Source: an uncultured Microthrixaceae bacterium (GTDB taxonomy: Bacteria > Actinomycetota > Acidimicrobiia > Acidimicrobiales > Microtrichaceae). From it: a stretch of 64,000 nucleotides of DNA. Positions 1 to 64,000 of the stretch are shown here, in pieces. Each line of letters opens with the position of its first letter. Within the stretch, counting starts at the first letter, position 1. The stretch covers positions 3,661 to 67,660 of the forward strand of contig CALNXV010000001.1 of assembly GCA_942490665.1 (NCBI GenBank), given 5' to 3'. A program made the position numbers and the translations under genes. The notes beneath the pieces were generated by a model. It was not told where the DNA came from. It made no database searches and worked only from the letters and a program-made list of their open reading frames with translations.

Positions 1-284
1 GCGGTCCCCACCGTAGAATGGAGATCGGGATGAGACCAACACACCAACCTGTCGGCACCTGACTGTTGAGAACGCGAATGTGTCGAAGCACTTCGCGAAC
101 CCGGCCTTCCTGGACGTGTTACGGAACGACTCGTCAACGGCTGACCGTCCTCGATCTCCTTCAATAAACTCCTATCGCGGGTTTGTGCAGGAGGAACACT
201 TGCGCCTCTTGTGACTGTGGGTGGGACTCTGCAGCCAAGTGACAACTGAACAGATCATCGGATTCTGCCATCGCCATCCTGATC

Positions 285-875
285 ATGTGGATCGGGGTAG
301 CGGGTTGCCCTGATCCCTGTGCTGCCGGGCACGCCCATCCTGCTGGCAGCCTCAGTGGCGCATCGGCTCTACTTCGGGGATACCGGCCCAAGCACCTTCG
401 TGCTGATTGTGCCGACCTTGCTCACGATGGTCTCGCTGATCTTCGATCAACTGGCCAGCATGGTGGGGGCGAAGAAGCTGGGCGCGACCTGATGAAAGGG
501 GTGACCGGTGCCGTCATTGGAGGATTGGTCGGACTGTTCTTCAACCTGCCCGGAATCATTCTCGGCCCGTTCATCGGTGCCACACTGTTCGAGTTATTCG
601 GAGATCGCGAGTTTCGTGACGCACTCAAGGCCGGCATCGGGGCCACGCTGGGCTTGCTGCTGGGTGTCGTCGGCAAGGTGGCCGTCAGCATGGTCATGAT
701 GCTGATGTTCAGTTGGAGCGTGGTGTCCAATTCGTTGGAAGCCAACAAGGCTGCACCGGAAGCTCCCGAGGCTCCGGCCGAAGAGCAGATATCCGCGCCG
801 ACCAATTCGGTCGTTTGGGTAGGTGACGACCACTCCCGTCTCCAGATCTATCATTCGGACAACGTGACAGCCTAG
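285..875 (+). pseudogene. DUF456-family small membrane protein, frame broken near 305 and 490
   Basis: The pieces MWIGVAG / ALIPVLPGTPILLAAS...MVGAKKLGAT(stop) / KGVTGAVIGGLVGLFFNLPGIILGPFIGATLFELFGD fit the DUF456 pattern but lie in different frames. Confidence 0.55.
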
Positions 876-1174
876 GCTCCCCATCAACCATTGGACCGCT
901 GCCACGTCCCCGAGCCTGCGACCCACCCGCACATTCGACAATAGCCTCCAAGTCCGACTGATGATCCTGTCGAATTGGAGCGTGCTACTGCCGCCTTCTG
1001 AGGTCCGTGGTCCCAAGGGTTGGGTGCCCCCCACTTCTGCCCCATATTCCGACCACTTCTGCCACACGCTTCGTCCCCTTCAATTCCACTTTGACTCCGC
1101 ACGCCATGGCGGATTATTCTTGTGCTCCTCATTTCCGAGGAGTTGTCCCTGACTTTGTGACAGAAAATTGAACC

Positions 1175-2430
1175 ATGGCTAAACTGACTGTTCGAGATCT
1201 GGATGTGAACGGCAAACGCGTGTTTGTGCGGGTGGATTACAATGTGCCCCTGGAGGAGAAGGACGGCCAGATGGTCGTCACCGACGCCACCCGCATCGAC
1301 GCCACCCTGCCCACGCTGCGAGCTGCTGATTGAACGCGGCGCCAAAATCATCCTCGCCGCCCACTGCGGACGCCCCAAGGGTCAACGGGTACCCTCCATG
1401 TCCCTGCGCCCCGCCGCCGCGAAACTGGCGGACCTCATCGGCTGCACCGTGAATTTCGTGGACGATTGCATCGGCGACAAGGTCGCGAGCGTGGTGGGCG
1501 GAATGGTGCCCGGGAGCATCGTCCTGCTGGAAAATGTTCGCTACCACGCCGAAGAGGAGAAGAACGATCCCGGGTTCGCCGAGAAGATGGCCAGCGGTGG
1601 CCGATGTCTATGTGAACGACGCGTTCGGCTCGGCCCATCGGGCGCACGCCTCCACCGAAGGCGTCGCGCGAGTCGTGGCCAAGCGCGGCGGCCAGTGCGC
1701 CGCCGGTCTACTCATGGAACGCGAACTCCAGTTTCTCGGCGACGAACTGGAGAACCCCGCGACGCCCGTTCGTCGTGATCCTCGGGGGCGCCAAGGTGTC
1801 CGACAAACTCAAGGCGGTGGCGCACCTGCTGGAGAAGGCGGACGCCATCCTGATCGGCGGCGCCATGGCCTACACCTTCCGCCTCGCCCAAGGTCACAAG
1901 ACCGGCGCCTCCCTGGTGGAACCGGACAAGGTGGACACCGCCAATGCCGCGCTGGCCAAGGCAAAGCAACGCAACGTCAAGTTCCTGCTGCCCACCGACG
2001 ACATCATTGCCGATCCGGTCAAGACCGAGAAGCTCGACAAGAAAGGCAAGCCGATCATCGAATGGCGGAATGCCCGCACGAACTCCGCGGCCGATGTGCC
2101 GGAAGGCGCCGCAGGGCTCGACATTGGCCCTGCGACCGTGCAGGCCTACGCGGAGGCATTGTCCGGTGCCAAGACCATTCTCTGGAACGGCCCCATGGGA
2201 CTCTTCGAGAACGCGGTTCGCCGCCGGCACCAACGCGGTGGCCCAGGCGGTTGCGGACGCCACCAGCCAACGGCGCCAAGAGCATCATCGGTGGTGGCGA
2301 CAGTGTGAAGGCCCTGAAAAAATCCGGACTGGGCGACAAGGTCACCTTCATGAGCACCGGGGGCGGCGCGAGCCTGGAATTTCTGGAAGGCATCGAGCTG
2401 CCCGGCGTGGCGGCATTGAGCGAAACATAG
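1175..2430 (+). pseudogene. pgk: phosphoglycerate kinase, at least five frame changes
   Basis: [84 protein letters not shown] and [13 protein letters not shown] are all PGK signatures. They are spread over the frames of ORFs 1175/1224/1534/1775/1944/1534. The total length is not a multiple of 3. Confidence 0.9.
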
Positions 2431-2505
2431 CGGAAGAATGGGATCTGGAGGGATGAGCTCTGCAGCCGTCCCACCTTGCAACATGCCAAAAATCCAATCT
2501 TGAAC

Positions 2506-3410
<905 letters not shown>

Positions 3411-3444
3411 GCAGCGCTGAGGTTGCATCAAGCCTTTCTGCACT

Positions 3445-3474
3445 CCCCTGCCGCTTTGGCAGGGGTTCTTTTTA
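3445..3474 (+). terminator. rho-independent terminator after tpiA
   Basis: Stem CCCCTGCC / GGCAGGGG (3445-3452 and 3458-3465) with a 5-nt loop, followed by TTCTTTTTA. Confidence 0.7.
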
Positions 3475-3564
3475 TGCCCATGCTGGCTTTGTCGGCACGT
3501 TGCCCCGATCGGGAACCTGCTGGAGCGCGGCTGTGTGCAGAGCACCAGCCAAACACCTTGGAGG

Positions 3565-3631
3565 CACGTTAGCTAGCCGAAGACATCGGGGGGCGGGGGG
3601 GGGAATCCAGCGAGCCAGGCTAGCGAACGTG
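3565..3631. repeat. 13/14 inverted repeat (3565-3578 / 3618-3631) enclosing a G6-C-G9 tract (3588-3603)
   Basis: CACGTTAGCTAGCC versus the reverse complement of GGCTAGCGAACGTG differs at one position. The loop contains GGGGGGCGGGGGGGGG. Confidence 0.7.
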
Positions 3632-3861
3632 CTGCAACTGGTTATCAACACAGCCGCGCTCCAGGTCAATACGCGGATCCGCCGCTTTGCCACGGGGCAG
3701 TGCAGAAGGCTTGTGCTCAGACTGCGATCCATTAGGATATCTGCGCTGAGCCCAGATTCCTTTCCGCCAGAAAAGCGTTCCAGGCACAGCCTCTGGAAGG
3801 GTCGCATGTCAGCCAGGAATTCAAAACCTTCAAAGCAACCTCAGGCAGATGGGGGCGTGCG

Positions 3862-4305
3862 GTGGCGGGACCGGCGCGGCGGCGCCACGCCTTTTCCCTG
3901 ATTGAACTCCTGATCGCCGTAGCGCTGGTGGTTATCATGTATGTGCTCTATTTGAGCGCCGGGTCCAAAAACTTCCAAACCAAGCAGAAGCAGGCCTGTC
4001 CGGAAAATCTCCAGAACACCTACATGGCGTTGAAGACCTATTCGGTTGAGAACACTGAGCAGTTCCCACTCGCCACCGAAGCTGCCACTTCCGAGGATGC
4101 ACTCGGTTTTACTCCTGCCCCGCTATACCACGGTGACTGAGTCCTTCATCTGCCCGGGCACAGACGACAAGACGCCTCCCCAGGCCAGGCCGTTCGGAAA
4201 AGCGAAGATCAGCTACGCCTATTACATGGGCCGAAACGCCGCCCAACCCGCCCAGTGGCCCTTGATGTCCGATGAACAGGTCAATGCGGACGCCAAGAAC
4301 GCTGG
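3862..4305 (+). pseudogene. prepilin-type N-terminal cleavage/methylation domain protein (pseudopilin-like), frameshifted near 4105 and 3'-truncated
   Basis: The N-terminus has ...HAFSLIELLIAVALVVIMYVL, the class III signal/methylation motif. It continues in another frame as ...FICPGTDDK...ISYAYYMGRN...WPLMSDEQ and ends abruptly at the argS fragment. Confidence 0.7.
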
Positions 4306-4315
4306 ACGAATCGAT
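4295..4315. other. internal joint: truncated pseudopilin gene fused to the 3' third of argS
   Basis: The pseudopilin reading (...NADAKNAG) and the ArgRS reading (LDESIAKAY...) change over within about 10 nt. No stop codon or intergenic spacer separates them. Confidence 0.6.
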
Positions 4316-4876
4316 CGCCAAGGCTTATACGATCGTCAGTGAAAACGACGACGCCAAGCCCAACGGCGAGGAACTCGATGAATCGGAACGTCGCCGCATC
4401 GCAGAGATCGTCGGACTGGGCGGCATCAAATTCGCCGACCTGCACCACAATCGCGACAGCGACTACGTCTTCAACTGGGACAAAATGCTCGCCACCACCG
4501 GCGACACGGCGACGTATATGCAATACGCCTATGCCCGTGTGTGCGGCATCCTTCGCCGTGCTGAGGTCGATCGGGAGTCGCTGCGAAAATCCGGTGCGAC
4601 CATACAGCTATCCCACAATGCGGAACGGCAACTTGTGTTAGCCTTTATTACGATTCCCCGAAGCGGCGCTCGCGGCGGCGGCGGAATATCAGCAGAACCT
4701 ACGGATTATCTGTTCAAAGCCGCCGGCGTGTTCAGCGGTTTTACGACGATGTCTGTCATAGAGCGGAAACGGACGACTTGCGCGGCACCAGCCGTTTATT
4801 GCTGTGCGACCTGACCGCCAGCGTGATCGCGCAGGGCCTTGAGTTGCTCGGGATTCACACCAGCGAACGGATGTAA
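4306..4876 (+). pseudogene. argS: arginyl-tRNA synthetase, C-terminal anticodon-binding part only, with further frameshifts
   Basis: GGIKFADLHHNRDSDYVFNWDKMLATTGDTATYMQYAYARVCGILRRA and the terminal SRLLLCDLTASVIAQGLELLGIHTSERM(stop) match the ArgRS C-terminus. Roughly the N-terminal two thirds of a full-length ArgRS (my length estimate) are absent. Confidence 0.8.
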
Positions 4877-5052
4877 TCGACACGACTTGCTCTCCGTGAT
4901 GGTTGTCCACGCTGCGCGGATTCTCTGAAAAATGTGAATCCTCGGGAATTATTTCTTGCTGCAGCGCATCTCTAATAGATAGCGAATGCCGGTCTCGCTC
5001 AATGCTTGCACCGCGACGCTAACTTCTATCGAACACGGTCACCTCACGATTC

Positions 5053-5775
5053 TTGAGGAGGGGATGCGATAAGCTGTTCTGGTCCTGCTGGGGCACGATG
5101 TGTATGGTTGGTTGCTACGAGTCGGATCGACCGATGGACGCAGAGAGAAAGGCGGCATCCTATGATGTCCAGTCCATGACACAAAGCTGTGCTCTCAGCG
5201 ACACAGATTTTAGCGGCGAAGCCTACGACCAGATTGTTGAAAACCGCTTCCTCAACACCGCGGTCAATCCCCTTTCGACGTTTTCAATCGACGTCGACAC
5301 CGCTTCGTACTCCAACGTTCGTCGCTTCTTGAAACAAGGACAGTTGCCACCGGCTGGGGCGGTGCGGATTGAGGAAATGCTCAATTATTTCCCGTACGAA
5401 TACCCTCCTCCCAGCGGCGACGAACCGTTTTCTGCCAGTATCGAAATGGCGGGTTGCCCCTGGAATCCGCACACACCTTGGCACGCATTGCTTTAAAGGG
5501 GCGTGAAATTCACGGCGCACCGCCCCGGTCAGCAATCTGGTGTTCTTGTTGGACGTCTCCGGATCGATGGCCGAACCCAATAAACTTCCGCTCGTCAAAT
5601 CGGCGATCCAAATGCTCGTCGACAATTTCGGAGAGAACGACCGCGTGGCGATCGTGGTCATGCCGGCGCATCCCGGACGGTGCTGCCCTCACCACTGGCG
5701 ATCAACGCGACGTGATTCACGATGCCCTGGAGCGGTTGAATGCCGGTGGCGGGACCGGCGGCGGCGCTGGTGTTG
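5053..5775 (+). pseudogene. von Willebrand factor type A domain lipoprotein (YfbK-like N-terminal domain plus vWA), frameshifted and 3'-truncated
   Basis: NPLSTFSIDVDTASYSNVRRFLKQGQLPPAGAVRIEEMLNYFPYEY (vWA N-terminal domain), [22 protein letters not shown] (MIDAS) and [16 protein letters not shown] lie in alternating frames. The domain is cut at ~5775. Confidence 0.75.
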
Positions 5776-5795
5776 TCCACGAGCTCGTCGCAGGC
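5760..5795. other. composition and gene-content breakpoint (chimeric joint)
   Basis: The + strand vWA and the - strand cpaF are both truncated within about 10 nt of each other. G+C and taxonomic flavour change here. Confidence 0.8.
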
Positions 5796-6348
5796 CGAGG
5801 TGATGGCCTCACCGGTGAACTTGCGGATGTTGAGCATCAGGTGCCCGCCCCGGCTGCAGGTCGCCGTGCACGATGTGGATCCGGGCGCCGTCCTCGAGCT
5901 GGGCGTCCTGGAGCCCCTCGGTGGCGTCGAGCTTGCGATGCGACGTCGACGAGTCCTCGAGCAGCTTCGACAGCGTGCGGGCCACGTGCTCGTCGTCGTG
6001 GAACACCTCGTGGTGGAACCTACTCCCGCCGGAGTGACGCCGGACGAAGATCTCGTCCGGCGCGTTGACCATCACCTCCCAGACGTCGTCGTCGGTGAGC
6101 AGCTCGGTGAGCGGCCCGTACCCGGCGAGGTTCCGCAGGGCCCGCTCCGCGAGGCCCGTGGGGTCCGGGAGGGTGAAGGGCCGCCGGCCCCGTCGGTGGT
6201 CGTCGCTCCACTCGGCGATGACCTCGTGGATCAGTTGTCGCAGTCGCTGCGCGCCCTGCGGCGTGTCGACGTCGAGCTGCCCGGCGGCGGCCCGGGCCTG
6301 CACCGTGCGTTCGACCTCCGCCAGCGGCGTCGGCGCCCCGGGAGTCAT
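5776..6348 (-). pseudogene. cpaF: CpaF/TadA-type pilus assembly ATPase, N-terminal part only (no Walker A), one internal frameshift near 5850
   Basis: MTPGAPTPLAEVER...GYGPLTELLTDDDVWEVMVNAPDEIFVRRHSGG...LDATEGLQDAQLEDGARIHIVHGDL, then GGHLMLNIRKFTGE in another frame. This is the T2SSE N-terminal pattern. The ATG is at 6346-6348. Confidence 0.75.
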
Positions 6349-7684
6349 GCGACCTCCGGGGGGCGGACCGGGTCCGTGCCCAGCTCGCCGGGGACGAGCC
6401 GCGCGCCGGCGGCCCGGTGGGGCCGACCGGGAAGGTCGAGGTCGGCGAGCTCCGCGAGCAGCGCGGGCAGCGAGCGGGCCAACGGCCGACTCCACCGCTG
6501 TGGCAGCGGCTCTGCGCTGCGGAGGCGATCGGCGACGCTGTCGATTGTGGGCGAGGAACAGCGGTCGCCGCGGAGCCGTGCTCGACGGGCTCGGTCGAGT
6601 CGAGCGAGTGTGCGGGTGTGCAGCGCCCGTTGACCGGGTGTGGGTGGGGCGTGGTTGACCACCGGTTGGACCCGGCGCGGATCGAGTCCGGCGTCGTCGA
6701 GCTCCTCGAGCAGACGCACGTGGCGATGCAGGCCCCACATGCCGGGTCGTCCGACCGCCACCACCAGATCCGCGAGCGCTGTCGCTCGGCGCGCCAGACC
6801 GTGGAGCTCCTCGACGTCGATGGAGCCGGTCTCGTCCTCGCCATCGAGGTCGGGATCGTGCTCGATGACCACGACGTCGTAGCTCCGGCGCAGCGCGTCG
6901 ATCGCCGGCGGCGAGCGGTGCAGAGCCGCATCACTGCGAGTCTCGGGGTCGGCGCACTCCGAGCAGCAGGTCGTAGCCACGCTCCCGCTGGCTGAACAGC
7001 ACCGACGGACCTCGTCGGGATCGAGTTCGTCGTGGCGGTGCGCATCCACCAGCTCGGGCAGGCCGGGGCACGTCGCCCACGTCGTGGTACATCGCCGCGG
7101 CGGCCCGGCGCGTGCCCTGTCGACCAGTGCGACCGCATCGACGCACCCGCAGCGATGGCGAGCGCGGGCCCTGGGCAGCTGCGCCAGGGTCTGAGCGATC
7201 GCCATCGCCACCGTCGAGGTCCCGGCCCCGGCGGCGCCGGCGCCACGGTGACCAGCCGGGCGTCACTGGGGGTGCGGCCTGCAGGGTCGACTGCACCGCG
7301 CCCTGCTGTTCGCGACGATCGGTCGACGGTGCGGCGTGTCGCGTCAGCGCCTCCATCAACTCACCGCGCTCGAAGTGCTCGTCGAGGACCGCAGCGGCGC
7401 CGAGGGACTCCCAGTCGCGACGGGTCCGGCCGTCGTCGACCACGAACACTGCTGCGGCCGATGACGACGCCAGCGCGAACAGCTCCCGGTCCACCCCGCC
7501 CAACCCGGCGTCGACGAGCAGCGCCGAGATCCGTCGTCCGGAGCCGAACAGGGCCCGCACCTCGTCGGGGTCGAGGCACTTCAGGTAGTCGATCGGGGCC
7601 ACGGCTGCGGTGGACCAGCGGGCAGCTCGCGAACCAGCCCTGTCGGGAGCGGGCCAGGCCGATGAGGACGAAGCGGTCGTTCAT
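6345..7684 (-). pseudogene. CpaE/TadZ-like ParA-family ATPase with receiver-like N-terminus, several frame changes
   Basis: MNDRFVLIGLA (its ATG overlaps the cpaB stop), APIDYLKCLDPDEVRALFGSGRRISALLVDAG, the P-loop-like GAGAAGAGTSTVAMAIAQ, and YDVVVIEHDP. It sits between cpaB and cpaF. Confidence 0.55.
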
Positions 7685-8395
7685 CGGTCCGGCTCCTCGT
7701 CGACCGGTGCCGGCAGAGCGAGCGTGACCTCGGCGCGGACCGAGGCATCGACCACCGCTGCCGCCACCTCGCCATCGCGGAGCGAGAGGCGAACCGTCAC
7801 CGTCGACGCTGAACCGATGCCGCCCGGCTCGGTCGTCACCCTGGTCGACGACGGTCGCAGCGGCGACCCGGTCGGTTCCTGCCGCTGCCGGATCGGTGGC
7901 CAGCACCTCGACGCGGTCTCCCCGCTCGAGCGCACCCAGCATCGCTCGCGACGACGGGAGATCGAGCGCCACCTCGACCGCGTCGGGATCGGCGAACCGC
8001 CCGGGCTCGTGGAGATCGCTCGGTCGGAGCAGGTCGAGCTCGTCGAGACCGGTCGCCGCGACGCGGCCGAGGATGTTCGCGGCCTCGGTCTCCTGCACGG
8101 CGGCGAGCTCGCCGGGCAGGTCGAGCGCGACCGAACCGAGGTGGTCGGCGGACACCGTGGTACCGGCCGCGACATCGGCGGTGAGGACCAGGTAGCGGGT
8201 GCTGGGCGGCGTGCTCGCCGCACGATGGGCGCTCAGCCCGCCGGCAGCGGCAGAAAGCACTAAGCGGGCCGCCGACCACGGCCCGCCCCGAGGGCAGCCC
8301 AAGCGGAACCACCAGCGGGAACCGTCGGGCCGCGGCGACCGCCGAACGGGTCGCTCCCGGCGGTCATCGCGTTCGCTGTTCCCGGCTCTGCTCAC
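7681..8395 (-). pseudogene. cpaB: CpaB/RcpC-like Flp pilus assembly protein (SAF domain), frameshift near 7830; start uncertain
   Basis: RYLVLTADVAAGTTVSADHLGSVALDLPGEL...LDLLRPSDL...DRVEVLATD, then TVTVRLSLRDGEVAAAVVDASVRAEVTLALP in a second frame. Confidence 0.5.
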
Positions 8396-8505
8396 ATACG
8401 ACCCTCCCCCAGGTCCCGGCAGAGAAGGTATGAAACAGCATGAAAGCAATCCAAGAGGGATGTGAACAACTCCAGCATCACCGAAGGTCGTGTAGGTCAC
8501 CCGAC

Positions 8506-8787
8506 ATGTCGTGGGGCCTCGCTAGGCTCGAAGCCGTGAGCACTGCCGACATCGAGTGGCTGAACACCAACGAGACGGCCAAGCGTCTCGGGATCACCCC
8601 GCGCACCCTCTACCGCTTCATCGATGACGGAAAGATCCCCGCCTACCGCTTCGGCCGGGTGATCCGACTGAAGGAGAGCGAGGTCGCCGAGTTCATCGAG
8701 CAGAGCCGCATCGTTCCGGGCACGCTGGAACCGGCATCGCTCGACGCTGGCGAGGTCGCTCGACGCCGGGACGCACCGCAGGTCTGA
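8506..8787 (+). CDS. excisionase/MerR-like helix-turn-helix DNA-binding protein
   Basis: NETAKRLGITPRTLYRFIDDGKIPAYRFGRVIRLKESEVAEFIEQ matches the HTH_17 pattern. An alternative GTG start lies at 8536. Confidence 0.7.
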   Translation: MSWGLARLEAVSTADIEWLNTNETAKRLGITPRTLYRFIDDGKIPAYRFGRVIRLKESEVAEFIEQSRIVPGTLEPASLDAGEVARRRDAPQV

Positions 8788-8801
8788 GGACCGGGCCGGG
8801 C

Positions 8802-9319
8802 TCAGCGCCCGGGTCGGCTCTCGCCGGACCCGGAGCCGGCCGTCAGCCCGAGCATGCGGTCCAGACGGATCACCGCGGTCCGGGCGGGTCGGTGCGATCT
8901 CGAGCACCAGCGAGGCGCCGCAGGCCAGCACCTCGCCGTGCAGCACCTCTCCGACCAGCATCGCCGTCGACGCGGTCGTGGTGTCGATCAGATCGCACAG
9001 CACCTCCGTCGAGGCGACGTCGCCGACCGGTCCGCAGGGTCGCCCACGGAGCTGCCCGGTCGATTCGACCGCGGTCGAGCGCGGTCGAGCGACAGCCACC
9101 AGATCGGCAGAGCCCGAGCGCAGGTCGACCACGTCGTCGCCGACGGCGAACACCGGCCCACCAGTCCGGCGCCGCTCCGGCCAGGTGCACGGTGACCTGT
9201 TGATCCACCGCTCCCAGCAGCGCCGACACCGGATCGTGACCGACCGCTCGGTGGCCGCTCGATCGCCGGCGCTGCGCGGCGGCCTCGTCGCGTCGCCTCG
9301 GCGGTGAAGTGATCGGCAT
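8802..9319 (-). pseudogene. hypothetical protein, frame broken at least twice (weak PilZ-like hints)
   Basis: The only protein-like readings are on the - strand and sit in three frames: MPITSPPRRRDEAAAQRRR...VSALLGAVDQQVTVHLAG / PVFAVGDDVVDLRSGSADLVAV...GEVLHGEVLACGASLVLEIAP / TAVIRLDRMLGLTAGSGSGESRPGR(stop at 8802). Confidence 0.3.
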
Positions 9320-9454
9320 CGTCGACCGGATCTCCGCAACGAGCCCTCATCCATGACGTCTCCCCGGTTCGCCGGGGTCGGGACCGCCGCGCCGTCGGAG
9401 AAGTCGAACTCGCCGCCGGCGCGGCGCGGGTTCACCACTACACTGTGCTGCGAA

Positions 9455-10512
9455 ATGGAACGACTCGACACCCCCGGCGCCACCGAGGGCCCCGGGGGCG
9501 GCATCGGCACCGCGACTGACGACCCCGCCCGGACCCTCGTGCGAGTCCCGGGGAACCACCTGATGACCGACCTGCTCGGTCCGCGCGACGAGTTCCTCGA
9601 CCTGATCGAGGACGCCTTCCCGCGCACGGTCGTCACGGTGCGCGGCAACGAGGTCTCGGTGGTCGGGTCCCGACTCGGCCATGGTCGGGCACCCTGTTCG
9701 GCGAGCTGGTCCTGCTGCTCGAGGCCGGCCACCGTCTCGAGACGGCCTCGGTGCGCCGCACGATCGACATGATCCGAGCCGACGAGCGACCGTCCGAGGT
9801 GCTGACTGCGGAGCTGCTGCGCACCCACCGCGGCGGCTACGTGCGCCCCAAGACCTCGGGTCAGAAGCGCTACGTCGACGCGATCGCCGCGAACACCATC
9901 ACCTTCGGCATCGGGCCCGCCGGCACCGGCAAGTCCTGGCTCGCGGTCGCGATGGCCTGCCAGGCGCTGCAGGCGAAACAGGTCGAGCGGATCGTGCTGA
10001 CCCGTCCGGCGGTCGAGGCGGGGGAGCGGCTCGGGTTCCTGCCCGGTGACCTGATGGCCAAGGTCGACCCCTACCTGCGTCCGCTCTACGACGCGCTCCA
10101 CGACATGGTCGGAGCGGAGGGCGCCCAGAAGCTCCTGGAGCGCGGGGTGGTCGAGGTCGCGCCGCTCGCCTTCATGCGCGGCCGCACGCTCAACAACTCC
10201 TTCATCATCCTCGACGAGGCCCAGAACACCTCGCCGGAGCAGATGAAGATGTTCCTGACCCGCATCGGCTTCGGGTCCTAGGCCGTCGTCACCGGCGACG
10301 CCACCCAGGTCGACGTGCCCGGGGGACGCTCCGGTCTCGGCGGGATCGAGGAGATCCTGGGCGAGATCGACAGCGTCGCGTTCGTCCGGCTCACCGGGTC
10401 CGACGTCGTGCGCCACCGGATCGTGCAGGACATCGTCGACGCGTACGAGCGCAGCGATGCCGCCGACGGGCAGGCAGCGCGACCGCGTGACGGGCCCGGC
10501 CGCCGCTCGTGA
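9455..10512 (+). pseudogene. phoH: PhoH-like ATPase with a frameshift near 9670-9690 and an in-frame TAG at 10279-10281
   Basis: [18 protein letters not shown] (Walker A), [29 protein letters not shown], and then GFGS(TAG)AVVTGDATQVDVP. Confidence 0.85.
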
Positions 10513-11028
10513 CCGTGAGCGACCGCGAACCTCCGCCGGCGAGCACGTCGGGGCCGACGGTGCTGATCTCCGACGAACGTGCGGTCGATGCCTCGCCGGC
10601 GGACCTGGACGGGCTCGGCGAGCTGCTGTCCCGGGTGCTGGCCGACGAGGGAGCGCCCGGCGGGGCCGAGGCGTCGCTCGCCACTGGTCGACCGCGGCCA
10701 TCGCGGAGCTCTAGCCGTCGAGCACCTGGACGGCGACGGGTCGCCCACCGACGTGCTGAGCTTCCCCGTCGACGGCGTCGGCGCCGACGCCGAGCTGGTC
10801 GGCGACGTCGTGGTCTGCCCCGACGGTCGCCGCCGAGCAGGCTCCGGACGCACGCCGGGTCGCTCGACGACGAGCTGGCGCTGCTGGTGGTCCACGGCGG
10901 GCTGCACCTGGCCGGCTGGGACCACGACGGTCACGGCGACCCAGCCGCGATGTGGGCACGTGAGCGGGAGCTGCTCACCGAGCTGCACGGGCGCCGTCCG
11001 CGACCCGTGGAGCGCTGCGACACCATGA
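10509..11028 (+). pseudogene. ybeY: rRNA maturation endoribonuclease YbeY, several frame changes
   Basis: GSPTDVLSFPVDG, VVVCP, TVAAEQAPD and HAGSLDDELALLVVHGGLHLAGWDHD (the H-x-x-x-H-x-x-x-x-x-H metal site) lie in different frames. A stop is reachable only in the frame ending at TGA 11026-11028, which overlaps the next ATG. Confidence 0.8.
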
Positions 11029-12301
11029 CCACCGTCGACATCGTGATGCTCGCCGTGGTGGTGGTGCTCACGCTCACCGCCGCGGTGCTCGCCCTCGCCG
11101 AGACCTCGATCACCCGGATGAGCCGCTCGCGTGCCGCGGCGCTCGCGCAGAGCGACCCGCGCGGCGGCGCGCGGGTGCTGCGCATCGTCGAGAACCTCGA
11201 ACGCGACCTGAACTCGGTCTACCTGTCGGTCAACATCGTGCAGACCATCCAGTCGGCGCTCGTCGGCGTGCTCTCCGCCCGGCTGTTCGGTGCGGCTGGG
11301 CGTCGCCATCGGCATCATCATCAACGTCCTGGTGCTGTTCGTCATCGCCGAGGCGGCCCCCAAGACTTGGGCGCTGCAGCACACCGAACGTGCCGCGTTG
11401 CTGACCGCGCCGCTCGTCGAGCTCGCCGGCCGCGTGCTGCGCCTGCCCGCACGGCTGCTCATCGGTGTCGCCAACGTCATCCTGCCGGGCAAGGGCCTCA
11501 AGAAGGGTCCGTTCGTCACCGAGGAGGAGATCCTGGCGCTCGCCGAGGAGGCGATGGAGCACGCCGTGATCGAGGAGTCCGAGCGTGACCTGATCGAGTC
11601 GATCATCGACTTCGGCGACACCGTGGCGCGCGAGATCATGGTGCCGCGCACCGACATGGTCACCGTTGGACGCCGACTCGAGCGTCGCCGAAGTGGTCGA
11701 CACAGCGATCGAGCGCGGGTTGTCCCGCATTCCCGTCTTCGGCGAGAACACCGACGACATCGTCGGCGTCGTCTACGTCAAGGACGCGATGCGCGCCGAG
11801 CGCGAAGGTGGGGCGGCACGCCCCGTGGGCGAGCTGGTCCACCCGGCGCTGTTCGTCCCCGAGACCAAGCGGGTCAGCGAGCTGCTCTCGGAGATGCAGT
11901 TGCGTCACACCCACATGGCGATCGTCGTCGACGAGTACGGCGGCACCGCGGGCCTGGCGACCCTCGAGGACCTGCTCGAGGAGCTGGTCGGCGAGATCAC
12001 CGACGAGTTCGACGATGAGGTCCCCAACGTCGAGGAGCTGCCTGGCGGCGACGTGTTGGTCAACGCGACCCTCAACGTCGACGACGTCAACGAGGAGCTC
12101 GACCTGGAGCTGCCGGAGGGGAACTGGGACTCCGTCGGCGGGCTGGTGTTCGGCCTGCTCGGGCGGGTTCCGGTGCCGGGCGACGCGGTCGAGGTGGACG
12201 GCATCCAGCTCGTCGTCGAGCGGGTCGACGGACGTCGCGTGACCCGGGTCCGACTCGTGCGACCGGAACCCGCGCTGGCCGAGACCGAGGACGCCGGATG
12301 A
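11025..12301 (+). pseudogene. DUF21-CBS-CorC_HlyC family membrane protein (TlyC/CorC-like), frameshifts near 11285 and 11665
   Basis: ETSITRMSRSRAAAL, AEAAPKTWALQH, EESERDLIESIIDFGDTVAREIMVPRTDMV, MAIVVDEYGGTAGLATLEDLLEELVGEI and IQLVVERVDGRRVTRVRL. Confidence 0.8.
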
Positions 12302-12314
12302 CCGGGCGCACGGG

Positions 12315-13312
12315 ATGAGTGGCGAGGAACCGCCTCCGGATTCCGACCACGGACCAGCCTCGCCAGCGGACGACGGACCCACGTCGGACCCGGCTGCGGG
12401 GCCGACGGTCGACCTCGATGCGATGCTCGCCGCAGCGGGGATCGCGGCGGACGAGGACTCGACGCCCGAGGGACACCGCTCCGGCTTCGTGACGCTGGTG
12501 GGGCGCCCGAACGTCGGCAAGTCGACCCTGGTCAACCGGATCCTCGGCCAGAAGGTCTCGATCGTCTCGGACAAGCCGCAGACCACGCGCCACCAGGTCC
12601 GCGGTGTGCTCACGCGGCCCGACACCCAGGTGGTCTTCGTCGACACACCGGGAATCCACAAGCCACGCACGCTCATGGGGGAGCGGCTGAACGACACTGC
12701 GACCGGCGCGCTCGACGGCATCGATATCGCCTGTCTCGTCGTCGACGCGACGGCACCGATCGGCCCGGGTGACCGCTTCATCGCCCAGCGGCTTCCGGCC
12801 GACGCGGTGCTGGTGCTGAACAAGATCGACCGCGCCGACGACGCCCGCGTGCTCGCGCAGCTGGCCGCGGCCTCGGACCTCGAGCTGTCGGAGTACTTCC
12901 CGATCTCGGCGCGCACGGGATCCGGGGTGGATGCGCTGGTGGATCACCTCGTGTCGCGTCTGCCCGAGGGGCCGCGCTGGTACCCCGGCGGACGAGGTCA
13001 GCGACGTCCCCGAGCCGTTCCTGGGTCGCCGAGCTGGTGCGCGAGCAGTTGCTGGCAGTGTCGCGCGAGGAGCTGCCGCACTCGATCGCGACGCGCGTCG
13101 TCGAGTGGGAGTGGCCGCGGATCCGTGTCGAGATCCTCGTCGAGCGCGACTCCCAGAAGGGCATCGTGATCGGCCGGGGCGGATCGGTGCTCAAGGAGGT
13201 CGGCACCCGCGCTCGGGCGCAGCTGCCGCCGGGTGCGTTCCTCGAGCTGCACGTCACCGTCGAGAAGAACTGGCAGTCGCGCGCCGCGTCCCTCGAGCGC
13301 CTCGGGTACTGA
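12315..13312 (+). pseudogene. era: GTPase Era, two +1 frame shifts (extra G near 12989 and near 13024)
   Basis: GRPNVGKSTLVN, DTPGIHKP, LNKID, then ADEVSDVPEPFL, then AELVREQLL...KGIVIGRGGSVLKEVG (KH domain), in three successive frames. Confidence 0.88.
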
Positions 13313-13356
13313 TCGCCTCGTCGGCCACGACGGGGCCCGTCGTCTCCTCGGGTACG

Positions 13357-14095
13357 GTGCGCCACGTGGATCTCTCCGAGCTCGACCCCTCGCGCATCCC
13401 GACCCACGTCGCCATCGTGATGGACGGCAACGGGCGCTGGGCGCAGCGCCGCGGCCTGCCCCGCACGGACGGCCACGCGGCGGGCGAGGAGGCGCTGATG
13501 GACACGATCTGGGGGGCGCTCGACGCCGGGGTCCGCTGGCTCACCGTGTACGCGTTCTCCACCGAGAACTGGAAGCGACCCGTCGACGAGGTCCGCTTCC
13601 TCATGAACTTCAACGAACGCCTCCTGCTCACGCGCCGCGACGAGCTGAACGAGCGAGACGTCAAGATGCAGTTCATCGGCCGCCGCGACTGGCGGGTCCC
13701 GAAGCGGATCCTGCGCCACATCGACCGGACGCTCGAGCTGACGAAGGACAACCGGGCCATGACGGTGAGCATGGCGTTCAACTACGGAGGGCGGGCCGAA
13801 CTCGTCGATGCCGTCCGTTCGATCGTCGACAGCGGGAGTCCCGGCGGACAAGGTGACCGAGTCCACGATCCGCCGGCACCTCTACGACCCGACGATGCCG
13901 GACCCGGAGCTGATGGTGCGGACCTCGGGGGAACACCGCATGTCGAACTTCCTGATGTGGGAGACCGCCTACTCGGAGTTGGTGTTCACCGACGTGCTGT
14001 GGCCCGACTTCCGCCGATCGAACCTCTACGACGCGATCCACGAGTACCAGCGCCGCGACCGGCGTTTCGGCGGTCTGTCCGACGCGGCGCCATGA
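13357..14095 (+). pseudogene. uppS: undecaprenyl/isoprenyl diphosphate synthase, one frameshift near 13846
   Basis: HVAIVMDGNGRWA, LTVYAFSTENWKRP, then [25 protein letters not shown] in the +1 frame. Confidence 0.85.
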
Positions 14096-14132
14096 CCACC
14101 CGGCGGCTCGACGGCCGTGGGAGACTCGCTGG

Positions 14133-14941
14133 GTGAGCCTGTACCGCGACCATGCGATCGTGCTGCGGACCTACAAGCTGGGCGAGGCCGACCGCATCGT
14201 GGTGGTGCTCACACGCTCCACCGGCAAGGTCCGAGCGGTGGCCAAGGGGGTGCGCCGGACCGGGTCCAAGTTCGGCTCACGCGTCGAGCCGGGCTCGTAC
14301 ACGCAGATGCAGCTGCACGAGGGGCGTGGCGAGCTCGAGATCGTCACCCAGGCGGAGACCGTCGAGGCGTTCCACACGACCCGTTCGGACCTCACCCGGC
14401 TCTCACGGGCCGCTGCGCTGCTCGAGGCCGTCGACCAGCTCGCCCAGGAACGCGAGTCGTCACCCCGGCTGTTCGACATGCTGCTCGGCGGGCTGCGCAC
14501 CATCGAGGACCGCAACCCGGCGATGGTCGTCGCTGCGTTCTACCTGAAGCTGCTCGCCAACGAGGGGGTCGCCCCCGAGCTCGAGTGCTGCGTCGACTGC
14601 GCCGAGGCCACCGAGACGTTGGCCTGGGCGGTCGAGGCCGGCGGGGTGCGCTGTGGGGGCTGCGGCGGCGGTCGCCGGGTCTCGGACACAGCCCTCGCGG
14701 TCGGGCGAGCGGTGCTCGGCGGCGGTATGAACGCCGTGCTCGACCTGCCCGAGGATCCCGTCACCCACGAGGTGGAGGCACTCGCAACGGCGTCGTTGGA
14801 GGCGCACCTCGAGCGACGGCTCCGAGCGAGCCGGTGCTGCACGGCGCCTGGCGCGGATCGGGGAGCGGCCGGAGCCGCTCCCCGATCCCATGTCAGCTCC
14901 GATGGAGTCTCAGCTCTACGGAGCCACGGGCTCCTGGTTGA
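14133..14941 (+). CDS. recO: DNA repair protein RecO; 3' end uncertain because no in-frame stop occurs before the convergent gene
   Basis: MSLYRDHAIVLRTYKLGEADRIVVVLTRSTGKVRAVAKG, plus the zinc motif CCVDC...CGGCGG. The original frame stays open to 15821 as antisense of the next gene. The end given assumes a shift near 14830. Confidence 0.75.
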
Positions 14942-15782
14942 GCGCCCGGTAGGCGTAGGTGATGGTGACCAGTGCGACGGGCACGGTCACCAGCAGGCCG
15001 ACGTAGCAGAGCAACGTGCCGACGTAGTAGATGGCGTAGGCGAGGATCAGGATGATGAACACCTGTCCGGCGTTCTCCTTCACCACGTTGATGCTCCGGC
15101 TGATGGCGTCGCCCGGTCCCATGCCCTTGTCGAGGGCGTAGAGCGGCGCGAAGGCGGTGAAGAACAGCCAGATGATGCCGGGGATGATGCAGAGCACGAA
15201 CCCGACGAACGCGCCGACGGCGACGAGCAGCACGGTGAGGACGTACGGCCCGATGTTGTCGGTCTCGGTCAGCATCGAGATCGATGGCGCCCGCCCCTGG
15301 GTGACGGCCAGTCCGGCGCGGTACACGCCCGCTTGGACGATGAACGTGACGGCCATCACGAGGACCGTCGCGACGCTCGTCCCCACCAAGCTGAGCAGCG
15401 CCGAGTCGCTGGCGACCGCCGGCAGGATCACCAGGAACGCGATGAGCGAGACCACCACGGTGGCCACGAACACCGCCAGCATGAGGACGACGAAGTCCTT
15501 CGCGTTCTCCTGGAACTTCTTCCAGCCGTAGCCGACGGCTGCGCCGACGTCGAGCGGTGGCAGACCTCCGCCGTAGGGCTGCCCCGGCGGCGGGGAGAAC
15601 CCGCCAGGAGGCCCACCCATCCCACCGCCGGGCGGTCCCGGGGGCGGTCCTGGCGGCGGTCCTGGCGGTTGTCCTCCCGGCGGTCCGGGTGGCGGGCCTC
15701 CGGGCAGGTCCCGGTGGCGGTGGCGGGGTGCACCCCCGGGTGGTGGAGGCGGGTTCGGGTTGCTCATGGACGGCCCTCCCAA
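14916..15782 (-). CDS. multi-pass membrane protein with Pro/Gly-rich N-terminus
   Basis: Intact 288-aa ORF with PPGPPGGQPPGPPPGPPPGPPGGG followed by several hydrophobic spans. A family was not recognised with confidence. Confidence 0.65.
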   Translation of the reverse strand: MGGPSMSNPNPPPPPGGAPRHRHRDLPGGPPPGPPGGQPPGPPPGPPPGPPGGGMGGPPGGFSPPPGQPYGGGLPPLDVGAAVGYGWKKFQENAKDFVVLMLAVFVATVVVSLIAFLVILPAVASDSALLSLVGTSVATVLVMAVTFIVQAGVYRAGLAVTQGRAPSISMLTETDNIGPYVLTVLLVAVGAFVGFVLCIIPGIIWLFFTAFAPLYALDKGMGPGDAISRSINVVKENAGQVFIILILAYAIYYVGTLLCYVGLLVTVPVALVTITYAYRALNQEPVAP

Positions 15783-15807
15783 GGGTCGGTGTTCGGGGAT
15801 CGCGTGG

Positions 15808-16545
15808 TCACCGGGTGGTGATCACGTAGGTGGAGGCGACGCGGTCGAACACGTCGCGGCGACGCTCGTCGGTGAGCACCAGCGCGAGGTTCGCCGCCAG
15901 CAGCAGAATGCGGCCGAAGCTGGCGAAGAGCCCGACGAACGGAACGAGGCTGAGCACGATCAGCGCCAGCACCGGGAGCCAGCGGCGGAACGCAGTGGCA
16001 CCGTCGAGCTGCCCGCCGTCCTGGCGGATGATGCGCAGTCCCAGCATGAGCTTGCCGGGCTGACCCCCGAAGCGGGCGGGGATCACGACGTTGTAGACGA
16101 GGTCGACCAGCACGAGCACGGCCTGGAGGGTCAGAGCGGCAGCGATGCCGATGTCCAGTCCGCCGGTCGTGGTCGCCGAGGTGCTGAAGTCGCTGGAACC
16201 GGTGAAGGCCGAGTCGGTGTCGATGAGCGTCGCCACGGCGATGATCGACACGGCGATGTTCAACAGCAGCACGATGACCATGTCGATCGCCTTGGCGCCG
16301 ATGCGGGCGCCCGCGGGCGCGATCCGCACGCCGAGCTCCGGCACCCAGCCTTCGGCGTCGTAGCCGGGCACGAACGGCTGAGCCGGCGGCTGGGCGGGCT
16401 GGGGGAACTGCCCGGGCCCTGGGAACTGGCCGGGTGGTGGGGGCTGGAACTGGCCGGGTGGTGGGGGCTGGAACTGGCCGGGAAGGGGAGGTGTGGGCCC
16501 GCCGTCGCGACCGTCGTCGTGGGGTGGCTCGTTCGGCTCGCTCAT
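15808..16545 (-). CDS. RDD-family membrane protein with PGQF-repeat N-terminus
   Basis: MSEPNEPP...PGQFQPPPPGQFQPPPPGQF..., ARIGAKAIDMVIV, GGQPGKLMLGLRIIRQDG and DERRRDVFDRVASTYVI. The ATG is at 16543-16545. Confidence 0.75.
   Translation of the reverse strand: MSEPNEPPHDDGRDGGPTPPLPGQFQPPPPGQFQPPPPGQFPGPGQFPQPAQPPAQPFVPGYDAEGWVPELGVRIAPAGARIGAKAIDMVIVLLLNIAVSIIAVATLIDTDSAFTGSSDFSTSATTTGGLDIGIAAALTLQAVLVLVDLVYNVVIPARFGGQPGKLMLGLRIIRQDGGQLDGATAFRRWLPVLALIVLSLVPFVGLFASFGRILLLAANLALVLTDERRRDVFDRVASTYVITTR
16396..16488. repeat. in-frame 24-nt tandem repeat (about 3 good units plus degenerate ones) inside the RDD gene
   Basis: Units GCTGGAACTGGCCGGGTGGTGGGG at 16419-16442, 16443-16466 and 16467-16488 encode PGQF(Q)PPP on the - strand. 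Confidence 0.85.
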
Positions 16546-16659
16546 GGGTCCTCCGGCCGACCCGGCGGGTCGGCGATGCGCGTTTCGTACCGTACCGGCC
16601 TCGGTCGCGGTTCCGGCGGACTGCCGCCGCCAGGAGATGGCGGCGGTAGCGTTGCCCGG

Positions 16660-17997
16660 ATGGACGCAGCTACCTCGACCGGGCCGACGCCGGATCCGAA
16701 GCTCTTCGACAAGGTCGTCAACCTGACGAAGCGGCGCGGCTTCGTGTACCCGTCGGCAGAGATCTACGGCGGGTTCCGCTCCACCTACGACTACGGGCCG
16801 GTCGGTGTGCTGCTGTTGCGCAACGTCAAGGACGCCTGGTGGCGTTCGATGGTCCAGCTGCGTGATGACGTGGTCGGCCTCGACGCCTCGATCCTGTCGC
16901 CCCCACAGGTGTGGGAGGCCTCCGGGCACCTGTCGAACTTCACCGATCCGCTCGTGGACTGCACCAACTGCAACACCCGGTGGCGCCTCGACAAGCTCGA
17001 CGATCCCGAGCAGTGCCCCAGCTGTGGCACGCGTGGTGCGTTCACCGAGCCCCGCCAGTTCAACCTGATGTTCAAGACCCACGCCGGGCCGGTGCAGGAG
17101 GCGGCTGCGGTTGCGTACCTGCGACCCGAGACCGCCCAGGGCATGTTCATCAACTTCAAGAACGTGATCGACACGACGCGGGTCCGGCCGCCGTTCGGCA
17201 TCGCACAGGTCGGCAAGTCGTTCCGCAACGAGATCACCCCCGGGAACTTCGTGTTCCGCACCCGTGAGTTCGAACAGATGGAGATGGAGTTCTTCGTCTC
17301 GCCCGACGACGCGCAGGGCTGGTACGAGTACTGGTGCGCCGAGCGCTACCAGTGGTACCTCGACCACGGGATGCCCGCAGAGCTGCTGCGGCTGCGGCCC
17401 CATGACGACGACGAGCTGTCGCACTACTCGTCGGGCACCTCGGACGTCGAGTTCCTGTTCCCCTGGGGTTGGGACGAGCTCGAGGGCATCGCGAACCGGG
17501 GCGACTACGACCTCACCCAGCACGCGGAGCACTCCGGCGAGCGACTGGAGTGGTTCGACCAGGCGAGCGGCGACCGCTACGTCCCCCACGTGATCGAACC
17601 GGCGGCCGGCGCGACACGGACGGCGATGGCGTTCCTGATGGCCGCCTACGACGAGGAAGAGGTCAAGGGCGACACCCGGACCGTCCTGCGACTGCACCAC
17701 CGGATCGCGCCCTACAAGGTGGCGGTGCTGCCGCTGTCGAAGAAGCCGGAGCTGTCCGGTCCCGCTCGTGAGCTCGCGACCCGGCTCCGGGGCGAGTTCA
17801 TGTGCGACTACGACGAGACCCAGTCGATCGGACGCCGGTACCGTCGCCAGGACGAGCTCGGCACCCCGTTCTGCGTGACGATGGACTTCGACTCGCTCGA
17901 CGACGACGCCGTGACGGTCCGTGAGCGCGACTCCATGGAACAGGAGCGGGTCGGCATTGCAGAGGTCGACGCCTACCTGCGAGAACGACTTCGCTGA
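16660..17997 (+). CDS. glyQS: glycyl-tRNA synthetase (class II, single-chain)
   Basis: Intact ORF with KRRGFVYPSAEIYGG, YLRPETAQGMF, FRNEITPGNFVFRTREFEQMEMEFF and IEPAAGATR. Confidence 0.93.
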   Translation: MDAATSTGPTPDPKLFDKVVNLTKRRGFVYPSAEIYGGFRSTYDYGPVGVLLLRNVKDAWWRSMVQLRDDVVGLDASILSPPQVWEASGHLSNFTDPLVDCTNCNTRWRLDKLDDPEQCPSCGTRGAFTEPRQFNLMFKTHAGPVQEAAAVAYLRPETAQGMFINFKNVIDTTRVRPPFGIAQVGKSFRNEITPGNFVFRTREFEQMEMEFFVSPDDAQGWYEYWCAERYQWYLDHGMPAELLRLRPHDDDELSHYSSGTSDVEFLFPWGWDELEGIANRGDYDLTQHAEHSGERLEWFDQASGDRYVPHVIEPAAGATRTAMAFLMAAYDEEEVKGDTRTVLRLHHRIAPYKVAVLPLSKKPELSGPARELATRLRGEFMCDYDETQSIGRRYRRQDELGTPFCVTMDFDSLDDDAVTVRERDSMEQERVGIAEVDAYLRERLR

Positions 17998-18031
17998 CCG
18001 CAGGTCCGAACCGCGACGGAGCGTTGCGGCG

Positions 18032-18331
18032 TCAGGTCGCGCTGAACGCAGCGATCAGCGCTGCGCCGAGCGCGACCGTCGTCGTGAGGGTCACCAGCAT
18101 CATGCGTTGGAACCCCTGGTGCATCTCGGCGCGCAGCTCTGCGATCTCGACGCGGACATCCGCGATCTCGGCTCGGACATCAGCGATCTCGGCGCGCACG
18201 AACCCCTGGGTGACGGGTTCGTCGAGATCCCTGACCGGGAAGTGCGACAGCATCTCCTCGACCGCCTCCTCGTCGACCAGGTCCTTCAACCCGGCGTAGA
18301 TGGCCGACCGGCTCCGTTGGCTCAGTGACAC
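18032..18331 (-). CDS. small coiled-coil protein with C-terminal membrane anchor
   Basis: 99 aa with RAEIADVRAEIADVRVEIAELRAEM heptads, then MMLVTLTTTVALGAALIAAF. Confidence 0.6.
   Translation of the reverse strand: MSLSQRSRSAIYAGLKDLVDEEAVEEMLSHFPVRDLDEPVTQGFVRAEIADVRAEIADVRVEIAELRAEMHQGFQRMMLVTLTTTVALGAALIAAFSAT
18125..18208. repeat. in-frame 21-nt tandem repeat, about 4 units
   Basis: CTCGGCGCGCAGCTCTGCGAT / CTCGACGCGGACATCCGCGAT / CTCGGCTCGGACATCAGCGAT / CTCGGCGCGCACGAA... Confidence 0.85.
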
Positions 18332-18445
18332 GGCGTTCCTCTGTCGTCGCAGCGCCGGTGGGCGGTCGGCGCTCAGTTGGCAGGGGAAGTGAACTCACGA
18401 TACCCCTCGGGGTGCGTCGCAGCGCCCCGGTAGGATCGCCTTGCT

Positions 18446-20302
18446 GTGGGGATCGTGGACGAGGACATCGCACGGGTGCGCGAGGCGACCGACATCGTCG
18501 CGGTCATCTCCCAGTTCACCCAGCTCAAGCGAGTGGGCCAGCGATGGAGCGGCCTGTGCCCGTTCCACGCGGAGAAGTCGCCGAGTTTCTCGGTCAACCC
18601 GACCGAGGGGCTCTACCACTGCTTCGGCTGCAAGGCCTCGGGTGACGCGATCACCTTCCTGCGCGAGAAGGAGCAGCTCGACTTCGTCGGCGCGGTCGAG
18701 CAGCTCGCCGCACGGGCGTCCATCGTGCTGCGCTACACCGATCACGACGAGGGCGAAGGGCGCAAGCGGCGCACCCGGCTCTTCGAGCTGACCGAACGCG
18801 CCGCCGACTGGTACCACGAGCGACTCCGCTCGTCGCCCGATGCCGCTGCGGCGCGGGCCTATCTCCGCTCCCGCGGGTTCGACGCGCAGGAGGTGGCCAC
18901 CTTCCGGATCGGCTGGGCGCCCGACGCGTGGGATCTGCTGAGCCGCGAGCTGCGAGCGTCGCGGGCAGACCTGGAGGCGAGCGGCCTGGGGTTCCAGAAC
19001 CGCGCCGGGCGCCTGCAGGACTTCTTCCGGGCACGGATCCTCTTCCCGATCCTCGATGAACGGGGCCAGGTGGTCGGCTTCGGTGGGCGGAAGCTGCCCG
19101 ACGGTGACGGGCCGAAGTACCAGAACAGCCGGGACAACCTCCTCTACGACAAGTCGAAGGTCCTCTACGGGCTGAACTGGGCGAAGGCCGACGCCGTCAA
19201 CCACAACGAGGTCGTCGTGTGCGAGGGCTACACCGACGTGATCGGCTTCGCCCGTGCCGGGGTGCCCCGTGCGGTGGCGACCTGCGGTACCGCGCTCACC
19301 GAGGAGCATGTGCGCCAGCTCAAGCGCTTCACCCGTCGGGTCGTGCTCGCGTACGACGCTGATGAGGCCGGGCGCACCGCGGCGGAGCGGGTCTACGCCT
19401 GGGAGCGAGCACACGAGATCGAGGTCGCCGTCGTCGACCTGCCTGCCGGCAGCGATCCCGACGAGCTCGCCCGAAGCGACCCCGAACGGCTGCGCCGGGC
19501 GGTCGAGGAGGCCCAGCCGTTCCTCGCGTTTCGTCTCGCCCGGGTGCTGAGCGGCGCGGATCTCCGCAGCGCCGAGGCACGCGCCCGACTCGCCGAGTCC
19601 GCGCTCGAGGTCATCGCGGAGCACCCCGACCCGTTGGTGCGTGACCAGTACGTCATGGAGCTGGCCGACACGGCCCGCATCGAGGCGCCACGGCTTCGGG
19701 AACGACTCGAGGCGCTCCGCCGCCGCCCGCGCCCGCAGCGCAGCGAGGAACGGTCCGCCCGGCGCAGCCCACGGCGAGACGATGAGCCGCTCCCGGACGA
19801 GCCGCCCCCGGGGGGCGCCGACGAGGACCCGCCGGTCGGGGTGCCACGGTTCGCCCCGATCCGCGACGGGGTCGAGACCGAGACGCTCCGCCTGGTGATC
19901 CACCAGCGTGATGTGGCAGTTCCGCTGCTCGACGAGGTGATGTTCACCCACCCCACGGCCCGGGCAGCGTGGAACGCGCTCGCCGAGCATCCCGGGGCGG
20001 CCGACGCAGCCCGGGAGGCGCCACCCGACGCCGCGGCGTTGATCACCCGTCTCGCGGTGGACAGCTCCGAGGTCGAGGCGACCGACGTGCTCGTACGGCT
20101 GTCGACCGAGGTGGGCCGCGAAGTGCTCGCCGAGCTCGAGTCCGCGGCGCGACGCTCCGATGACCCGCTCGCGTACAGCGAGTCGATCCGCTGGCTCAAG
20201 GTCACGCTCGACGAGCTGCGTCGACCACACACCGGGGTGGAAGCGCTGGGGCAGTTGCTAGCCTGGCTCGCAGATCGTCGACGAGTGACCGATCAGGGGT
20301 GA
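18446..20302 (+). CDS. dnaG: DNA primase
   Basis: Intact 618 aa with the zinc finger CPFHAEKSPSFSVNPTEGLYHCFGCKASGD and the TOPRIM motifs VVVCEGYTDV and VLAYDADEAG. Confidence 0.95.
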   Translation: MGIVDEDIARVREATDIVAVISQFTQLKRVGQRWSGLCPFHAEKSPSFSVNPTEGLYHCFGCKASGDAITFLREKEQLDFVGAVEQLAARASIVLRYTDHDEGEGRKRRTRLFELTERAADWYHERLRSSPDAAAARAYLRSRGFDAQEVATFRIGWAPDAWDLLSRELRASRADLEASGLGFQNRAGRLQDFFRARILFPILDERGQVVGFGGRKLPDGDGPKYQNSRDNLLYDKSKVLYGLNWAKADAVNHNEVVVCEGYTDVIGFARAGVPRAVATCGTALTEEHVRQLKRFTRRVVLAYDADEAGRTAAERVYAWERAHEIEVAVVDLPAGSDPDELARSDPERLRRAVEEAQPFLAFRLARVLSGADLRSAEARARLAESALEVIAEHPDPLVRDQYVMELADTARIEAPRLRERLEALRRRPRPQRSEERSARRSPRRDDEPLPDEPPPGGADEDPPVGVPRFAPIRDGVETETLRLVIHQRDVAVPLLDEVMFTHPTARAAWNALAEHPGAADAAREAPPDAAALITRLAVDSSEVEATDVLVRLSTEVGREVLAELESAARRSDDPLAYSESIRWLKVTLDELRRPHTGVEALGQLLAWLADRRRVTDQG

Positions 20303-20308
20303 CCACGG

Positions 20309-21601
20309 GTGAGCATCTGGCAGGCAGTGCCGGGCGAGGAGATCTCGGACCTGACGGCCCGTGCGGAGCGCAACGGTGGCGCGCTGTCCCTGGACGACGC
20401 CCTGAGCGCGCTCAAGGCAGAGATGACCGACGAGGTCATGGACCAGACACGGGCGTTCTGGGCGGAGCGCGGTGTGACGCTGCAGGTCGACGTCGAACCC
20501 GAGGGTGACCTGACCGCTGATCTGCCCGATGACGTGCTCGACGCCCCCGGGTCCACGACCGAGGTCGTGATCGACCCCGACGACGGACCGGCCGGGGACC
20601 TGATGCGTCGGCGTGTGGTGCGAACCGCCCGCCGGGCCACCCGACCCGTCTCGTTGCACGGCACCGGCGCCACTGCGGACCCGGTGCGGATGTACCTGCG
20701 CGAGATCGGCCAGGTGCCGCTGCTCGTCGCGTCCGAGGAGGTCGACCTCGCGAAACGGATCGAGGCAGGTGTGTTCGCCGAGGAGCGCCTCGCGGACCTC
20801 AACGCCTCGGGCGGCATCGACGACCTCGACGCCGTCGAGAAGGCGGGGCTGCGCCGGACGGTCCGCGACGGGGAACGCGCCAAGCAGGAGCTCACCCAGG
20901 CCAACCTGCGCCTCGTCGTGTCGATCGCCAAGCGGTACCTGGGCCGAGGCATGCAGATCCTGGACCTGATCCAGGAGGGCAACCTCGGGCTGATGCGTGC
21001 GGTCGAGAAGTTCGACTACACGAAGGGCTTCAAGTTCTCGACCTATGCGACCTGGTGGATCCGCCAGGCGATCACCCGTGCGATCGCGGATCAGGCCCGC
21101 ACGATCCGGATCCCGGTCCACATGGTCGAATCCATCAACAAGGTCCACCGGATCCAGCGCCAGATGATCCAGGACCTCGAGCGGGATCCGACGGTCGAGG
21201 AGCTCGCAGCGAAGGCGGAGCTGACCCCCCAACGGGTGCGCGAGATCATGCGGATCTCCCAGGATCCGCTGTCGCTCGACTCGCCGGTCGGCGACGAGGA
21301 GGACTCACACCTCGCGGACTTCATCGAGGATCAGCACGCCGTCATGCCCGCCGACGTCGCGACGGCCAACTCGTTGTCGGAGCAGATCATGTCGGCGCTC
21401 GACGAGCTGTCGGACCGCGAGAAGGAGGTCGTCCGCCTGCGATTCGGCCTCGACGGCAACCAGCCCCAGACGCTCGAGGAGGTCGGCAACCGCTTCGGCG
21501 TCACCCGTGAGCGGATCCGCCAGATCGAGGCCAAGACACTGGCGAAGCTGCGCCATCCGCAGCGACGCCAGAAGCTCGAGGACTATCTGCGGGCCGACTG
21601 A
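20309..21601 (+). CDS. rpoD: primary-like RNA polymerase sigma-70 factor
   Basis: Intact 430 aa with [58 protein letters not shown] and [20 protein letters not shown]. Confidence 0.93.
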
Positions 21602-21697
21602 GGCCGGCGCTCGGGGCTTCCGACCCAGCGACAGCCGCTGCTATCGTGACCCCTTGCCACTGACCCGGGATCCGTCCGACGGAGCTGGGGTCGGCCT

Positions 21698-21770
21698 TCC
21701 GGGGTAGCTCAGTTGGCAGAGCAGCTGACTGTTAATCAGCGGGTCGTGAGTTCGAGCCTCACCCCCGGAG
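21698..21770 (+). tRNA. tRNA-Asn (GTT)
   Basis: Cloverleaf TCCGGGG/CCCCGGA acceptor, GCTC..GAGC D arm, anticodon loop CTGTTAA, T arm GTGAG-TTCGAGC-CTCAC. No encoded CCA. Confidence 0.9.
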
Positions 21771-21922
21771 CAACGCAGTAGACGCAGCCTCGCCCCAGCG
21801 GGGCCACGTCCGCGGGCGCGTCTGCGTCATCCTGGCCGATCCACGGCGGTCGCCGCGGCTGGTGACGCACGAACGCACTGGCGCTCGGCAGGTGCGCGTG
21901 GGAAGGCTGGACGACGTAGGCG

Positions 21923-22135
21923 TCAGGGCGCGACCGTCGGGACCGTCTGCACGGTGGTGCTCCCACCGCCGATGGCGAGGCCGATGGTGCCGCGGCGACG
22001 AGGCCGAGCGTTCAGCGCCGCCGGTGAGCGGCGGACCGAACGTGCGGGCTGCACCGTGTAGCGGACGGCCCGGAGGTGCCCTCCTTCGGGGTCACCCGCG
22101 ATGAGCTGCCCCGACGAGGACGTGCGCAGTCTGCG
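21923..22135 (-). pseudogene. decayed paralog of the small membrane protein gene at 23804-24037
   Basis: Two blocks of about 60-65 nt are near-identical to 23804-24037 (GGGACCGTCTGCACGGTGGTGCT..CCACCGCCGAT..GCGAGGCCGATGGTGCC and CCCGGAGGTGCC..GGGGTCACCCGCGA..GAGCT..CGACGAGGACGTGCGC). The TM-coding middle is replaced, there is no ATG, and the frames are broken. Confidence 0.65.
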
Positions 22136-22748
22136 GGCTGGCCTCGACGCGCTACGGCGACCCAGCCCAGCGGAAGGGTGGTCGTCGGCAACTCGGTGCG
22201 CGACCTCACCGGAGGGCGCCGTGGCGACCCGAGAGATCGATCAGGGAGCGCCAGCAGCGCAACGGAAGAAGACACCGCCCAGGTCGCCACCGAGGCGTGC
22301 CGGTCAGGCGCCGCGCAGCACGTCGCGGGTCCGCTGTGTGGTGAGTCGGACGCCCGTGGGTGCGCGGACCCAGTCGAGGCGCCCAGGACCTCGACGACAC
22401 CGCCACGCGTCAGGAGCCAGGCAGTCGCCGGTGCGGGGCGGCGTCGGCGTCGGTCGTGTCGCGGGCGATGCCGTCTGCCGTCGCGGTCGAGTGCTTCGCA
22501 CGCAACGCTCCCCGTCGGAGTCGAGGGCCGGGCCTCGAGGCATGTCGGTGAAGCCGGCGGCGAGCCTGCTCGCACGTGAACCGTGAGAGCCGAACGACGT
22601 GGCGGCCCCACGATCGAACGCCGCTGGAGCGACGCGAACCAGCCCACGCATGGTTCCCACGAGCGCTGCGAGCGGAGCTTGCTCGGGCTGCGAGCGGCGG
22701 TCCGTCGTGTGCTGTCTCCGCTGGTCGAGGCATCGCCCGCCTCCTCGA

Positions 22749-23751
22749 TCACGTGCCGTCGCTGAAGGTGACGGTCGTCAACTCGACACCGACGTCCGGC
22801 TGCCGATCCCTCCGCCAGGGCGTCGCGACGGGCACGGCCTCCTGGGCATCGTTCTCATCGATGGGCCATTCCCGGCGAGGGTCGGTGCAGTCAGCCAGGC
22901 GTTCTCTGCTTGGCTATCGTCGTCGAGCCGAGAACGCTCCCGAGCGGCGTTCGCCCGCAGCTGCGCAGCAGACGCGCAGTCACCAGGAGGAACACCTGCT
23001 CGCAACTGGGCGCTCGGGTTCGGTCTCGACGACGATCGCGAAGTTCGCGCGATACGACTCGATCGTGTCGTCGGTCAGGTTCTCCACCGTCGTGCTCACA
23101 TAGATCGTCGGGGCCTCGCTGGCCGCGCCGATGCGGACCGAACCGATCTCGACCGCCAGCGCGGCGGCAGGCGTGCCCGCCTCAGGGGGCCGGCCGGTAC
23201 CAGTCCTGATGCGCCTCTCGTCGGAGTCAGGTTGCGCACCGGCCCGGATGAGACTTCTCGCTTCCGGGGTCGGCGGAGTCCGTTGCGGCTGCCAGTTCCG
23301 GCCTCTCGTTGGAGCTCAACACGATCACCGCCAGCAGCACGAGTGCGAGAACCGCCAGGATGCCGCAGGAGAACTCCCCAGCCGCCGCCGTGATGTTCGG
23401 GTGCTCACCGGGCGGGGCTCGGCGCTCCAGCCGGCTGCGGCGGTTGCGCCGCCGACGGCCAGCCGGCGAGCAGTCGAGCGGGCCGGGCTCCGGCCGTGCC
23501 GATCGACTGCATCGGCGCAAGCCGTTCAGCAGCATGTCGAGCTGGTCGCTCGACATCGGCTGCAGCCGGGGCCCGTCAGCTCGAGCGACCTCCACGATGC
23601 CCGGTGTGGCCTGCTCGGGTTCGCCGAGTTCCTCGGTTACGTCGGTGAGGGCCTCGTAATGCGAGCCACGACGTCGTCGGCGGTCGTCGGCCGGGCGGAC
23701 GAGCGAGCGACTGCGCCACCGAACGTGAGAGCGGACTCGCTCCAAGCCCAT
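22749..23751 (-). pseudogene. single-pass membrane protein with extracytoplasmic domain, multiple frameshifts
   Basis: Protein-like pieces in three - strand frames: ...MSSDQLDMLLNGL...EFSCGILAVLALVLLAVIVLSS (TM) / GTPAAALAVEIGSVRIGAASEAPTIYVSTTVENLTDDTIESYRANFAIVVETEPERP / EWPIDENDAQEAVPVATPW...VGVELTTVTFSDGT(stop). Confidence 0.4.
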
Positions 23752-23803
23752 CCGGCGTCCGGGCGACTCCAACACCGTGAGTTCCCCGGAGGCTGACCGC
23801 TGC

Positions 23804-24037
23804 TCACGGCGCGGTGGTGGGGACCGTCTGCACGGTGGTGCTGCCACCGCCGATCGCGAGGCCGATGGTGCCGGCGACGAGGCCCACGATGATCAGCACG
23901 ACGAGGACGAGTGCGGCGCGGTTCGTTCGGCGTTGGGTCGTGGGCCGTGGTGACGGCGCCCCGGAGGTGCCACCTTTGGGGGTCACCCGCGACGAGCTTC
24001 CTTCCGACGAGGACGTGCGCTTGTCTGGTCGGGCCAT
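23804..24037 (-). CDS. small membrane-anchored protein
   Basis: 77 aa: MARPDKRTSSSEG...RTNRAALVLVVLIIVGLVAGTIGLAIGGGSTTVQTVPTTAP. Confidence 0.55.
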   Translation of the reverse strand: MARPDKRTSSSEGSSSRVTPKGGTSGAPSPRPTTQRRTNRAALVLVVLIIVGLVAGTIGLAIGGGSTTVQTVPTTAP

Positions 24038-24102
24038 CGTGCTCCTCCGGAGACGACGCTAGCCCGGTCCGCGATCCACAGCAGCCCGCTACGCTCCCGC
24101 CG

Positions 24103-24175
24103 GGGCCGGTAGCTCAGTGGTCAGAGCAGGCGACTCATAATCGCTCGGTCCCGGGTTCGATCCCCGGCCGGCCCA
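24103..24175 (+). tRNA. tRNA-Met (CAT), elongator-like (could also be a lysidine-modified tRNA-Ile2)
   Basis: GGGCCGG/CCGGCCC acceptor with a paired first base, anticodon loop CTCATAA, T arm CCGGG-TTCGATC-CCCGG. Confidence 0.88.
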
Positions 24176-24187
24176 CGTCTCGCTCCG

Positions 24188-25003
24188 TCAGCGCAGCCGC
24201 CACTCGACGCGACGGCCCGCCGCGAACTCCTCCTGGTTGGCGGTCAGGACGTCGATGTCCGTCCCGATGTTCGTGTACAGGTAGCCGAGGTCGAGCGCCT
24301 GGTGCCGGGGCACCTCGTTGGCCATCCAGATGGCCCGCTGCGTCCCCTGCACGACCAGCGGTGGCGCCGAGGCGATCGCCTCGGCCGCCCAAGCAGCCGT
24401 CGCCTCCAACTCGTCGCCGGGCACCACCTGGGACACCAGTCCCACCTCGCGGGCGCGTTCGGCCGACATTCGTTCGTGGGCGCCCAGCAGTGCCAGGCGC
24501 AGCACCTCCTGCAGCGGCATCTTCTGGAGCAGGTGGATCGGTTCGTACGCGGCGGTCATGCCGTAGGTGACGTGCGGGTCGAAGTACGTCGCGTGGTCCG
24601 CGGAGATGATGAAGTCGACCTCGCCGAGCAGGTAGAAGCCGCCTCCGCAGGTCATGCCGTTCACCGCGGCGATCACCGGCTTCCAGAGCTCGTTGGACTT
24701 CGGGCCGAGCCGGCGCCCGGGGTCGTCGTACCACCACGGCGTCACGTAGCCGGGCTTGCCGCCGTGGCGCATCTCGTCGTTGCCGATGGTCTCGCCGCGG
24801 TCGATGCCGACGCAGAACGCCTTGTCGCCGGTGGCGGTGAGCACGACGCAGCGGACGTCGTCGTTGCGCATCAGGTCGTGCCAGACCCCGGACAGCTCCT
24901 CCTGCATGCGGAGGTTGAACGCGTGGAGGACGTCGGGGCGGTCGAGGGTCACCCACGCCACACCGTCGCGCTCGTCGTAGAGGATCGTGTCGAACTCGGA
25001 CAT
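24188..25003 (-). CDS. enoyl-CoA hydratase/isomerase (crotonase) family protein
   Basis: Intact 271 aa with VAWVTLDRPDVLHAFN, KAFCVGID and IAAVNGMTCGGGFYLLGEVDFIISA. Confidence 0.85.
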   Translation of the reverse strand: MSEFDTILYDERDGVAWVTLDRPDVLHAFNLRMQEELSGVWHDLMRNDDVRCVVLTATGDKAFCVGIDRGETIGNDEMRHGGKPGYVTPWWYDDPGRRLGPKSNELWKPVIAAVNGMTCGGGFYLLGEVDFIISADHATYFDPHVTYGMTAAYEPIHLLQKMPLQEVLRLALLGAHERMSAERAREVGLVSQVVPGDELEATAAWAAEAIASAPPLVVQGTQRAIWMANEVPRHQALDLGYLYTNIGTDIDVLTANQEEFAAGRRVEWRLR

Positions 25004-25098
25004 CGGCCGAGCATAGGACCGCCGTCGCGCGGGGGCGCCCCGTCGCTCCCCGGGCTGCGAGGTAGGTTCCGTGCGAGCTGCCGGGGGGTCCGTCGGCG

Positions 25099-26274
25099 AT
25101 GAGGAGCAAGATGACTGCGACGTTCGATGCCGTCAGGACCGCACGCGGTCTGCGTGACCTCACCGAGCGCGAGGCGCCGGTGTCCGAGCAGCAGCGAACG
25201 CTGTCGGCGCCGCTGGTGGACGCGCTGTGGGACACCGGGCTGATGACCTTCCTCAACACGCCCGAGGCGGGCGGGTCCGAGCCGACGATCGCCGAAGCGG
25301 TGGACACCTGGATCGAGATGGCGTGGCAGGACGGCAGCTTCGGGTGGATCGGGATCGCCAACCTGCCCTCGGCGATGGCGTCGTCGGCCTACCTCCCCGA
25401 CGACGGCTTCAAGGAGGTCTTCGGCGACCCGGATCGTCGCGTGACCGTCGCCGGACAGTTCTTCCCCAACGGCACCGGTGAGCTCACCGACGAGGGCTAC
25501 GTCCTCAACGGTGCGTGGAACTTCGGGTCCGGGACCGCACACTCCGAGTACATCGCCGCCGGCTTCTTCCCGGTGGTCGACGGGGAACCGAGCTTCGACC
25601 TGTCCGAGATCCGCGCTGCGCTCGTCCATCGTGACGACGTCCGCTTCGACGACGGCTGGCACGTCCAGGGCCTCCGCGGCACCGGCAGCTACGACTACGC
25701 GGTCGAGGGTGCGATCGTTCCCGAGCACCGCTGCTTCCCGCTGTTCGCTCGGGACCCGCAACGGGGCTCGAGTCCGCTGTTCCGCATGGGGATCATGCCC
25801 ATCACCGCCGCCGGCCACGCCGCCTGGGCGCTCGGCGTGGCCCGGTCCATGCTCGACGACGTCGCCGAGCTGGCCCAGACCAAGGCGCGGATGTCGGACA
25901 TGGAGACGCTCGCGCACCGCCAGACGTTCCAGCGGAACCTCGCGCACCACACCGGCATGTGGCGCGCCGCACGCGCCGGCGTGCTCGAGGCGTTCGGGAC
26001 GGTCGAGGCGGCGCTGACAGCGGGGGAGGAGCTGACCCCCACGATGCGCGCCGACATGCGCGTCGCGGCGACGTACGCCACCGAGGCGTCACGCGAGGTC
26101 GGCCAGTGGGCGCACCTGGCGGCCGGCACCACCTCGATCCGCAACGGCAGCCGTCTCGAGCGGGCGTTCCGTGACCTGTACACCGGGACCCAGCACGCCT
26201 TCATCAGCGAGAAGACCTACATCGATGCTGCGACCATCTGGCTGGGCCTGGAGGACGACCTGCCGGGCGTGTGA
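25099..26274 (+). CDS. acyl-CoA dehydrogenase-fold protein (flavin-dependent monooxygenase-like subgroup possible)
   Basis: Intact 391 aa with LNGAWNFGSGTAHSEY, WHVQGLRGTGSYDY and RAFRDLYTGTQHAF. An ATG at 25111 is an alternative start. Confidence 0.75.
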   Translation: MRSKMTATFDAVRTARGLRDLTEREAPVSEQQRTLSAPLVDALWDTGLMTFLNTPEAGGSEPTIAEAVDTWIEMAWQDGSFGWIGIANLPSAMASSAYLPDDGFKEVFGDPDRRVTVAGQFFPNGTGELTDEGYVLNGAWNFGSGTAHSEYIAAGFFPVVDGEPSFDLSEIRAALVHRDDVRFDDGWHVQGLRGTGSYDYAVEGAIVPEHRCFPLFARDPQRGSSPLFRMGIMPITAAGHAAWALGVARSMLDDVAELAQTKARMSDMETLAHRQTFQRNLAHHTGMWRAARAGVLEAFGTVEAALTAGEELTPTMRADMRVAATYATEASREVGQWAHLAAGTTSIRNGSRLERAFRDLYTGTQHAFISEKTYIDAATIWLGLEDDLPGV

Positions 26275-26287
26275 GCCCGCGGACCGC

Positions 26288-26950
26288 TCAGCGCCGCGAC
26301 GCGAGGTCCACCATCTCGTCGGCACGGCCCGCCAGCTCGACCCGCACGAGCGCGTCGACGAGCTGGACGAACGTCGCCGTGTCCACGACGAGCCGGCGCA
26401 GCGCCGTCGGCTCCTCGGGCAGGCCGAGCCGGGCTGCCACCCGCCGGGCCCGGACGGCGGCGAACGGCGCGTGCTCCTCCCACGCCACCTGCGCCTCACG
26501 ACAGAAGATGTCGGCGCCGACCGGACCGATGCCCTTGCACTCCTGCACCAACGAACGCTCGCGTGAGGGCTCACGACCAGCCTCGTCGCGCAGCTCGCGG
26601 AGGTCGCCGCGCCAACGCTCCAGAACGAGCTCGGCGGTGTCTCCGAGCATCCGGGCGGTGCTCTCGTCGTAGCGGGCGTAGCCGGCGTGGTTGAGCACGT
26701 CGGTCCGCTCGCGCCAGCTCGACGCAGCGAGGCGCTCGGCGGTGCCCCAGCCTGCGTCGGCGAGCGCCTTCGCGGCGGAGATGGCCACGGCGGCCCGGAT
26801 GCGTGCGCTCAGCAGCAGCGACATGCACACGAGCTGGAACAGCGGCCCGGGCGTGTTCGTCTCGACGTCGATGCCGGCCTCGTCGGCATAGGTCGTGCCG
26901 TGCTGATCCAGGAGGACCTGGATCACGGACTGCTGGGTCGGCGCTGACAT
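26288..26950 (-). CDS. HhH-GPD / endonuclease III-like domain protein
   Basis: Intact 220 aa with LFQLVCMSLLLSARI, LRELRDEAG...LVQECKGIGPVGADIFCRE (helix-hairpin-helix plus GPD-like region). Confidence 0.6.
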   Translation of the reverse strand: MSAPTQQSVIQVLLDQHGTTYADEAGIDVETNTPGPLFQLVCMSLLLSARIRAAVAISAAKALADAGWGTAERLAASSWRERTDVLNHAGYARYDESTARMLGDTAELVLERWRGDLRELRDEAGREPSRERSLVQECKGIGPVGADIFCREAQVAWEEHAPFAAVRARRVAARLGLPEEPTALRRLVVDTATFVQLVDALVRVELAGRADEMVDLASRR

Positions 26951-27054
26951 GGTCGCTCCTGCGTTCGGTCGGACCGTCGGTCGTCGAGGACCTGGGTCGC
27001 AGCGATCCGCACCGGGCGGAGCCGTCGCTCGACGGGCCTTCAGTTCCGCGACGC

Positions 27055-27621
27055 TCAGCTGTGCTCGTCGAGCCAGGCGGGGGCGCCGTCGAGCAGGAAG
27101 TTGCTGACGTCGAGGCAGCGCTCGAGCGTGTCGCAGAGCATCTCGTCACCCAGGTAGACCTGGGTGACGCTCACCTGGACGCGCGCCACCACGGTCAGCG
27201 TGCGCTCCGACGGGTCGGTGACCGACGCGAACGAGTCGACCGCCGACACCTCGACCGGCAGGTCGGGGCCGCCGATCCCGGCGAGGTCGGTGGCCAGGAG
27301 GAGCAGGTCCGGGCAGCGCGGCAGCGGCGGCAGCGACCAGGTGAAGGTGAGTGGCAGGTGGAACCGCTCCTCGGGCTCGTCGCCCTCGTCGAGCGCCAGC
27401 ACCTGGTCCTCGAACGCCATCATGGTCCGTGGGTCGATCTCCAGCGCCAGGTGGAACTCGAGCGGACCACCGCACGCCTCCTCGGGGTGCAGATCGACCT
27501 CCCACGCCTGGCGCATCGAGTAGGTCTCCACGAAGTGCCGTTCGTCGTGGATGTGGAACCCGTGGTCCGCTGCATGGTTCTTCAGGTCCGCGACGAACCC
27601 TGCGACATCGAGAAGTGACAC
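27055..27621 (-). CDS. acidic hypothetical protein, no family recognised
   Basis: 188-aa ORF from a GTG at 27619-27621: VSLLDVAGFVADLKNHAADHGFHIHDERHFVETYSMRQAWEVDLHPEE...FLLDGAPAWLDEHS. It is divergent from the IMPase gene. Confidence 0.55.
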   Translation of the reverse strand: MSLLDVAGFVADLKNHAADHGFHIHDERHFVETYSMRQAWEVDLHPEEACGGPLEFHLALEIDPRTMMAFEDQVLALDEGDEPEERFHLPLTFTWSLPPLPRCPDLLLLATDLAGIGGPDLPVEVSAVDSFASVTDPSERTLTVVARVQVSVTQVYLGDEMLCDTLERCLDVSNFLLDGAPAWLDEHS

Positions 27622-27674
27622 GTCGTACAGGTTGCCAGCACCGGTCGGTCGGGGCGAGCCGGTACCCTCCCACG

Positions 27675-28442
27675 GTGGACGACGAGCGCCTGGTGGCGTT
27701 GCTGGACCAGACCGCCGCGGCGATCTCCGACGCCGTCGTCGCCGACCTGGCACACAACCCGGTCGGCGCCCGCGACCGCGGGGACCGACCCGGTCAGTAC
27801 CGCCTGGACCTGGTCGCCGACGCCGCAGCGCTTCCGGTGCTGCGGCGTGCCGGGGTCGGGGTGCTCTCGGAGGAGTCGGGACTCGACGACCGGGGTGCGG
27901 GGGTGGTGGTGGTGCTCGACCCGGTGGACGGGTCCACCAACGCGAGTCGGGGCATCCCCTGGTACGCGACGAGCCTCTGCGCGGTCGACGACGCCGGGCC
28001 GCGGGCGGCGCTCGTGGTGAACCTCGCGACCGGACGGCGTTACGGCGCGCTGCGCGGCGGCGGGGCCAGCTGCGACGGCGCGCCGATCGAGCCGTCCTCC
28101 GCGACGGCGCTCGAGGGGTCGTTCCTGGTGCTCAACGGCTTCCCCGGCGCCTACCTGGGGTGGCGGCAGTACCGTTCCCTCGGTGCGACGGCGCTCGACC
28201 TCTGCTCCGTCGCCGATGGACGCGTCGACGCGTCGCTCGACTGCAGCGATTCGGCGCTCGGCCCCTGGGACTACCTGGGAGCGCTGCTCGTGCTGCGCGA
28301 GGCCGGTGCCCACGTCGCCGATGCGCAGGGCCGTGAACTGGTCGTGGTCGACCACGACGCGCGACGCTCACCGGTGGCCGCGGCGACCCCGGAGCTGCTC
28401 GAGGCGCTGCTCGCCGCCCGCTCGGAGCTGCCGACGTGGTGA
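27675..28442 (+). CDS. inositol monophosphatase family protein (SuhB/HisN-like)
   Basis: VGVLSEESG, VVVLDPVDGSTNASRG and GPWDYLGALLVLREAGA motifs. GTG start at 27675. Confidence 0.85.
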   Translation: MDDERLVALLDQTAAAISDAVVADLAHNPVGARDRGDRPGQYRLDLVADAAALPVLRRAGVGVLSEESGLDDRGAGVVVVLDPVDGSTNASRGIPWYATSLCAVDDAGPRAALVVNLATGRRYGALRGGGASCDGAPIEPSSATALEGSFLVLNGFPGAYLGWRQYRSLGATALDLCSVADGRVDASLDCSDSALGPWDYLGALLVLREAGAHVADAQGRELVVVDHDARRSPVAAATPELLEALLAARSELPTW

Positions 28443-28993
28443 CCCGCCGGCTCCACCTGCTCGCGCTGCGAGTGTTCGGCGTGCTCCCTCGCCGGGTGCG
28501 CCGCGCGCTCGTTCGCCTCGGATCGCCCAAGTACACCGTCGGCGCCATCTGCATCGTGGTGCGCGACGACGGGAAGGTCCTGCTGGTCCGACACACGTAC
28601 TGGAAGCTCTGGGGGACTCCCGGTGGGCTCGCCAACCGTGGCGAGCGCCCCGAGGTCGCGGTGCGTCGCGAGTGCCTCGAAGAGGTGAACCTGCGTGTCG
28701 ACCTCGTGGGTGAACCGGCGGTGGTGGTCGAGCCCGGTCCGCACCGTGTCGACGTCGTGTTCCTCGCCCGACCGGCAGCCGGTGCAGACCTCGATGAGGT
28801 GCGTCCCTCGTCGCCGGAGATCGAACGCCTCGACTGGTTCGACTTCGACGACCTGCCCCGCATCCAGCCCGAGACGGTCGCCGCGCTGCGTGCGCTGGAG
28901 CGCCGCGGGTTGATCGAGCTTCCGGAGTCGAGCATGGGCGGCAGGGGGCCGGGCAGTGGCGCCGCCGGTAGCATCGACGGCCCGGGCGCGTAG
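28436..28993 (+). CDS. NUDIX hydrolase
   Basis: Nudix box GGLANRGERPEVAVRRECLEEVNL. The start overlaps the IMPase stop. The stop TAG (28991-28993) lies inside the first 10 nt of tRNA-Val. Confidence 0.8.
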   Translation: MVTRRLHLLALRVFGVLPRRVRRALVRLGSPKYTVGAICIVVRDDGKVLLVRHTYWKLWGTPGGLANRGERPEVAVRRECLEEVNLRVDLVGEPAVVVEPGPHRVDVVFLARPAAGADLDEVRPSSPEIERLDWFDFDDLPRIQPETVAALRALERRGLIELPESSMGGRGPGSGAAGSIDGPGA

Positions 28994-29057
28994 CTCAGCT
29001 GGTCAGAGCACCTGGTTTACATCCAGGGAGTCGGGGGTTCGAGTCCCTCCGCGCCCA
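28984..29057 (+). tRNA. tRNA-Val (TAC)
   Basis: GGGCGCG/CGCGCCC acceptor, anticodon loop TTTACAT, T arm GGGGG-TTCGAGT-CCCTC. Confidence 0.9.
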
Positions 29058-29133
29058 CTCTCAGCTTCCTTGGGAACACCAGGCTTTCGGTCGTGGTGGC
29101 TGGGAAAGCAACGTGAGGTCGTGCCGGCAGTGG

Positions 29134-29665
29134 TCAGATAGAGGGCAACTCGGCAAGACAACTGGAGCACCAGCGGCACATCCGTCCGGGTGTCCGAGCC
29201 GCTAGCGCTGGCTGGATCAGCGGATCGGTAGCACGTTCTCGGCAGCAGCCGTCGGCGATGGCGGCGAGTTCGTCCTCACTGCCGGTGCCCAGAAGCTTCG
29301 GCCCAGTTCCCGGTCCCAGTCTGCGGGGTGCGGGTATGGCCGGACCGCTGTCGCGCTCCACGCTTCGGCGAACTCATCGATGCTCAGGGTCGATTCGGGC
29401 CGCTGGACGCGGAACGGGAGTGTTTTGGGAGACGACATGGATGCCGTTGTCCTCGGCTGTTGCGATCCAATCCGAGGCCGGGCCTCCGCCCGTGAGGGTG
29501 ATTGCGTGAAACCCGGTGTAGTCACGGTCGACGGTCGTCGTGTAATCGGGGATCACGCCGCGGAGATCGGAGCAAGCCTGCTGGTAGGAGATCTGGTGAC
29601 TGATCGGCCAGGGGGAGGTGGCCGGGTAGGGATTGGTCGGCGACCTCGTGCCCGGTAGCCCCGGC
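29134..29665 (-). pseudogene. decayed ORF of unknown function next to tRNA-Val
   Basis: Protein-like pieces in three frames: PWPISHQISYQQACSDLRGVIPDYTTTVDRDYTGFHAITLTGGGPASDWIATAEDNGIHVV / STLSIDEFAEAWSATAVRPYPHPADWDRELG / GTGSEDELAAIADGCCRERATDPLIQ. Confidence 0.4.
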
Positions 29666-29699
29666 GATCGGGCCCTCCGTGAACGCGGTCCCGCAGGTG

Positions 29700-31028
29700 C
29701 TACCTCTCCGTAGCCGCTTCGGGCGTCTCGAAGAGGTGGGCGTTGTGAAGGAACCCGTGGACGCTGAACGGCCTAGTGGCCTCCGCATGGTGCGGTGGGA
29801 ACACGAGCCATGCGGAGACCGCACCGAAGAGGCACATCACCCCGGATATGGCGAACGCCATGGGGAAGTTGCCGCCATCACCGAGCCAGCCACCGAGAAT
29901 GGGGAAGATGATCCCGCCCGCGCCGTAGGCGAGGAACACCCATGGGTAGTTGTCACCAACCACGTCGTTGCCGAACTCGTCGGCCGTGAGGGCCGGGAAC
30001 AGTGCGAAGTTGCCTCCGAAGTTGAATCCGATGAGAGCAGCGACCAGATACAGCGTGTACTCGTTGCCCGCCATGGTAGTGAATGCGAGCAGGAACACCC
30101 CCTGGCTCGCAGTCATGATGACCACCGACCGCCGCCGACCGATCCGGTCACTGAGGGTGCCCCAGACGAGGCGTCCGACGCCGTTCGCGATGCTGAAGAA
30201 GACCGCCATGGCAGTACCGGAGATCGCGCTGGCCTCGCTCTCGGAGATCCCGTTCTCACCCAGTGCCTCGATCGGATAGAGCTTCATCAGTCCGATTGCC
30301 ATCAGCCCTGCCCCGGCGCTCACCATGAAGGTGAGGGAGATCAGGTGGAACTGGGGCGTCCGCAGCATCTCGCGCGGCGTGAAGGACTCGCCCCCTGCCC
30401 CTGCGGCCTCAGGCGGCGTGAACCCCTCAGGGGTCCATCCCTTCGGCGGCATGACCATCATCGTGCTGCCGAGAGAAACCATCACCGCGAAAACGATCCC
30501 GTAGGTGCGGAACGTGCCGTCCAGTCCGATTCGTCCGATCAGGTCGCCCCAGGATCCGGCAAGCTTGATCCAGGCCAGGGCACCGAAACCGAACCCTGCG
30601 ACTGCCACGCCGGTGATCATCCCCTTGTGGTCGGGGAACCAACGCATCCCGACTGCGATCGGCACGACGTACCCGAGCCCGATCCCGGCCCCGGCGACCA
30701 GGCCCACGCCCAGCAGCACAGCTGTGAAGCTGGTTCCGCCCCCGATTCCGGCGATGAGGTAGCCGATCCCGATGGTGACGCCGGCCGCCAGCGCCAGGCG
30801 GCGCGGGCCCCATGAGCCCAGCTTTCGACCGGCGAACACCATGACGACCGCAAAGGTGGCGAGGCTGACCGAGAACACGATTTGGGTCTCGACCTTCGAC
30901 CAGCCGGCTTCGCGGAGAGCGGGCGTGAAGACCGACCACGAGTAGATCGCCCCCAGGCAGAGCTGGATGAGGACTGCGCCGAACGCGACTCTCCAACGAC
31001 CCGGTGTCCCAACCGCAGACTGACTCAT
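29700..31028 (-). CDS. MFS transporter, oxalate/formate antiporter (OFA)-like
   Basis: Intact 442 aa from the ATG at 31026-31028 with 12 hydrophobic spans, FAGRKLGSWGPRR, and WGTLSDRIGRRR in the second half. Confidence 0.85.
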   Translation of the reverse strand: MSQSAVGTPGRWRVAFGAVLIQLCLGAIYSWSVFTPALREAGWSKVETQIVFSVSLATFAVVMVFAGRKLGSWGPRRLALAAGVTIGIGYLIAGIGGGTSFTAVLLGVGLVAGAGIGLGYVVPIAVGMRWFPDHKGMITGVAVAGFGFGALAWIKLAGSWGDLIGRIGLDGTFRTYGIVFAVMVSLGSTMMVMPPKGWTPEGFTPPEAAGAGGESFTPREMLRTPQFHLISLTFMVSAGAGLMAIGLMKLYPIEALGENGISESEASAISGTAMAVFFSIANGVGRLVWGTLSDRIGRRRSVVIMTASQGVFLLAFTTMAGNEYTLYLVAALIGFNFGGNFALFPALTADEFGNDVVGDNYPWVFLAYGAGGIIFPILGGWLGDGGNFPMAFAISGVMCLFGAVSAWLVFPPHHAEATRPFSVHGFLHNAHLFETPEAATER

Positions 31029-31163
31029 TGCCGGGTCCCACGAACATAGACGGACCGATTCATGGCGCAACAATATGGCGCGGATCAACGCCGGCGGAAT
31101 CGAGTTGACCCGCTTTGTTGGACACCTTGATCCTCGGTTCGAGCCCAGAGGAGGGAGGCCCGG

Positions 31164-31312
31164 ATGGGTCGTCCATCGAAGCACGCCGAGGGGTTCCGGC
31201 GTGAAGCGGTCGCGTATTTCGCCAAGGAGACGACCAGGTGAGCCGCTTCCGGGCGGTCCCTGGATCACCTACCGTTGGCGATCATCGCGAAACGGACACC
31301 CATGGGCGCGTT
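31164..31312 (+). mobile_element. IS3-family transposase OrfA N-terminal remnant
   Basis: ATG 31164: MGRPSKHAEGFRREAVAYFAKETTR(stop at 31239-31241) resembles the IS3/IS911 OrfA start (PSKY..EFRREAV). A possible continuation SRFRAVPGSPTVGDHRET lies in the next frame. Confidence 0.5.
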
Positions 31313-31315
31313 GGC

Positions 31316-32008
31316 GTGACCGGGACTCCGCCGCCGCTGACGGGTCGGCGCGGTCCCCAGCCGGGGGAGTTCGACGCGCCGAAGCAGGAGCGCACGCGCC
31401 AGCAGCTGGAACGGATCCTGGAGGAGGCGGACCGGTTGTTCGCCGAGCGTGGCTACCGGGCGACCAAGCTGACTGACATCGCAGCGGCGGTGCCGTGTTC
31501 GATGAGCGCGATCTACGACCGATTCGGCGGCAAGGCCGAGCTGCTTCGATACATGCATCAACAAGGCGCAGAGGAGGCGGTGGCACTCGTCGGGGCGCTC
31601 GGGCCGCTCGGTGAGACTGGCGGAGCGCCGGACGGCGACCTGCGCGACACGCTTCCTCAGGCGCTCGAGATGGGGCTCGAGATCATCCGTCGCTACCGAG
31701 GACGACGCCGCGCGTCGCTCGAGCGCATGTACGACGATCCGGGACTCGCAGAGATCGAGCTGGCGATCCAGAACGGAGTCCTCGAGGCGGGCCAGCGGTA
31801 CCTGCTTGCGTACCGGCACCAGTTCGATCACCCGGACCCGGAGCTCGCGGCGTTCCAGGCGATGCGTCTGCTGATGGCGATGGTGGAGCAACGCGAGAGC
31901 TCCTTGCCGACCCCCGCCGGCACGATGCTCTCCGAGGAGCAGTTCATCGGAGAGCTGGAGCGCATGGTGCTCGGCTACCTGGGTGCTCCGCACGGTCGAA
32001 CCCGTTGA
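31316..32008 (+). CDS. TetR/AcrR family transcriptional regulator
   Basis: RTRQQLERILEEADRLFAERGYRATKLTDIAAAVPCSMSAIYDRFGGKAELL is a TetR N-terminal HTH. The GTG start at 31316 was chosen because the upstream in-frame part looks like an IS remnant. Confidence 0.8.
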   Translation: MTGTPPPLTGRRGPQPGEFDAPKQERTRQQLERILEEADRLFAERGYRATKLTDIAAAVPCSMSAIYDRFGGKAELLRYMHQQGAEEAVALVGALGPLGETGGAPDGDLRDTLPQALEMGLEIIRRYRGRRRASLERMYDDPGLAEIELAIQNGVLEAGQRYLLAYRHQFDHPDPELAAFQAMRLLMAMVEQRESSLPTPAGTMLSEEQFIGELERMVLGYLGAPHGRTR

Positions 32009-32111
32009 CGGCCCCTCCGTAATATGAGAATCTAGATTCGCATTGCGGGGAGGCGTGCTCAAGTCGGGCACGCGATCGAGTCGACCCGCGCCGCCAAGGG
32101 GGAGCGACCAC

Positions 32112-33068
32112 ATGAACTACCGGGGTTGGATGTTCATCGGGCTGTCCAAGGACTACGCCAAGGGCAACGTGACGGAGCGGACGCTGATGAACGAGAAGTG
32201 CCTCGTCTTCCGTTCGGGGTCCGGCACCCTGAACGTGGTCGAGCCCTACTGCTCGCACTTCGGGGTCAACATGGCGACCGGGCGTGTGGTGAAGGACTGC
32301 CTGCAGTGCCCGATGCACGGGCGGCTCTTCCGCGGCGACGGGCGCGGCGCCAACCGAACCCATCGACCGATCCGTTCGTATCCCGTCGCCGAGCGTCGCG
32401 GGCTCGCGTACGCCTACTTCGACCACGAGGGTGTCGAGCCGGCCTGGAGCGCGCCGGAGCTCCTGGGCGACGACGAGCCCGACGTCCTCTGGCGGCACAC
32501 GCGCATGCTGTCGATCCACCACCCGAGCGTGCCCGTCGACAACAGCATCGACCCGCGCCACTTCGAGTTCACGCACTCCATGTTCGGCAGGTGCATCGAG
32601 GAGGGGGTGTTCGAGCCCGACGGCCATCGCGGGCTCGCGACGATGGCCACCCAGCTCACGCCACCCCTGTCGTATGTTTCGGGCGGTCGGGCCTCGGTCG
32701 TGACGCGGTTTGACGGGCCGTTGAACACGCACCTCACCTCGAACATCGGTGACCGGGCGTCGGTCCTGTGCAACTTCGTGACCATCATCGAGGGCAAGCA
32801 GTGCCTGTTGACCCAGCTCGGGATCGGCCGACGCAGCTACAACCCGCTTCGCTTGTTCGAGGACGCGGTCAGCTTCGCCGCATCGTGGAACGCGACGCGG
32901 GAGGACGCAGCGGTGTGGAACAACCGCAAGCCCCAGGCACCGGACAACTACCCGCACCAGACCGACGCCGCGCTGTCGCAGTTCCGGGCCTGGTTCGAGG
33001 GGTTCGCGTACTCGCCGAGTGAGGTTCCTCAGGTGCGCGTGAAGCCCGTCGCAATCGGTGCGAGGTGA
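32112..33068 (+). CDS. Rieske [2Fe-2S] domain oxygenase-like protein
   Basis: Intact 318 aa with CSHFG-x17-CPMHG. Confidence 0.8.
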   Translation: MNYRGWMFIGLSKDYAKGNVTERTLMNEKCLVFRSGSGTLNVVEPYCSHFGVNMATGRVVKDCLQCPMHGRLFRGDGRGANRTHRPIRSYPVAERRGLAYAYFDHEGVEPAWSAPELLGDDEPDVLWRHTRMLSIHHPSVPVDNSIDPRHFEFTHSMFGRCIEEGVFEPDGHRGLATMATQLTPPLSYVSGGRASVVTRFDGPLNTHLTSNIGDRASVLCNFVTIIEGKQCLLTQLGIGRRSYNPLRLFEDAVSFAASWNATREDAAVWNNRKPQAPDNYPHQTDAALSQFRAWFEGFAYSPSEVPQVRVKPVAIGAR

Positions 33069-33280
33069 CGCTCGGACCAGCAGCTCCCCTCGACGCAGCT
33101 GGAGCGGCACATCCGAACGACGCGTTCCGTCCCCATCTCGGAGCGCATCTGGGACACGGCGACCAGGTGGTCGGAGGATCGATCGCGTGTCCGTTCCACG
33201 GGTGGCAGTTCGACCCCGCGGGGAGGAACACCAAGATCCCTGACAGCGCTCGGGTCAGTCGCTCGTGTTCGCTCGGTTGA
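33065..33280 (+). pseudogene. Rieske-domain remnant (first cluster Cys replaced by Arg, truncated)
   Basis: FRPHLGAHLGHGDQVVGGSIACPFHGWQFD carries RPH where CPH is expected. The ORF ends after 71 codons and runs into an HTH remnant. Confidence 0.55.
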
Positions 33281-33347
33281 ACCGCCCGGGCCGAGGCCTT
33301 CTCGGTCGACATCGACGGGGATTGCCTCAGGTTCGGCTGTCGCCGGG

Positions 33348-33611
33348 TCAGCCGGAGGAGGGTCGGCCGCGGCGCCTGATGGAAACGCACGTGTGTCGCA
33401 GTTCTCTTGTCGGCGTGGATGGTGCACCGCCGAGTCGCTCGGCGATCTCAGCGAGTGTTTCGCCGTTGGCGTAGTGCCGCGCTGCCTCGGTCACCACCTG
33501 GTCGGTGAGCTTCCGGGGGGTGCGGCGGGGGACACCTCGACGCTCGAGGTGATCCATGACCGTCGTCCACCGCAGCGACTGAGCCGCGGCGATGTGCCGT
33601 CATCGCGTATC
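33348..33611 (-). pseudogene. helix-turn-helix protein remnant (resolvase/recombinase-associated HTH type)
   Basis: IAAAQSLRWTTVMDHLERRGVPRRTPRKLTDQVVTEAARHYANGETLAEIAERLGGAPSTPTRELRHTCVSIRRRGRP. The frame opens right after a stop, so the N-terminus is missing. Confidence 0.5.
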
Positions 33612-33918
33612 TCCCGAATCCGAGCCAGTCATCTGTGACGGGGTGACCGGCATACGGCGCTGAACAGCGTCCTGAGTGTCCCGTTCAGAACCACCCGGCG
33701 ACAACGGGCGTCCAGGCCCTGGTCGGGCTCATCGCTCACGTCGCTCAGAGCCGACGCGAGAACTCCAACCCCGTCGAGGTCGCACCAGCACGCCTGCTTC
33801 TGACGATCGCTCGCAAGTCGCCTGCGGGGTTCATCAGGTGCGGGGCGAGTGCACCTCGTCGGTTGTCGCCTGGTGGGTGGGTCCTGCATGCGCGAGAGCT
33901 CCGGCGGGGTGTGAGGAT

Positions 33919-35115
33919 GTGGCGGTGACGGACGACGTGGACAGCTCGGGCGTGGCGCCTTCGGCGTTCGGTGGGGACTTCGATCTGCAGGACTTCCACC
34001 GCGGCTTCACGCTCGACGAGATCACTCCCGGGAACATGCAGCGTTGGCCGTACTACCGAGTGGTGAGCGCCCGCTGGTCGGACTACGTGCAGACGGCGAC
34101 AGTTCCCCTGCGGCCGGCGAGGGTCCCACGTCAGCTCGTGCTGGGTGAGCGGTTCGATCTGAACCAGGAGTTCCGCGAGAAGAAGCGCTATCTGCAGTCC
34201 CTCGTCGACTGTCAGGTGAAGGGCTTCGTCGTGATCCGCGACGGCGCGATCCTCGCCGAGTTCTACGACAACGGTTTCAACCTCGGCGACGTGAACCTGT
34301 TGCAGTCGGCATCCAAGACGTACGCCGGGGTCATCGTCCACGAGCTGATCGATGCCGGCGAGCTCGACCCGACACACACGGTGGCTGGCCTCCTGTCCGG
34401 CTTCGCCGGCACGACGATCGGTGAGGCCACGGTTCAGCAGGTGCTCGACATGACGAGCGGAGCTCGGACGTTGCTCGATTTCAAGAGGACCGGAACCCCG
34501 GATCAGCAGTGGGAGGTCGAGGTCGGGCTCCAAGCCGGCGTGGCGCGGGGGCATGTCGTCGCGATCAAGGCCGCGGAGAAGGCGGCAGAGCCGGGTGCGG
34601 CGTGGAACTACAGCGACAAGAACACCGACACGTTGGCGCTTCTTGCTGAGCGGGTGACCGGCGGACCCTACGTGGACCTCGTTCAAGAGCTGTTCGACGC
34701 CTTCGGTTCGAACGATGGTGGATCCCTCACCGTCAGCGCCGAGGGAACCGCGTGCCCGTGCTACGGCATCAGCACCTCGACCCGCGACTTCGCCCTGTTC
34801 CACGAGTGGATCGGACGTGGGTCGGCGCCGGCGTCGTACTACGACTCGGCGATGGACCCCGCCAAGTCCGAGATCCGGACGACGAACCAACTCGCCGCGG
34901 CCACGTTCCCTGGCACGAACTACGGGTCACAGACCTACTTCATGGTCGCCGAGAACGTCCTCCACTCGAGCGGCTCGTACGGTCAGATCGGCATGAGCGA
35001 CATGGCCATGGGCACTGCGATCGCGATGCACGCCGACTGGGCCAACAACGCCGAGCCATCGAAGTTCGAGGAGTCGCGGGCCCGAGGCGTCGCGATCATC
35101 AACGCACTCCGCTGA
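33919..35115 (+). CDS. serine hydrolase, beta-lactamase/transpeptidase-like family
   Basis: The S-x-x-K motif LQSASKTYAGV follows IRDGAILAEFYDNG. The ORF is intact; the start (GTG 33919 or 33925) is uncertain. Confidence 0.75.
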   Translation: MAVTDDVDSSGVAPSAFGGDFDLQDFHRGFTLDEITPGNMQRWPYYRVVSARWSDYVQTATVPLRPARVPRQLVLGERFDLNQEFREKKRYLQSLVDCQVKGFVVIRDGAILAEFYDNGFNLGDVNLLQSASKTYAGVIVHELIDAGELDPTHTVAGLLSGFAGTTIGEATVQQVLDMTSGARTLLDFKRTGTPDQQWEVEVGLQAGVARGHVVAIKAAEKAAEPGAAWNYSDKNTDTLALLAERVTGGPYVDLVQELFDAFGSNDGGSLTVSAEGTACPCYGISTSTRDFALFHEWIGRGSAPASYYDSAMDPAKSEIRTTNQLAAATFPGTNYGSQTYFMVAENVLHSSGSYGQIGMSDMAMGTAIAMHADWANNAEPSKFEESRARGVAIINALR

Positions 35116-35577
35116 ACCCTGTGGGTCACGAGCCACATCGAGTTCGGCCGCGCCCGAGGAGCGGACGAGCCGTCGCGGCCGGCTCGGTATCTGCGATCGC
35201 CGGTATCGACGCGTCATCCCGGTCGGCGATCTCGACGACGACCGGTGGGGCCGTGTGTGGGGACGGGTCTGCGGCCTCCGGCGGCCCCTCGTAGCGTCAG
35301 CGTCACTCGCAGCGCGGTCCTCGGATCGTGCAACGCGGTGACCAGGCCATTTGGGGTTCGAAAGCCGTCGCCAAAGGTCCACGGACAGGTCAACGGGCTG
35401 ATCAACCGTGACTGGTTCCCGAATCTGGCCGCACAGGTCGAGAGTGACACGGCTGTTCGAAACTTCACGGCACTCGAGATCGGCCGATGCCAAGCTCACT
35501 CGGTTCCGTGGTTCTGTTCGCCGAGTACGGTGATTTCGGGGCGTCGACGGGCGCCTTCGAGCAGAAGGGGAACCAGG

Positions 35578-35928
35578 ATGACCTCCACCGACGCAACCGC
35601 GCCGAGCTTCGCCGACTTGGGTCGCGACCTCCTCCAAAGTGAGGACCTCGAGGTCGTCACGAGTCTCGTGGAACTGCCGCCCTCGTTCCAGCTTCCGACC
35701 CACCGCCACCCCGGCGAGGAGTTCGCCTACGTGATCGACGGTGCTATCTACTACTGGGAGCACGGAGCAGACGGGGAGCGCCACATGCCGTCCGGGTCGT
35801 TCGCCAAGGTCCCGTTGGGAGCGGTCCACTCCGTCCGCACGGGCGAGGACCAGGGGGCCAAGCTCGTCGTGTTCCGAGTGCACCCTCCCGGTGCTCCCGA
35901 ACGCGAACTCGTCGAGATCGACGACTGA
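35578..35928 (+). CDS. cupin domain protein
   Basis: 116 aa with THRHPGEEFAYVIDG ... VPLGAVHSV, a cupin metal-site pattern. Confidence 0.75.
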   Translation: MTSTDATAPSFADLGRDLLQSEDLEVVTSLVELPPSFQLPTHRHPGEEFAYVIDGAIYYWEHGADGERHMPSGSFAKVPLGAVHSVRTGEDQGAKLVVFRVHPPGAPERELVEIDD

Positions 35929-36060
35929 CACCCTCGTCGACGAGGGATGAAGGGGTGGCGCCCGGGCCGATCGAGCGCTCCACATTGCGGCCCGTATCGA
36001 GCGCCCGGTGACGCCCGTCGCGGTTCCTGCTCGGAGCGGACGCGAATGCTCCCACCTCGT

Positions 36061-36240
36061 CGCGGTCACTCTGGTGCGATGGACGCCGAACTCAGCAGCC
36101 AGTTGGCTGATCGTGGCGCCGGCCAGGTAGGCCGCGATGAGGTCGTGGACGTCAGCGGGGGAGAGGTGTCGCTGGGAAGGACCTGAAGGCCGTCCCTTGA
36201 GGTCCACGAGATGCCGAAGCAGCAGCATCTCAGCGATCAT
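36061..36240 (-). pseudogene. helix-turn-helix protein remnant, same family as 33348-33611
   Basis: GRPSGPSQRHLSPADVHDLIAAYLAGATISQLAAEFGVHRTRV, after which the similarity is lost. Confidence 0.45.
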
Positions 36241-36286
36241 CCGAATCGTGAGGGCGCGGACCGAGTTGGTGGCCGGGCAGCGTCAG

Positions 36287-36296
36287 CCCCCCCCCC
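36287..36296. repeat. C10 homopolymer
   Basis: CAGCCCCCCCCCCGTCGG, lying between the HTH remnant and the GH31 stop. Confidence 0.9.
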
Positions 36297-36324
36297 GTCG
36301 GTCGGGGACAGAGCGGGCGTCTCC

Positions 36325-38661
36325 TCAGATGCGTCGGATCGGTCGATCGAGGGCGTTCCCGGAACGGTCGACCACGTGGACCTCGACGTTCGGCGGGAGT
36401 CCGTCGACGACCACGGTGGGGTCGCCTCGGGTGGCGGCGACCGTCACGTCCGCGCCGTCGACCCGCGCCACGCCCCGCCAGTCCGACCTGGCGGTCGGGT
36501 CGCCGGTGCGCAGGGTCAGCTGGTCGGTGGGGCGCTCGCCGACATGGGCCATGGCTGGGCCGAGCGGGATGAGCGATGCCGCCCGCTGGTAGAGCGGGAA
36601 GTGCTCGATCGGGCTGTGGGTGCTGAGCCATGCGGGGCCGTGGTGGTGCTCGCCGGTGAACCAGTGGACCCAGTCGCCCTCCGGGAGGTACACGCGCCGG
36701 TCGCCATCGGGGTTCGCGACCGGGGCGACGAGGAGGTCGTCGCCGAGCAGCCACTGGTTGCCCAGGTGCCAGGTGGTGGGGTCCTCGGGGTGGTCGACCA
36801 CGAGGGCGCGGGCCAGCGGCACCCCCGCAGCCGCCGCGCGGCGCGCCTGGCCGAGCAGGTACGGAAGGAGCTGGTACCGCAGGTGGAGCAGGTCGCGCGC
36901 CCGCTCGGTGGTGGCGCCGCGGTCGTAGAGCTCGCGGTTGCCGAACCCGTGGATGCGGCTGTGGGAGAGGAACAGGCCGGCCTGGAGCCACCGGATGAGG
37001 AGGTCGTCGTCGGGTTCGCCGAGGAAGCCGCCGATGTCCATGCTCCAGAACGGGAACCCGCACAGACCCAACGACAGGCCGCCGGCGACGTCGGCGAAGA
37101 GGTTGTCCCACCTCGCCGAGGAGTCGCCGCCCCAATGGAGGGGGTACCGCTGGGAGCCGGCGAAGGCCGCCCGGGCCCAGATGATCCACTCACCGGTGTG
37201 CTCGTGCGTGGCTTCGGCGACGGCCCGGTTGTAGAGCAGGGGGTACCGGTTGTGCATCCGGTGACCCGGTGTGCCGTCGTGGTAGACGCCGTCGACGGGT
37301 GCCTGTTCACCGAAGTCGACCTTGATGGCCCGGGCACCGAGGTCGAACAGCTTGCCGAGCCACCGCTGGTGGACCTCGACGGCGTCAGGGTTGGTGAAGT
37401 CGATGCACCCGACACGGCCGCCCTCCCAGTCCGGCGAGTAGCAGAGCCCGATGTCGTAGAGGCTGCCGTCGTGGCGGCGGACGAACCCGTCGACCGCGGC
37501 CAGCTCGTCGAACAGCGCCGAGCCCTCGGGAATGTAGGGCAGCTGCCACAAGGACACCTTCACCCCCATCGCTGCCATGGCGTCGAGGTAGCCGGCGGGG
37601 TCGGGGAACCGGTCGGGATCGAACTCGAGGTCGCAGAGCCAGTCCCGGCGGAACCAGTGGGTGTCGAGGTGCAACACGTCGAAGGGCAGGTCCTCGACCC
37701 GCATCCGCTCGGCGACCTCGAGTGTCTCGGCGGCCGACGAGTAGGAGATCTTCGACTGCCAGAACCCGAACGACCAGTCCGGCGGCACGTTCGGCCGACC
37801 GGTCAGGTCGGTGTAGGCGCGCAGGACCTGGCGGACATCGCCGACGAACACGAAGGCGTCGAACCAGTCGTCGTCCACGGCCACCTGGAGCTGGGGCGCG
37901 GAGCGGCTGCCGATCCAGGCGGTGAGCCGGGCGTCGTGGTTGGCGAACACGCCCCACCCCGCAGTGGTGACCCAGAACGGCACGTTCTTGTAGGCCCTCG
38001 GGGTGACCGTGCCCAGTGCTTCGGTCATGTTCACGTCGATCGTCTGGCCGACCTTGTCGAGTCGGCCGAACTGCTCGCCGAACCCGTAGACGCACTCGTC
38101 GGCCCGGATCGAGAACACCTCGGTGGCCAGCCGGTGACCCGGTACGGGGGTGCGGCACACGCCGGTGGGGAAGGAGTCCCATGCGCCCATCAGGTTCGAC
38201 TCGACGCCGCCCACGGTGCCGACCCGGTGTCCGTCGGCGCGTCCGACCCGCAGCGTCGGCCCGCCCGTCTCGGGCACCTCGACCTCGATGGATGCCTCGC
38301 CGGTGGAGATGGTCGCTCCGGCACCGGTCCGTTCGGCCTGAGCCCCGTCGAGGACCGGCACATCGGTCGCCAGCATCGGCGTGTCACCGGCCGGCACGTC
38401 GGTGCCGAGCGCGAATCGGTAGCGGAAGGTGCGAGGGCCGACCGCCTCGACGCGCACGGTCAGCGAGCCGTCCTCGACCCGCTCGCCGGCGAGTGTCACG
38501 CCGTCAGGGAGTCGTGTGGCGCTGGTGTCGAAGGTGCCGGCGACATCGAGGACGACGAACCCGTCCCCCGACTCGCGGATCGTGGTCCTGGACGGACGGA
38601 ACCGATCGACCTCGAGGCGTTCGAGGTGCCGGGTCGGAGGTCGATCGGTACGAGGATCCAT
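36325..38661 (-). CDS. glycoside hydrolase family 31 (YicI-like alpha-xylosidase/alpha-glucosidase)
   Basis: Intact 778 aa with YGFGEQFG, DVLHLDTHWF, GARAIKVDFGEQAP (nucleophile region), WGGDSSARW and FWSMDIGGF. Confidence 0.9.
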   Translation of the reverse strand: MDPRTDRPPTRHLERLEVDRFRPSRTTIRESGDGFVVLDVAGTFDTSATRLPDGVTLAGERVEDGSLTVRVEAVGPRTFRYRFALGTDVPAGDTPMLATDVPVLDGAQAERTGAGATISTGEASIEVEVPETGGPTLRVGRADGHRVGTVGGVESNLMGAWDSFPTGVCRTPVPGHRLATEVFSIRADECVYGFGEQFGRLDKVGQTIDVNMTEALGTVTPRAYKNVPFWVTTAGWGVFANHDARLTAWIGSRSAPQLQVAVDDDWFDAFVFVGDVRQVLRAYTDLTGRPNVPPDWSFGFWQSKISYSSAAETLEVAERMRVEDLPFDVLHLDTHWFRRDWLCDLEFDPDRFPDPAGYLDAMAAMGVKVSLWQLPYIPEGSALFDELAAVDGFVRRHDGSLYDIGLCYSPDWEGGRVGCIDFTNPDAVEVHQRWLGKLFDLGARAIKVDFGEQAPVDGVYHDGTPGHRMHNRYPLLYNRAVAEATHEHTGEWIIWARAAFAGSQRYPLHWGGDSSARWDNLFADVAGGLSLGLCGFPFWSMDIGGFLGEPDDDLLIRWLQAGLFLSHSRIHGFGNRELYDRGATTERARDLLHLRYQLLPYLLGQARRAAAAGVPLARALVVDHPEDPTTWHLGNQWLLGDDLLVAPVANPDGDRRVYLPEGDWVHWFTGEHHHGPAWLSTHSPIEHFPLYQRAASLIPLGPAMAHVGERPTDQLTLRTGDPTARSDWRGVARVDGADVTVAATRGDPTVVVDGLPPNVEVHVVDRSGNALDRPIRRI

Positions 38662-38838
38662 GCGGAGGCTCCGGTCGAGCTGGGACGGTCAGGCGAGGTG
38701 CGCCGCGACCCGGGGCGCGTCACTCTGGGTACTCCAGCCGAGTGCGGCCGGTCGTTCTGTGTGGGGCCGGCACCGCATCTGTGGTTCGCGGCGGTCGGCC
38801 GGCTGGCCGAGCATCCCGCTGACGTTGAAGCGAGGAGA

Positions 38839-39108
38839 TCAGCCGTGCACCTCGGCCACGTACACCGTTGGCGGGGTGGTGACCCCTGCTTCCTGCATCT
38901 TCGCTGCGCGATCGGGGTCCGACATCATCGGCCCGATGAGCGCCGGGTCGCCCTCGTGGACGATCCAGACCGAGTTCGGGTCGTCGGCGTCGCGCAGGAC
39001 CGCGACGTCCGAGACACCCGCAGCCTGTCGTCCGGGTCGGTCGCCCTCGTAGATCGGCCGCCAGGTGTCGAAGTCCGCGACCTGATGCTGGATGATGATG
39101 TGCGCCAT
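38839..39108 (-). CDS. small cytoplasmic protein, family not recognised with confidence
   Basis: 89 aa from the ATG at 39106-39108: MAHIIIQHQVADFDTWRPIYEGD...VWIVHEGDPALIGPMMSDPDRAAKMQEAGV. Confidence 0.5.
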   Translation of the reverse strand: MAHIIIQHQVADFDTWRPIYEGDRPGRQAAGVSDVAVLRDADDPNSVWIVHEGDPALIGPMMSDPDRAAKMQEAGVTTPPTVYVAEVHG

Positions 39109-39347
39109 GTGAGCCTCGTCTCGGTGGACTCGTTGATGCAGGCACAGTAGCGGCCGCGGTCGCCGCCATGACCGGCCGACCGACATGTCGAAGGTCGCGC
39201 CGGGTGGCAGGTCCCCGGCAGCAGCTCAGCGGCGCTCCGAGACCCCTGTGCGCCGTCCGGTGGCCTCGAGATCGGCCTGCGCGGTCCAGAACTCCTCGCT
39301 TGGGAAGGCGCTGCTCGCTCCATCGGCCGTTGTGGTCGTCGACAGGC

Positions 39348-40643
39348 TCAACGATCGATTCCGCGACGCCAGGCGCTGTACGAGCCGATGGGTCCTGCGG
39401 TCGGGCGCCGGAGCCACGGCCACGGGTGCATCTCGGCGACGCGCAGGCGCGCCACCCGTCGCCGGAAGCCCGGCACGGGCGCGAACGTCACAGCGAGCGC
39501 TCGGCCCTGCAACACGTCGACCGGATCGCCGAGTGAGATCTCGAGGCGGTGGTCGACGGCGAGCTCCGCGAGTGCCTCGGTCAGGAACACGAGGCGCTTG
39601 GACGACAGCCGCAGCGACGCCAGCAGCGGTTCGTCGAACACGAACACGACGGGCAGCCCGGGGTGGGCCGAGAGCGCCGGATCTCGATCTCCGAGCGACT
39701 CGGCGGTGACCCAGACGGCATCCGGTTCGCCGTCCGTGACGACCTCGGACGGGCCGGCGGTGGCGCCGGGCGACGGGTCGCGGCGGAGGAGGCCGACCCG
39801 GTCGACCGGGACGAGCTCCGGGTCGGCCGGCCAGTCCTCGATCGGGCAGTCGTCGCGGAGCTCGCACGAGGTGCAGACCCCGGGTGCCCGGCGTTCGACC
39901 TGGCGGCGGCTGAACCCGTAGGGCTTCGAGGATCCCGCGCCGGTGACCCATTGCCAGCCGAGCCGGTTGGCGGCCCGCGAGCCGTCGAGGAGGTGACGGA
40001 AGAAGTGGTCCTCGCCGTCGGTCCACCGCAGTCCCTCCCGCACCGTCCAGTGGCTCGCCAGCCACATCCGGGTCTGGTTGACCAGCCACCCGTCGCGCTC
40101 GAGCTCACCCAGGGAGAGGTCGAGACACGCCAGTCGCCGCGACCATCCAGCACTCGACGCGGCGCTCCCCGCCGGGTCCGAGCCGGGGGACCGATGACGG
40201 ACGCTGCGGCGGGTGCGCCTCCCCAGACGGGCGTACCAGTGCCGAGCGAACTCCTGCCACAGCAACTCGTCGCGGAACTTCTCGACATCCCGGCCGGGAC
40301 CACCTGCGACGCGGCCCCAGACCTCCGGCAGCGAGAGCAGCCCGTGGCGGATGTACGGCGAGAGCCGGGACGCGCCACGCTCCGACTCCGGGAACACCTC
40401 GTTGCGGCGCCTGGCGTAGCCGGTGACGTCGAACGCGGCGAGCGCAGCGTCGGCGGCGACCTGGCCGCCCGTGATCGACGGAGATCCCCGGACCTCGTCG
40501 CACGTCAGGTGGGCGAGGTGCCGCGTGACGTACGCCTCGGCCGCCGTACGCCCACCACCGGGCAGCGGCAGCGAGGTCACCGCGGTCGTTCGCGGCGGAT
40601 CTGGATCGCACCCGCTGCCGGCGCCGGCGTCCTGGCCATGCAC
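39348..40643 (-). CDS. photolyase/cryptochrome-related protein with FAD-binding domain first and alpha/beta photolyase-like domain last
   Basis: SRLSPYIRHGLLS, LLWQEFARHWY, NQTRMWLASHW, FFRHLLDGSRAANRLGWQWVTGAGSSKPYGF and CTSCELRDDCP, followed by AVWVTAESLGDRDPAL...PVVFVFDEPLL...SKRLVFLTEALAEL. The start (GTG 40641-40643) is uncertain. Confidence 0.7.
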   Translation of the reverse strand: MHGQDAGAGSGCDPDPPRTTAVTSLPLPGGGRTAAEAYVTRHLAHLTCDEVRGSPSITGGQVAADAALAAFDVTGYARRRNEVFPESERGASRLSPYIRHGLLSLPEVWGRVAGGPGRDVEKFRDELLWQEFARHWYARLGRRTRRSVRHRSPGSDPAGSAASSAGWSRRLACLDLSLGELERDGWLVNQTRMWLASHWTVREGLRWTDGEDHFFRHLLDGSRAANRLGWQWVTGAGSSKPYGFSRRQVERRAPGVCTSCELRDDCPIEDWPADPELVPVDRVGLLRRDPSPGATAGPSEVVTDGEPDAVWVTAESLGDRDPALSAHPGLPVVFVFDEPLLASLRLSSKRLVFLTEALAELAVDHRLEISLGDPVDVLQGRALAVTFAPVPGFRRRVARLRVAEMHPWPWLRRPTAGPIGSYSAWRRGIDR

Positions 40644-40716
40644 CCAGTCTGACGTCTCGGTGGGGTCGGCGCCCGGCCGATCCGGACCCGGCGGGGGCGT
40701 GTGCGATCCTGGGCCA

Positions 40717-41148
40717 GTGATCACCACCGAGATCCGGTCGTCCGCCGCCCCGTCCACGATCCACGAACTGCTCGTCGACGTCGACGCCTGGACGGTGTGG
40801 TCGCCGCACGTCGCCTCGGTCGACGCCGAGACGCGACGCGTCTCGGCAGGATGGGTCGGTGCCACCCGGGCGTTCTTCGCGCCCGGCGCGACGTCGATGA
40901 TCGTCGACGACGTCCGACCCGACGGCGGCTACACCTGGCACTCCACGCTCGGCCCGTGGCGCCTCGACTACGACAACCACGTCGTCGCCGCCAGCGGTGG
41001 GAGCACGCTGCGCTTCGCCGCCCGGTTGACCGGGCCGGCGAGCGCTGCCCTCGAGCGGCTCGTCCTGCCGCTGTCGGCGCTCGGCCAACGGCGTCGCATG
41101 ACCCGACTCGCCCGGCTGGCCGAGCTCCTCGAACGCCACGCCGGGTGA
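40717..41148 (+). CDS. SRPBCC (START/polyketide cyclase-like) family protein
   Basis: VITTEIRSSAAPSTIHELLVDVDAWTVWSPHVASV...GYTWHSTLGPWRLDYDNHV. Confidence 0.65.
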   Translation: MITTEIRSSAAPSTIHELLVDVDAWTVWSPHVASVDAETRRVSAGWVGATRAFFAPGATSMIVDDVRPDGGYTWHSTLGPWRLDYDNHVVAASGGSTLRFAARLTGPASAALERLVLPLSALGQRRRMTRLARLAELLERHAG

Positions 41149-41218
41149 CCGCTGCATGCCGCTCGAGGTCCGAGGGCGACGCACCCGGGTCGGCACCCGT
41201 GCGGATCGGCCGGTAGCC

Positions 41219-42154
41219 ATGGGGACCGTGATCAACCGCCTCCGGGACCAGGTCGTCGCATCGACGACGTCGCTGTTCGCCCACGGCCCCAGAGCGCTCG
41301 AGCACACCCTCGACCACCCCGGCGACCCGGGCCTCCTCGGACCCGACTCGGTGTCGTGGCGGGTGATCGGCGACGCCGCCGCCTTCGTGGGCGGGATCCG
41401 AGCGCTCGTCGTGCAGACGGCGCACCCGGAGGTGGTGGCCGGGGTCGAGGATCACTCCCGCTACCGGGACGACCCCTTCGGCCGGCTCAACCGGACCTCG
41501 GTGTACGTCACCGAGACCACCTACGGGTCGATGCCCGAGGTCGACGCCGCCGTTGCGGCGGTCCGCGACGCCCACCGGCCGGTCCGCGGACGGTCCGAAC
41601 GCGACCGCCCCTACAGCGCCGGCCACCCCGAGATGGCGGCGTGGGTCCACAACGTCCTGACCGATTCGTTCCTCGCGGCGTACCAGAGCTACGGCCCGCG
41701 TCGGCTCAGCACCGACGAGGCCGACCGCTTCGTCGCCGAACAGGCCCAGATCGGCGCGCTGCTCGACGCCGCACCGCTCCCCGTGACTGCCGCGGAGCTC
41801 TCGACGTGGGTCGATGAGAACCCGGCGCTTGCGGGCTCCGCCGCACAGGCGAACGCGCTCAGCTTCCTCCGGGACCCACCGCTCCCGTTCGGCGTGAAGG
41901 TCGGCTACCGATTGCTGTACCAGGCCGCCATCCCCACGATCCAGCCCGGCGTGCGCAACGTGATCGGCGCCCAGCCGAGGGCTGCCGACGAGCACGTCGG
42001 TCGGGCGACGGTCCGGATGCTCCGTTGGGCACTCGGCTCGTCACCGTCGTGGCATCTCGCGCTGGTCAGGTCCGGAGCGCCCGTGCCGCCCGGGCTCTTC
42101 CGCCAGCCGTTGCCCGCCGGGGCAGCTGACTCCCCGACCGACCGCCCGACCTAG
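41219..42154 (+). CDS. oxygenase MpaB family (DUF2236) protein
   Basis: GPDSVSWRVIGDAAAFVGGIRALVVQTAHPEVVAGVEDHS...RLNRTSVYV. Confidence 0.7.
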   Translation: MGTVINRLRDQVVASTTSLFAHGPRALEHTLDHPGDPGLLGPDSVSWRVIGDAAAFVGGIRALVVQTAHPEVVAGVEDHSRYRDDPFGRLNRTSVYVTETTYGSMPEVDAAVAAVRDAHRPVRGRSERDRPYSAGHPEMAAWVHNVLTDSFLAAYQSYGPRRLSTDEADRFVAEQAQIGALLDAAPLPVTAAELSTWVDENPALAGSAAQANALSFLRDPPLPFGVKVGYRLLYQAAIPTIQPGVRNVIGAQPRAADEHVGRATVRMLRWALGSSPSWHLALVRSGAPVPPGLFRQPLPAGAADSPTDRPT

Positions 42155-42257
42155 CGCTGCCGGGGGCCACCCCGGTCGGCCGCCCCGGCCAGAGGTCGCC
42201 CCGTCCTGAGGCCGACCCGTCCGCCGAGCAGGTGGGTGCTTCGATAGGTTGCGGGCC

Positions 42258-42656
42258 ATGTCCCCGACCGCACTCGTGGCCGCCGCTCGTGGGTGCCGGT
42301 CGAACGCCCACGTCCCCTACTCCGGCTTCCGGGCCGGGGCCGCGGTCCACGCCGATTCCGGGAGCGTCGTCCCCGGGGTGATCGTCGAGAACGTCTCGCT
42401 CGGGTTGGCGATGTGCGCCGAGCGGGTCGCGCTCTTCTCGACCGTCGCGCTCGGTGCCCGGCCGCTCGCCTTGGCCCTCGTGGCACCGCGAACGGGTGAG
42501 GCCCTCACCTGGCCGTGCGGCGCCTGCCTCCAGGTCGCGCTCGAGCTCGGTGGTCCCACGCTGCCGGTCTACGTCAGTTCGGTCGCACAGGACGCGCCGA
42601 TCAACGAGTCGACCGTCGGCGAGCTCCTCCCGCACGGACCGTTCGTGCGACGCTGA
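42258..42656 (+). CDS. cdd: cytidine deaminase
   Basis: HVPYSGFRAGAAV, CAERVALF and WPCGACLQV zinc motifs. Confidence 0.88.
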   Translation: MSPTALVAAARGCRSNAHVPYSGFRAGAAVHADSGSVVPGVIVENVSLGLAMCAERVALFSTVALGARPLALALVAPRTGEALTWPCGACLQVALELGGPTLPVYVSSVAQDAPINESTVGELLPHGPFVRR

Positions 42657-42739
42657 ACGCAGGTGGCCGGTGGATGGCCGCTGCGGAGCGGGCCCATCCC
42701 GATCGCTGGGGCCGGTAGGGTCCGTCGAGCACTTCGGGG

Positions 42740-43999
42740 GTGACGATGCGGTTGGACGAGGTCGACCTGTTGGACCTGGACCGGTTCCAGCGTCAGGAGC
42801 ACCACGAGATGTTCTCGGTGCTCCGCGCCGAGGACCCGGTCCACTGGACGCCGGAGCCCGACGGACCGGGCTTCTGGTCCATCACCAAGCACGCGGACCT
42901 GCAGACGGTGAACCGCGACACCGAGGGATTCAGCGCCGAGCAGGGGGGCATCACCCTCCTGGAGTCCTCGACCCTCGATCCCGGGATGGACATGCGCGGC
43001 CGGATCATGGTGATGACGGACCCGCCGCGGCACACCCGCTACCGGTTGCTCGTCAACAAGGGGTTCACGCCGCGGATGATCGGCCTGATCGAGGCGCATC
43101 TGATCTACCGGGCCGAGCTCATCGTCGACCAGGTCATCGAACGGGGCGAGTGCGAGTTCGTCACCGAACTCGCGGCGGAGCTCCCGCTCCAGGCCATCGC
43201 TGCGATCATGGGGGTGCCCCAGGAGGAGCGTCACCTGCTCTTCGACTGGTCCAACCGGATGGTGGGCGCCGACGACCCCGAGTACAACAAGGATCCGGCG
43301 AACAAGGCCGATGCCGAGGCGGCTGCTGCCGAGCTGTACATGTTCGCGAGCGCGTTGGGCGAGGCTCGCCGCAGCGACCCACGTGACGACATCGTCACCA
43401 AGCTGATCAACGCCGAGATCGACGGCGACAAGCTCACGCCCGAGGAGTTCGAGCTCTTCATCCTGCTCCTGGCCGTGGCGGGCAACGAGACCACGCGGAA
43501 CGCCACGGCGCACGGCATGCACGCCTTCATGACCCACCCGGACGAGTTCGCGAAGCTGCGCGACCACCCCGAGCTGATGGACTCCGCCGTCGAGGAGGTG
43601 CTGCGCTGGTCGTCGCCGGTCCTCTACTTCCGGCGACAGGCGACCCGCGACGTCGAGCTGCGGGGCAAGCAGATCCGGGCCGGGGACAAGATCGCCATGT
43701 GGCACGTGTCGGGCAACCGGGACGAGGAGGTCTTCGACGACCCGTTCCGGTTCGACATCACGCGATCACCCAACGACCACGTCGCGTTCGGCGGCGGCGG
43801 CGCGCACTTCTGCCTGGGAGCCAACCTCGCACGGCTCGAGCTCCGGGTGCTCTTCGAACAGCTCGTCGACCGCGTCCCGGACATGCGGATCGCCGGTGAG
43901 GTCCAGCGCCTCCGCTCGAACTTCATCGGCGGGATCAAGCACATCCCGGTTGCGTTCACGCCGGGCGAGCGGCTCCATCCGGTCGAGGTGGACGCCTGA
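42740..43999 (+). CDS. cytochrome P450
   Basis: I-helix LLAVAGNETTRNA, EEVLRW, and the heme loop FGGGGAHFCLGANLA. An ATG at 42746 is an alternative start. Confidence 0.92.
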   Translation: MTMRLDEVDLLDLDRFQRQEHHEMFSVLRAEDPVHWTPEPDGPGFWSITKHADLQTVNRDTEGFSAEQGGITLLESSTLDPGMDMRGRIMVMTDPPRHTRYRLLVNKGFTPRMIGLIEAHLIYRAELIVDQVIERGECEFVTELAAELPLQAIAAIMGVPQEERHLLFDWSNRMVGADDPEYNKDPANKADAEAAAAELYMFASALGEARRSDPRDDIVTKLINAEIDGDKLTPEEFELFILLLAVAGNETTRNATAHGMHAFMTHPDEFAKLRDHPELMDSAVEEVLRWSSPVLYFRRQATRDVELRGKQIRAGDKIAMWHVSGNRDEEVFDDPFRFDITRSPNDHVAFGGGGAHFCLGANLARLELRVLFEQLVDRVPDMRIAGEVQRLRSNFIGGIKHIPVAFTPGERLHPVEVDA

Positions 44000-44106
44000 G
44001 CGGTCCATCGGCCCCGAGGCGGTGCGAACCACACGGTGCCGCAGCGGCTGCGCCGGAGCACGGGTTCAGGCGCACCTCGCGTCGGGCGACGGTCCTCGTG
44101 CCGTCG

Positions 44107-45366
44107 TCACACGAGCTCCAGGAACGCGTCGAGCTCGTCGACGGTGTTGTAGGCGTGCGGCGACACCCGGACGACCTCGTCCAGGCCCCGGGGGCCCAGG
44201 TCCAACAGGGCGGTGGCGGCCCGGCTCGTCCCGATGTTGATCCCGGCCGCGGCGGCCGCCGCGACGATCTCGCCGGGTCGGCGGTGCTCGCTGGCGAAGG
44301 TGACGATGCCGCTGCGTCGACCGTCGCCATCGGTGACGACCGTGCCGGGTGCTGCGTCGAGCCCGCGCCGGAGGTGCCCGGCCAGCTCGTCGATGCGGGC
44401 GGCGAGTCGGTCGATGCCCACCGCGAGCGCCTCGTCGATCGCGACGCCGAGGCCGAGCTGAGCGGCGATCGGCCCCTCGAAGTGCTCGAAACGACCAGCG
44501 TCGGGGGCGAGCTCGTAGCGCCACGGTTCGGGCCAGCTCGCTGAGGTCGCGTCGATGCCCGGGGGGTCGAGCCGGTCGAGCAGCGAACCGGCGACGTACA
44601 GGAGCCCGGTGCCACGGGGGCCGCGCAGCCACTTGCGCCCGGTGACGGTCGCGATGTCGCAGCGGATCGACGCCACGTCCACCGGGAGCTGACCCACCGA
44701 CTGGCAGGCGTCCAGGGCGTAGACCGCTCCCGCTGCCCGAGCCAGCTCACCGGCCGCGTCGACGGGGGCGACGACGCCCGAGTGGGTGGGCACGTGGGTG
44801 ATCGACACCAGCGCCGTCGGCTCCGCGAGGGCGCGCTCCAGCGCCGCGAGGTCGAGGACGCCGTCCGGACCCGGGTCGACGACGTGCAGGTCGAGCGGAC
44901 GGCGCTTCGCCGCCTGGAGCAGCGCGAACCAGTGGGAGTTGTAGCTGACCCGGTCCACCACGATGCGTGGGCGGTCGTCGAGCCCCCCGCCGAACACGAA
45001 TCCCCAGAACGCGCTCGCCCATGCGGCGGTGTCGCTGGTGGTGACCGCCACCTCGCCGGGCGCCGCGCCGAGGAGCTGCGCCGCGGAGGAGCGAACCCCG
45101 GCGAGGTCCTCCGCAGCGATCTCTGCTGCCTCGTAGCCGCCGAGGTGCGCCTCGCGCTGGAGGTGACCGACGACCGCACCGAGCGTGGCGGCGCTCATCA
45201 GCCCGGCGCCGGCGTTGTTCAGGTGTGCTCGCCCCGCCGTGCCCGGCGTACCGGCACGGAGCTCAGCGACCTCGGCATCGTCGATCGTGTCGTTGATCGG
45301 ATCGCCGAGTGGTCCGACGGGCGACGCTCCTCGCTGCCGCGCCGCGGGCGGGTCAGCCGGCGTCAC
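44107..45366 (-). CDS. egtE: class V aminotransferase-fold PLP enzyme, EgtE-like C-S lyase
   Basis: Intact 419 aa with HLNNAGAGL, VSITHVPTHSG, DACQSVGQLPVDV and TGRKWLRGPRGTGLLY. It lies directly after egtB with overlapping ends. Confidence 0.65.
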   Translation of the reverse strand: MTPADPPAARQRGASPVGPLGDPINDTIDDAEVAELRAGTPGTAGRAHLNNAGAGLMSAATLGAVVGHLQREAHLGGYEAAEIAAEDLAGVRSSAAQLLGAAPGEVAVTTSDTAAWASAFWGFVFGGGLDDRPRIVVDRVSYNSHWFALLQAAKRRPLDLHVVDPGPDGVLDLAALERALAEPTALVSITHVPTHSGVVAPVDAAGELARAAGAVYALDACQSVGQLPVDVASIRCDIATVTGRKWLRGPRGTGLLYVAGSLLDRLDPPGIDATSASWPEPWRYELAPDAGRFEHFEGPIAAQLGLGVAIDEALAVGIDRLAARIDELAGHLRRGLDAAPGTVVTDGDGRRSGIVTFASEHRRPGEIVAAAAAAGINIGTSRAATALLDLGPRGLDEVVRVSPHAYNTVDELDAFLELV

Positions 45367-46624
45367 GGGCCAGGCGGAGCCCGGCGAACGCCCAGCGCGC
45401 CCCCGGCGGGAAGAAGTTCCGGTAGGTGCCCCGGGCGTGGCCGGCGGGTGTCGCGAAGGAGCTGCCGCGCAGCACCTGTTGGTTCACCATGAACTTGCCG
45501 TTGTACTCGCCGATGGCGCCCGGCGCCGGGCGGAAGCCGGGGTACGGGCGGTAGGCGGACTCGGTCCACTGCCACAGCTCGCCGAACCACTGACTCGGAT
45601 CGGGGGACTCCTCCGCCGGACGCGCCCGCAGCACGCTGAGGTCGAGGTGTGCGCCCGCCACCGGCACGGACGCCGCGAGCTCCCACTCCTCCTCGGTCGG
45701 CAGTCGCGCTGCGGACCATCGGGCGAAGGCGTCGGCCTCGTACCAGCTCACGTTCGCGACGGGCTGCGCGGGGTCGACCCGGCTGCGTCCGGCGAGGCCG
45801 AACACCCACCAGTCGCCGTCCTCGTGGCTCCAGTACAGCGGCGCGTCCCAGCGCTGCGAGCAGACGGTCGCCCACCCGTCGGACATCCAGAGCTCCGCTC
45901 GGCGGTACCCGTCGTCGTCGATGAACGCGAGCCAGTCGCCGCAGGTCACCAGGCGGTCGGCCACCTCGAAGGGCCCCACCAGGGTGTCGTGGCGGGGGTG
46001 CTCGTTGTCGAAGCCGAACCCCTCGTCGCGGTGTCCGACGGCCACCACGCCACCGGGGTGGGAGCGCCACGCTGCCGGCGCGGGGTCGCTGCGTTCGGGC
46101 GCAGCCAGGTCCGTGCGGTAGGCGGGCGCGAACGGATGACAGGACAGCACGTGGAGCAGGTCCATCGCCATCAGCTCCTGATGCTGCTGTTCGTGGTGCA
46201 GCCCCAACTCGACCAACGAGGCCACCCGGTCGTCGACCCCGGCGACCAGCAGCTGCTCGAGCCCGTCGTCGACGTGCGCGCGGTAGTCGCCGACCTCCGC
46301 TGCGCTGGGCCGCGACAGCAGGCCCCGTTCGGGTCGGGCGTGGCGGGCGCCGACCGCCTCGTAGTACGAGTTGAACAGGTAGGCGAACTCCTCGGAGAAC
46401 GGCCGGTACCCGCTCAGGTGCGGCCCGAGCACGAACGTCTCGAAGAACCAGGTCGTATGGGCACGGTGCCACTTGGTGGGCGACACGTCGGGCATCGACT
46501 GCACCGTCTGGTCCTCGGGCGACAGCGGCGCCGCGAGCGCCTCGGTGAGCGAGCGGACCTCCCCGACGGCCCCGGGGCGCACCCGCGGGTCGAGCGTGTC
46601 GGTCACCGGGCCGAGCAGGCTCAT
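45353..46624 (-). CDS. egtB: ergothioneine biosynthesis sulfoxide synthase EgtB (DinB_2 plus FGE-sulfatase domains)
   Basis: PTKWHRAHTTWFFETF, ELGLHHEQQHQELM, NVSWYEADAFARW, WQWTESAY and GSSFATP. The ATG at 46622-46624 overlaps the egtD stop (ATGA). Confidence 0.85.
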   Translation of the reverse strand: MSLLGPVTDTLDPRVRPGAVGEVRSLTEALAAPLSPEDQTVQSMPDVSPTKWHRAHTTWFFETFVLGPHLSGYRPFSEEFAYLFNSYYEAVGARHARPERGLLSRPSAAEVGDYRAHVDDGLEQLLVAGVDDRVASLVELGLHHEQQHQELMAMDLLHVLSCHPFAPAYRTDLAAPERSDPAPAAWRSHPGGVVAVGHRDEGFGFDNEHPRHDTLVGPFEVADRLVTCGDWLAFIDDDGYRRAELWMSDGWATVCSQRWDAPLYWSHEDGDWWVFGLAGRSRVDPAQPVANVSWYEADAFARWSAARLPTEEEWELAASVPVAGAHLDLSVLRARPAEESPDPSQWFGELWQWTESAYRPYPGFRPAPGAIGEYNGKFMVNQQVLRGSSFATPAGHARGTYRNFFPPGARWAFAGLRLARDAG

Positions 46625-47607
46625 CGGCGCGCCAACCAGAGCGCGAAGTCGCCGTCGGGGTCGGTCCAATGGTGCTCGGGACGGAGCCCGGCATCGTGGA
46701 GCTCGTCGGCGAACTGCTCGGTGCGGAACTTCGTCGAGATCTCGGTGCGCAGATCCTCGCCCTCGGCGAAGCCGACCTCGAGGTCGAGCTCGCCGATCAC
46801 GACGTGTTGGTCCGCCAGCGACCGGATGCGCATCTCGATGAACGACTCGTCCTCGTCGAAGCGGGCGACGTGCTCGAACCGGTCGGGGTCGAAGTCCGCG
46901 TCGAGCTCTCGGTTGATGACCGCCAACACGTTGAGGTTGAACGCAGCGGTCACGCCGGCGGCGTCGTCGTAGGCAGCGACCAGGCGGTCGCGTTCCTTGA
47001 CGAGGTCGGTCCCGATGAGCGCGGAGTCCCCCGGGGCCATGGTGGCCGCCAGCTCGGCGAGGAACCCGGCCCGTTCGTGGGCGTGCAGGTTGCCGATCGT
47101 CCCGCCGAGGAACGCGATCATGCGGGTCCCGTCAGCGGGGACCTCGCCGAGATGCTCGTTGAAGTCACCGACGACCCCGTGGATCTCGATCTCGGGGTAG
47201 TCCGCGCCCAGCTTCGCGACGGCGTCGCGCAGCGTCTGTTCCGCCACGTCGAAAGGGATGAAGCGCTCGAGTCGGCCACCGTCGCGCATCGAGTCGAGCA
47301 GCAGTCGGGTCTTGTCCGAGGTACCGGAACCGAGCTCGACGAGCGTGTCGGCGCCGCTCATCTCGGTGATGTCCTCGGCGTGGCGCTCGAGGATCGCTCG
47401 CTCCGCCCGGGTCGGGTAGTACTCGGGGAGCCGGGTGATCTGGTCGAACAGCTCACATCCCCGGTCGTCGTAGAGCCACTTGGGGGAGAGCTCCTTCGGG
47501 GTGGCCGTCAGGCCGGACCCCACCTCGGAGCGGATCGCCTCGTCGAAGGCGTCGGGGGGCAGGTGCACGCTCACGGCGCCGTTCGTCGAGGTGTCCACGC
47601 GATTCAC
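46621..47607 (-). CDS. egtD: L-histidine N-alpha-methyltransferase EgtD
   Basis: KELSPKWLYDDRGCELFDQITRLPEYYPTRAERAIL, LVELGSGTSDKT, FLGGTIGN and EISTKF. Confidence 0.88.
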   Translation of the reverse strand: MNRVDTSTNGAVSVHLPPDAFDEAIRSEVGSGLTATPKELSPKWLYDDRGCELFDQITRLPEYYPTRAERAILERHAEDITEMSGADTLVELGSGTSDKTRLLLDSMRDGGRLERFIPFDVAEQTLRDAVAKLGADYPEIEIHGVVGDFNEHLGEVPADGTRMIAFLGGTIGNLHAHERAGFLAELAATMAPGDSALIGTDLVKERDRLVAAYDDAAGVTAAFNLNVLAVINRELDADFDPDRFEHVARFDEDESFIEMRIRSLADQHVVIGELDLEVGFAEGEDLRTEISTKFRTEQFADELHDAGLRPEHHWTDPDGDFALWLARR

Positions 47608-47794
47608 TCCTGGGTGCCCATCGGCCGATCCGAACGGGGACGCAGGTCGTCCTCGTTCAGCGGGCGGGGGGTCGTCGGGGGTCGATGCATCGGGTCGAAC
47701 CTATTGCGCGGACCGCTGACCGTGTGGCCGGAACGGACCTGAGCGGAACCCCGGCACCCGGACGAGCGCGCCATCTCACCCAGCGGTGCGGCGC

Positions 47795-48733
47795 TCACCT
47801 CCCGAGATCGGGACCCACCGCGACCCGTCCGTCGGCCAGCGCGCGGCGGTTCGCCGCCCGGTCCTCGGGCTCGTAGCGATAGTTCGCCATCAGCCCCCAC
47901 GACCGTCGCCGACCGGCGTCGGAGCGGTCCGCGTCGGCGTGGACGGCGAGCAGGCGGGCGCCGTTGCCGAGGTGGAACCGTGCCACCGGGTCGATCGGCC
48001 GGCCGTGGTCGTCGAGGGTGGTGAGGAACTCGACCGCAGCACGTTCGACAGCGGTGGGTTCGACCGCCTCACCGCCCCACTCGGCCCGGTCGCTGCGTCC
48101 CTCCAGCGAGTCGCGCAGGCCCGGGACCGGGGACAGCGTGAGGAAGGTGGACAGCCCCACCAGCTCCGACCGAAGCGTCGACACCGCCCCCTCGAGCAGG
48201 GTCCGACCGCCGGGCAGCCCGACACTGCCCGGCTCGGCGGTCCAGATCGAATAGAAGACCGCAGTGTCCGCACCACGTGGATCGCCGGTCGGCGCCGTTG
48301 GGTCCAGGATGGATCCGAGGTCGTCGAGGCGCCCCCCGGCGGGTGCGGCGTCGCCGGCGAGCCGGGCAGCGTCATCGACCAGTGCGCACCAGACGACGTT
48401 CAGCGGACGGCCGGGGAGCTCGGGGTGCGCGAGGACGAAGCAGCGCCGGTCGTCGTCGAGTCGATCGGCGGCGTCCTGCGGGCTCCGCACCGGGTGCACG
48501 GGCTCGGTGGCGACGAGCCGGTCGAGCAGCTCGTCGGGGTCGTCGAGCGTCACCCGACGCACGACCGGCGGATGCTCGGACAGGCGCATCGCCAGCTCAC
48601 CGCGCAGCGCGTCCAGCTCGACGCGGGCCGCGTGGCCCTCGTCGGCCCGATCGGCAGCCCTGCCCGGCGCGGCGCGCCCGGCCAGGAGCTCGGCCCGGCG
48701 GTCGAGCAGCTCGGCGACGCTGAGGGAGTCCAC
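47795..48733 (-). CDS. malonyl-CoA decarboxylase family protein (short form; start uncertain)
   Basis: [56 protein letters not shown]. The ORF extends to 48850, but that would overlap the divergent M50 gene. Confidence 0.7.
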
Positions 48734-48797
48734 CGCGACATCGAACCCGCGGCTGCGGCGACAGGCAAGACCGGGACCTCGGCGGTACCGTGGCGAA

Positions 48798-49916
48798 ATG
48801 CGCACGCACCTTCGGATCGGGCGGCTCCTCGGCGTGCCGATCGGGCTCAACTGGGGCGTGCTCGTCGTCTGTGTGCTGCTGGCGCTGAGCTTGGCGCAGG
48901 TGTCCCTGCCGTCGGTCTCCCCGGACTACCCGACGAGCGCCTACTGGTTCGCCGCGATCATCGGGGTGCTCGGCTTCCTGGTCTCCCTGACGGGCCACGA
49001 GCTCGGCCACAGCTACATCGCAGGGCGCAACGACGTCCGCGTCGTCGAGATCACGCTCTGGCTGTTCGGTGGTGTCGCGAAGCTCGAGGGCGACGCGGAC
49101 AACCCGGGCGCCGAGTTCCGCATCGCTGCCGCCGGTCCGGCGATGTCGATGGTCATGGCGGGCGTCTTCGGCGGTGCGTGGTGGTGGGTGGACCGATGGG
49201 AGGGCTCGGCGGTGCTCACCACGACCCTGTTGTGGCTGAGCCTGATCAACGTCGTGCTCGCAGTGTCGAACCTGCTCCCCGCGTTCCCCCTCGACGGGGG
49301 GCGGATGCTCCGCGCCGTGCTGTGGCGGCGCTCGGGTCGAAAGATCGCAGCGACGCGCACTGCGGCGTTGTGGGGCCAGCTCCTGGCCGGCGCGTTGATC
49401 GTCGCGGCGCTGGCGATCGCGATCTGGTGGTCGTTCTGGTCCGGCGTGTGGACGATGCTGCTCGCGCTCTTCCTGCTGCTCGCCGCTCGTTCGGAATGGA
49501 AAGCCAGCGCGCCGCGTCCGGAGCTGATGGTCGCGCCGGTGTCGGGCCTCGGGCGTGTCCTGCCTCCCCCGCTGCGACCGAACGACAGCGTCGCCCGCCT
49601 CGAGGAGCTGCTCGCCGCGTTCCCGGGCGTGCCGCTGGTCCCGGTGATCGACGAACGCGGGCACGTGTCGATGCTGGTGCTGCCCGATGCGGTCATGCGT
49701 GTCCCGCCGGCGCAGCGCGGCGTGGTGCCGATCTCGTCGCTGGTCGAGCCGATGTGGAGCCTGCCGCGGGTGCATCCCGACGAATGCGTCGAGGCGGTGA
49801 TCTCCCGGCTGGGCCCGGGCCGCTACTGGCGTGCGGTGGTCACCGACGGCACCGACGTGCAGGGCGTGCTCTGCAGCGAGGACGTCGACCGCGTCGTCGA
49901 GCTCGCGACGGTCTGA
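48798..49916 (+). CDS. site-2 protease family (M50) membrane metalloprotease with CBS-like C-terminal region
   Basis: [10 protein letters not shown] (HExxH) and [14 protein letters not shown] motifs, with multiple TM spans. Confidence 0.85.
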
Positions 49917-49996
49917 CGAGCGACGGTCCGACGCGCAACCCGCCGCAGCGGGGCGGCGGCAGCGGAAGCGCAAGGCGGTCGGTACCCTCGGCGGCC

Positions 49997-50806
49997 GTGG
50001 AGCGCTACAGCGAGTTCGCCCGTCTGGCCATCGATCGACCCGAGGACGGCATCCTCCGGGTGGTCCTCGACACGCCCGGCCGGCTGAACGCCGTGGACCG
50101 GTCGATGCACCGGGAGCTGTGCGACGTCTGGCCGGTGATCGACCGCGACCCCGACACCCGGGTCGTGCTCGTGCACGGAGCGGGCGGTGTGTTCTCCGCC
50201 GGCGGCGACCTCGAGATGGTGCGCGAGATGACCGAGGACGTCGACGTGCGCAACGCCGTGTTCCGTGAGGCGCGCCAGCTGGTCCACCACATGATCGACT
50301 GCTCGGCGCCGGTCGTCTCCGCCATCGAGGGCCCGGCGGTCGGCGCGGGACTCGCCGTGGCGCTGCTCGCCGACATCTCGGTCGCGGGGCGCACCGCACG
50401 GCTGATCGACGGCCACACCCGGCTCGGCGTGGCTGCCGGCGACCACGCGGCGGTCATCTGGCCGCTGCTGTGCGGCATGGCCAAGGCCAAGTACCACCTG
50501 CTGACGTGCGAGACGCTGCTCGGCGAGGAGGCCGAACGGATCGGCCTCGTCAGTCGCTGCGTCGACGACGCCGAGGTGCTCGCGACCGCGACGGACATCG
50601 CCCGGACCCTGGCCGCGGGCTCCACGACGGCGCTGCGATGGACCAAGTACACGATGAACAACTGGCTGCGTCTCGCCGGCCCCACCTTCGACGCGTCGGC
50701 CGCGATGGAGATGCTGGGCTTCACCGGGCCCGACGTCCAGGAGGGTCTCGCCGCGGTGCAGGAGAAGCGTGCGCCGAGATTCACCCCGGGTCCGGTCGAC
50801 TGCTGA
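49997..50806 (+). CDS. enoyl-CoA hydratase/isomerase family protein
   Basis: [12 protein letters not shown] and [27 protein letters not shown] start at 49997. Confidence 0.85.
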
Positions 50807-50858
50807 GGCGGCCTGATCCCGCTCCGGCGCATCCGGCAGCGCCGGGGCGCCCGGTATC

Positions 50859-53800
50859 GTGACCATGATGTCGGCTCTCAGGGGTGGGCGCCCCGGGATC
50901 GGGCAGCGCAGGATCCTGTCGGCGTTGCTGCGCCAGCGACGCCGCTTGGCGCTCGCAACGGTCGCTGTCGCGTTGAGCGTCGGGTACATCGCCGGCGCGC
51001 TGACCCTGTTGGACCGGGTGTCCGAGGGGCTCGATGACCTCGCTGCAGCGGGAGCCGAGCGGGCGGACCTGATCGTCGAGGGCGACGTCGCCTACGAGTC
51101 CGCCCTCGAGCAGACCCGGCGGTTGGTGCCGGGCTCCGTCGCGCCCGTCGTTGCGGAGGTCGACGGGGTCGCCGCTGCGATCCCCAGGATCGAAGAGGTC
51201 GCGATCCTGCTCGCTGCCGACGGCGAGCCGGTCGTGACGCCCGGGCTCTCCGAGCAGCCGCTCGGGACCAACTGGCCCGACGACGAGGAGCTCTCCCCCT
51301 ACCGCTTCGTCGGCGAGGGCCGGCCCCCGGAGGGCGCCGGCGAGGTGGTGATCGACGAGCGCTCGGCTCGTGACGCCGGCGTCGAGGTGGGAGACACGCT
51401 GCGCGTGGTCGGGGTGAGTGCGGAGCCGTTCGAGGTCGTCGGCATCGTCACCACCGAGGCGGGCCCCCTGCCGGCGGGATCGTCGCTCGCGCTGTTCGAC
51501 ACCGCGACCGCCCGCGAGCTCTTCGACGTCCCCGACAACGACAACCGGGTCGCCATCCGTCTGGAACCGGGAGCGGACGCGGAGCAGGTCGCGGCCGAGA
51601 TCGCAGCGCTGTTGCCCACTGGCGCTCAGGTCGTCGACGGCGAGACCGGCGCCGAGCACCGCCAGGAGGGCCTGACGCGCGGGTTCACGCTGATCCGGTG
51701 GCTGATCATCGGCTTCGCCGCGCTGGCGCTGGTGGTCGGCATGGTGACGGTCGCGAACTCGCTCACGCTGCTCTACGCCCAGCGGCGCCGAACCTTCGCG
51801 GGGTTCCGGTTGCTCGGTGCACGGCGACGCCAACTCGTCAGTGCCGCGTTGGTCGAGGCGGCACTGCTCGCCGCGCTCGCGTCGCTCATCGGCGCGCCGC
51901 TCGGGGTGGTGCTCGGTCGGCTCATCGAAGGAGCGCTCGGCAACCTCGGGACCGCGGTGCCCGTCGCCGGTCCGGTCGTGTCGCTCTCCGCGCTCGGGTG
52001 GGCAGCGCTGATCGGGGTGGGCGCCACGGTCTTCGCCGCCGTCGTCCCCGCGGTCCGCGCCTGTCGGGTGCCGCCGGTCGAGGCGGTCGCCGAGGTCGCG
52101 GCCGACGCCGGCGAGTCGTTCGCGGTGCGGCTGCTCAACACGACGCTCATGGCGGGTGGCGCCGCGGCGCTGCTCGCCGGGCTGCTCGTGCTCGCCGATG
52201 TGTCGCTCGCGATCGCGCTCGGGATCGCCCTCGCGGTGGTGCTCGTGTGGTTGGTGGTGCGGCTGCTGCCGTGGGGACTCGCCGTCGCGGTCGCCGGGGG
52301 CATCCGACTCGTGCCCGGCGGAGCCCCCGCGTTGCGGCGCATCGGCGCCCGTGACGCCGTGCGCAACCGCAGCCGGACGGCTGCGACCACCGGCGCCCTG
52401 CTGCTCGCGACCGCCGTGGTCGCAGGCCTGGCAGCGTTCCTGTCGTCGTTCGCGGCCTCGATCGACGGCGACGTCGGACGTCTCGTCCGTGCCGACCTGG
52501 TCGTGGACTCGGAGACCTTCACGCGTGGCGGGCTGCCCGAGGCGCTCCTCGAGGACCTGGCCGAGGCCCCCGAGGTGGACGCGGTCAGCGGCTGGCAGGT
52601 CGGGCGGGGCTGGATCGCGGCGCGGCCGGTACGTATGAGCGGCATCGACGGTGCAGCACTCGACGAGGTGCTCTCGCCCGGATGGGTCGGCGCCGCGCCC
52701 GACGCCCTGGGGCCGACCGGCGTGCTCATCGAACGCGGCGTCGCGGAGGAGCTCGGCATCACTGCGGGCGCGACGGTGCCCGTCGAGTTCACCAGCCTCG
52801 GCGTGGTGCAGCTCGTCGTCGAGGGCATCTACGACTCCGGGTCGGTGCTGCTCGGCGACGTGGTGCTCGACCGCTCGGTGTTGATCGACCAGGTCCCGCT
52901 CTCGTTCGACATCGCTGCCCTCGTCACCCTGAGCGGTGGCGACGACGACGGTGCCGCAGGACGGGCGGCGGTCGAGGAGCTCGCTGCGGAGTACGGGGTG
53001 ACCGCCGTGCTCGACCCGGTCGACTTCGTCGACGCCCGCGGCGAGCTGCTCCGCGGCTTCGAGCGCGTGGTGCAGTGGATGCTGCTGTTCACGCTGCTGC
53101 AGGCGTTGGTCGGCGTCGTGAACACGCTGCTGTTGTCGGTGGGGGAGCGTCGGCGCGAGTTCGGGCTGCTGCGAGCGGCCGGCGCGACGCGCCGACAGCT
53201 GCATCGGCTGGTGCTCGCCGAGGGCGTGTCCTTCGCGACGGACGGGACCGTGCTCGGGATCGTCGCCGGCGTGGCCCTCGCCGGGGCATCGATCGCAGCG
53301 CTCGGTCGATTCGGCATCTCAGGTCTGCAGGTGCCGATCCCCGTACTGGTGCTCACGGCCGTGGCGGCGATCGGGCTGGGGGTCTCCGCAGCGGTCCTGC
53401 CGGCACGTGTTGCATCCGCGGTGGCGCCGCTCGCAGCGCTCGCCGACACGGGCGACCGTCCGGCGACCCGGACTCGACCGCGTGCGGTGACCGAGACAGC
53501 GGCACCGGCACCGGCCCCGGCACCGGCCCCGACGACCGGGGCGGTCCTGCCCCCGCCGTTCGTGGCGCCGGTGGGCGCCGCCGGCGCTCATCCACGCGCC
53601 GCGCCGCCTGCACCGGACGCGCCCCCGGCTCCACCACCCGCACCGGACGGGACGCCGGCGGGGTCGCCCACGCCCACGTTCGCCCCGGCCGCGACGCGGC
53701 CCCCCACACCGCCACCCACGCCCGGGCCGCGCGTACCGCCCGAGCCGAAGCCGCCGATGGCCCCCGCCGTCGCGTCGGCTGCCGCCGTCCCGCCGTTCTC

Positions 53801-54677
53801 ACCAGCCTCGACCCCGCCGCCCGCCCCCACTCCCGACCCACCGGACAGCCCGCCGCAGGTCCCCGCGCCACCCACTGGGGCGCCGGCGCCGGGGCTCGTC
53901 CCACCCGTCGAGGTGTCGCCATTCGTCCGACCCGCGCAGCGGGACGCTCCGGCTCCGACCCCCGATGTCGCCCCGCCGATCAGCGAGACCCCACCGACCG
54001 GCGATCGCCCGCCCGCCGTCGCAGCTCCTGGGGGCACTGGAGCTGGTTCGCCGGATGGCTGGGACGCGCCCCCCGCCGCCGAGTCCCCGCCCGTGGTCGA
54101 GTCGCCACCGGCCGCCGAGCCCCTGCCATGGGTGCGGCCCGGCACCGATGCTGGGTCCGTCCCCCCGCCGCGCCCGAGTGCGGTGTTCGGCCGGGCTCCG
54201 GGACGTGAGCACCGCCCTCGGGCGTCCGCCGACCGAGCAGCCGCGACCTCGGGAAACCAGGCGGCGCCACCCGCCCGTCTCGCCGACCTCCTCGCACGCC
54301 TCGACGAGCGCTCGCAGGTCGACGCCGCCCGCGCCTCGGACGCCTTCGCTGCTGCGCTCGCTCCCGACGAGGTCCTCGAGGCGGTCGCCCACGGATGGGT
54401 CGGCCCGCTGTCGTGCCTGCTCGGCCGGACGAGCACCCGCCTCGTCCTGGTGGTCGATCGCTTCCCGGAGCCGCTCGTCGAGTCGCTGGTGACGGGATCG
54501 ACCTCGGTCTCGCTGTTCGGCCCCCCGGGGACCGATCACGTCTCGATCGCAGTCGTCGACGGTCGACGACTGCTCGAGATCACCGGGGTGGGCGACGTCG
54601 CCGCTGCCCGCGCCCTGGCGGCTGGCGCCCCCACCGCCACCCCTCGTGGTCGTCGGAGCCGGTCCCAGTACTTCTGA
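50859..54677 (+). CDS. double FtsX-domain ABC permease (MacB-like) fused to a long Pro-rich linker and a C-terminal PH-like domain
   Basis: One intact 1272-aa ORF. It has two MacB-type extracytoplasmic domains, each followed by FtsX helices (...[28 protein letters not shown]... and ...[27 protein letters not shown]...). About 53440-54240 is P/A/T-rich. The tail is [16 protein letters not shown]...[12 protein letters not shown]...[16 protein letters not shown]. Confidence 0.8.
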
Positions 54678-54697
54678 GGCCGAGGGCGGAGAGCGGG

Positions 54698-57600
54698 TCA
54701 GTCGGCTGCTGCGCGCACGGCGACCGCGAACCGCAGCCCGTCGGTGGCGGGGCCATCGCGGAGGCTGTCGTCGGCGATGATCTCCGATGACGTGGCCAGG
54801 ACCTGGTCGTCGATCCAGGCGCGGTGGGGTTCGACGGACTCGACCAGTTCGGAGTCGGCGCGCAGGTCCAGGTGGATCCGATCGCTGACGTGGAGCCCGG
54901 CGTCGCGCCGTGCCTGCTGAGCGATCCGCACGACGTCGCGGGCCCGTCCCTCGTCGCGCAGCTCCGGGGTGACCTCGACGTCGAGCTCGACGACGGCGTC
55001 GCTCGAACGCAACGGTGCGGCCACCCGGCCCTCGCGGGGCTCCAGCGAGAGCGTGAACTCACCCGCGGCGAGCAGCTCCCCGGAGGCGTTCACCCCGCCG
55101 TCGTCCGTGGGGAACCACTCGCCGGCGCGCGCCGCTCGCAGCACGTCCTGCACTGCCTTGCCCAGTCGTGGTCCCAGGACCTTGGGGTCCGGACGCAGCT
55201 GCAGGCGCCCGACCTCGGCGGCATCGGCGAGCAGCTCGACGTGCTTGACGTTCACCTCGTCGCGGATGAGTCCCGCCAGGTCCTCCATGCCGGCGCTGTC
55301 GGGGCCCGCGACGGTGAGTCGTGCGAGCGGGAGCCGCGCCCGGAGGCGGTGGTCCTCGCGTAGGTGCAGCGCGACCGAGCAGATCTCGCGTGCTCGGTCC
55401 ATCCGCGCGACGAGCTCGGGGTCGGCGGGCAGCTCGTCGGCGGCAGGCCAGTCGAGCAGGTGGACCGACGCCGCGCCGTCTGCACTGCTGCCGCCTGCAC
55501 TGCTGCCGTCGTCCTCGCCGGCAACGCGGAGCCCCAGGTGGATCTCCTCGGCGACGAACGGCAGCAGCGGTGCCACCAGGCGGGTGAGGGTGTCGAGCAC
55601 CGTGAACAGCGTGTCGTAGGCGTCGCGCTGGTCCGCTGGGCCCGCACCGTGGTCCGCTCCGGGCGCCCAGAACCGCTCGCGGGACCGCCGGATGTACCAG
55701 TTGTTCAGCGCGTCGAGGTATCCCTGGACCTCGGCGCACGCGCCTGCGACGTCGAATGCGTCCAACCTCGCAGTCATCTCGTCGCGCAGCGCAGCGGTCT
55801 TCGCCAGGATGTAGCGGTCGAGCAGCCCGGTCGCGTCGGTGCGCCGCCGGGCCCGGTAGCCGTCCGCGTTCGCGTACATCGTGAAGAACGCGTACGCGTT
55901 CCAGATCGGGTTGAGGACGAGCCGGACGACCTCGGTGATGTCCGATGCGTCGGTCGCGATGCGCAGATCGCCGCCACGCAGGATCGGCGAGGACATCAGG
56001 TACCAGCGCAGCGCATCGGCGCCGTGTGATTCGAAGACCGCTTCGGGGTCCGGGTAGTTGCGGAGCTTCTTGGAGAGCTTGCGGCCCTCGTGGTCCAGCA
56101 CCACGCCGTGACAGATGACGTTCGAGAACGCCGGGCGGTCGAACAGCGCTCCCGACAGGACGTGCATCGTGTAGAACCAGCCGCGCGTCTGGGCGATGTA
56201 CTCGACGATGAAGTCGGCGGGGGAGTGTTCGTCGAACCACTCGCGGTGCTCGAAGGGGTAGTGGCGCTGCGCGAACGGCATGGCACCGGACTCGAACCAG
56301 CAGTCGAACACCTCGGGCACGCGTCGCATCGTGGCCCCGCCCGTCGGGTCGTCGGGGTTCGGGCGGGTGAGGTCGTCGACGAACGGGCGGTGCAGATCGG
56401 TTGGGCGGACGCCGAAGTCACGCTCGATCTCGTCGAGGGACCCGTACACGTCGGTGCGCGGATACTCCGGGTCGTCGCTGCGCCACACGGGGATCGGCGA
56501 TCCCCAGAAGCGGTTCCGCGAGATCGACCAGTCGCGGGCACCCTCGAGCCACTTGCCGAACTGGCCGTCGCGCACGTGGGCGGGGATCCAGTTGATCTGC
56601 TGGTTCAGCTCGACGAGACGTTCGCGGATCGCGGTGACCTCGACGTACCAGGACGAGACGGCCTTGTAGATGATCGGGGTGTCGGTCCGCCAGCAGTGCG
56701 GGTAGTTGTGGTCGTAGGTCTCGTGGCGGACCACGACGTTGCGCTGCTTGAGGTCCGAGATGATGGTGGGGTTCGCCTCGAAGACGTTCGTCCCGGCGTA
56801 GTCGGTGACCTCGCCGGTGAACCGGCCGGCGTCGTCGACGGGGCAGACCAGCACGATGCCCGCTGCCTCGCAGACCCGCTGGTCGTCCTCGCCGAAGCCG
56901 GGTGCCATGTGCACGATGCCGGTGCCGTCGTCGTCGGTGACGAAACCGTCGACGAGGACCCGGAAGCTGTCGGGATGCTCGGCGAAGAACTCGAACAGCG
57001 GGCGGTAGCGGACCCCGGCGAGCGCGCTGCCGGGCAGGGTCGCGACCACCTCGTGGTCCGGACCGAGCTCGGCGGCGTAGGCCTCGAGCCGGTTCGCGCC
57101 CAGCACGACGCGACGCCCGGCTCGCGGGCCGGTGCGCACCTCGACGACCAGGTACTCCACGTCGGGTCCGACGGCGAGGGCGAGGTTCGACGGCAGCGTC
57201 CACGGCGTCGTCGTCCACGCCCAGAACTCCGCGCCGTCGGCACCCTGCAGCGCGTCGGGCAGCTCGGCCGCCTCCGCGCCGGCGGCCTCGACGCTGAACG
57301 CCACCGTGAGTGCGGGGTCCTGGCGGGGACGGGTCGCGTCGTCGAGGCGGATCTCGAAGTTCGACAGCGGCGTCTCCGCTCCCCACGAGTACGGCATGAC
57401 CCGGTACGCCTCGTAGATCAGGCCGTGGTCCCACAGTTCGCGGAACGCCCAGATCACCGACTCCATGTAGTCGAGGTCCATCGTCTTGTAGTCGTCGTGG
57501 AAGTCGACCCAGCGGGCCTGGCGGGTGACGTAGCGCTCCCACTCGCCGGTGTAGCGCAGCACCGACGAGCGGCACGCGTCGTTGAACGCTGCGATGCCGA

Positions 57601-57976
57601 AGTCGGTGATGCCGACTCGCCCGGAGACGCCGAGCTCCTGCTCGGTGGCCATCTCGGCGGGCAGACCGTGGCAGTCCCAGCCGAACCGGCGATCGACGCG
57701 GTGGCCGCGCATGGTCTGGTAGCGGGGCACGACGTCCTTGACGTAGCCCGTCAGCAGGTGGCCGTAGTGCGGCAGGCCATTCGCGAACGGGGGGCCGTCG
57801 TAGAAGACGAACTCGTCGTCCGCTGGCCGCTGCTCGACGGAGCGCTCGAAGGTGCGCTGGGACTCCCAGCGATCCAGGATCCGCCGCTCGATCGCCGGGA
57901 AGTCGGCCCGCGTCGGGACCTCGGGGTAGGGGCGGTCCGCTGCGTCAGATGAGTTCGCAGGTGTTGCCGAGGACAT
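54698..57976 (-). CDS. ileS: isoleucyl-tRNA synthetase (long, type 2-like)
   Basis: Intact 1092 aa with PPFANGLPHYGHLL (HIGH) and KLSKKLRN (KMSKS). Confidence 0.95.
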   Translation of the reverse strand: MSSATPANSSDAADRPYPEVPTRADFPAIERRILDRWESQRTFERSVEQRPADDEFVFYDGPPFANGLPHYGHLLTGYVKDVVPRYQTMRGHRVDRRFGWDCHGLPAEMATEQELGVSGRVGITDFGIAAFNDACRSSVLRYTGEWERYVTRQARWVDFHDDYKTMDLDYMESVIWAFRELWDHGLIYEAYRVMPYSWGAETPLSNFEIRLDDATRPRQDPALTVAFSVEAAGAEAAELPDALQGADGAEFWAWTTTPWTLPSNLALAVGPDVEYLVVEVRTGPRAGRRVVLGANRLEAYAAELGPDHEVVATLPGSALAGVRYRPLFEFFAEHPDSFRVLVDGFVTDDDGTGIVHMAPGFGEDDQRVCEAAGIVLVCPVDDAGRFTGEVTDYAGTNVFEANPTIISDLKQRNVVVRHETYDHNYPHCWRTDTPIIYKAVSSWYVEVTAIRERLVELNQQINWIPAHVRDGQFGKWLEGARDWSISRNRFWGSPIPVWRSDDPEYPRTDVYGSLDEIERDFGVRPTDLHRPFVDDLTRPNPDDPTGGATMRRVPEVFDCWFESGAMPFAQRHYPFEHREWFDEHSPADFIVEYIAQTRGWFYTMHVLSGALFDRPAFSNVICHGVVLDHEGRKLSKKLRNYPDPEAVFESHGADALRWYLMSSPILRGGDLRIATDASDITEVVRLVLNPIWNAYAFFTMYANADGYRARRRTDATGLLDRYILAKTAALRDEMTARLDAFDVAGACAEVQGYLDALNNWYIRRSRERFWAPGADHGAGPADQRDAYDTLFTVLDTLTRLVAPLLPFVAEEIHLGLRVAGEDDGSSAGGSSADGAASVHLLDWPAADELPADPELVARMDRAREICSVALHLREDHRLRARLPLARLTVAGPDSAGMEDLAGLIRDEVNVKHVELLADAAEVGRLQLRPDPKVLGPRLGKAVQDVLRAARAGEWFPTDDGGVNASGELLAAGEFTLSLEPREGRVAAPLRSSDAVVELDVEVTPELRDEGRARDVVRIAQQARRDAGLHVSDRIHLDLRADSELVESVEPHRAWIDDQVLATSSEIIADDSLRDGPATDGLRFAVAVRAAAD

Positions 57977-58075
57977 CGTGGGACTCCGGAACGCAGTCGG
58001 GTCGGTCGATCCTAGCGGCGCGGCGTCATCGCTCCGAAGTGGGTTCGCAGTCGCGCGCCGGCCGTTGATCGCCGC

Positions 58076-58241
58076 TCACTCCAGCTCGATGTCCCAGCGG
58101 TCGAGGCAGTCCTCGCAGCGGTAGGCCACGATGTCGCCCGGCGCGAACCCTCCCGGCTCGTCCTCGTCCGGCTGCGGGTAGGAGAGCAGGTGGCAGACCC
58201 CGCCGCAGTCGACGCAGGTGATCTTCGGCGGCGCCTCCATC
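58076..58241 (-). pseudogene. small zinc-ribbon protein ORF interrupted by one extra C in a C5 run
   Basis: With four Cs at 58197-58201 the - strand would read MEAPPKITCVDCGGVCHLLSYPQPDEDEPGGFAPGDIVAYRCEDCLDRWDIELE(stop). As given, the ATG frame and the C-terminal frame differ by 1 nt. Confidence 0.45.
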
Positions 58242-58245
58242 GCGA

Positions 58246-59874
58246 TCAGCCTCCCACGGCCGTGGTGGACGGCGCAGCGGTGGTCGTCGGGAGCGTGGAG
58301 GTCACCCGATCCAGGTCCTCCTGGTCGATCTCGCTGCGCGGCGGTTCGTCGACCTCCTCGGAGAGCGCAGCGCCGTCGGTCTCGGCTGCGTCGGGGCGGA
58401 TGAGCCGACGGTCGAGCTCGAAGTCGCCACCGGCGCCGAGCAGCTCGATCTGATCGACCGCAACCAGGCGCTCGTCGACGAAGCGCAGCAGCTGGAAGCG
58501 GTAGGGGGCCTCCTCGTCCACGAGCAGGTCGCCCACGCCCGTCGCTCCGGAGGATCCGACGATGGCGACGACCGTGCCGTCGACGACCTCCAGGCGGGTC
58601 TCGTGGAGGTGCCCGGCCGCCGCTGCCGGGATCTGGCCGAGCACGGGCCGCAACTGCACGGGGTTGTGCACGAGCACCAGGTCCGGGTCCTCGCTTCGGA
58701 CCAGTTCCTCGGTGGTGTCGAACTGGTCCCGGTACTGGCGATCGAGCGTCTCGCGCGGGATCCGGCGCAGCGCGGTGACGGTCGGATCCGGGATCCCGAG
58801 GACCCGGAGCCCGGCGATGTCGACCGCCTCGTCGTCGAGCGAGATCACGTCGGGCGACTCGGCGAGGCGCCGCCTGACCGACTCGCTGTCGTGGTTCCCT
58901 GCGACGAGGTAGTAGGGGACCTGGAACCCCGCGAGCTCGTCGACGAAGCGAGCCTCGGGTTCGAACCCGAACGACGTGATGTCGCCGGTGTCGACCACGG
59001 CGTCGACGTCGAAGCTGCGCGCCAGGTCACGGGCGAGCGACAGCCCGACGGCGTTGAGGTGCAGGTCCGAGACGTGCAGGAGCACGACCTCACCGTCGGA
59101 TCGGTCGATCTCGTCGGTGATGGCGGCCGAGTAGAGCCCCGCGATGCGCTCGGAGAGCACCTGGGTCCGGGACTGCACCGAACCGAACGGCGTCTCCAGG
59201 CTGCCGACCCGCGCGACGAGGTCCTCGATCGACCCCAGCTGGCCGGTGAGCTGCGGGGCGTCCTCGAAGGCCTGCTGGTCGAAGCCGATCGCCGCCGGGA
59301 GGACCAGCACCCCCACCGCGGCCACACCGATGCCGGCACCAGCGAGCACCCGTCCCGGGCTGCGTCGCGCCGGGAAGGCGAGCGCCGCGATCGCGCCGCA
59401 CGCTGCCGCGGTGCCACCGAGGACCAGCGCCAGGCGGGCCAACGCCGCACCGAGATCGTCGCTCACCGCTGCCTCGATGACCGGCAGCGGATCGCTCGCC
59501 GAGACGACGTCGGGGCGCAGCGCCGGGTCCATCGCTCCGAGCACGTCGAGCTCGCGCAGCTCGATGCCGAGGCGGACCGGCGCGCGGTGGGTGGGGGCGC
59601 TGATGGCCCCCAGCGGCGGGAGCGAGAGCTCGGTCCCGCCGCTGGGCGCGGGTCGGATCGACGCCTCGATCGTGCCGGGCCCGAGCCGCACCGTCGGCCC
59701 GAACAGCAACGGAGTGAGCGCAAGCGTCACCGCCACGACCCAGAGCGCGAAGGCCACCGGGGAACGCCGCAGCCGCTGCCAGACCTGCCCGACCCGTTCC
59801 CGGCGGCGGGGGGCTGCAGGCGCTTCGGCTGCGTCCTGGTCGACCGCGCCCGGGCCTGCTGCGTCGTCGGTCAC
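58246..59874 (-). CDS. membrane-anchored metallophosphoesterase
   Basis: Intact 542 aa with VLLHVSDLHLN, VVDTGDITS, LVAGNHDS and AAGHLHE. The GTG start overlaps the upstream NUDIX stop. Confidence 0.85.
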   Translation of the reverse strand: MTDDAAGPGAVDQDAAEAPAAPRRRERVGQVWQRLRRSPVAFALWVVAVTLALTPLLFGPTVRLGPGTIEASIRPAPSGGTELSLPPLGAISAPTHRAPVRLGIELRELDVLGAMDPALRPDVVSASDPLPVIEAAVSDDLGAALARLALVLGGTAAACGAIAALAFPARRSPGRVLAGAGIGVAAVGVLVLPAAIGFDQQAFEDAPQLTGQLGSIEDLVARVGSLETPFGSVQSRTQVLSERIAGLYSAAITDEIDRSDGEVVLLHVSDLHLNAVGLSLARDLARSFDVDAVVDTGDITSFGFEPEARFVDELAGFQVPYYLVAGNHDSESVRRRLAESPDVISLDDEAVDIAGLRVLGIPDPTVTALRRIPRETLDRQYRDQFDTTEELVRSEDPDLVLVHNPVQLRPVLGQIPAAAAGHLHETRLEVVDGTVVAIVGSSGATGVGDLLVDEEAPYRFQLLRFVDERLVAVDQIELLGAGGDFELDRRLIRPDAAETDGAALSEEVDEPPRSEIDQEDLDRVTSTLPTTTAAPSTTAVGG

Positions 59875-60620
59875 GGAGATCGCTCGTAGGTCCAGCGCGT
59901 TCCCATGACCAAGCGGTGCCGGGCGCCGGTGGCAGTCGCGTCGCCGGTCTCGTAGCCGGCGTCACCGTGGTAGAGCGCCACGATCGCGTCGTCGAGCGAC
60001 GCCACGCGTGTCGCGAAGTGCTCGACCTCCTGGCCGCGGCCGACGCCGTCGCTGAGTCGCGCGGTCGAGTCGAGCGCCGACAGCTGCGTCAGCGTGATGA
60101 ACGTCGGCGGGGAGAGCGACACGGAGCCGTCGGCGTGCAGCTCGAGCACGTCGCCGGGCTGTTGCCATCGGTGCTCGCGGATCTCGGAGCCGTCGACGCG
60201 CACGGGGTGGTCGTCGTGGACCGCGGTCACGAAGAACGCCGTGCTGAACCGCCGGGGCGCCTCGGGCGGCGGTGTCCAATGCGACCAGCGGTGCAGCGCC
60301 GACGGCTCGAGGCGCAGCCCGGCCTCTTCGGCGGCCTCGCGCACCGCGGCGCGCCGGGCTGCACGCTCGAGCTCGGCGTGGGCGTCGTCGTGGCCCTGCT
60401 GCTCGTGGCGGTGGTCGTCGTGGTCGGCGGGGTCGATCCGGCCGCCGGGGAACACCCACGCGCCGCCGGCGAAGGCCAGGTCCCGGTCCCGGCGCAGCAT
60501 CAGGACCTCCACGCCGTCGGTCCGGTCGCGCGCCACCACGACGGTCGCTGCGGGGATCGCACCGGGGTCCCAGAGCGGACCGCCGGGCGAGCCCGGCCGG
60601 GGTGTCGCGGTCGTGCCCAC
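59871..60620 (-). CDS. NUDIX hydrolase with a His/Asp-rich insertion in the Nudix box
   Basis: WVFPGGRIDPADHDDHRHEQQGHDDAHAELERAARRAAVREAAEEAGL. Confidence 0.75.
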   Translation of the reverse strand: MGTTATPRPGSPGGPLWDPGAIPAATVVVARDRTDGVEVLMLRRDRDLAFAGGAWVFPGGRIDPADHDDHRHEQQGHDDAHAELERAARRAAVREAAEEAGLRLEPSALHRWSHWTPPPEAPRRFSTAFFVTAVHDDHPVRVDGSEIREHRWQQPGDVLELHADGSVSLSPPTFITLTQLSALDSTARLSDGVGRGQEVEHFATRVASLDDAIVALYHGDAGYETGDATATGARHRLVMGTRWTYERSP

Positions 60621-60750
60621 GGTGTCGACGCTACCCGGCGTGGGCGCCGAGCACGCGGGGGCGTCCGAGCGTGGATCGGGGTCCGATCGGAGCCCGGACC
60701 GCCACGCAGGGTCGTCCTACCGCTACGTACAGCGAGTTCTCGGGATACTG

Positions 60751-60779
60751 TTGCGTCGCTGTAGTTACTCGGCTGTAAT
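60751..60779 (+). promoter_or_regulatory. candidate sigma-70-type promoter of nrdAB
   Basis: TTGCGT (60751-60756), a 17-nt spacer, then TGTAAT (60774-60779), in the only AT-richer stretch of the leader. Confidence 0.4.
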
Positions 60780-60789
60780 TACACGCTCG

Positions 60790-60805
60790 ACACCAGATGT
60801 GGGGG
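60790..60805 (+). promoter_or_regulatory. NrdR-box-like operator 1
   Basis: ACACCAGATGTGGGGG, compared with the NrdR box as I recall it (acaCwAtATaTwGtgt). It starts 11 nt after the putative -10. Confidence 0.55.
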
Positions 60806-60821
60806 CCGACGGGGCCGAGGA

Positions 60822-60837
60822 CCCCCAGATGTGGTGG
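60822..60837 (+). promoter_or_regulatory. NrdR-box-like operator 2
   Basis: CCCCCAGATGTGGTGG shares the core CCAGATGTGG with box 1, exactly 32 nt downstream. Confidence 0.55.
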
Positions 60838-60928
60838 TCGTCGGTCCGCGGTGCGGGTCGGTGGCCGGTCGGCCAACACGCAACAGCAACACGAACGACA
60901 GCACGGGACAGGGAACGGGGAGAACACG

Positions 60929-63511
60929 GTGGCGCTTTCGGAGGATGTTCGCGAGGTCGAAGCTGATGACGGGATCACGGTGCTCGACGAACCGGATCGA
61001 CCCGATGGGGTCGCTGCGGGCGTCGGCAGCGGCGATCTCGGCACCCAGATGCGGGTGCGCAAGCGCGACGGCAGTCTCGAACCGGTCGACCTCAACAAGA
61101 TCGTCCGTGCCGTTGCCCGCTGCGCCGTCGACCTGGACAACGTCGACTCGATGCGCGTCGCGACGCGGACCATCTCCGGCCTCGTCGACGGCGCAACGAC
61201 CGAGGACCTCGACAACCTGTCGATCCGCACCGCCGCCGCGCTGATCGCCGAGGAGCCCAACTACTCGCGGCTCGCGGCGCGGCTGCTCGCCACCGTGATC
61301 GACAAGGAGGTCCAGAACCAGGACGTCTACTCCTTCTCGCAGTCCGTGGCGCTGGGCCATGAGCAGGGGATCATCAGCGATGAGACCGCCGCCATGGTGG
61401 CGACCCATGCCCGCAAGCTGAACGACGCCATCCTCGGCGAGCGCAACTGGCGCTACGAGTTCTTCGGCCTGCGCACCGTGTACGACCGTTATCTGCTGCG
61501 CCACCCCGAGCGCCGTCACGTCATGGAGACGCCGCAGTACTTCCTCATGCGGGTCGCCTGCGGGCTCGCCACCTCGCCGGAGGAGGCCATCGAGTTCTAC
61601 GAGCTCATCTCGTCGCTCGACTACCTGCCCTCGTCGCCCACGCTGTTCAACTCGGGGACGACACACCCGCAGATGTCGAGCTGCTACCTGCTCGACTCGC
61701 CCGAGGACAACCTCGACGCGATCTACGACCGCTACCGCGACGTGGCTCGGCTCTCCAAGCACGCCGGCGGCATCGGGCTGTCCTACACCCGCATCCGCTC
61801 GCGCGGCTCGCTGATCCGGGGCACCAACGGCCTCTCCAACGGCATCGTGCCGTGGCTCAAGACGCTCGACTCGTCGGTCGCCGCGGTCAACCAGGGCGGA
61901 CGGCGCAAGGGGGCGGCGTGCGTCTACCTCGAGTCGTGGCACGCCGACATCGAGGCGTTCCTCGAGCTGCGCGAGAACACCGGCGAGGCAGCACGCCGCA
62001 CACACAACCTGAACCTCGCCAACTGGGTGCCGGACCTGTTCATGGAGCGGGTCGAGCAGGACTGGCAGTGGAGCCTGTTCGATCCCAAGAAGGTGCCCCA
62101 CCTCGTCGACCTGTACGGCGACGACTTCCGTGAGGCGTACCTGGCGGCGGAGACGGAGGGCCTCTACGAGACGCAGGTCTCCGCCCGCACCCTCTACAGC
62201 CGGATGATGCGCAGTCTCGCGGAGACCGGCAACGGGTGGATGACCTTCAAGGACTCGTCGAACGAGAAGTGCAACCAGACCGGCACCACGTCAGCTGACG
62301 GCACCCCGAACGTGGTGCATCTGTCCAACCTCTGCACCGAGATCCTCGAGGTCACGAACCAGTCGGAGACGGCGGTCTGCAACCTGGGTTCGGTCAACCT
62401 CGGCGCCATGGTGCGACCGGATGCCGACGGCGTGCAGCGCTTCGACTTCGACCGTCTGGCCGAGGTCGTCCGCCTCGCCGTGCCGTTCCTCGACCGGGTG
62501 ATCGACATCAACTTCTACCCGACCGACGCCGCGGGCAACTCGAACTCGAAGTGGCGTCCGGTCGGCCTCGGCCTGATGGGGCTCCAGGACGTCTTCTTCA
62601 AGCTGCGCCTGCCGTTCGACACCCCGGAGGCCCGCGAGCTGTCGACGCGCATCTCCGAGGAGATCTACTTCCACGCACTGGTGGCATCGAACGAGCTGGC
62701 GAAGGCGAACGGTGCCCACAGCGGATGGTCCGAGACCCGCGCCGCGCAGGGCAAGCTGCAGTTCGACCTGTGGGGGGTCTCGCCGTCGGACACGGCTCGT
62801 TGGGCTGAGCTCCGGGAGAGCATCGCCGAGCACGGCCTGCGCAACTCGTTGCTGATCGCGATCGCGCCGACCGCGACGATCGCGTCGATCGCCGGCTGCT
62901 ACGAGTGCATCGAGCCCCAGGTCTCCAACCTGTTCAAGCGCGAGACGCTCTCCGGGGAGTTCCTGCAGGTCAACGCCTACCTGGTGCGCGAGCTGCAGGC
63001 GCGGGGGCTGTGGACCGAGTCGGTGATCTCGGCGATCAAGCGCTCCGAGGGTTCGGTACAGGACATCGAGGAGATCCCCGAGGACCTCCGGGCCATCTAC
63101 CGCACCGCGTGGGAGCTGCCGATGCGGTCCCTGATCGACATGGCGGCGGCCCGCGGTGCCTTCATCGACCAGTCGCAGTCGCTGAACCTCTTCATGGAGT
63201 CCCCGACGATCGGGAAGCTGTCGTCGATGTACATGCACGCCTGGAAGCAGGGCGTGAAGACCACGTACTACCTGCGCTCGCGGCCGGCGACGAAGATCAA
63301 CCAGACGAGCGGTGCGTCGTCGAGCTCGGCCGACGGCCGTGGTCCGACGGGCGGCGGGACGACGACCTCGTTGCCCGCCCGTGACACCGAGCCGGCGGCC
63401 AGCGACGAGGTCACCGCCGAGACCCCGCTCTCCAGCGACGAGGTGGTCTCCGACGACGAGGCGGTCGCCTGCTCGCTCGAGAACCCCGAGTCGTGCGACG
63501 CCTGCCAGTGA
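60929..63511 (+). CDS. nrdA: class Ia ribonucleotide reductase alpha subunit with ATP-cone
   Basis: VRKRDGSLEPVDLNKIVRAV (ATP-cone), SSCYLL, LSNLCTEI, AVCNLGSVNL, IAPTATIASIAG, TTYYLRS, and the C-terminal Cys pair CSLENPESCDACQ. The GTG start at 60929 is preceded by GGGGAGA. Confidence 0.92.
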   Translation: MALSEDVREVEADDGITVLDEPDRPDGVAAGVGSGDLGTQMRVRKRDGSLEPVDLNKIVRAVARCAVDLDNVDSMRVATRTISGLVDGATTEDLDNLSIRTAAALIAEEPNYSRLAARLLATVIDKEVQNQDVYSFSQSVALGHEQGIISDETAAMVATHARKLNDAILGERNWRYEFFGLRTVYDRYLLRHPERRHVMETPQYFLMRVACGLATSPEEAIEFYELISSLDYLPSSPTLFNSGTTHPQMSSCYLLDSPEDNLDAIYDRYRDVARLSKHAGGIGLSYTRIRSRGSLIRGTNGLSNGIVPWLKTLDSSVAAVNQGGRRKGAACVYLESWHADIEAFLELRENTGEAARRTHNLNLANWVPDLFMERVEQDWQWSLFDPKKVPHLVDLYGDDFREAYLAAETEGLYETQVSARTLYSRMMRSLAETGNGWMTFKDSSNEKCNQTGTTSADGTPNVVHLSNLCTEILEVTNQSETAVCNLGSVNLGAMVRPDADGVQRFDFDRLAEVVRLAVPFLDRVIDINFYPTDAAGNSNSKWRPVGLGLMGLQDVFFKLRLPFDTPEARELSTRISEEIYFHALVASNELAKANGAHSGWSETRAAQGKLQFDLWGVSPSDTARWAELRESIAEHGLRNSLLIAIAPTATIASIAGCYECIEPQVSNLFKRETLSGEFLQVNAYLVRELQARGLWTESVISAIKRSEGSVQDIEEIPEDLRAIYRTAWELPMRSLIDMAAARGAFIDQSQSLNLFMESPTIGKLSSMYMHAWKQGVKTTYYLRSRPATKINQTSGASSSSADGRGPTGGGTTTSLPARDTEPAASDEVTAETPLSSDEVVSDDEAVACSLENPESCDACQ

Positions 63512-63623
63512 GCACTGCGCCACCGGCGGCCGTTGGTCCCTGACCGGCGGCGACCGACCGGCCCGACGCTGACCGAACCGAACACCGACGAACCAGATCG
63601 ACCGCGAGCAAGGACACACCACG

Positions 63624-64000
63624 ATGGCACTGACCGAGAACGCCGCCTACGCCACAGATCCCCTCACCGATGGGCCCCTCACGACGGGCACGGCGCTCAC
63701 CGAGCCCGCCCCCCATCCCGGCACGGGCGTCTCGCCCGTCACGGCGCCGGGCAACCTGCTGGACCCGGGCTTCAACCTGACCCTGCGACCGATGCGCTAC
63801 CCGCAGTTCTACGACATGTACCGCGACGCGATCCGCAACACGTGGACCGTGGAAGAGGTCGACTTCTCCGACGACATCGTCGACCTGCAGCGCAAGCTGC
63901 TCCCCGCGGAGCGGCACCTCATCAACCGCCTGGTCGCCTTCTTCGCGACCGGTGACTCGATCGTCGCCAACAACCTGGTCCTGAACCTGTACAAGCACGT
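63624..64000 (+). CDS. nrdB: class I ribonucleotide reductase beta subunit, 5' part (runs off the window)
   Basis: ATG 63624: ...LRPMRYPQFYDMYRDAIRNTWTVEEVDFSDDIVDLQRKLLPAERHLINRLVAFFATGDSIVANNLV. Confidence 0.85.
   Translation, partial: MALTENAAYATDPLTDGPLTTGTALTEPAPHPGTGVSPVTAPGNLLDPGFNLTLRPMRYPQFYDMYRDAIRNTWTVEEVDFSDDIVDLQRKLLPAERHLINRLVAFFATGDSIVANNLVLNLYKH

Follow-up and report, generated by a model that had tools for sequence, protein, structure and literature searches.

An exact joint between two truncated genes near the end of a deposited contig is almost certainly an artefact of assembly or sequencing

The 64,000-nucleotide stretch of DNA analysed here (hereafter the window) is divided between positions 5774 and 5775, where a plus-strand gene for a YfbK-type vWA protein and a minus-strand cpaF/tadA gene abut head-on with no nucleotide between them. 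A preliminary description of the same DNA, made from its letters, had taken the two sides for unrelated pieces that meet at a chimeric or artificial joint, and this reading is supported by the two origins of the sides and by the normal locus found in relatives. We conclude that the joint almost certainly arose as an artefact of assembly or sequencing and that, more specifically, it very probably represents a technical chimera within a poorly supported contig end and has no biological function. Overlooked in the preliminary description were frameshifts in both genes and in their neighbours, two further breakpoints in the left piece and the nearness of the contig end. The coordinates of all features are given in Table 1.

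Table 1. Segments and genes on either side of the joint (window coordinates)
Feature	Positions	Strand	Basis and remarks
Segment A, Verrucomicrobial	1-3254	+	DUF456, PGK, TPI; many 1-2 nt indels
DUF456	~270-938	+	Pfam
Phosphoglycerate kinase (PGK)	~1178-2430	+	Pfam 2e-143
Triosephosphate isomerase (TPI)	2506-3254	+	Pfam TIM 4e-95; last codons and stop missing
Segment A', Verrucomicrobial	3255-4305	+	SecG tail and prepilin-type protein
SecG C-terminal tail	3270-3404	+	tblastn with L081 proteins; fused behind TPI
Prepilin-type N-methylation protein	3802-4309	+	N_methyl motif; ends at residue 168 of 220
Segment B (1.47 kb)	4303-5774	+	argS and vWA fragments; at least 7 frameshifts
Arginyl-tRNA synthetase, last ~190 codons	4303-4876	+	Pfam tRNA-synt_1d 315-349/349 and DALR_1; ends ERM*
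YfbK-type vWA, first ~225 codons	5053/5098-5774	+	Pfam vWF_A and VWA 1-77/174
cpaF/tadA, N-terminal ~190 of 435 codons	5775-6348	-	tblastn; cut before Walker A
Acidimicrobiales chromosome, low quality	5775-13900		collinear with L001, L166, L167
Acidimicrobiales chromosome, clean	13901-64000		recO, dnaG, rpoD, ileS, class I RNR, GH31, MacB/FtsX permease intact

How exactly are the two genes cut? On the left, the vWA gene is still inside its domain when it reaches the joint, just as had been described: Pfam recognises a complete vWF_A but only profile positions 1-77 of 174 of VWA, and it finds no YfbK_C domain in the fragment, which homologous loci have downstream. Set against the YfbK-type architecture of vWF_A, VWA and YfbK_C, the fragment thus retains the MIDAS signature DxSxS and a partial VWA; the motif itself, DVSGSM, lies on the plus strand at 5552-5569, where the preliminary description had placed it (near 5550). 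When the gene is aligned with 15 homologues, the match is kept up to GGAGV, with the final codon gtt at 5772-5774; beyond 5774 the alignment fails, and all 15 homologues go on with I/Q-L-A-Y. On the right, tblastn with the full-length CpaF proteins of two relatives (L001 and L003) matches residues 1 to ~190 of ~430 on the minus strand, in keeping with the earlier claim that only an N-terminal part ahead of Walker A is present. Walker A and the C-terminal half of CpaF have no tblastn match anywhere in the 64-kb window, and Pfam finds no T2SSE domain (PF00437) on the fragment, whereas the full protein of a relative matches T2SSE. Judged from its sequence, the cpaF of the window is a gene fragment and not a functional CpaF/TadA ATPase.

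The joint itself is bare. The two genes had been said to meet head-on within about 10 nt; the head-on arrangement stands, and the distance shrinks to zero. Such a gap leaves no room for a stop codon, a terminator or a mobile-element end, and a repeat search of positions 1-9000 returned neither IS ends nor att-like repeats at the joint, so that the earlier observation of nothing between the genes holds. Eight blastx alignments stop exactly at 5775. Immediately before GTCCAC the window reads ggtgtt, the Gly-Val of the vWA gene, whereas relatives read accgcg, which encodes Arg and goes on into DRGSISADAARFL...GAPGSGKTT. Because no bases left of 5775 are shared between the window and the two relatives of 92% identity with which it was compared, there is no microhomology at the joint. 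Adapters (ONT, PacBio, Illumina/Nextera, 454 and Ion) are absent from the window and from each of its three joints, and an exact 60-mer spanning the joint has 0 matches in 185,579 GTDB species-representative genomes and in JGI metagenome contigs. The left piece also contains an exact 17-nt direct repeat, CGGTGGCGGGACCGGCG, with one copy (3860-3876) in the leader of the prepilin-like gene and the other (5744-5760) 14 nt left of the joint, inside the vWA gene and in another frame. When the left piece was simulated under a Markov-2 model, only 0.3% of the simulations held a repeat as long as this.

The composition of the DNA changes abruptly at the same place, in base content as well as in oligonucleotide signature. 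G+C is 0.600 in 1-5775 and 0.708 in 5776-64000, close to the 55-60% and roughly 70% obtained by hand in the preliminary description. The segmentation proposed there places the best single G+C change point of the 64 kb at 5637-5741, with no further one found on recursion. In tetranucleotide distance, the left chunk departs from ten right-hand chunks with z = 9.1, and its GC-normalised tetranucleotide correlation with the bulk is 0.41, against 0.91-0.97 for those ten chunks. A codon model that had learned from long genes of the right side treats 1-5766 as almost wholly non-coding and has coding start at 5767.

A switch of gene content had likewise been noticed at the joint, and homologues assign the two sides to different organisms. 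By its gene content and gene order, the right piece is the chromosome of an Acidimicrobiales (Microthrixaceae-like) actinomycetote. The CpaF N-terminus, used as a query, retrieved 80 loci in species-representative genomes (best amino acid identity 74%), nearly all of them labelled Acidimicrobiales, Microthrixaceae, Iamiaceae or more broadly Actinomycetota, with few others; CpaF ORFs extracted from six of the 80 loci run on through Walker A in every case. From 15,744 down to 5,848 the window is collinear with L001, past which it has no L001 match; the genes come in the order recO, uppS, era, corC, ybeY, phoH, an HTH_17 gene, a SAF/cpaB-like gene, a tadZ-like gene and cpaF. That dnaG, rpoD, ileS and class I ribonucleotide reductase are all intact indicates that the piece is chromosomal, and its clean part (13901-64000) carries 3 tRNAs.

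Do close relatives possess the same adjacency? They do not; their locus is uninterrupted. The cpaF ORF of the window (5809-6348) falls into a 90% cluster with proteins of 435 aa, and two contigs, L166 (ENA ERZ25039514, contig_66539, 30,423 bp) and L167 (ENA and NCBI ERZ25039603, contig_54207, 96,345 bp), align with the window by blastn at 92% nucleotide identity from exactly 5775 to the end of the locus. Where a related genome with vWA next to cpaF had been named as an observation that would speak against a chimera, both contigs instead have an intact cpaF of 435 aa, with tadB, tadC and further small genes behind it. The assemblies of these relatives are themselves prone to indels: recO is called with 68 aa in L166 (1526-1732), and ybeY is shortened to 83 aa in L167 (3764-4015). 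Names of the form contig_NNNN do no more than hint at a long-read assembler; together with the frameshifts, they show only that such assemblies are indel-prone. On one related contig, a 720-aa protein (P0385) is a fusion of CpaF and TadB.

The left piece is a mosaic of at least three segments. On the basis of homology across 234-4309, it is assigned to Verrucomicrobiota, while segment B can be called only non-actinobacterial, from its composition. After frame correction, PGK shares 88-90% amino acid identity with proteins of which all named ones come from Verrucomicrobia MAGs, and a Verrucomicrobiae protein falls into the same cluster as the TPI fragment (90% or more). Over 234-4309 the window is collinear, at ~82% nucleotide identity, with the JGI contigs L081 and L083, which carry DUF456, pgk, tpiA, secG and a 220-aa prepilin-like gene. 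Within this stretch, a first breakpoint lies at ~3254 (3254-3270), where TPI homology ends six codons before its stop and runs in frame into the SecG tail; ~313 nt of L081 are missing here, namely the end of tpiA, the spacer and SecG codons 1-95. This break may reflect a genuine deletion in the Verrucomicrobium concerned or be one more artefactual joint. The stretch that separates the SecG tail from the prepilin-like gene holds a perfect 17-nt inverted repeat (3520-3536 and 3648-3664, with a spacer of 111 nt). At a second breakpoint, ~4305 (4303-4307), the prepilin-like gene gives way on the same strand to an internal part of argS, comprising the end of the catalytic domain and DALR; ArgRS homology to contig L086 (78% amino acid identity) starts at 4302-4303, and Verrucomicrobial relatives have at this position a PQQ-repeat gene, not argS. 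None of 80 ArgRS-related loci has a vWA gene near argS, and the contigs of the best vWA matches (62-66% amino acid identity) show no synteny with the window. The two genes may be natural neighbours, or another joint may be hidden between 4876 and 5053.

The errors in the sequence are graded along the window. Frameshift density is ~4.3 per kb in the left piece, 1.5 per kb in 5.8-13.9 kb and 0.02 per kb beyond (P = 0.003 for the former step and 6e-10 for the latter). Relative to its homologues, the left piece has ~19 indels of 1-2 nt over 4.4 kb that are coding; pgk has 5 of them, tpiA 3, DUF456 2-3, the prepilin-like gene 2, the argS fragment at least 3 and the vWA fragment 4. Frameshifts in the right piece were called by Viterbi segmentation under the codon model combined with a stop-codon test, and by comparison of each gene with relatives; a frame track from best-HSP blastx was dropped as too noisy, owing to shadow ORFs in high-GC DNA. 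Twelve frame switches that do not coincide with a gene end fall into 5.8-13.9 kb (5848, 7063, 7610, 7787, 9152, 9679, 10681, 10839, 11286, 11663, 12981 and 13829), and one into the remaining 50 kb. Half of the twelve (5848, 9679, 11286, 11663, 12981 and 13829) were confirmed by a single open frame in several of the eight relatives compared. Against L166, single-base insertions appear in phoH (~9663/9701), corC (11295 and 11670), era (12983 and 13015) and uppS (13837), all four of which are intact in L166 and L167, and the cpaF fragment has a +1 insertion at ~5857 and 3 additional nt at 5792-5798. The sole candidate outside the low-quality zone, at ~24996, is a frame switch on the minus strand with no stop nearby.

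The indels are mostly insertions of 1-2 nt that lie outside long homopolymers, a pattern that gives no clean pointer to one sequencing platform. Era and UppS are essential in bacteria, and pseudogene decay in bacteria is biased towards deletion. Since the essential era and uppS are affected and are intact in relatives, the frameshifts are sequence errors and not pseudogenes; decay was rejected as their cause on this ground and because the indels are biased towards insertion. The joint accordingly sits in a terminal zone in which consensus quality falls stepwise towards the contig end.

Was the fusion made when the window was cut? Exact look-ups place the ORFs of either side on the same NCBI contig, which is 71,161 bp long, on the left as frameshift-truncated ORFs (492-875, 1775-2308, 2991-3410 and 3862-4140) and on the right at 5809-6348, 18446-20302, 20309-21601, 54698-57976 and 58246-59874 (window coordinates). 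With both sets on a single deposited contig, neither the fusion nor the frameshifts can stem from the cutting of the window. As the window comprises 64,000 of the 71,161 bases, the foreign part amounts to 5.8-12.9 kb at one contig end.

Most likely, a contig end with very low read support was lengthened with long reads, one or a few in number, that were chimeric or mis-joined, so that the Acidimicrobiales sequence would have been abandoned in the middle of cpaF, near the contig end, and replaced by Verrucomicrobial and other foreign fragments, with too few reads left to correct the consensus there. Such an extension would account for the blunt, homology-free fusion, the internal breakpoints, the stepwise rise in indels and the absence of the adjacency in relatives. 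We infer the low read support from the frameshift densities of 4.3, 1.5 and 0.02 per kb, and we infer likewise the step that made the fusion, be it a ligation chimera or an assembler mis-join, and the sequencing platform. A blunt junction devoid of homology argues against a graph error at a shared k-mer, and the lack of an adapter argues against the simple and commonest kind of in-silico concatenation of nanopore reads (PMC6156371). Two routes are left: fragments may have been ligated physically, or the assembler may have mis-joined sequences where depth was very low. One aspect does not fit: segments A and A' derive from one locus, in the same orientation and 313 nt apart, which is not what random ligation predicts and counts against the chimera.

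Could the junction nevertheless be real? Actinobacteria commonly have Ku and LigD, and a double-strand break in cpaF might have been repaired by homology-free end joining that captured Verrucomicrobial fragments, which would now be decaying as junk. A blunt junction free of microhomology, an insert that is a patchwork of several fragments and the contiguity of the sequence in the deposited contig all agree with such an acquisition across phyla. We nevertheless consider it highly improbable: the locus is intact in close relatives, the insert shows no amelioration at all, and its cargo consists of housekeeping-gene fragments with no mobility gene; the frameshifts extend into the essential native era and uppS, which speaks for data quality and not for decay, the insertion bias of the indels is unlike pseudogene decay, and only one boundary is visible, at the contig end. 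A variant that treats the frameshifts as an unrelated effect of low coverage, and the junction as a cpaF break end-joined with several environmental Verrucomicrobial pieces, appears extremely improbable to us; if true, it would be a natural capture of multiple DNA fragments across phyla, caught before any amelioration.

Other technical routes to the joint are conceivable. Chimeras arising from mis-joins at common k-mers are known in metagenome assemblies, and the surroundings of the joint are GGC-rich and of low complexity, as a mis-join in a short-read de Bruijn graph via a k-mer common to both genomes might lead one to expect. However, ggtgtt stands against accgcg left of 5775 and vWA homology reaches 5774, leaving no shared k-mer, and dense indels of 1-2 nt are atypical of short-read assemblies, which makes this route very unlikely. 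Alternatively, separate contigs, for example of one bin, may have been strung together with no spacer N's between them, whether the depositor did so in scaffolding or it happened in cutting the window. That genes are truncated on both sides of the boundary, as they would be at contig ends, and that segment B measures only 1.47 kb would suit this idea, which is highly unlikely all the same, because the left and right ORFs are recorded on a 71,161-bp contig larger than the window and because the error-rich zone runs 8 kb across the joint, which is unexpected for an independent, well-covered contig. The technical chimera at a poorly supported contig end is thus the reading that we retain.

How does this chimera compare with known cases? 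Inter-genome chimeric contigs in metagenome assemblies and MAGs are flagged as contamination by GUNC-type tools. The present case shares with them an abrupt switch of taxonomy, k-mers and G+C within one contig, genes truncated at the switch, an adjacency absent in relatives and the position at a contig terminus; it differs in that the junction is resolved to the nucleotide, that the foreign part is a mosaic of at least three segments and that a graded indel zone ties it to low read support and not to a shared repeat. With genomic islands and other HGT insertions it has in common a composition break and a foreign taxonomic signal beside native genes. Unlike islands, it offers neither an integrase nor a tRNA target (no tRNA gene occurs in 1-21,000), and it lacks direct repeats and accessory cargo; most of 1-5774 consists of fragments of housekeeping genes, namely pgk, tpiA, secG and argS, with half a vWA gene, and pgk, tpiA and argS are core functions whose composition is unameliorated. 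Nor does an island agree with the single visible boundary, with the other half of the host gene out of view and intact in relatives, or with the loss of coding capacity, since decay is not limited to the insert and frameshifts extend 8 kb into native genes. In nanopore data, 2-3% of mapped reads are chimeric, and an adapter in mid-read is their usual signature (PMC6156371). Like such reads, the window joins unrelated molecules head-on or head-to-tail within one read-length stretch, and its residual rate of single-base indels is compatible with a consensus of nearly a single read; unlike in them, none of its three joints retains a trace of an adapter or barcode.

The biological importance of the joint is none, and no new system is involved. 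Its use lies in quality control: one end of a 71,161-bp contig that is public at NCBI consists of 5.8-12.9 kb of foreign mosaic sequence, and ~8 kb of native sequence beside it have frameshift errors in essential genes, so that any inference of gene content, HGT or pseudogenes from the first ~14 kb of the window would be wrong. The case also provides a recipe by which such artefacts can be recognised without reads, from four signals that coincide: two genes cut at exactly the same nucleotide, a change of taxon, relatives in which the locus is intact and indels whose density is graded.

Within the right piece, one region stands apart in composition. In 28984-36000, directly past tRNA-Val (28984-29058), a stretch begins that has a G+C of ~0.66 against 0.71; no other right-hand chunk has so low a tetranucleotide correlation (0.91), and its genes encode an MFS transporter, a TetR regulator, a Rieske/KshA-like oxygenase and a beta-lactamase-family protein. 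This looks like an ordinary accessory region or a small island.

Follow-up and report, generated by a model that had tools for sequence, protein, structure and literature searches.

A probable NewPHL/SPL-type CPD photolyase with inverted domain order and a four-cysteine motif in an uncultured Microthrixaceae bacterium

Photolyases with inverted domain topology were published in 2020 as the NewPHL class, which accounts for ~3% of the superfamily and carries a C-terminal Z-domain of ~150 amino acids (Emmerich 2020, PMC7736829). The same class was independently named short photolyase-like (SPL) by Xu et al. in 2021 (PMC8476157), and in a 2026 paper the "inverted domain topology" figures as established textbook knowledge. 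Four conserved cysteines occur in about one third of SPLs, those of subgroups C and Ac (Ac standing for Actinobacteria) (PMC8476157). [quoted passage not shown] The purified protein showed low activity and low cofactor occupancy; overexpression led to more photoreactivation, and the effect of a knockout was minor and not significant (PMC8476157). [quoted passage not shown] The distal tryptophan of the photoreduction path is absent in both SPL and NewPHL (PMC8476157, PMC7736829), and the NewCRY class has lost the CPD-binding and catalytic residues (PMC7736829). Of the species with a NewPHL/SPL, 94–96% also carry a class I/III or (6-4) photolyase.

Here we describe a photolyase homologue encoded in a 64-kb stretch of DNA (64,000 nucleotides, hereafter the window) from an uncultured Microthrixaceae bacterium (GCA_942490665.1, CALNXV010000001.1:3661-67660). 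The longest minus-strand ORF at the locus spans 39348..40865 and encodes 505 aa, in surrounding DNA of 70–75% G+C. A previous sequence-only reading of the window had ended the gene at 39348 and started it at a GTG at 40643, giving a product of 431 aa. The first of these limits was retained, but the start was moved: a public gene call (P0001, 410 aa, 100% identical to the photolyase product) begins at the GTG at 40580, a position with which 61 aligned homologues agree at their N-termini (consensus MxxLPxPxPGRxAAEAF), so that the gene was delimited as 39348..40580. A divergent SRPBCC-like gene (Polyketide_cyc2 match in Pfam, E 3.8e-5) starts at 40717. With the two starts at these positions, an N-terminal alpha/beta domain cannot fit upstream of the FAD-binding domain, which bears out the lack of space noted previously.

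39348..40580, minus strand: probable NewPHL/SPL-type photolyase gene, GTG start, 410 aa plus stop codon (ORF listing, P0001 and homologue N-termini)
40581..40716, no strand assigned: divergent intergenic region of 136 bp separating the photolyase and SRPBCC-like genes, presumed to act as promoter region

Neither a sigma-70-like promoter nor a LexA-box-like site was found in 40581..40716, and a search around the photolyase gene found no terminator, sigma-70-like promoter or LexA-box-like site. There was no second photolyase-family gene within the 64-kb window, and a search of the window and 80 related loci found no canonical photolyase gene. The neighbours of the gene in the window are the SRPBCC-like gene, an MpaB-like oxygenase gene, a GH31 gene and an 89-aa ORF, none of which is conserved next to the photolyase gene in the related loci.

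The domain order of the product was established from sequence searches and structure prediction. The sequence-only reading had placed the helical FAD-binding domain first, and this was confirmed by each approach. PF03441 (FAD_binding_7), the sole Pfam family found in the protein, matched residues 103–219 of 410 (E 1.1e-11) and thus lies in the N-terminal half. Class I photolyases retrieved in PDB and NCBIfam sequence searches aligned through their C-terminal halves only: residues 205–398 of 1tez align to residues 131–313 of the 505-aa ORF, and PDB photolyases from residue ~205 on match residues ~40–216 of the 410-aa protein. The strongest sequence matches were class I CPD photolyases (1tez, E 5e-21 in a profile search; E. 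coli Phr, 1e-15). A full-length AlphaFold2 (AF2) model, built on a 62-sequence alignment, reached a pLDDT of 92.3 and a pTM of 0.92 with both domains forming one compact protein, and its catalytic domain was helical with pLDDT above 90. When the full-length model was searched with Foldseek, photolyases and cryptochromes were matched over 212–270 columns, with alignments confined to the FAD domain because the domain order is permuted.

39831..40580, minus strand: all-helical FAD-binding catalytic domain, N-terminal, ~residues 1–250 (PF03441, PDB matches, AF2, Foldseek)
39948..40268, minus strand: span of the CPD-binding and FAD-contact residues (BLASTP to E. coli Phr; conservation in 62 homologues)

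The active site was mapped by BLASTP onto E. coli Phr (reference taken from NC_000913), to which the protein is 32% identical over 201 aligned positions. The alignment paired E105 with E274 of E. coli Phr, W108 with W277, N168 with N341, R171 with R344, M172 with M345, W186 with W359, D199 with D372, A204 with A377, N205 with N378, G208 with G381, W209 with W382 and W211 with W384, and all twelve residues are invariant or nearly so among the 62 homologues. The proximal (W209) and middle (W186) tryptophans of the photoreduction path are therefore present. The distal one (W306 in E. coli) has no counterpart; its position is taken by P132, which lies in a variable loop of low pLDDT, making its alignment to W306 less certain.

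The CxxCx5C motif picked out in the sequence-only reading was recovered as CTSCELRDDC, accompanied by a further cysteine within the catalytic domain.

40125..40127, minus strand: Cys152, proposed Fe-S ligand 1 (LACLD in the translation; equivalent to RfSPL Cys155 and PhrB Cys350)
39846..39875, minus strand: C236-x2-C239-x5-C245 (CTSCELRDDC in the translation), proposed Fe-S ligands 2 to 4

C152, C236, C239 and C245 are all invariant in the 62 homologues. By the residue numbers given in PMC8476157, their spacing, C-x83-C-x2-C-x5-C, is identical to that of RfSPL C155/C239/C242/C248, and from C152 to C245 the catalytic, FAD-contact and cysteine residues all correspond to RfSPL numbering minus 3. 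By analogy with RfSPL, the four cysteines would bind an Fe-S cluster. Cys152, the fourth cysteine, had not been mentioned in the sequence-only reading.

Together, the protein has the FAD domain first, a C-terminal Z-domain, the CPD and FAD residues and a two-tryptophan path, as described for NewPHL/SPL, and its four cysteines are arranged as in RfSPL, as described for SPL subgroup Ac/C. The domain order is reversed relative to FeS-BCP/CryPro proteins and their PF04244 signature is absent: neither PF04244 nor PF00875 was matched at E<=1 with the 505-aa ORF or at E<=10 with the 410-aa protein. The architecture, residue conservation, predicted fold and family membership were thus established in this analysis, and the product is very probably a NewPHL/SPL orthologue of the actinobacterial four-cysteine subgroup typified by RfSPL. 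The sequence-only reading had flagged the order as one for which it knew of no described permuted member. This part was superseded, as the order is the known NewPHL/SPL architecture, published in 2020–2021 (PMC7736829, PMC8476157), and the architecture and CxxCx5C motif are already catalogued in subgroup Ac. Since the inverted order has been published, the finding itself is already known. We suggest that annotation as an NewPHL/SPL-type (Fe-S) CPD photolyase is preferable to the generic "FAD-binding domain-containing protein".

Comparison with described systems was consistent with this assignment. RfSPL is likewise actinobacterial and similar in size (406 aa vs 410 here). It shares with the window protein the lack of an N-terminal alpha/beta domain, a CPD active site resembling that of class I, a tryptophan dyad rather than a triad, and a C-terminal extension of ~150 aa. 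The two differ in lineage, the closest named relatives of the window gene being Acidimicrobiales or Ilumatobacter-type metagenome-assembled genomes (MAGs), and in the loop from W108 to C152, which by residue numbers is 4 residues longer in the window protein. The NewPHLs of Dinoroseobacter shibae and Methylobacterium mesophilicum (PMC7736829) share the CPD-type active site, the two-tryptophan photoreduction path and the Z-domain tryptophan and GF motif (here W290 and G371-F372), but, as members of subgroup A, they have neither the four cysteines nor the Fe-S cluster. In class I CPD photolyases (E. coli Phr, Synechococcus 1TEZ, Thermus 1IQR), the catalytic domain is homologous and has identical FAD and CPD contacts, and the alpha/beta domain is an apparent homologue of the Z-domain. 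Unlike these enzymes, the window protein has the reversed order, lacks the linker with the phosphate-binding loop, the distal tryptophan, the region after E. coli residue ~396 and any known antenna chromophore, and has the Fe-S cysteine motif in addition.

Cofactors, substrate and activity would be those of the characterised relatives, and the protein most likely functions as an auxiliary CPD photolyase with FAD and an Fe-S cluster that acts on single-stranded DNA. In the mechanism that we propose, the N-terminal helical domain would bind FAD in a class-I-like pocket, with an R171-D199 salt bridge and N205 beside flavin N5, and blue or near-UV light would excite the reduced FADH-. A CPD bound by E105, W108, N168, M172 and W211 would receive an electron from the excited FADH-, upon which the dimer would split and the electron return. 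Oxidised FAD would be photoreduced through the shortened tryptophan dyad W209 and W186. Cys152, Cys236, Cys239 and Cys245 would hold a [4Fe-4S] or [3Fe-4S] cluster where the catalytic domain ends, as in FeS-BCP, and this cluster probably has a structural or redox-related role. The Z-domain is predicted to pack on the catalytic domain and to seal the flavin from solvent, the role of the canonical N-terminal antenna domain. [quoted passage not shown]

Given the low activity of purified RfSPL and the lack of a significant knockout phenotype, the main role may be other than repair. Xu et al. raised the possibility, noting low specific activity and no significant change in photoreactivation upon knockout (PMC8476157), that such a NewPHL/SPL member mainly senses light or redox state, as a bacterial cryptochrome using FAD and the Fe-S cluster with only residual repair. 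The C-terminal extensions do recall cryptochromes, and the gene for a DUF2256-DUF3253 zinc-ribbon protein of unknown function directly adjoins the photolyase gene in 22 of the 80 related loci. However, the CPD-binding and catalytic residues are invariant in the 62 homologues, unlike in NewCRY, and three family members (RfSPL, DsNewPHL and MmNewPHL) repair CPDs in vitro; moreover, the protein has no signalling output domain and no conserved regulatory neighbour in the window. A role mainly in sensing is thus unlikely for this protein.

The sequence-only reading had likened the cysteine region to that of Fe-S (6-4) photolyases. The product could be viewed as a truncated or rearranged (6-4) photolyase of the FeS-BCP type that repairs 6-4 photoproducts. 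The likeness held for the cysteine arrangement only, which resembles C350/C438/C441/C454 of Agrobacterium PhrB (4DJA): the four cysteines lie at equivalent places of a catalytic domain of similar fold, with a proposed [4Fe-4S] cluster, and PhrB (5lfa) and the Vibrio cholerae 6-4 photolyase (8a1h) were among the Foldseek matches of the full model (highest TMq 0.45). It did not extend to the catalytic domain, which is closer to class I CPD photolyases (1tez and E. coli Phr, at the E-values above). In FeS-BCPs, unlike in the window protein, the order is canonical, the antenna is DMRL, the active site is of the 6-4 type and the PF04244 signature is present. No FeS-BCP chain was retrieved in the PDB sequence searches, the window protein retains all five residues of a CPD-type active site (E, W, N, M, W), the interval before the last cysteine is x5 vs x12 in PhrB (PhrB numbers from PMC8476157), and RfSPL left 6-4 photoproducts unrepaired (PMC8476157). 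We therefore regard a (6-4) photolyase as very improbable, and CPD repair by a NewPHL/SPL-type protein as the reading to retain.

The nature of the Z-domain, on which the idea of a permutation turns, was only partly settled in the two original papers. Homology modelling of the domain failed in both (PMC7736829, PMC8476157). Emmerich found that the predicted order of secondary-structure elements is unlike a Rossmann fold, that the covariation-based contact map nevertheless resembles the antenna domain, and that covariation puts the Z-domain at the pyrimidine edge of the flavin; its origin was left between an "early domain swapping event" and an "ancestral minimal photolyase" (PMC7736829). In the window protein, the catalytic domain is followed by a linker and then by the Z-domain.

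39726..39830, minus strand: linker from the catalytic domain to the Z-domain, ~residues 251–285, mostly irregular by DSSP on the AF2 model and variable in alignment columns
39351..39725, minus strand: Z-domain, residues 286–410 (~125 residues), five strands alternating with helices and then a terminal helix (AF2)
39504..39725, minus strand: part of the Z-domain that hhalign pairs with the first three strands and helices of the canonical N-domain (PDAVWVTAE...DPVDVLQG)

Among the 62 homologues, W290, W389 and W404 of the Z-domain are invariant and PVPG(F) at 368–372 varies little or not at all; the sequence is GFR in the window protein, vs GFF in the description of the NewPHL/SPL class. In the full-length AF2 model, residues 288–385 run strand-helix-strand-helix-strand-helix-strand-helix-strand. 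Because the order is permuted and the Foldseek search of the full-length model against the PDB found no solved NewPHL/SPL structure, the Z-domain was also modelled alone, which gave the same pattern of strands and helices at a pLDDT of 81. The domain-only model was compared by Foldseek with 350,542 PDB chains. The top matches were the class II CPD photolyase MmCPDII and mouse CRY1, with E from 4e-3 to 1e-2, probabilities of 0.98–1.0 and TMq of 0.46–0.53 (8oy9_B, E 4e-3; 8oy6_B, TMq 0.53; 7wva, mouse CRY1, E 7e-3), the placement on the N-domain of these targets being inferred. Generic Rossmann-like and universal-stress proteins ranked lower than the photolyase and CRY1.

Sequence profiles gave a graded picture. 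The C-terminal 160 residues matched no Pfam family even at E<=10, and a HMMER profile of the C-terminal 149 residues matched no photolyase among PDB sequences. With the whole protein, too, neither Pfam nor NCBIfam yielded a family of alpha/beta type. The Z-domain alignment was also compared by hhalign with a profile of 13 canonical N-domains, comprising that of E. coli and those of 12 diverse plasmid-borne photolyases. The two aligned with a P-value of 9e-5 and a score of 32, at a probability of only ~60%; Z-domain positions 25–98 were paired with canonical positions 3–85, in register from the first strand, with DAVWVTAESLGDRDPAL of the Z-domain opposite HLVWFRQDLRLHDNLAL of the canonical domain. 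In control comparisons, 200 column shuffles gave a mean score of 12.2 (sd 2.5, maximum 23.9), placing the real score at z ~8, and the reversed alignment scored 12. Weak HMMER stretches fell on the same segment of the Z-domain as the hhalign alignment. The claim that the protein ends in an alpha/beta domain of photolyase type was thus supported by AF2 with Foldseek and by hhalign, and not at the level of plain HMM searches, where neither a Pfam family nor a PDB photolyase was hit, an outcome that, taken literally, the sequence-only reading had named as refuting.

On this moderate evidence, the antenna domain found at the N-terminus of canonical photolyases probably has a relocated homologue in the Z-domain, in which case the permutation is real. 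We favour, with some reservation, the fuller reading that SPL/NewPHL and canonical photolyases are circular permutants of one two-domain ancestor, with the Z-domain as the relocated antenna domain. If so, the class is a permuted two-domain photolyase and not a primordial single-domain one, and the permutation bears on the debate over the origin of photolyases and cryptochromes, a family-level question whose answer is hinted at in the literature. A relocated antenna domain could also retain a ligand or antenna pocket. A Z-domain profile searched against 1.84 billion representative proteins retrieved 282 clusters at 50% identity; it reached no transitional architecture and no canonical photolyase among these representatives, and the Z-domain was C-terminal in every full-length database protein that it matched. 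As the profile of this subgroup collected just 282 clusters, Z-domains are strongly diverged between subgroups. With the architecture already known, the value that remains in this locus is the added evidence for the Z-domain as a displaced antenna-type domain, a result that goes beyond the papers of Emmerich (2020) and Xu et al. (2021).

Lastly, we surveyed homologues for length and domain order. The photolyase product has more than 4,410 matches among database proteins. The 120 homologues listed are 61–88% identical to it (P0001 aside), contain PF03441 only, and in all but a few cases are 388–445 aa long, mostly 400–445 aa, and cover 90–97% of the query; the exception P0109 has 324 aa and 75% coverage. 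Relatives are encoded in at least 569 genome stretches of a collection that has one genome for each species, and the best 80 of these stretches mostly cover residues 1–408 in one frame. Most of these 120 proteins and the best 80 stretches thus share the same order, and the possibility of a hidden frameshift or fusion, raised when the order was first noticed, was answered by homologues collinear over residues 1–408 in dozens of genomes and by contigs without an indel. This recurrent length and collinear domain order make a frameshift or fusion unlikely. Although the source is probably a MAG, the matching public contigs are fragmentary and read-level confirmation is thin, an artefactual permutation, whether by frameshift, assembly chimera or fusion of two ordinary genes, is effectively refuted already, as a single ORF of the same length and order is shared, at 57–88% identity, by most of the listed 120 proteins and by 80 independent genome loci, near-identical contigs have no indel inside the ORF, AF2 predicts one compact protein (pTM 0.92), and the Z-domain is C-terminal in all full-length database proteins.

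The near-identical contigs came from Logan metagenome assemblies and are few, fragmentary and of low depth, from sediment and soil. The "joints" reported in Logan contigs are short matches from related genes and not evidence of rearrangement. The class is widespread in Acidimicrobiia and other Actinomycetota. The source names of the listed proteins point to Acidimicrobiales and Ilumatobacter, and the labels of the best 80 genome stretches are mostly Acidimicrobiia, Acidimicrobiales and Ilumatobacter, together with Klenkia, a Mycolicibacterium MAG and a few MAGs with other labels, such as Gammaproteobacteria, Spirochaetales and Acidobacteriota.

Genes flanking the short photolyase-like (SPL) gene were compared across 80 related loci, the best of at least 569 genome stretches encoding a relative of the window's SPL protein. 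A fusion of DUF2256 and DUF3253 (Pfam E 4.6e-17 and 2e-29), about 130 aa long, was found in 22 of these 80 loci, among them L001, the closest genome relative among the best 80 listed. In most of the 22 its gene directly adjoins the SPL gene; the two usually share a strand, with the fusion gene immediately upstream. The count comprises the following three loci, all outside the window, and 19 more:

L001, 5627-5971: DUF2256-DUF3253 gene
L058, 5530-5922: DUF2256-DUF3253 gene
L023, 5633-5992: DUF2256-DUF3253 gene

No copy of this protein is encoded within the 64-kb window. A DUF2256 gene also adjoins the canonical Sphingomonas photolyase in L087, a locus from the comparison set of ordinary photolyases, which together with the 22 SPL loci suggests a recurrent link between photolyases and DUF2256.

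The flanks of the 80 loci further showed that the SPL gene lies within a conserved neighbourhood in many Acidimicrobiia. The following members were named by eye from their sequences and not by Pfam scan:

NhaA-type antiporter: 15 loci
large DEAD/DEAH-box helicase: 13 loci
topoisomerase I: 10 loci
small anti-sigma-factor-like protein: 16 loci

The window's SPL gene has a context different from this neighbourhood, suggesting that it has been relocated. Its surroundings in the window include:

36325-38661, - strand: GH31 glycoside hydrolase
38842-39108, - strand: 89-aa ORF, a putative gene (MAHIIIQHQVADFDTWRPIYEG...)
40717-41148, + strand: SRPBCC-like gene (Polyketide_cyc2), 143 aa, divergent from the SPL gene
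41156-42154, + strand: MpaB/Lcp-type oxygenase domain protein (PF09995, E 4e-50)
42249-42656, + strand: cytidine deaminase

The SRPBCC-like gene, whose match to Polyketide_cyc2 (E 3.8e-5) falls short of the Pfam cut-off, is probably not a functional partner of the SPL gene, since the two adjoin only in L062 and L007 among the 80 loci. Of the 80, just 3 have an MpaB-like gene close to the SPL gene. The 89-aa ORF, a putative gene that shares the strand of the photolyase gene and lies some 240 bp downstream of it, had no Pfam match and a counterpart in none of the 80 loci.

Lastly, the ORF listing contains many long ORFs antisense to or overlapping real genes, for example:

36211-39150, + strand: 979 aa, opposite the GH31 gene
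39549-40652, + strand: overlapping long ORF
40105-41307, - strand: overlapping long ORF

We rejected these as genes, regarding them as the usual shadow ORFs of DNA with ~72% G+C.
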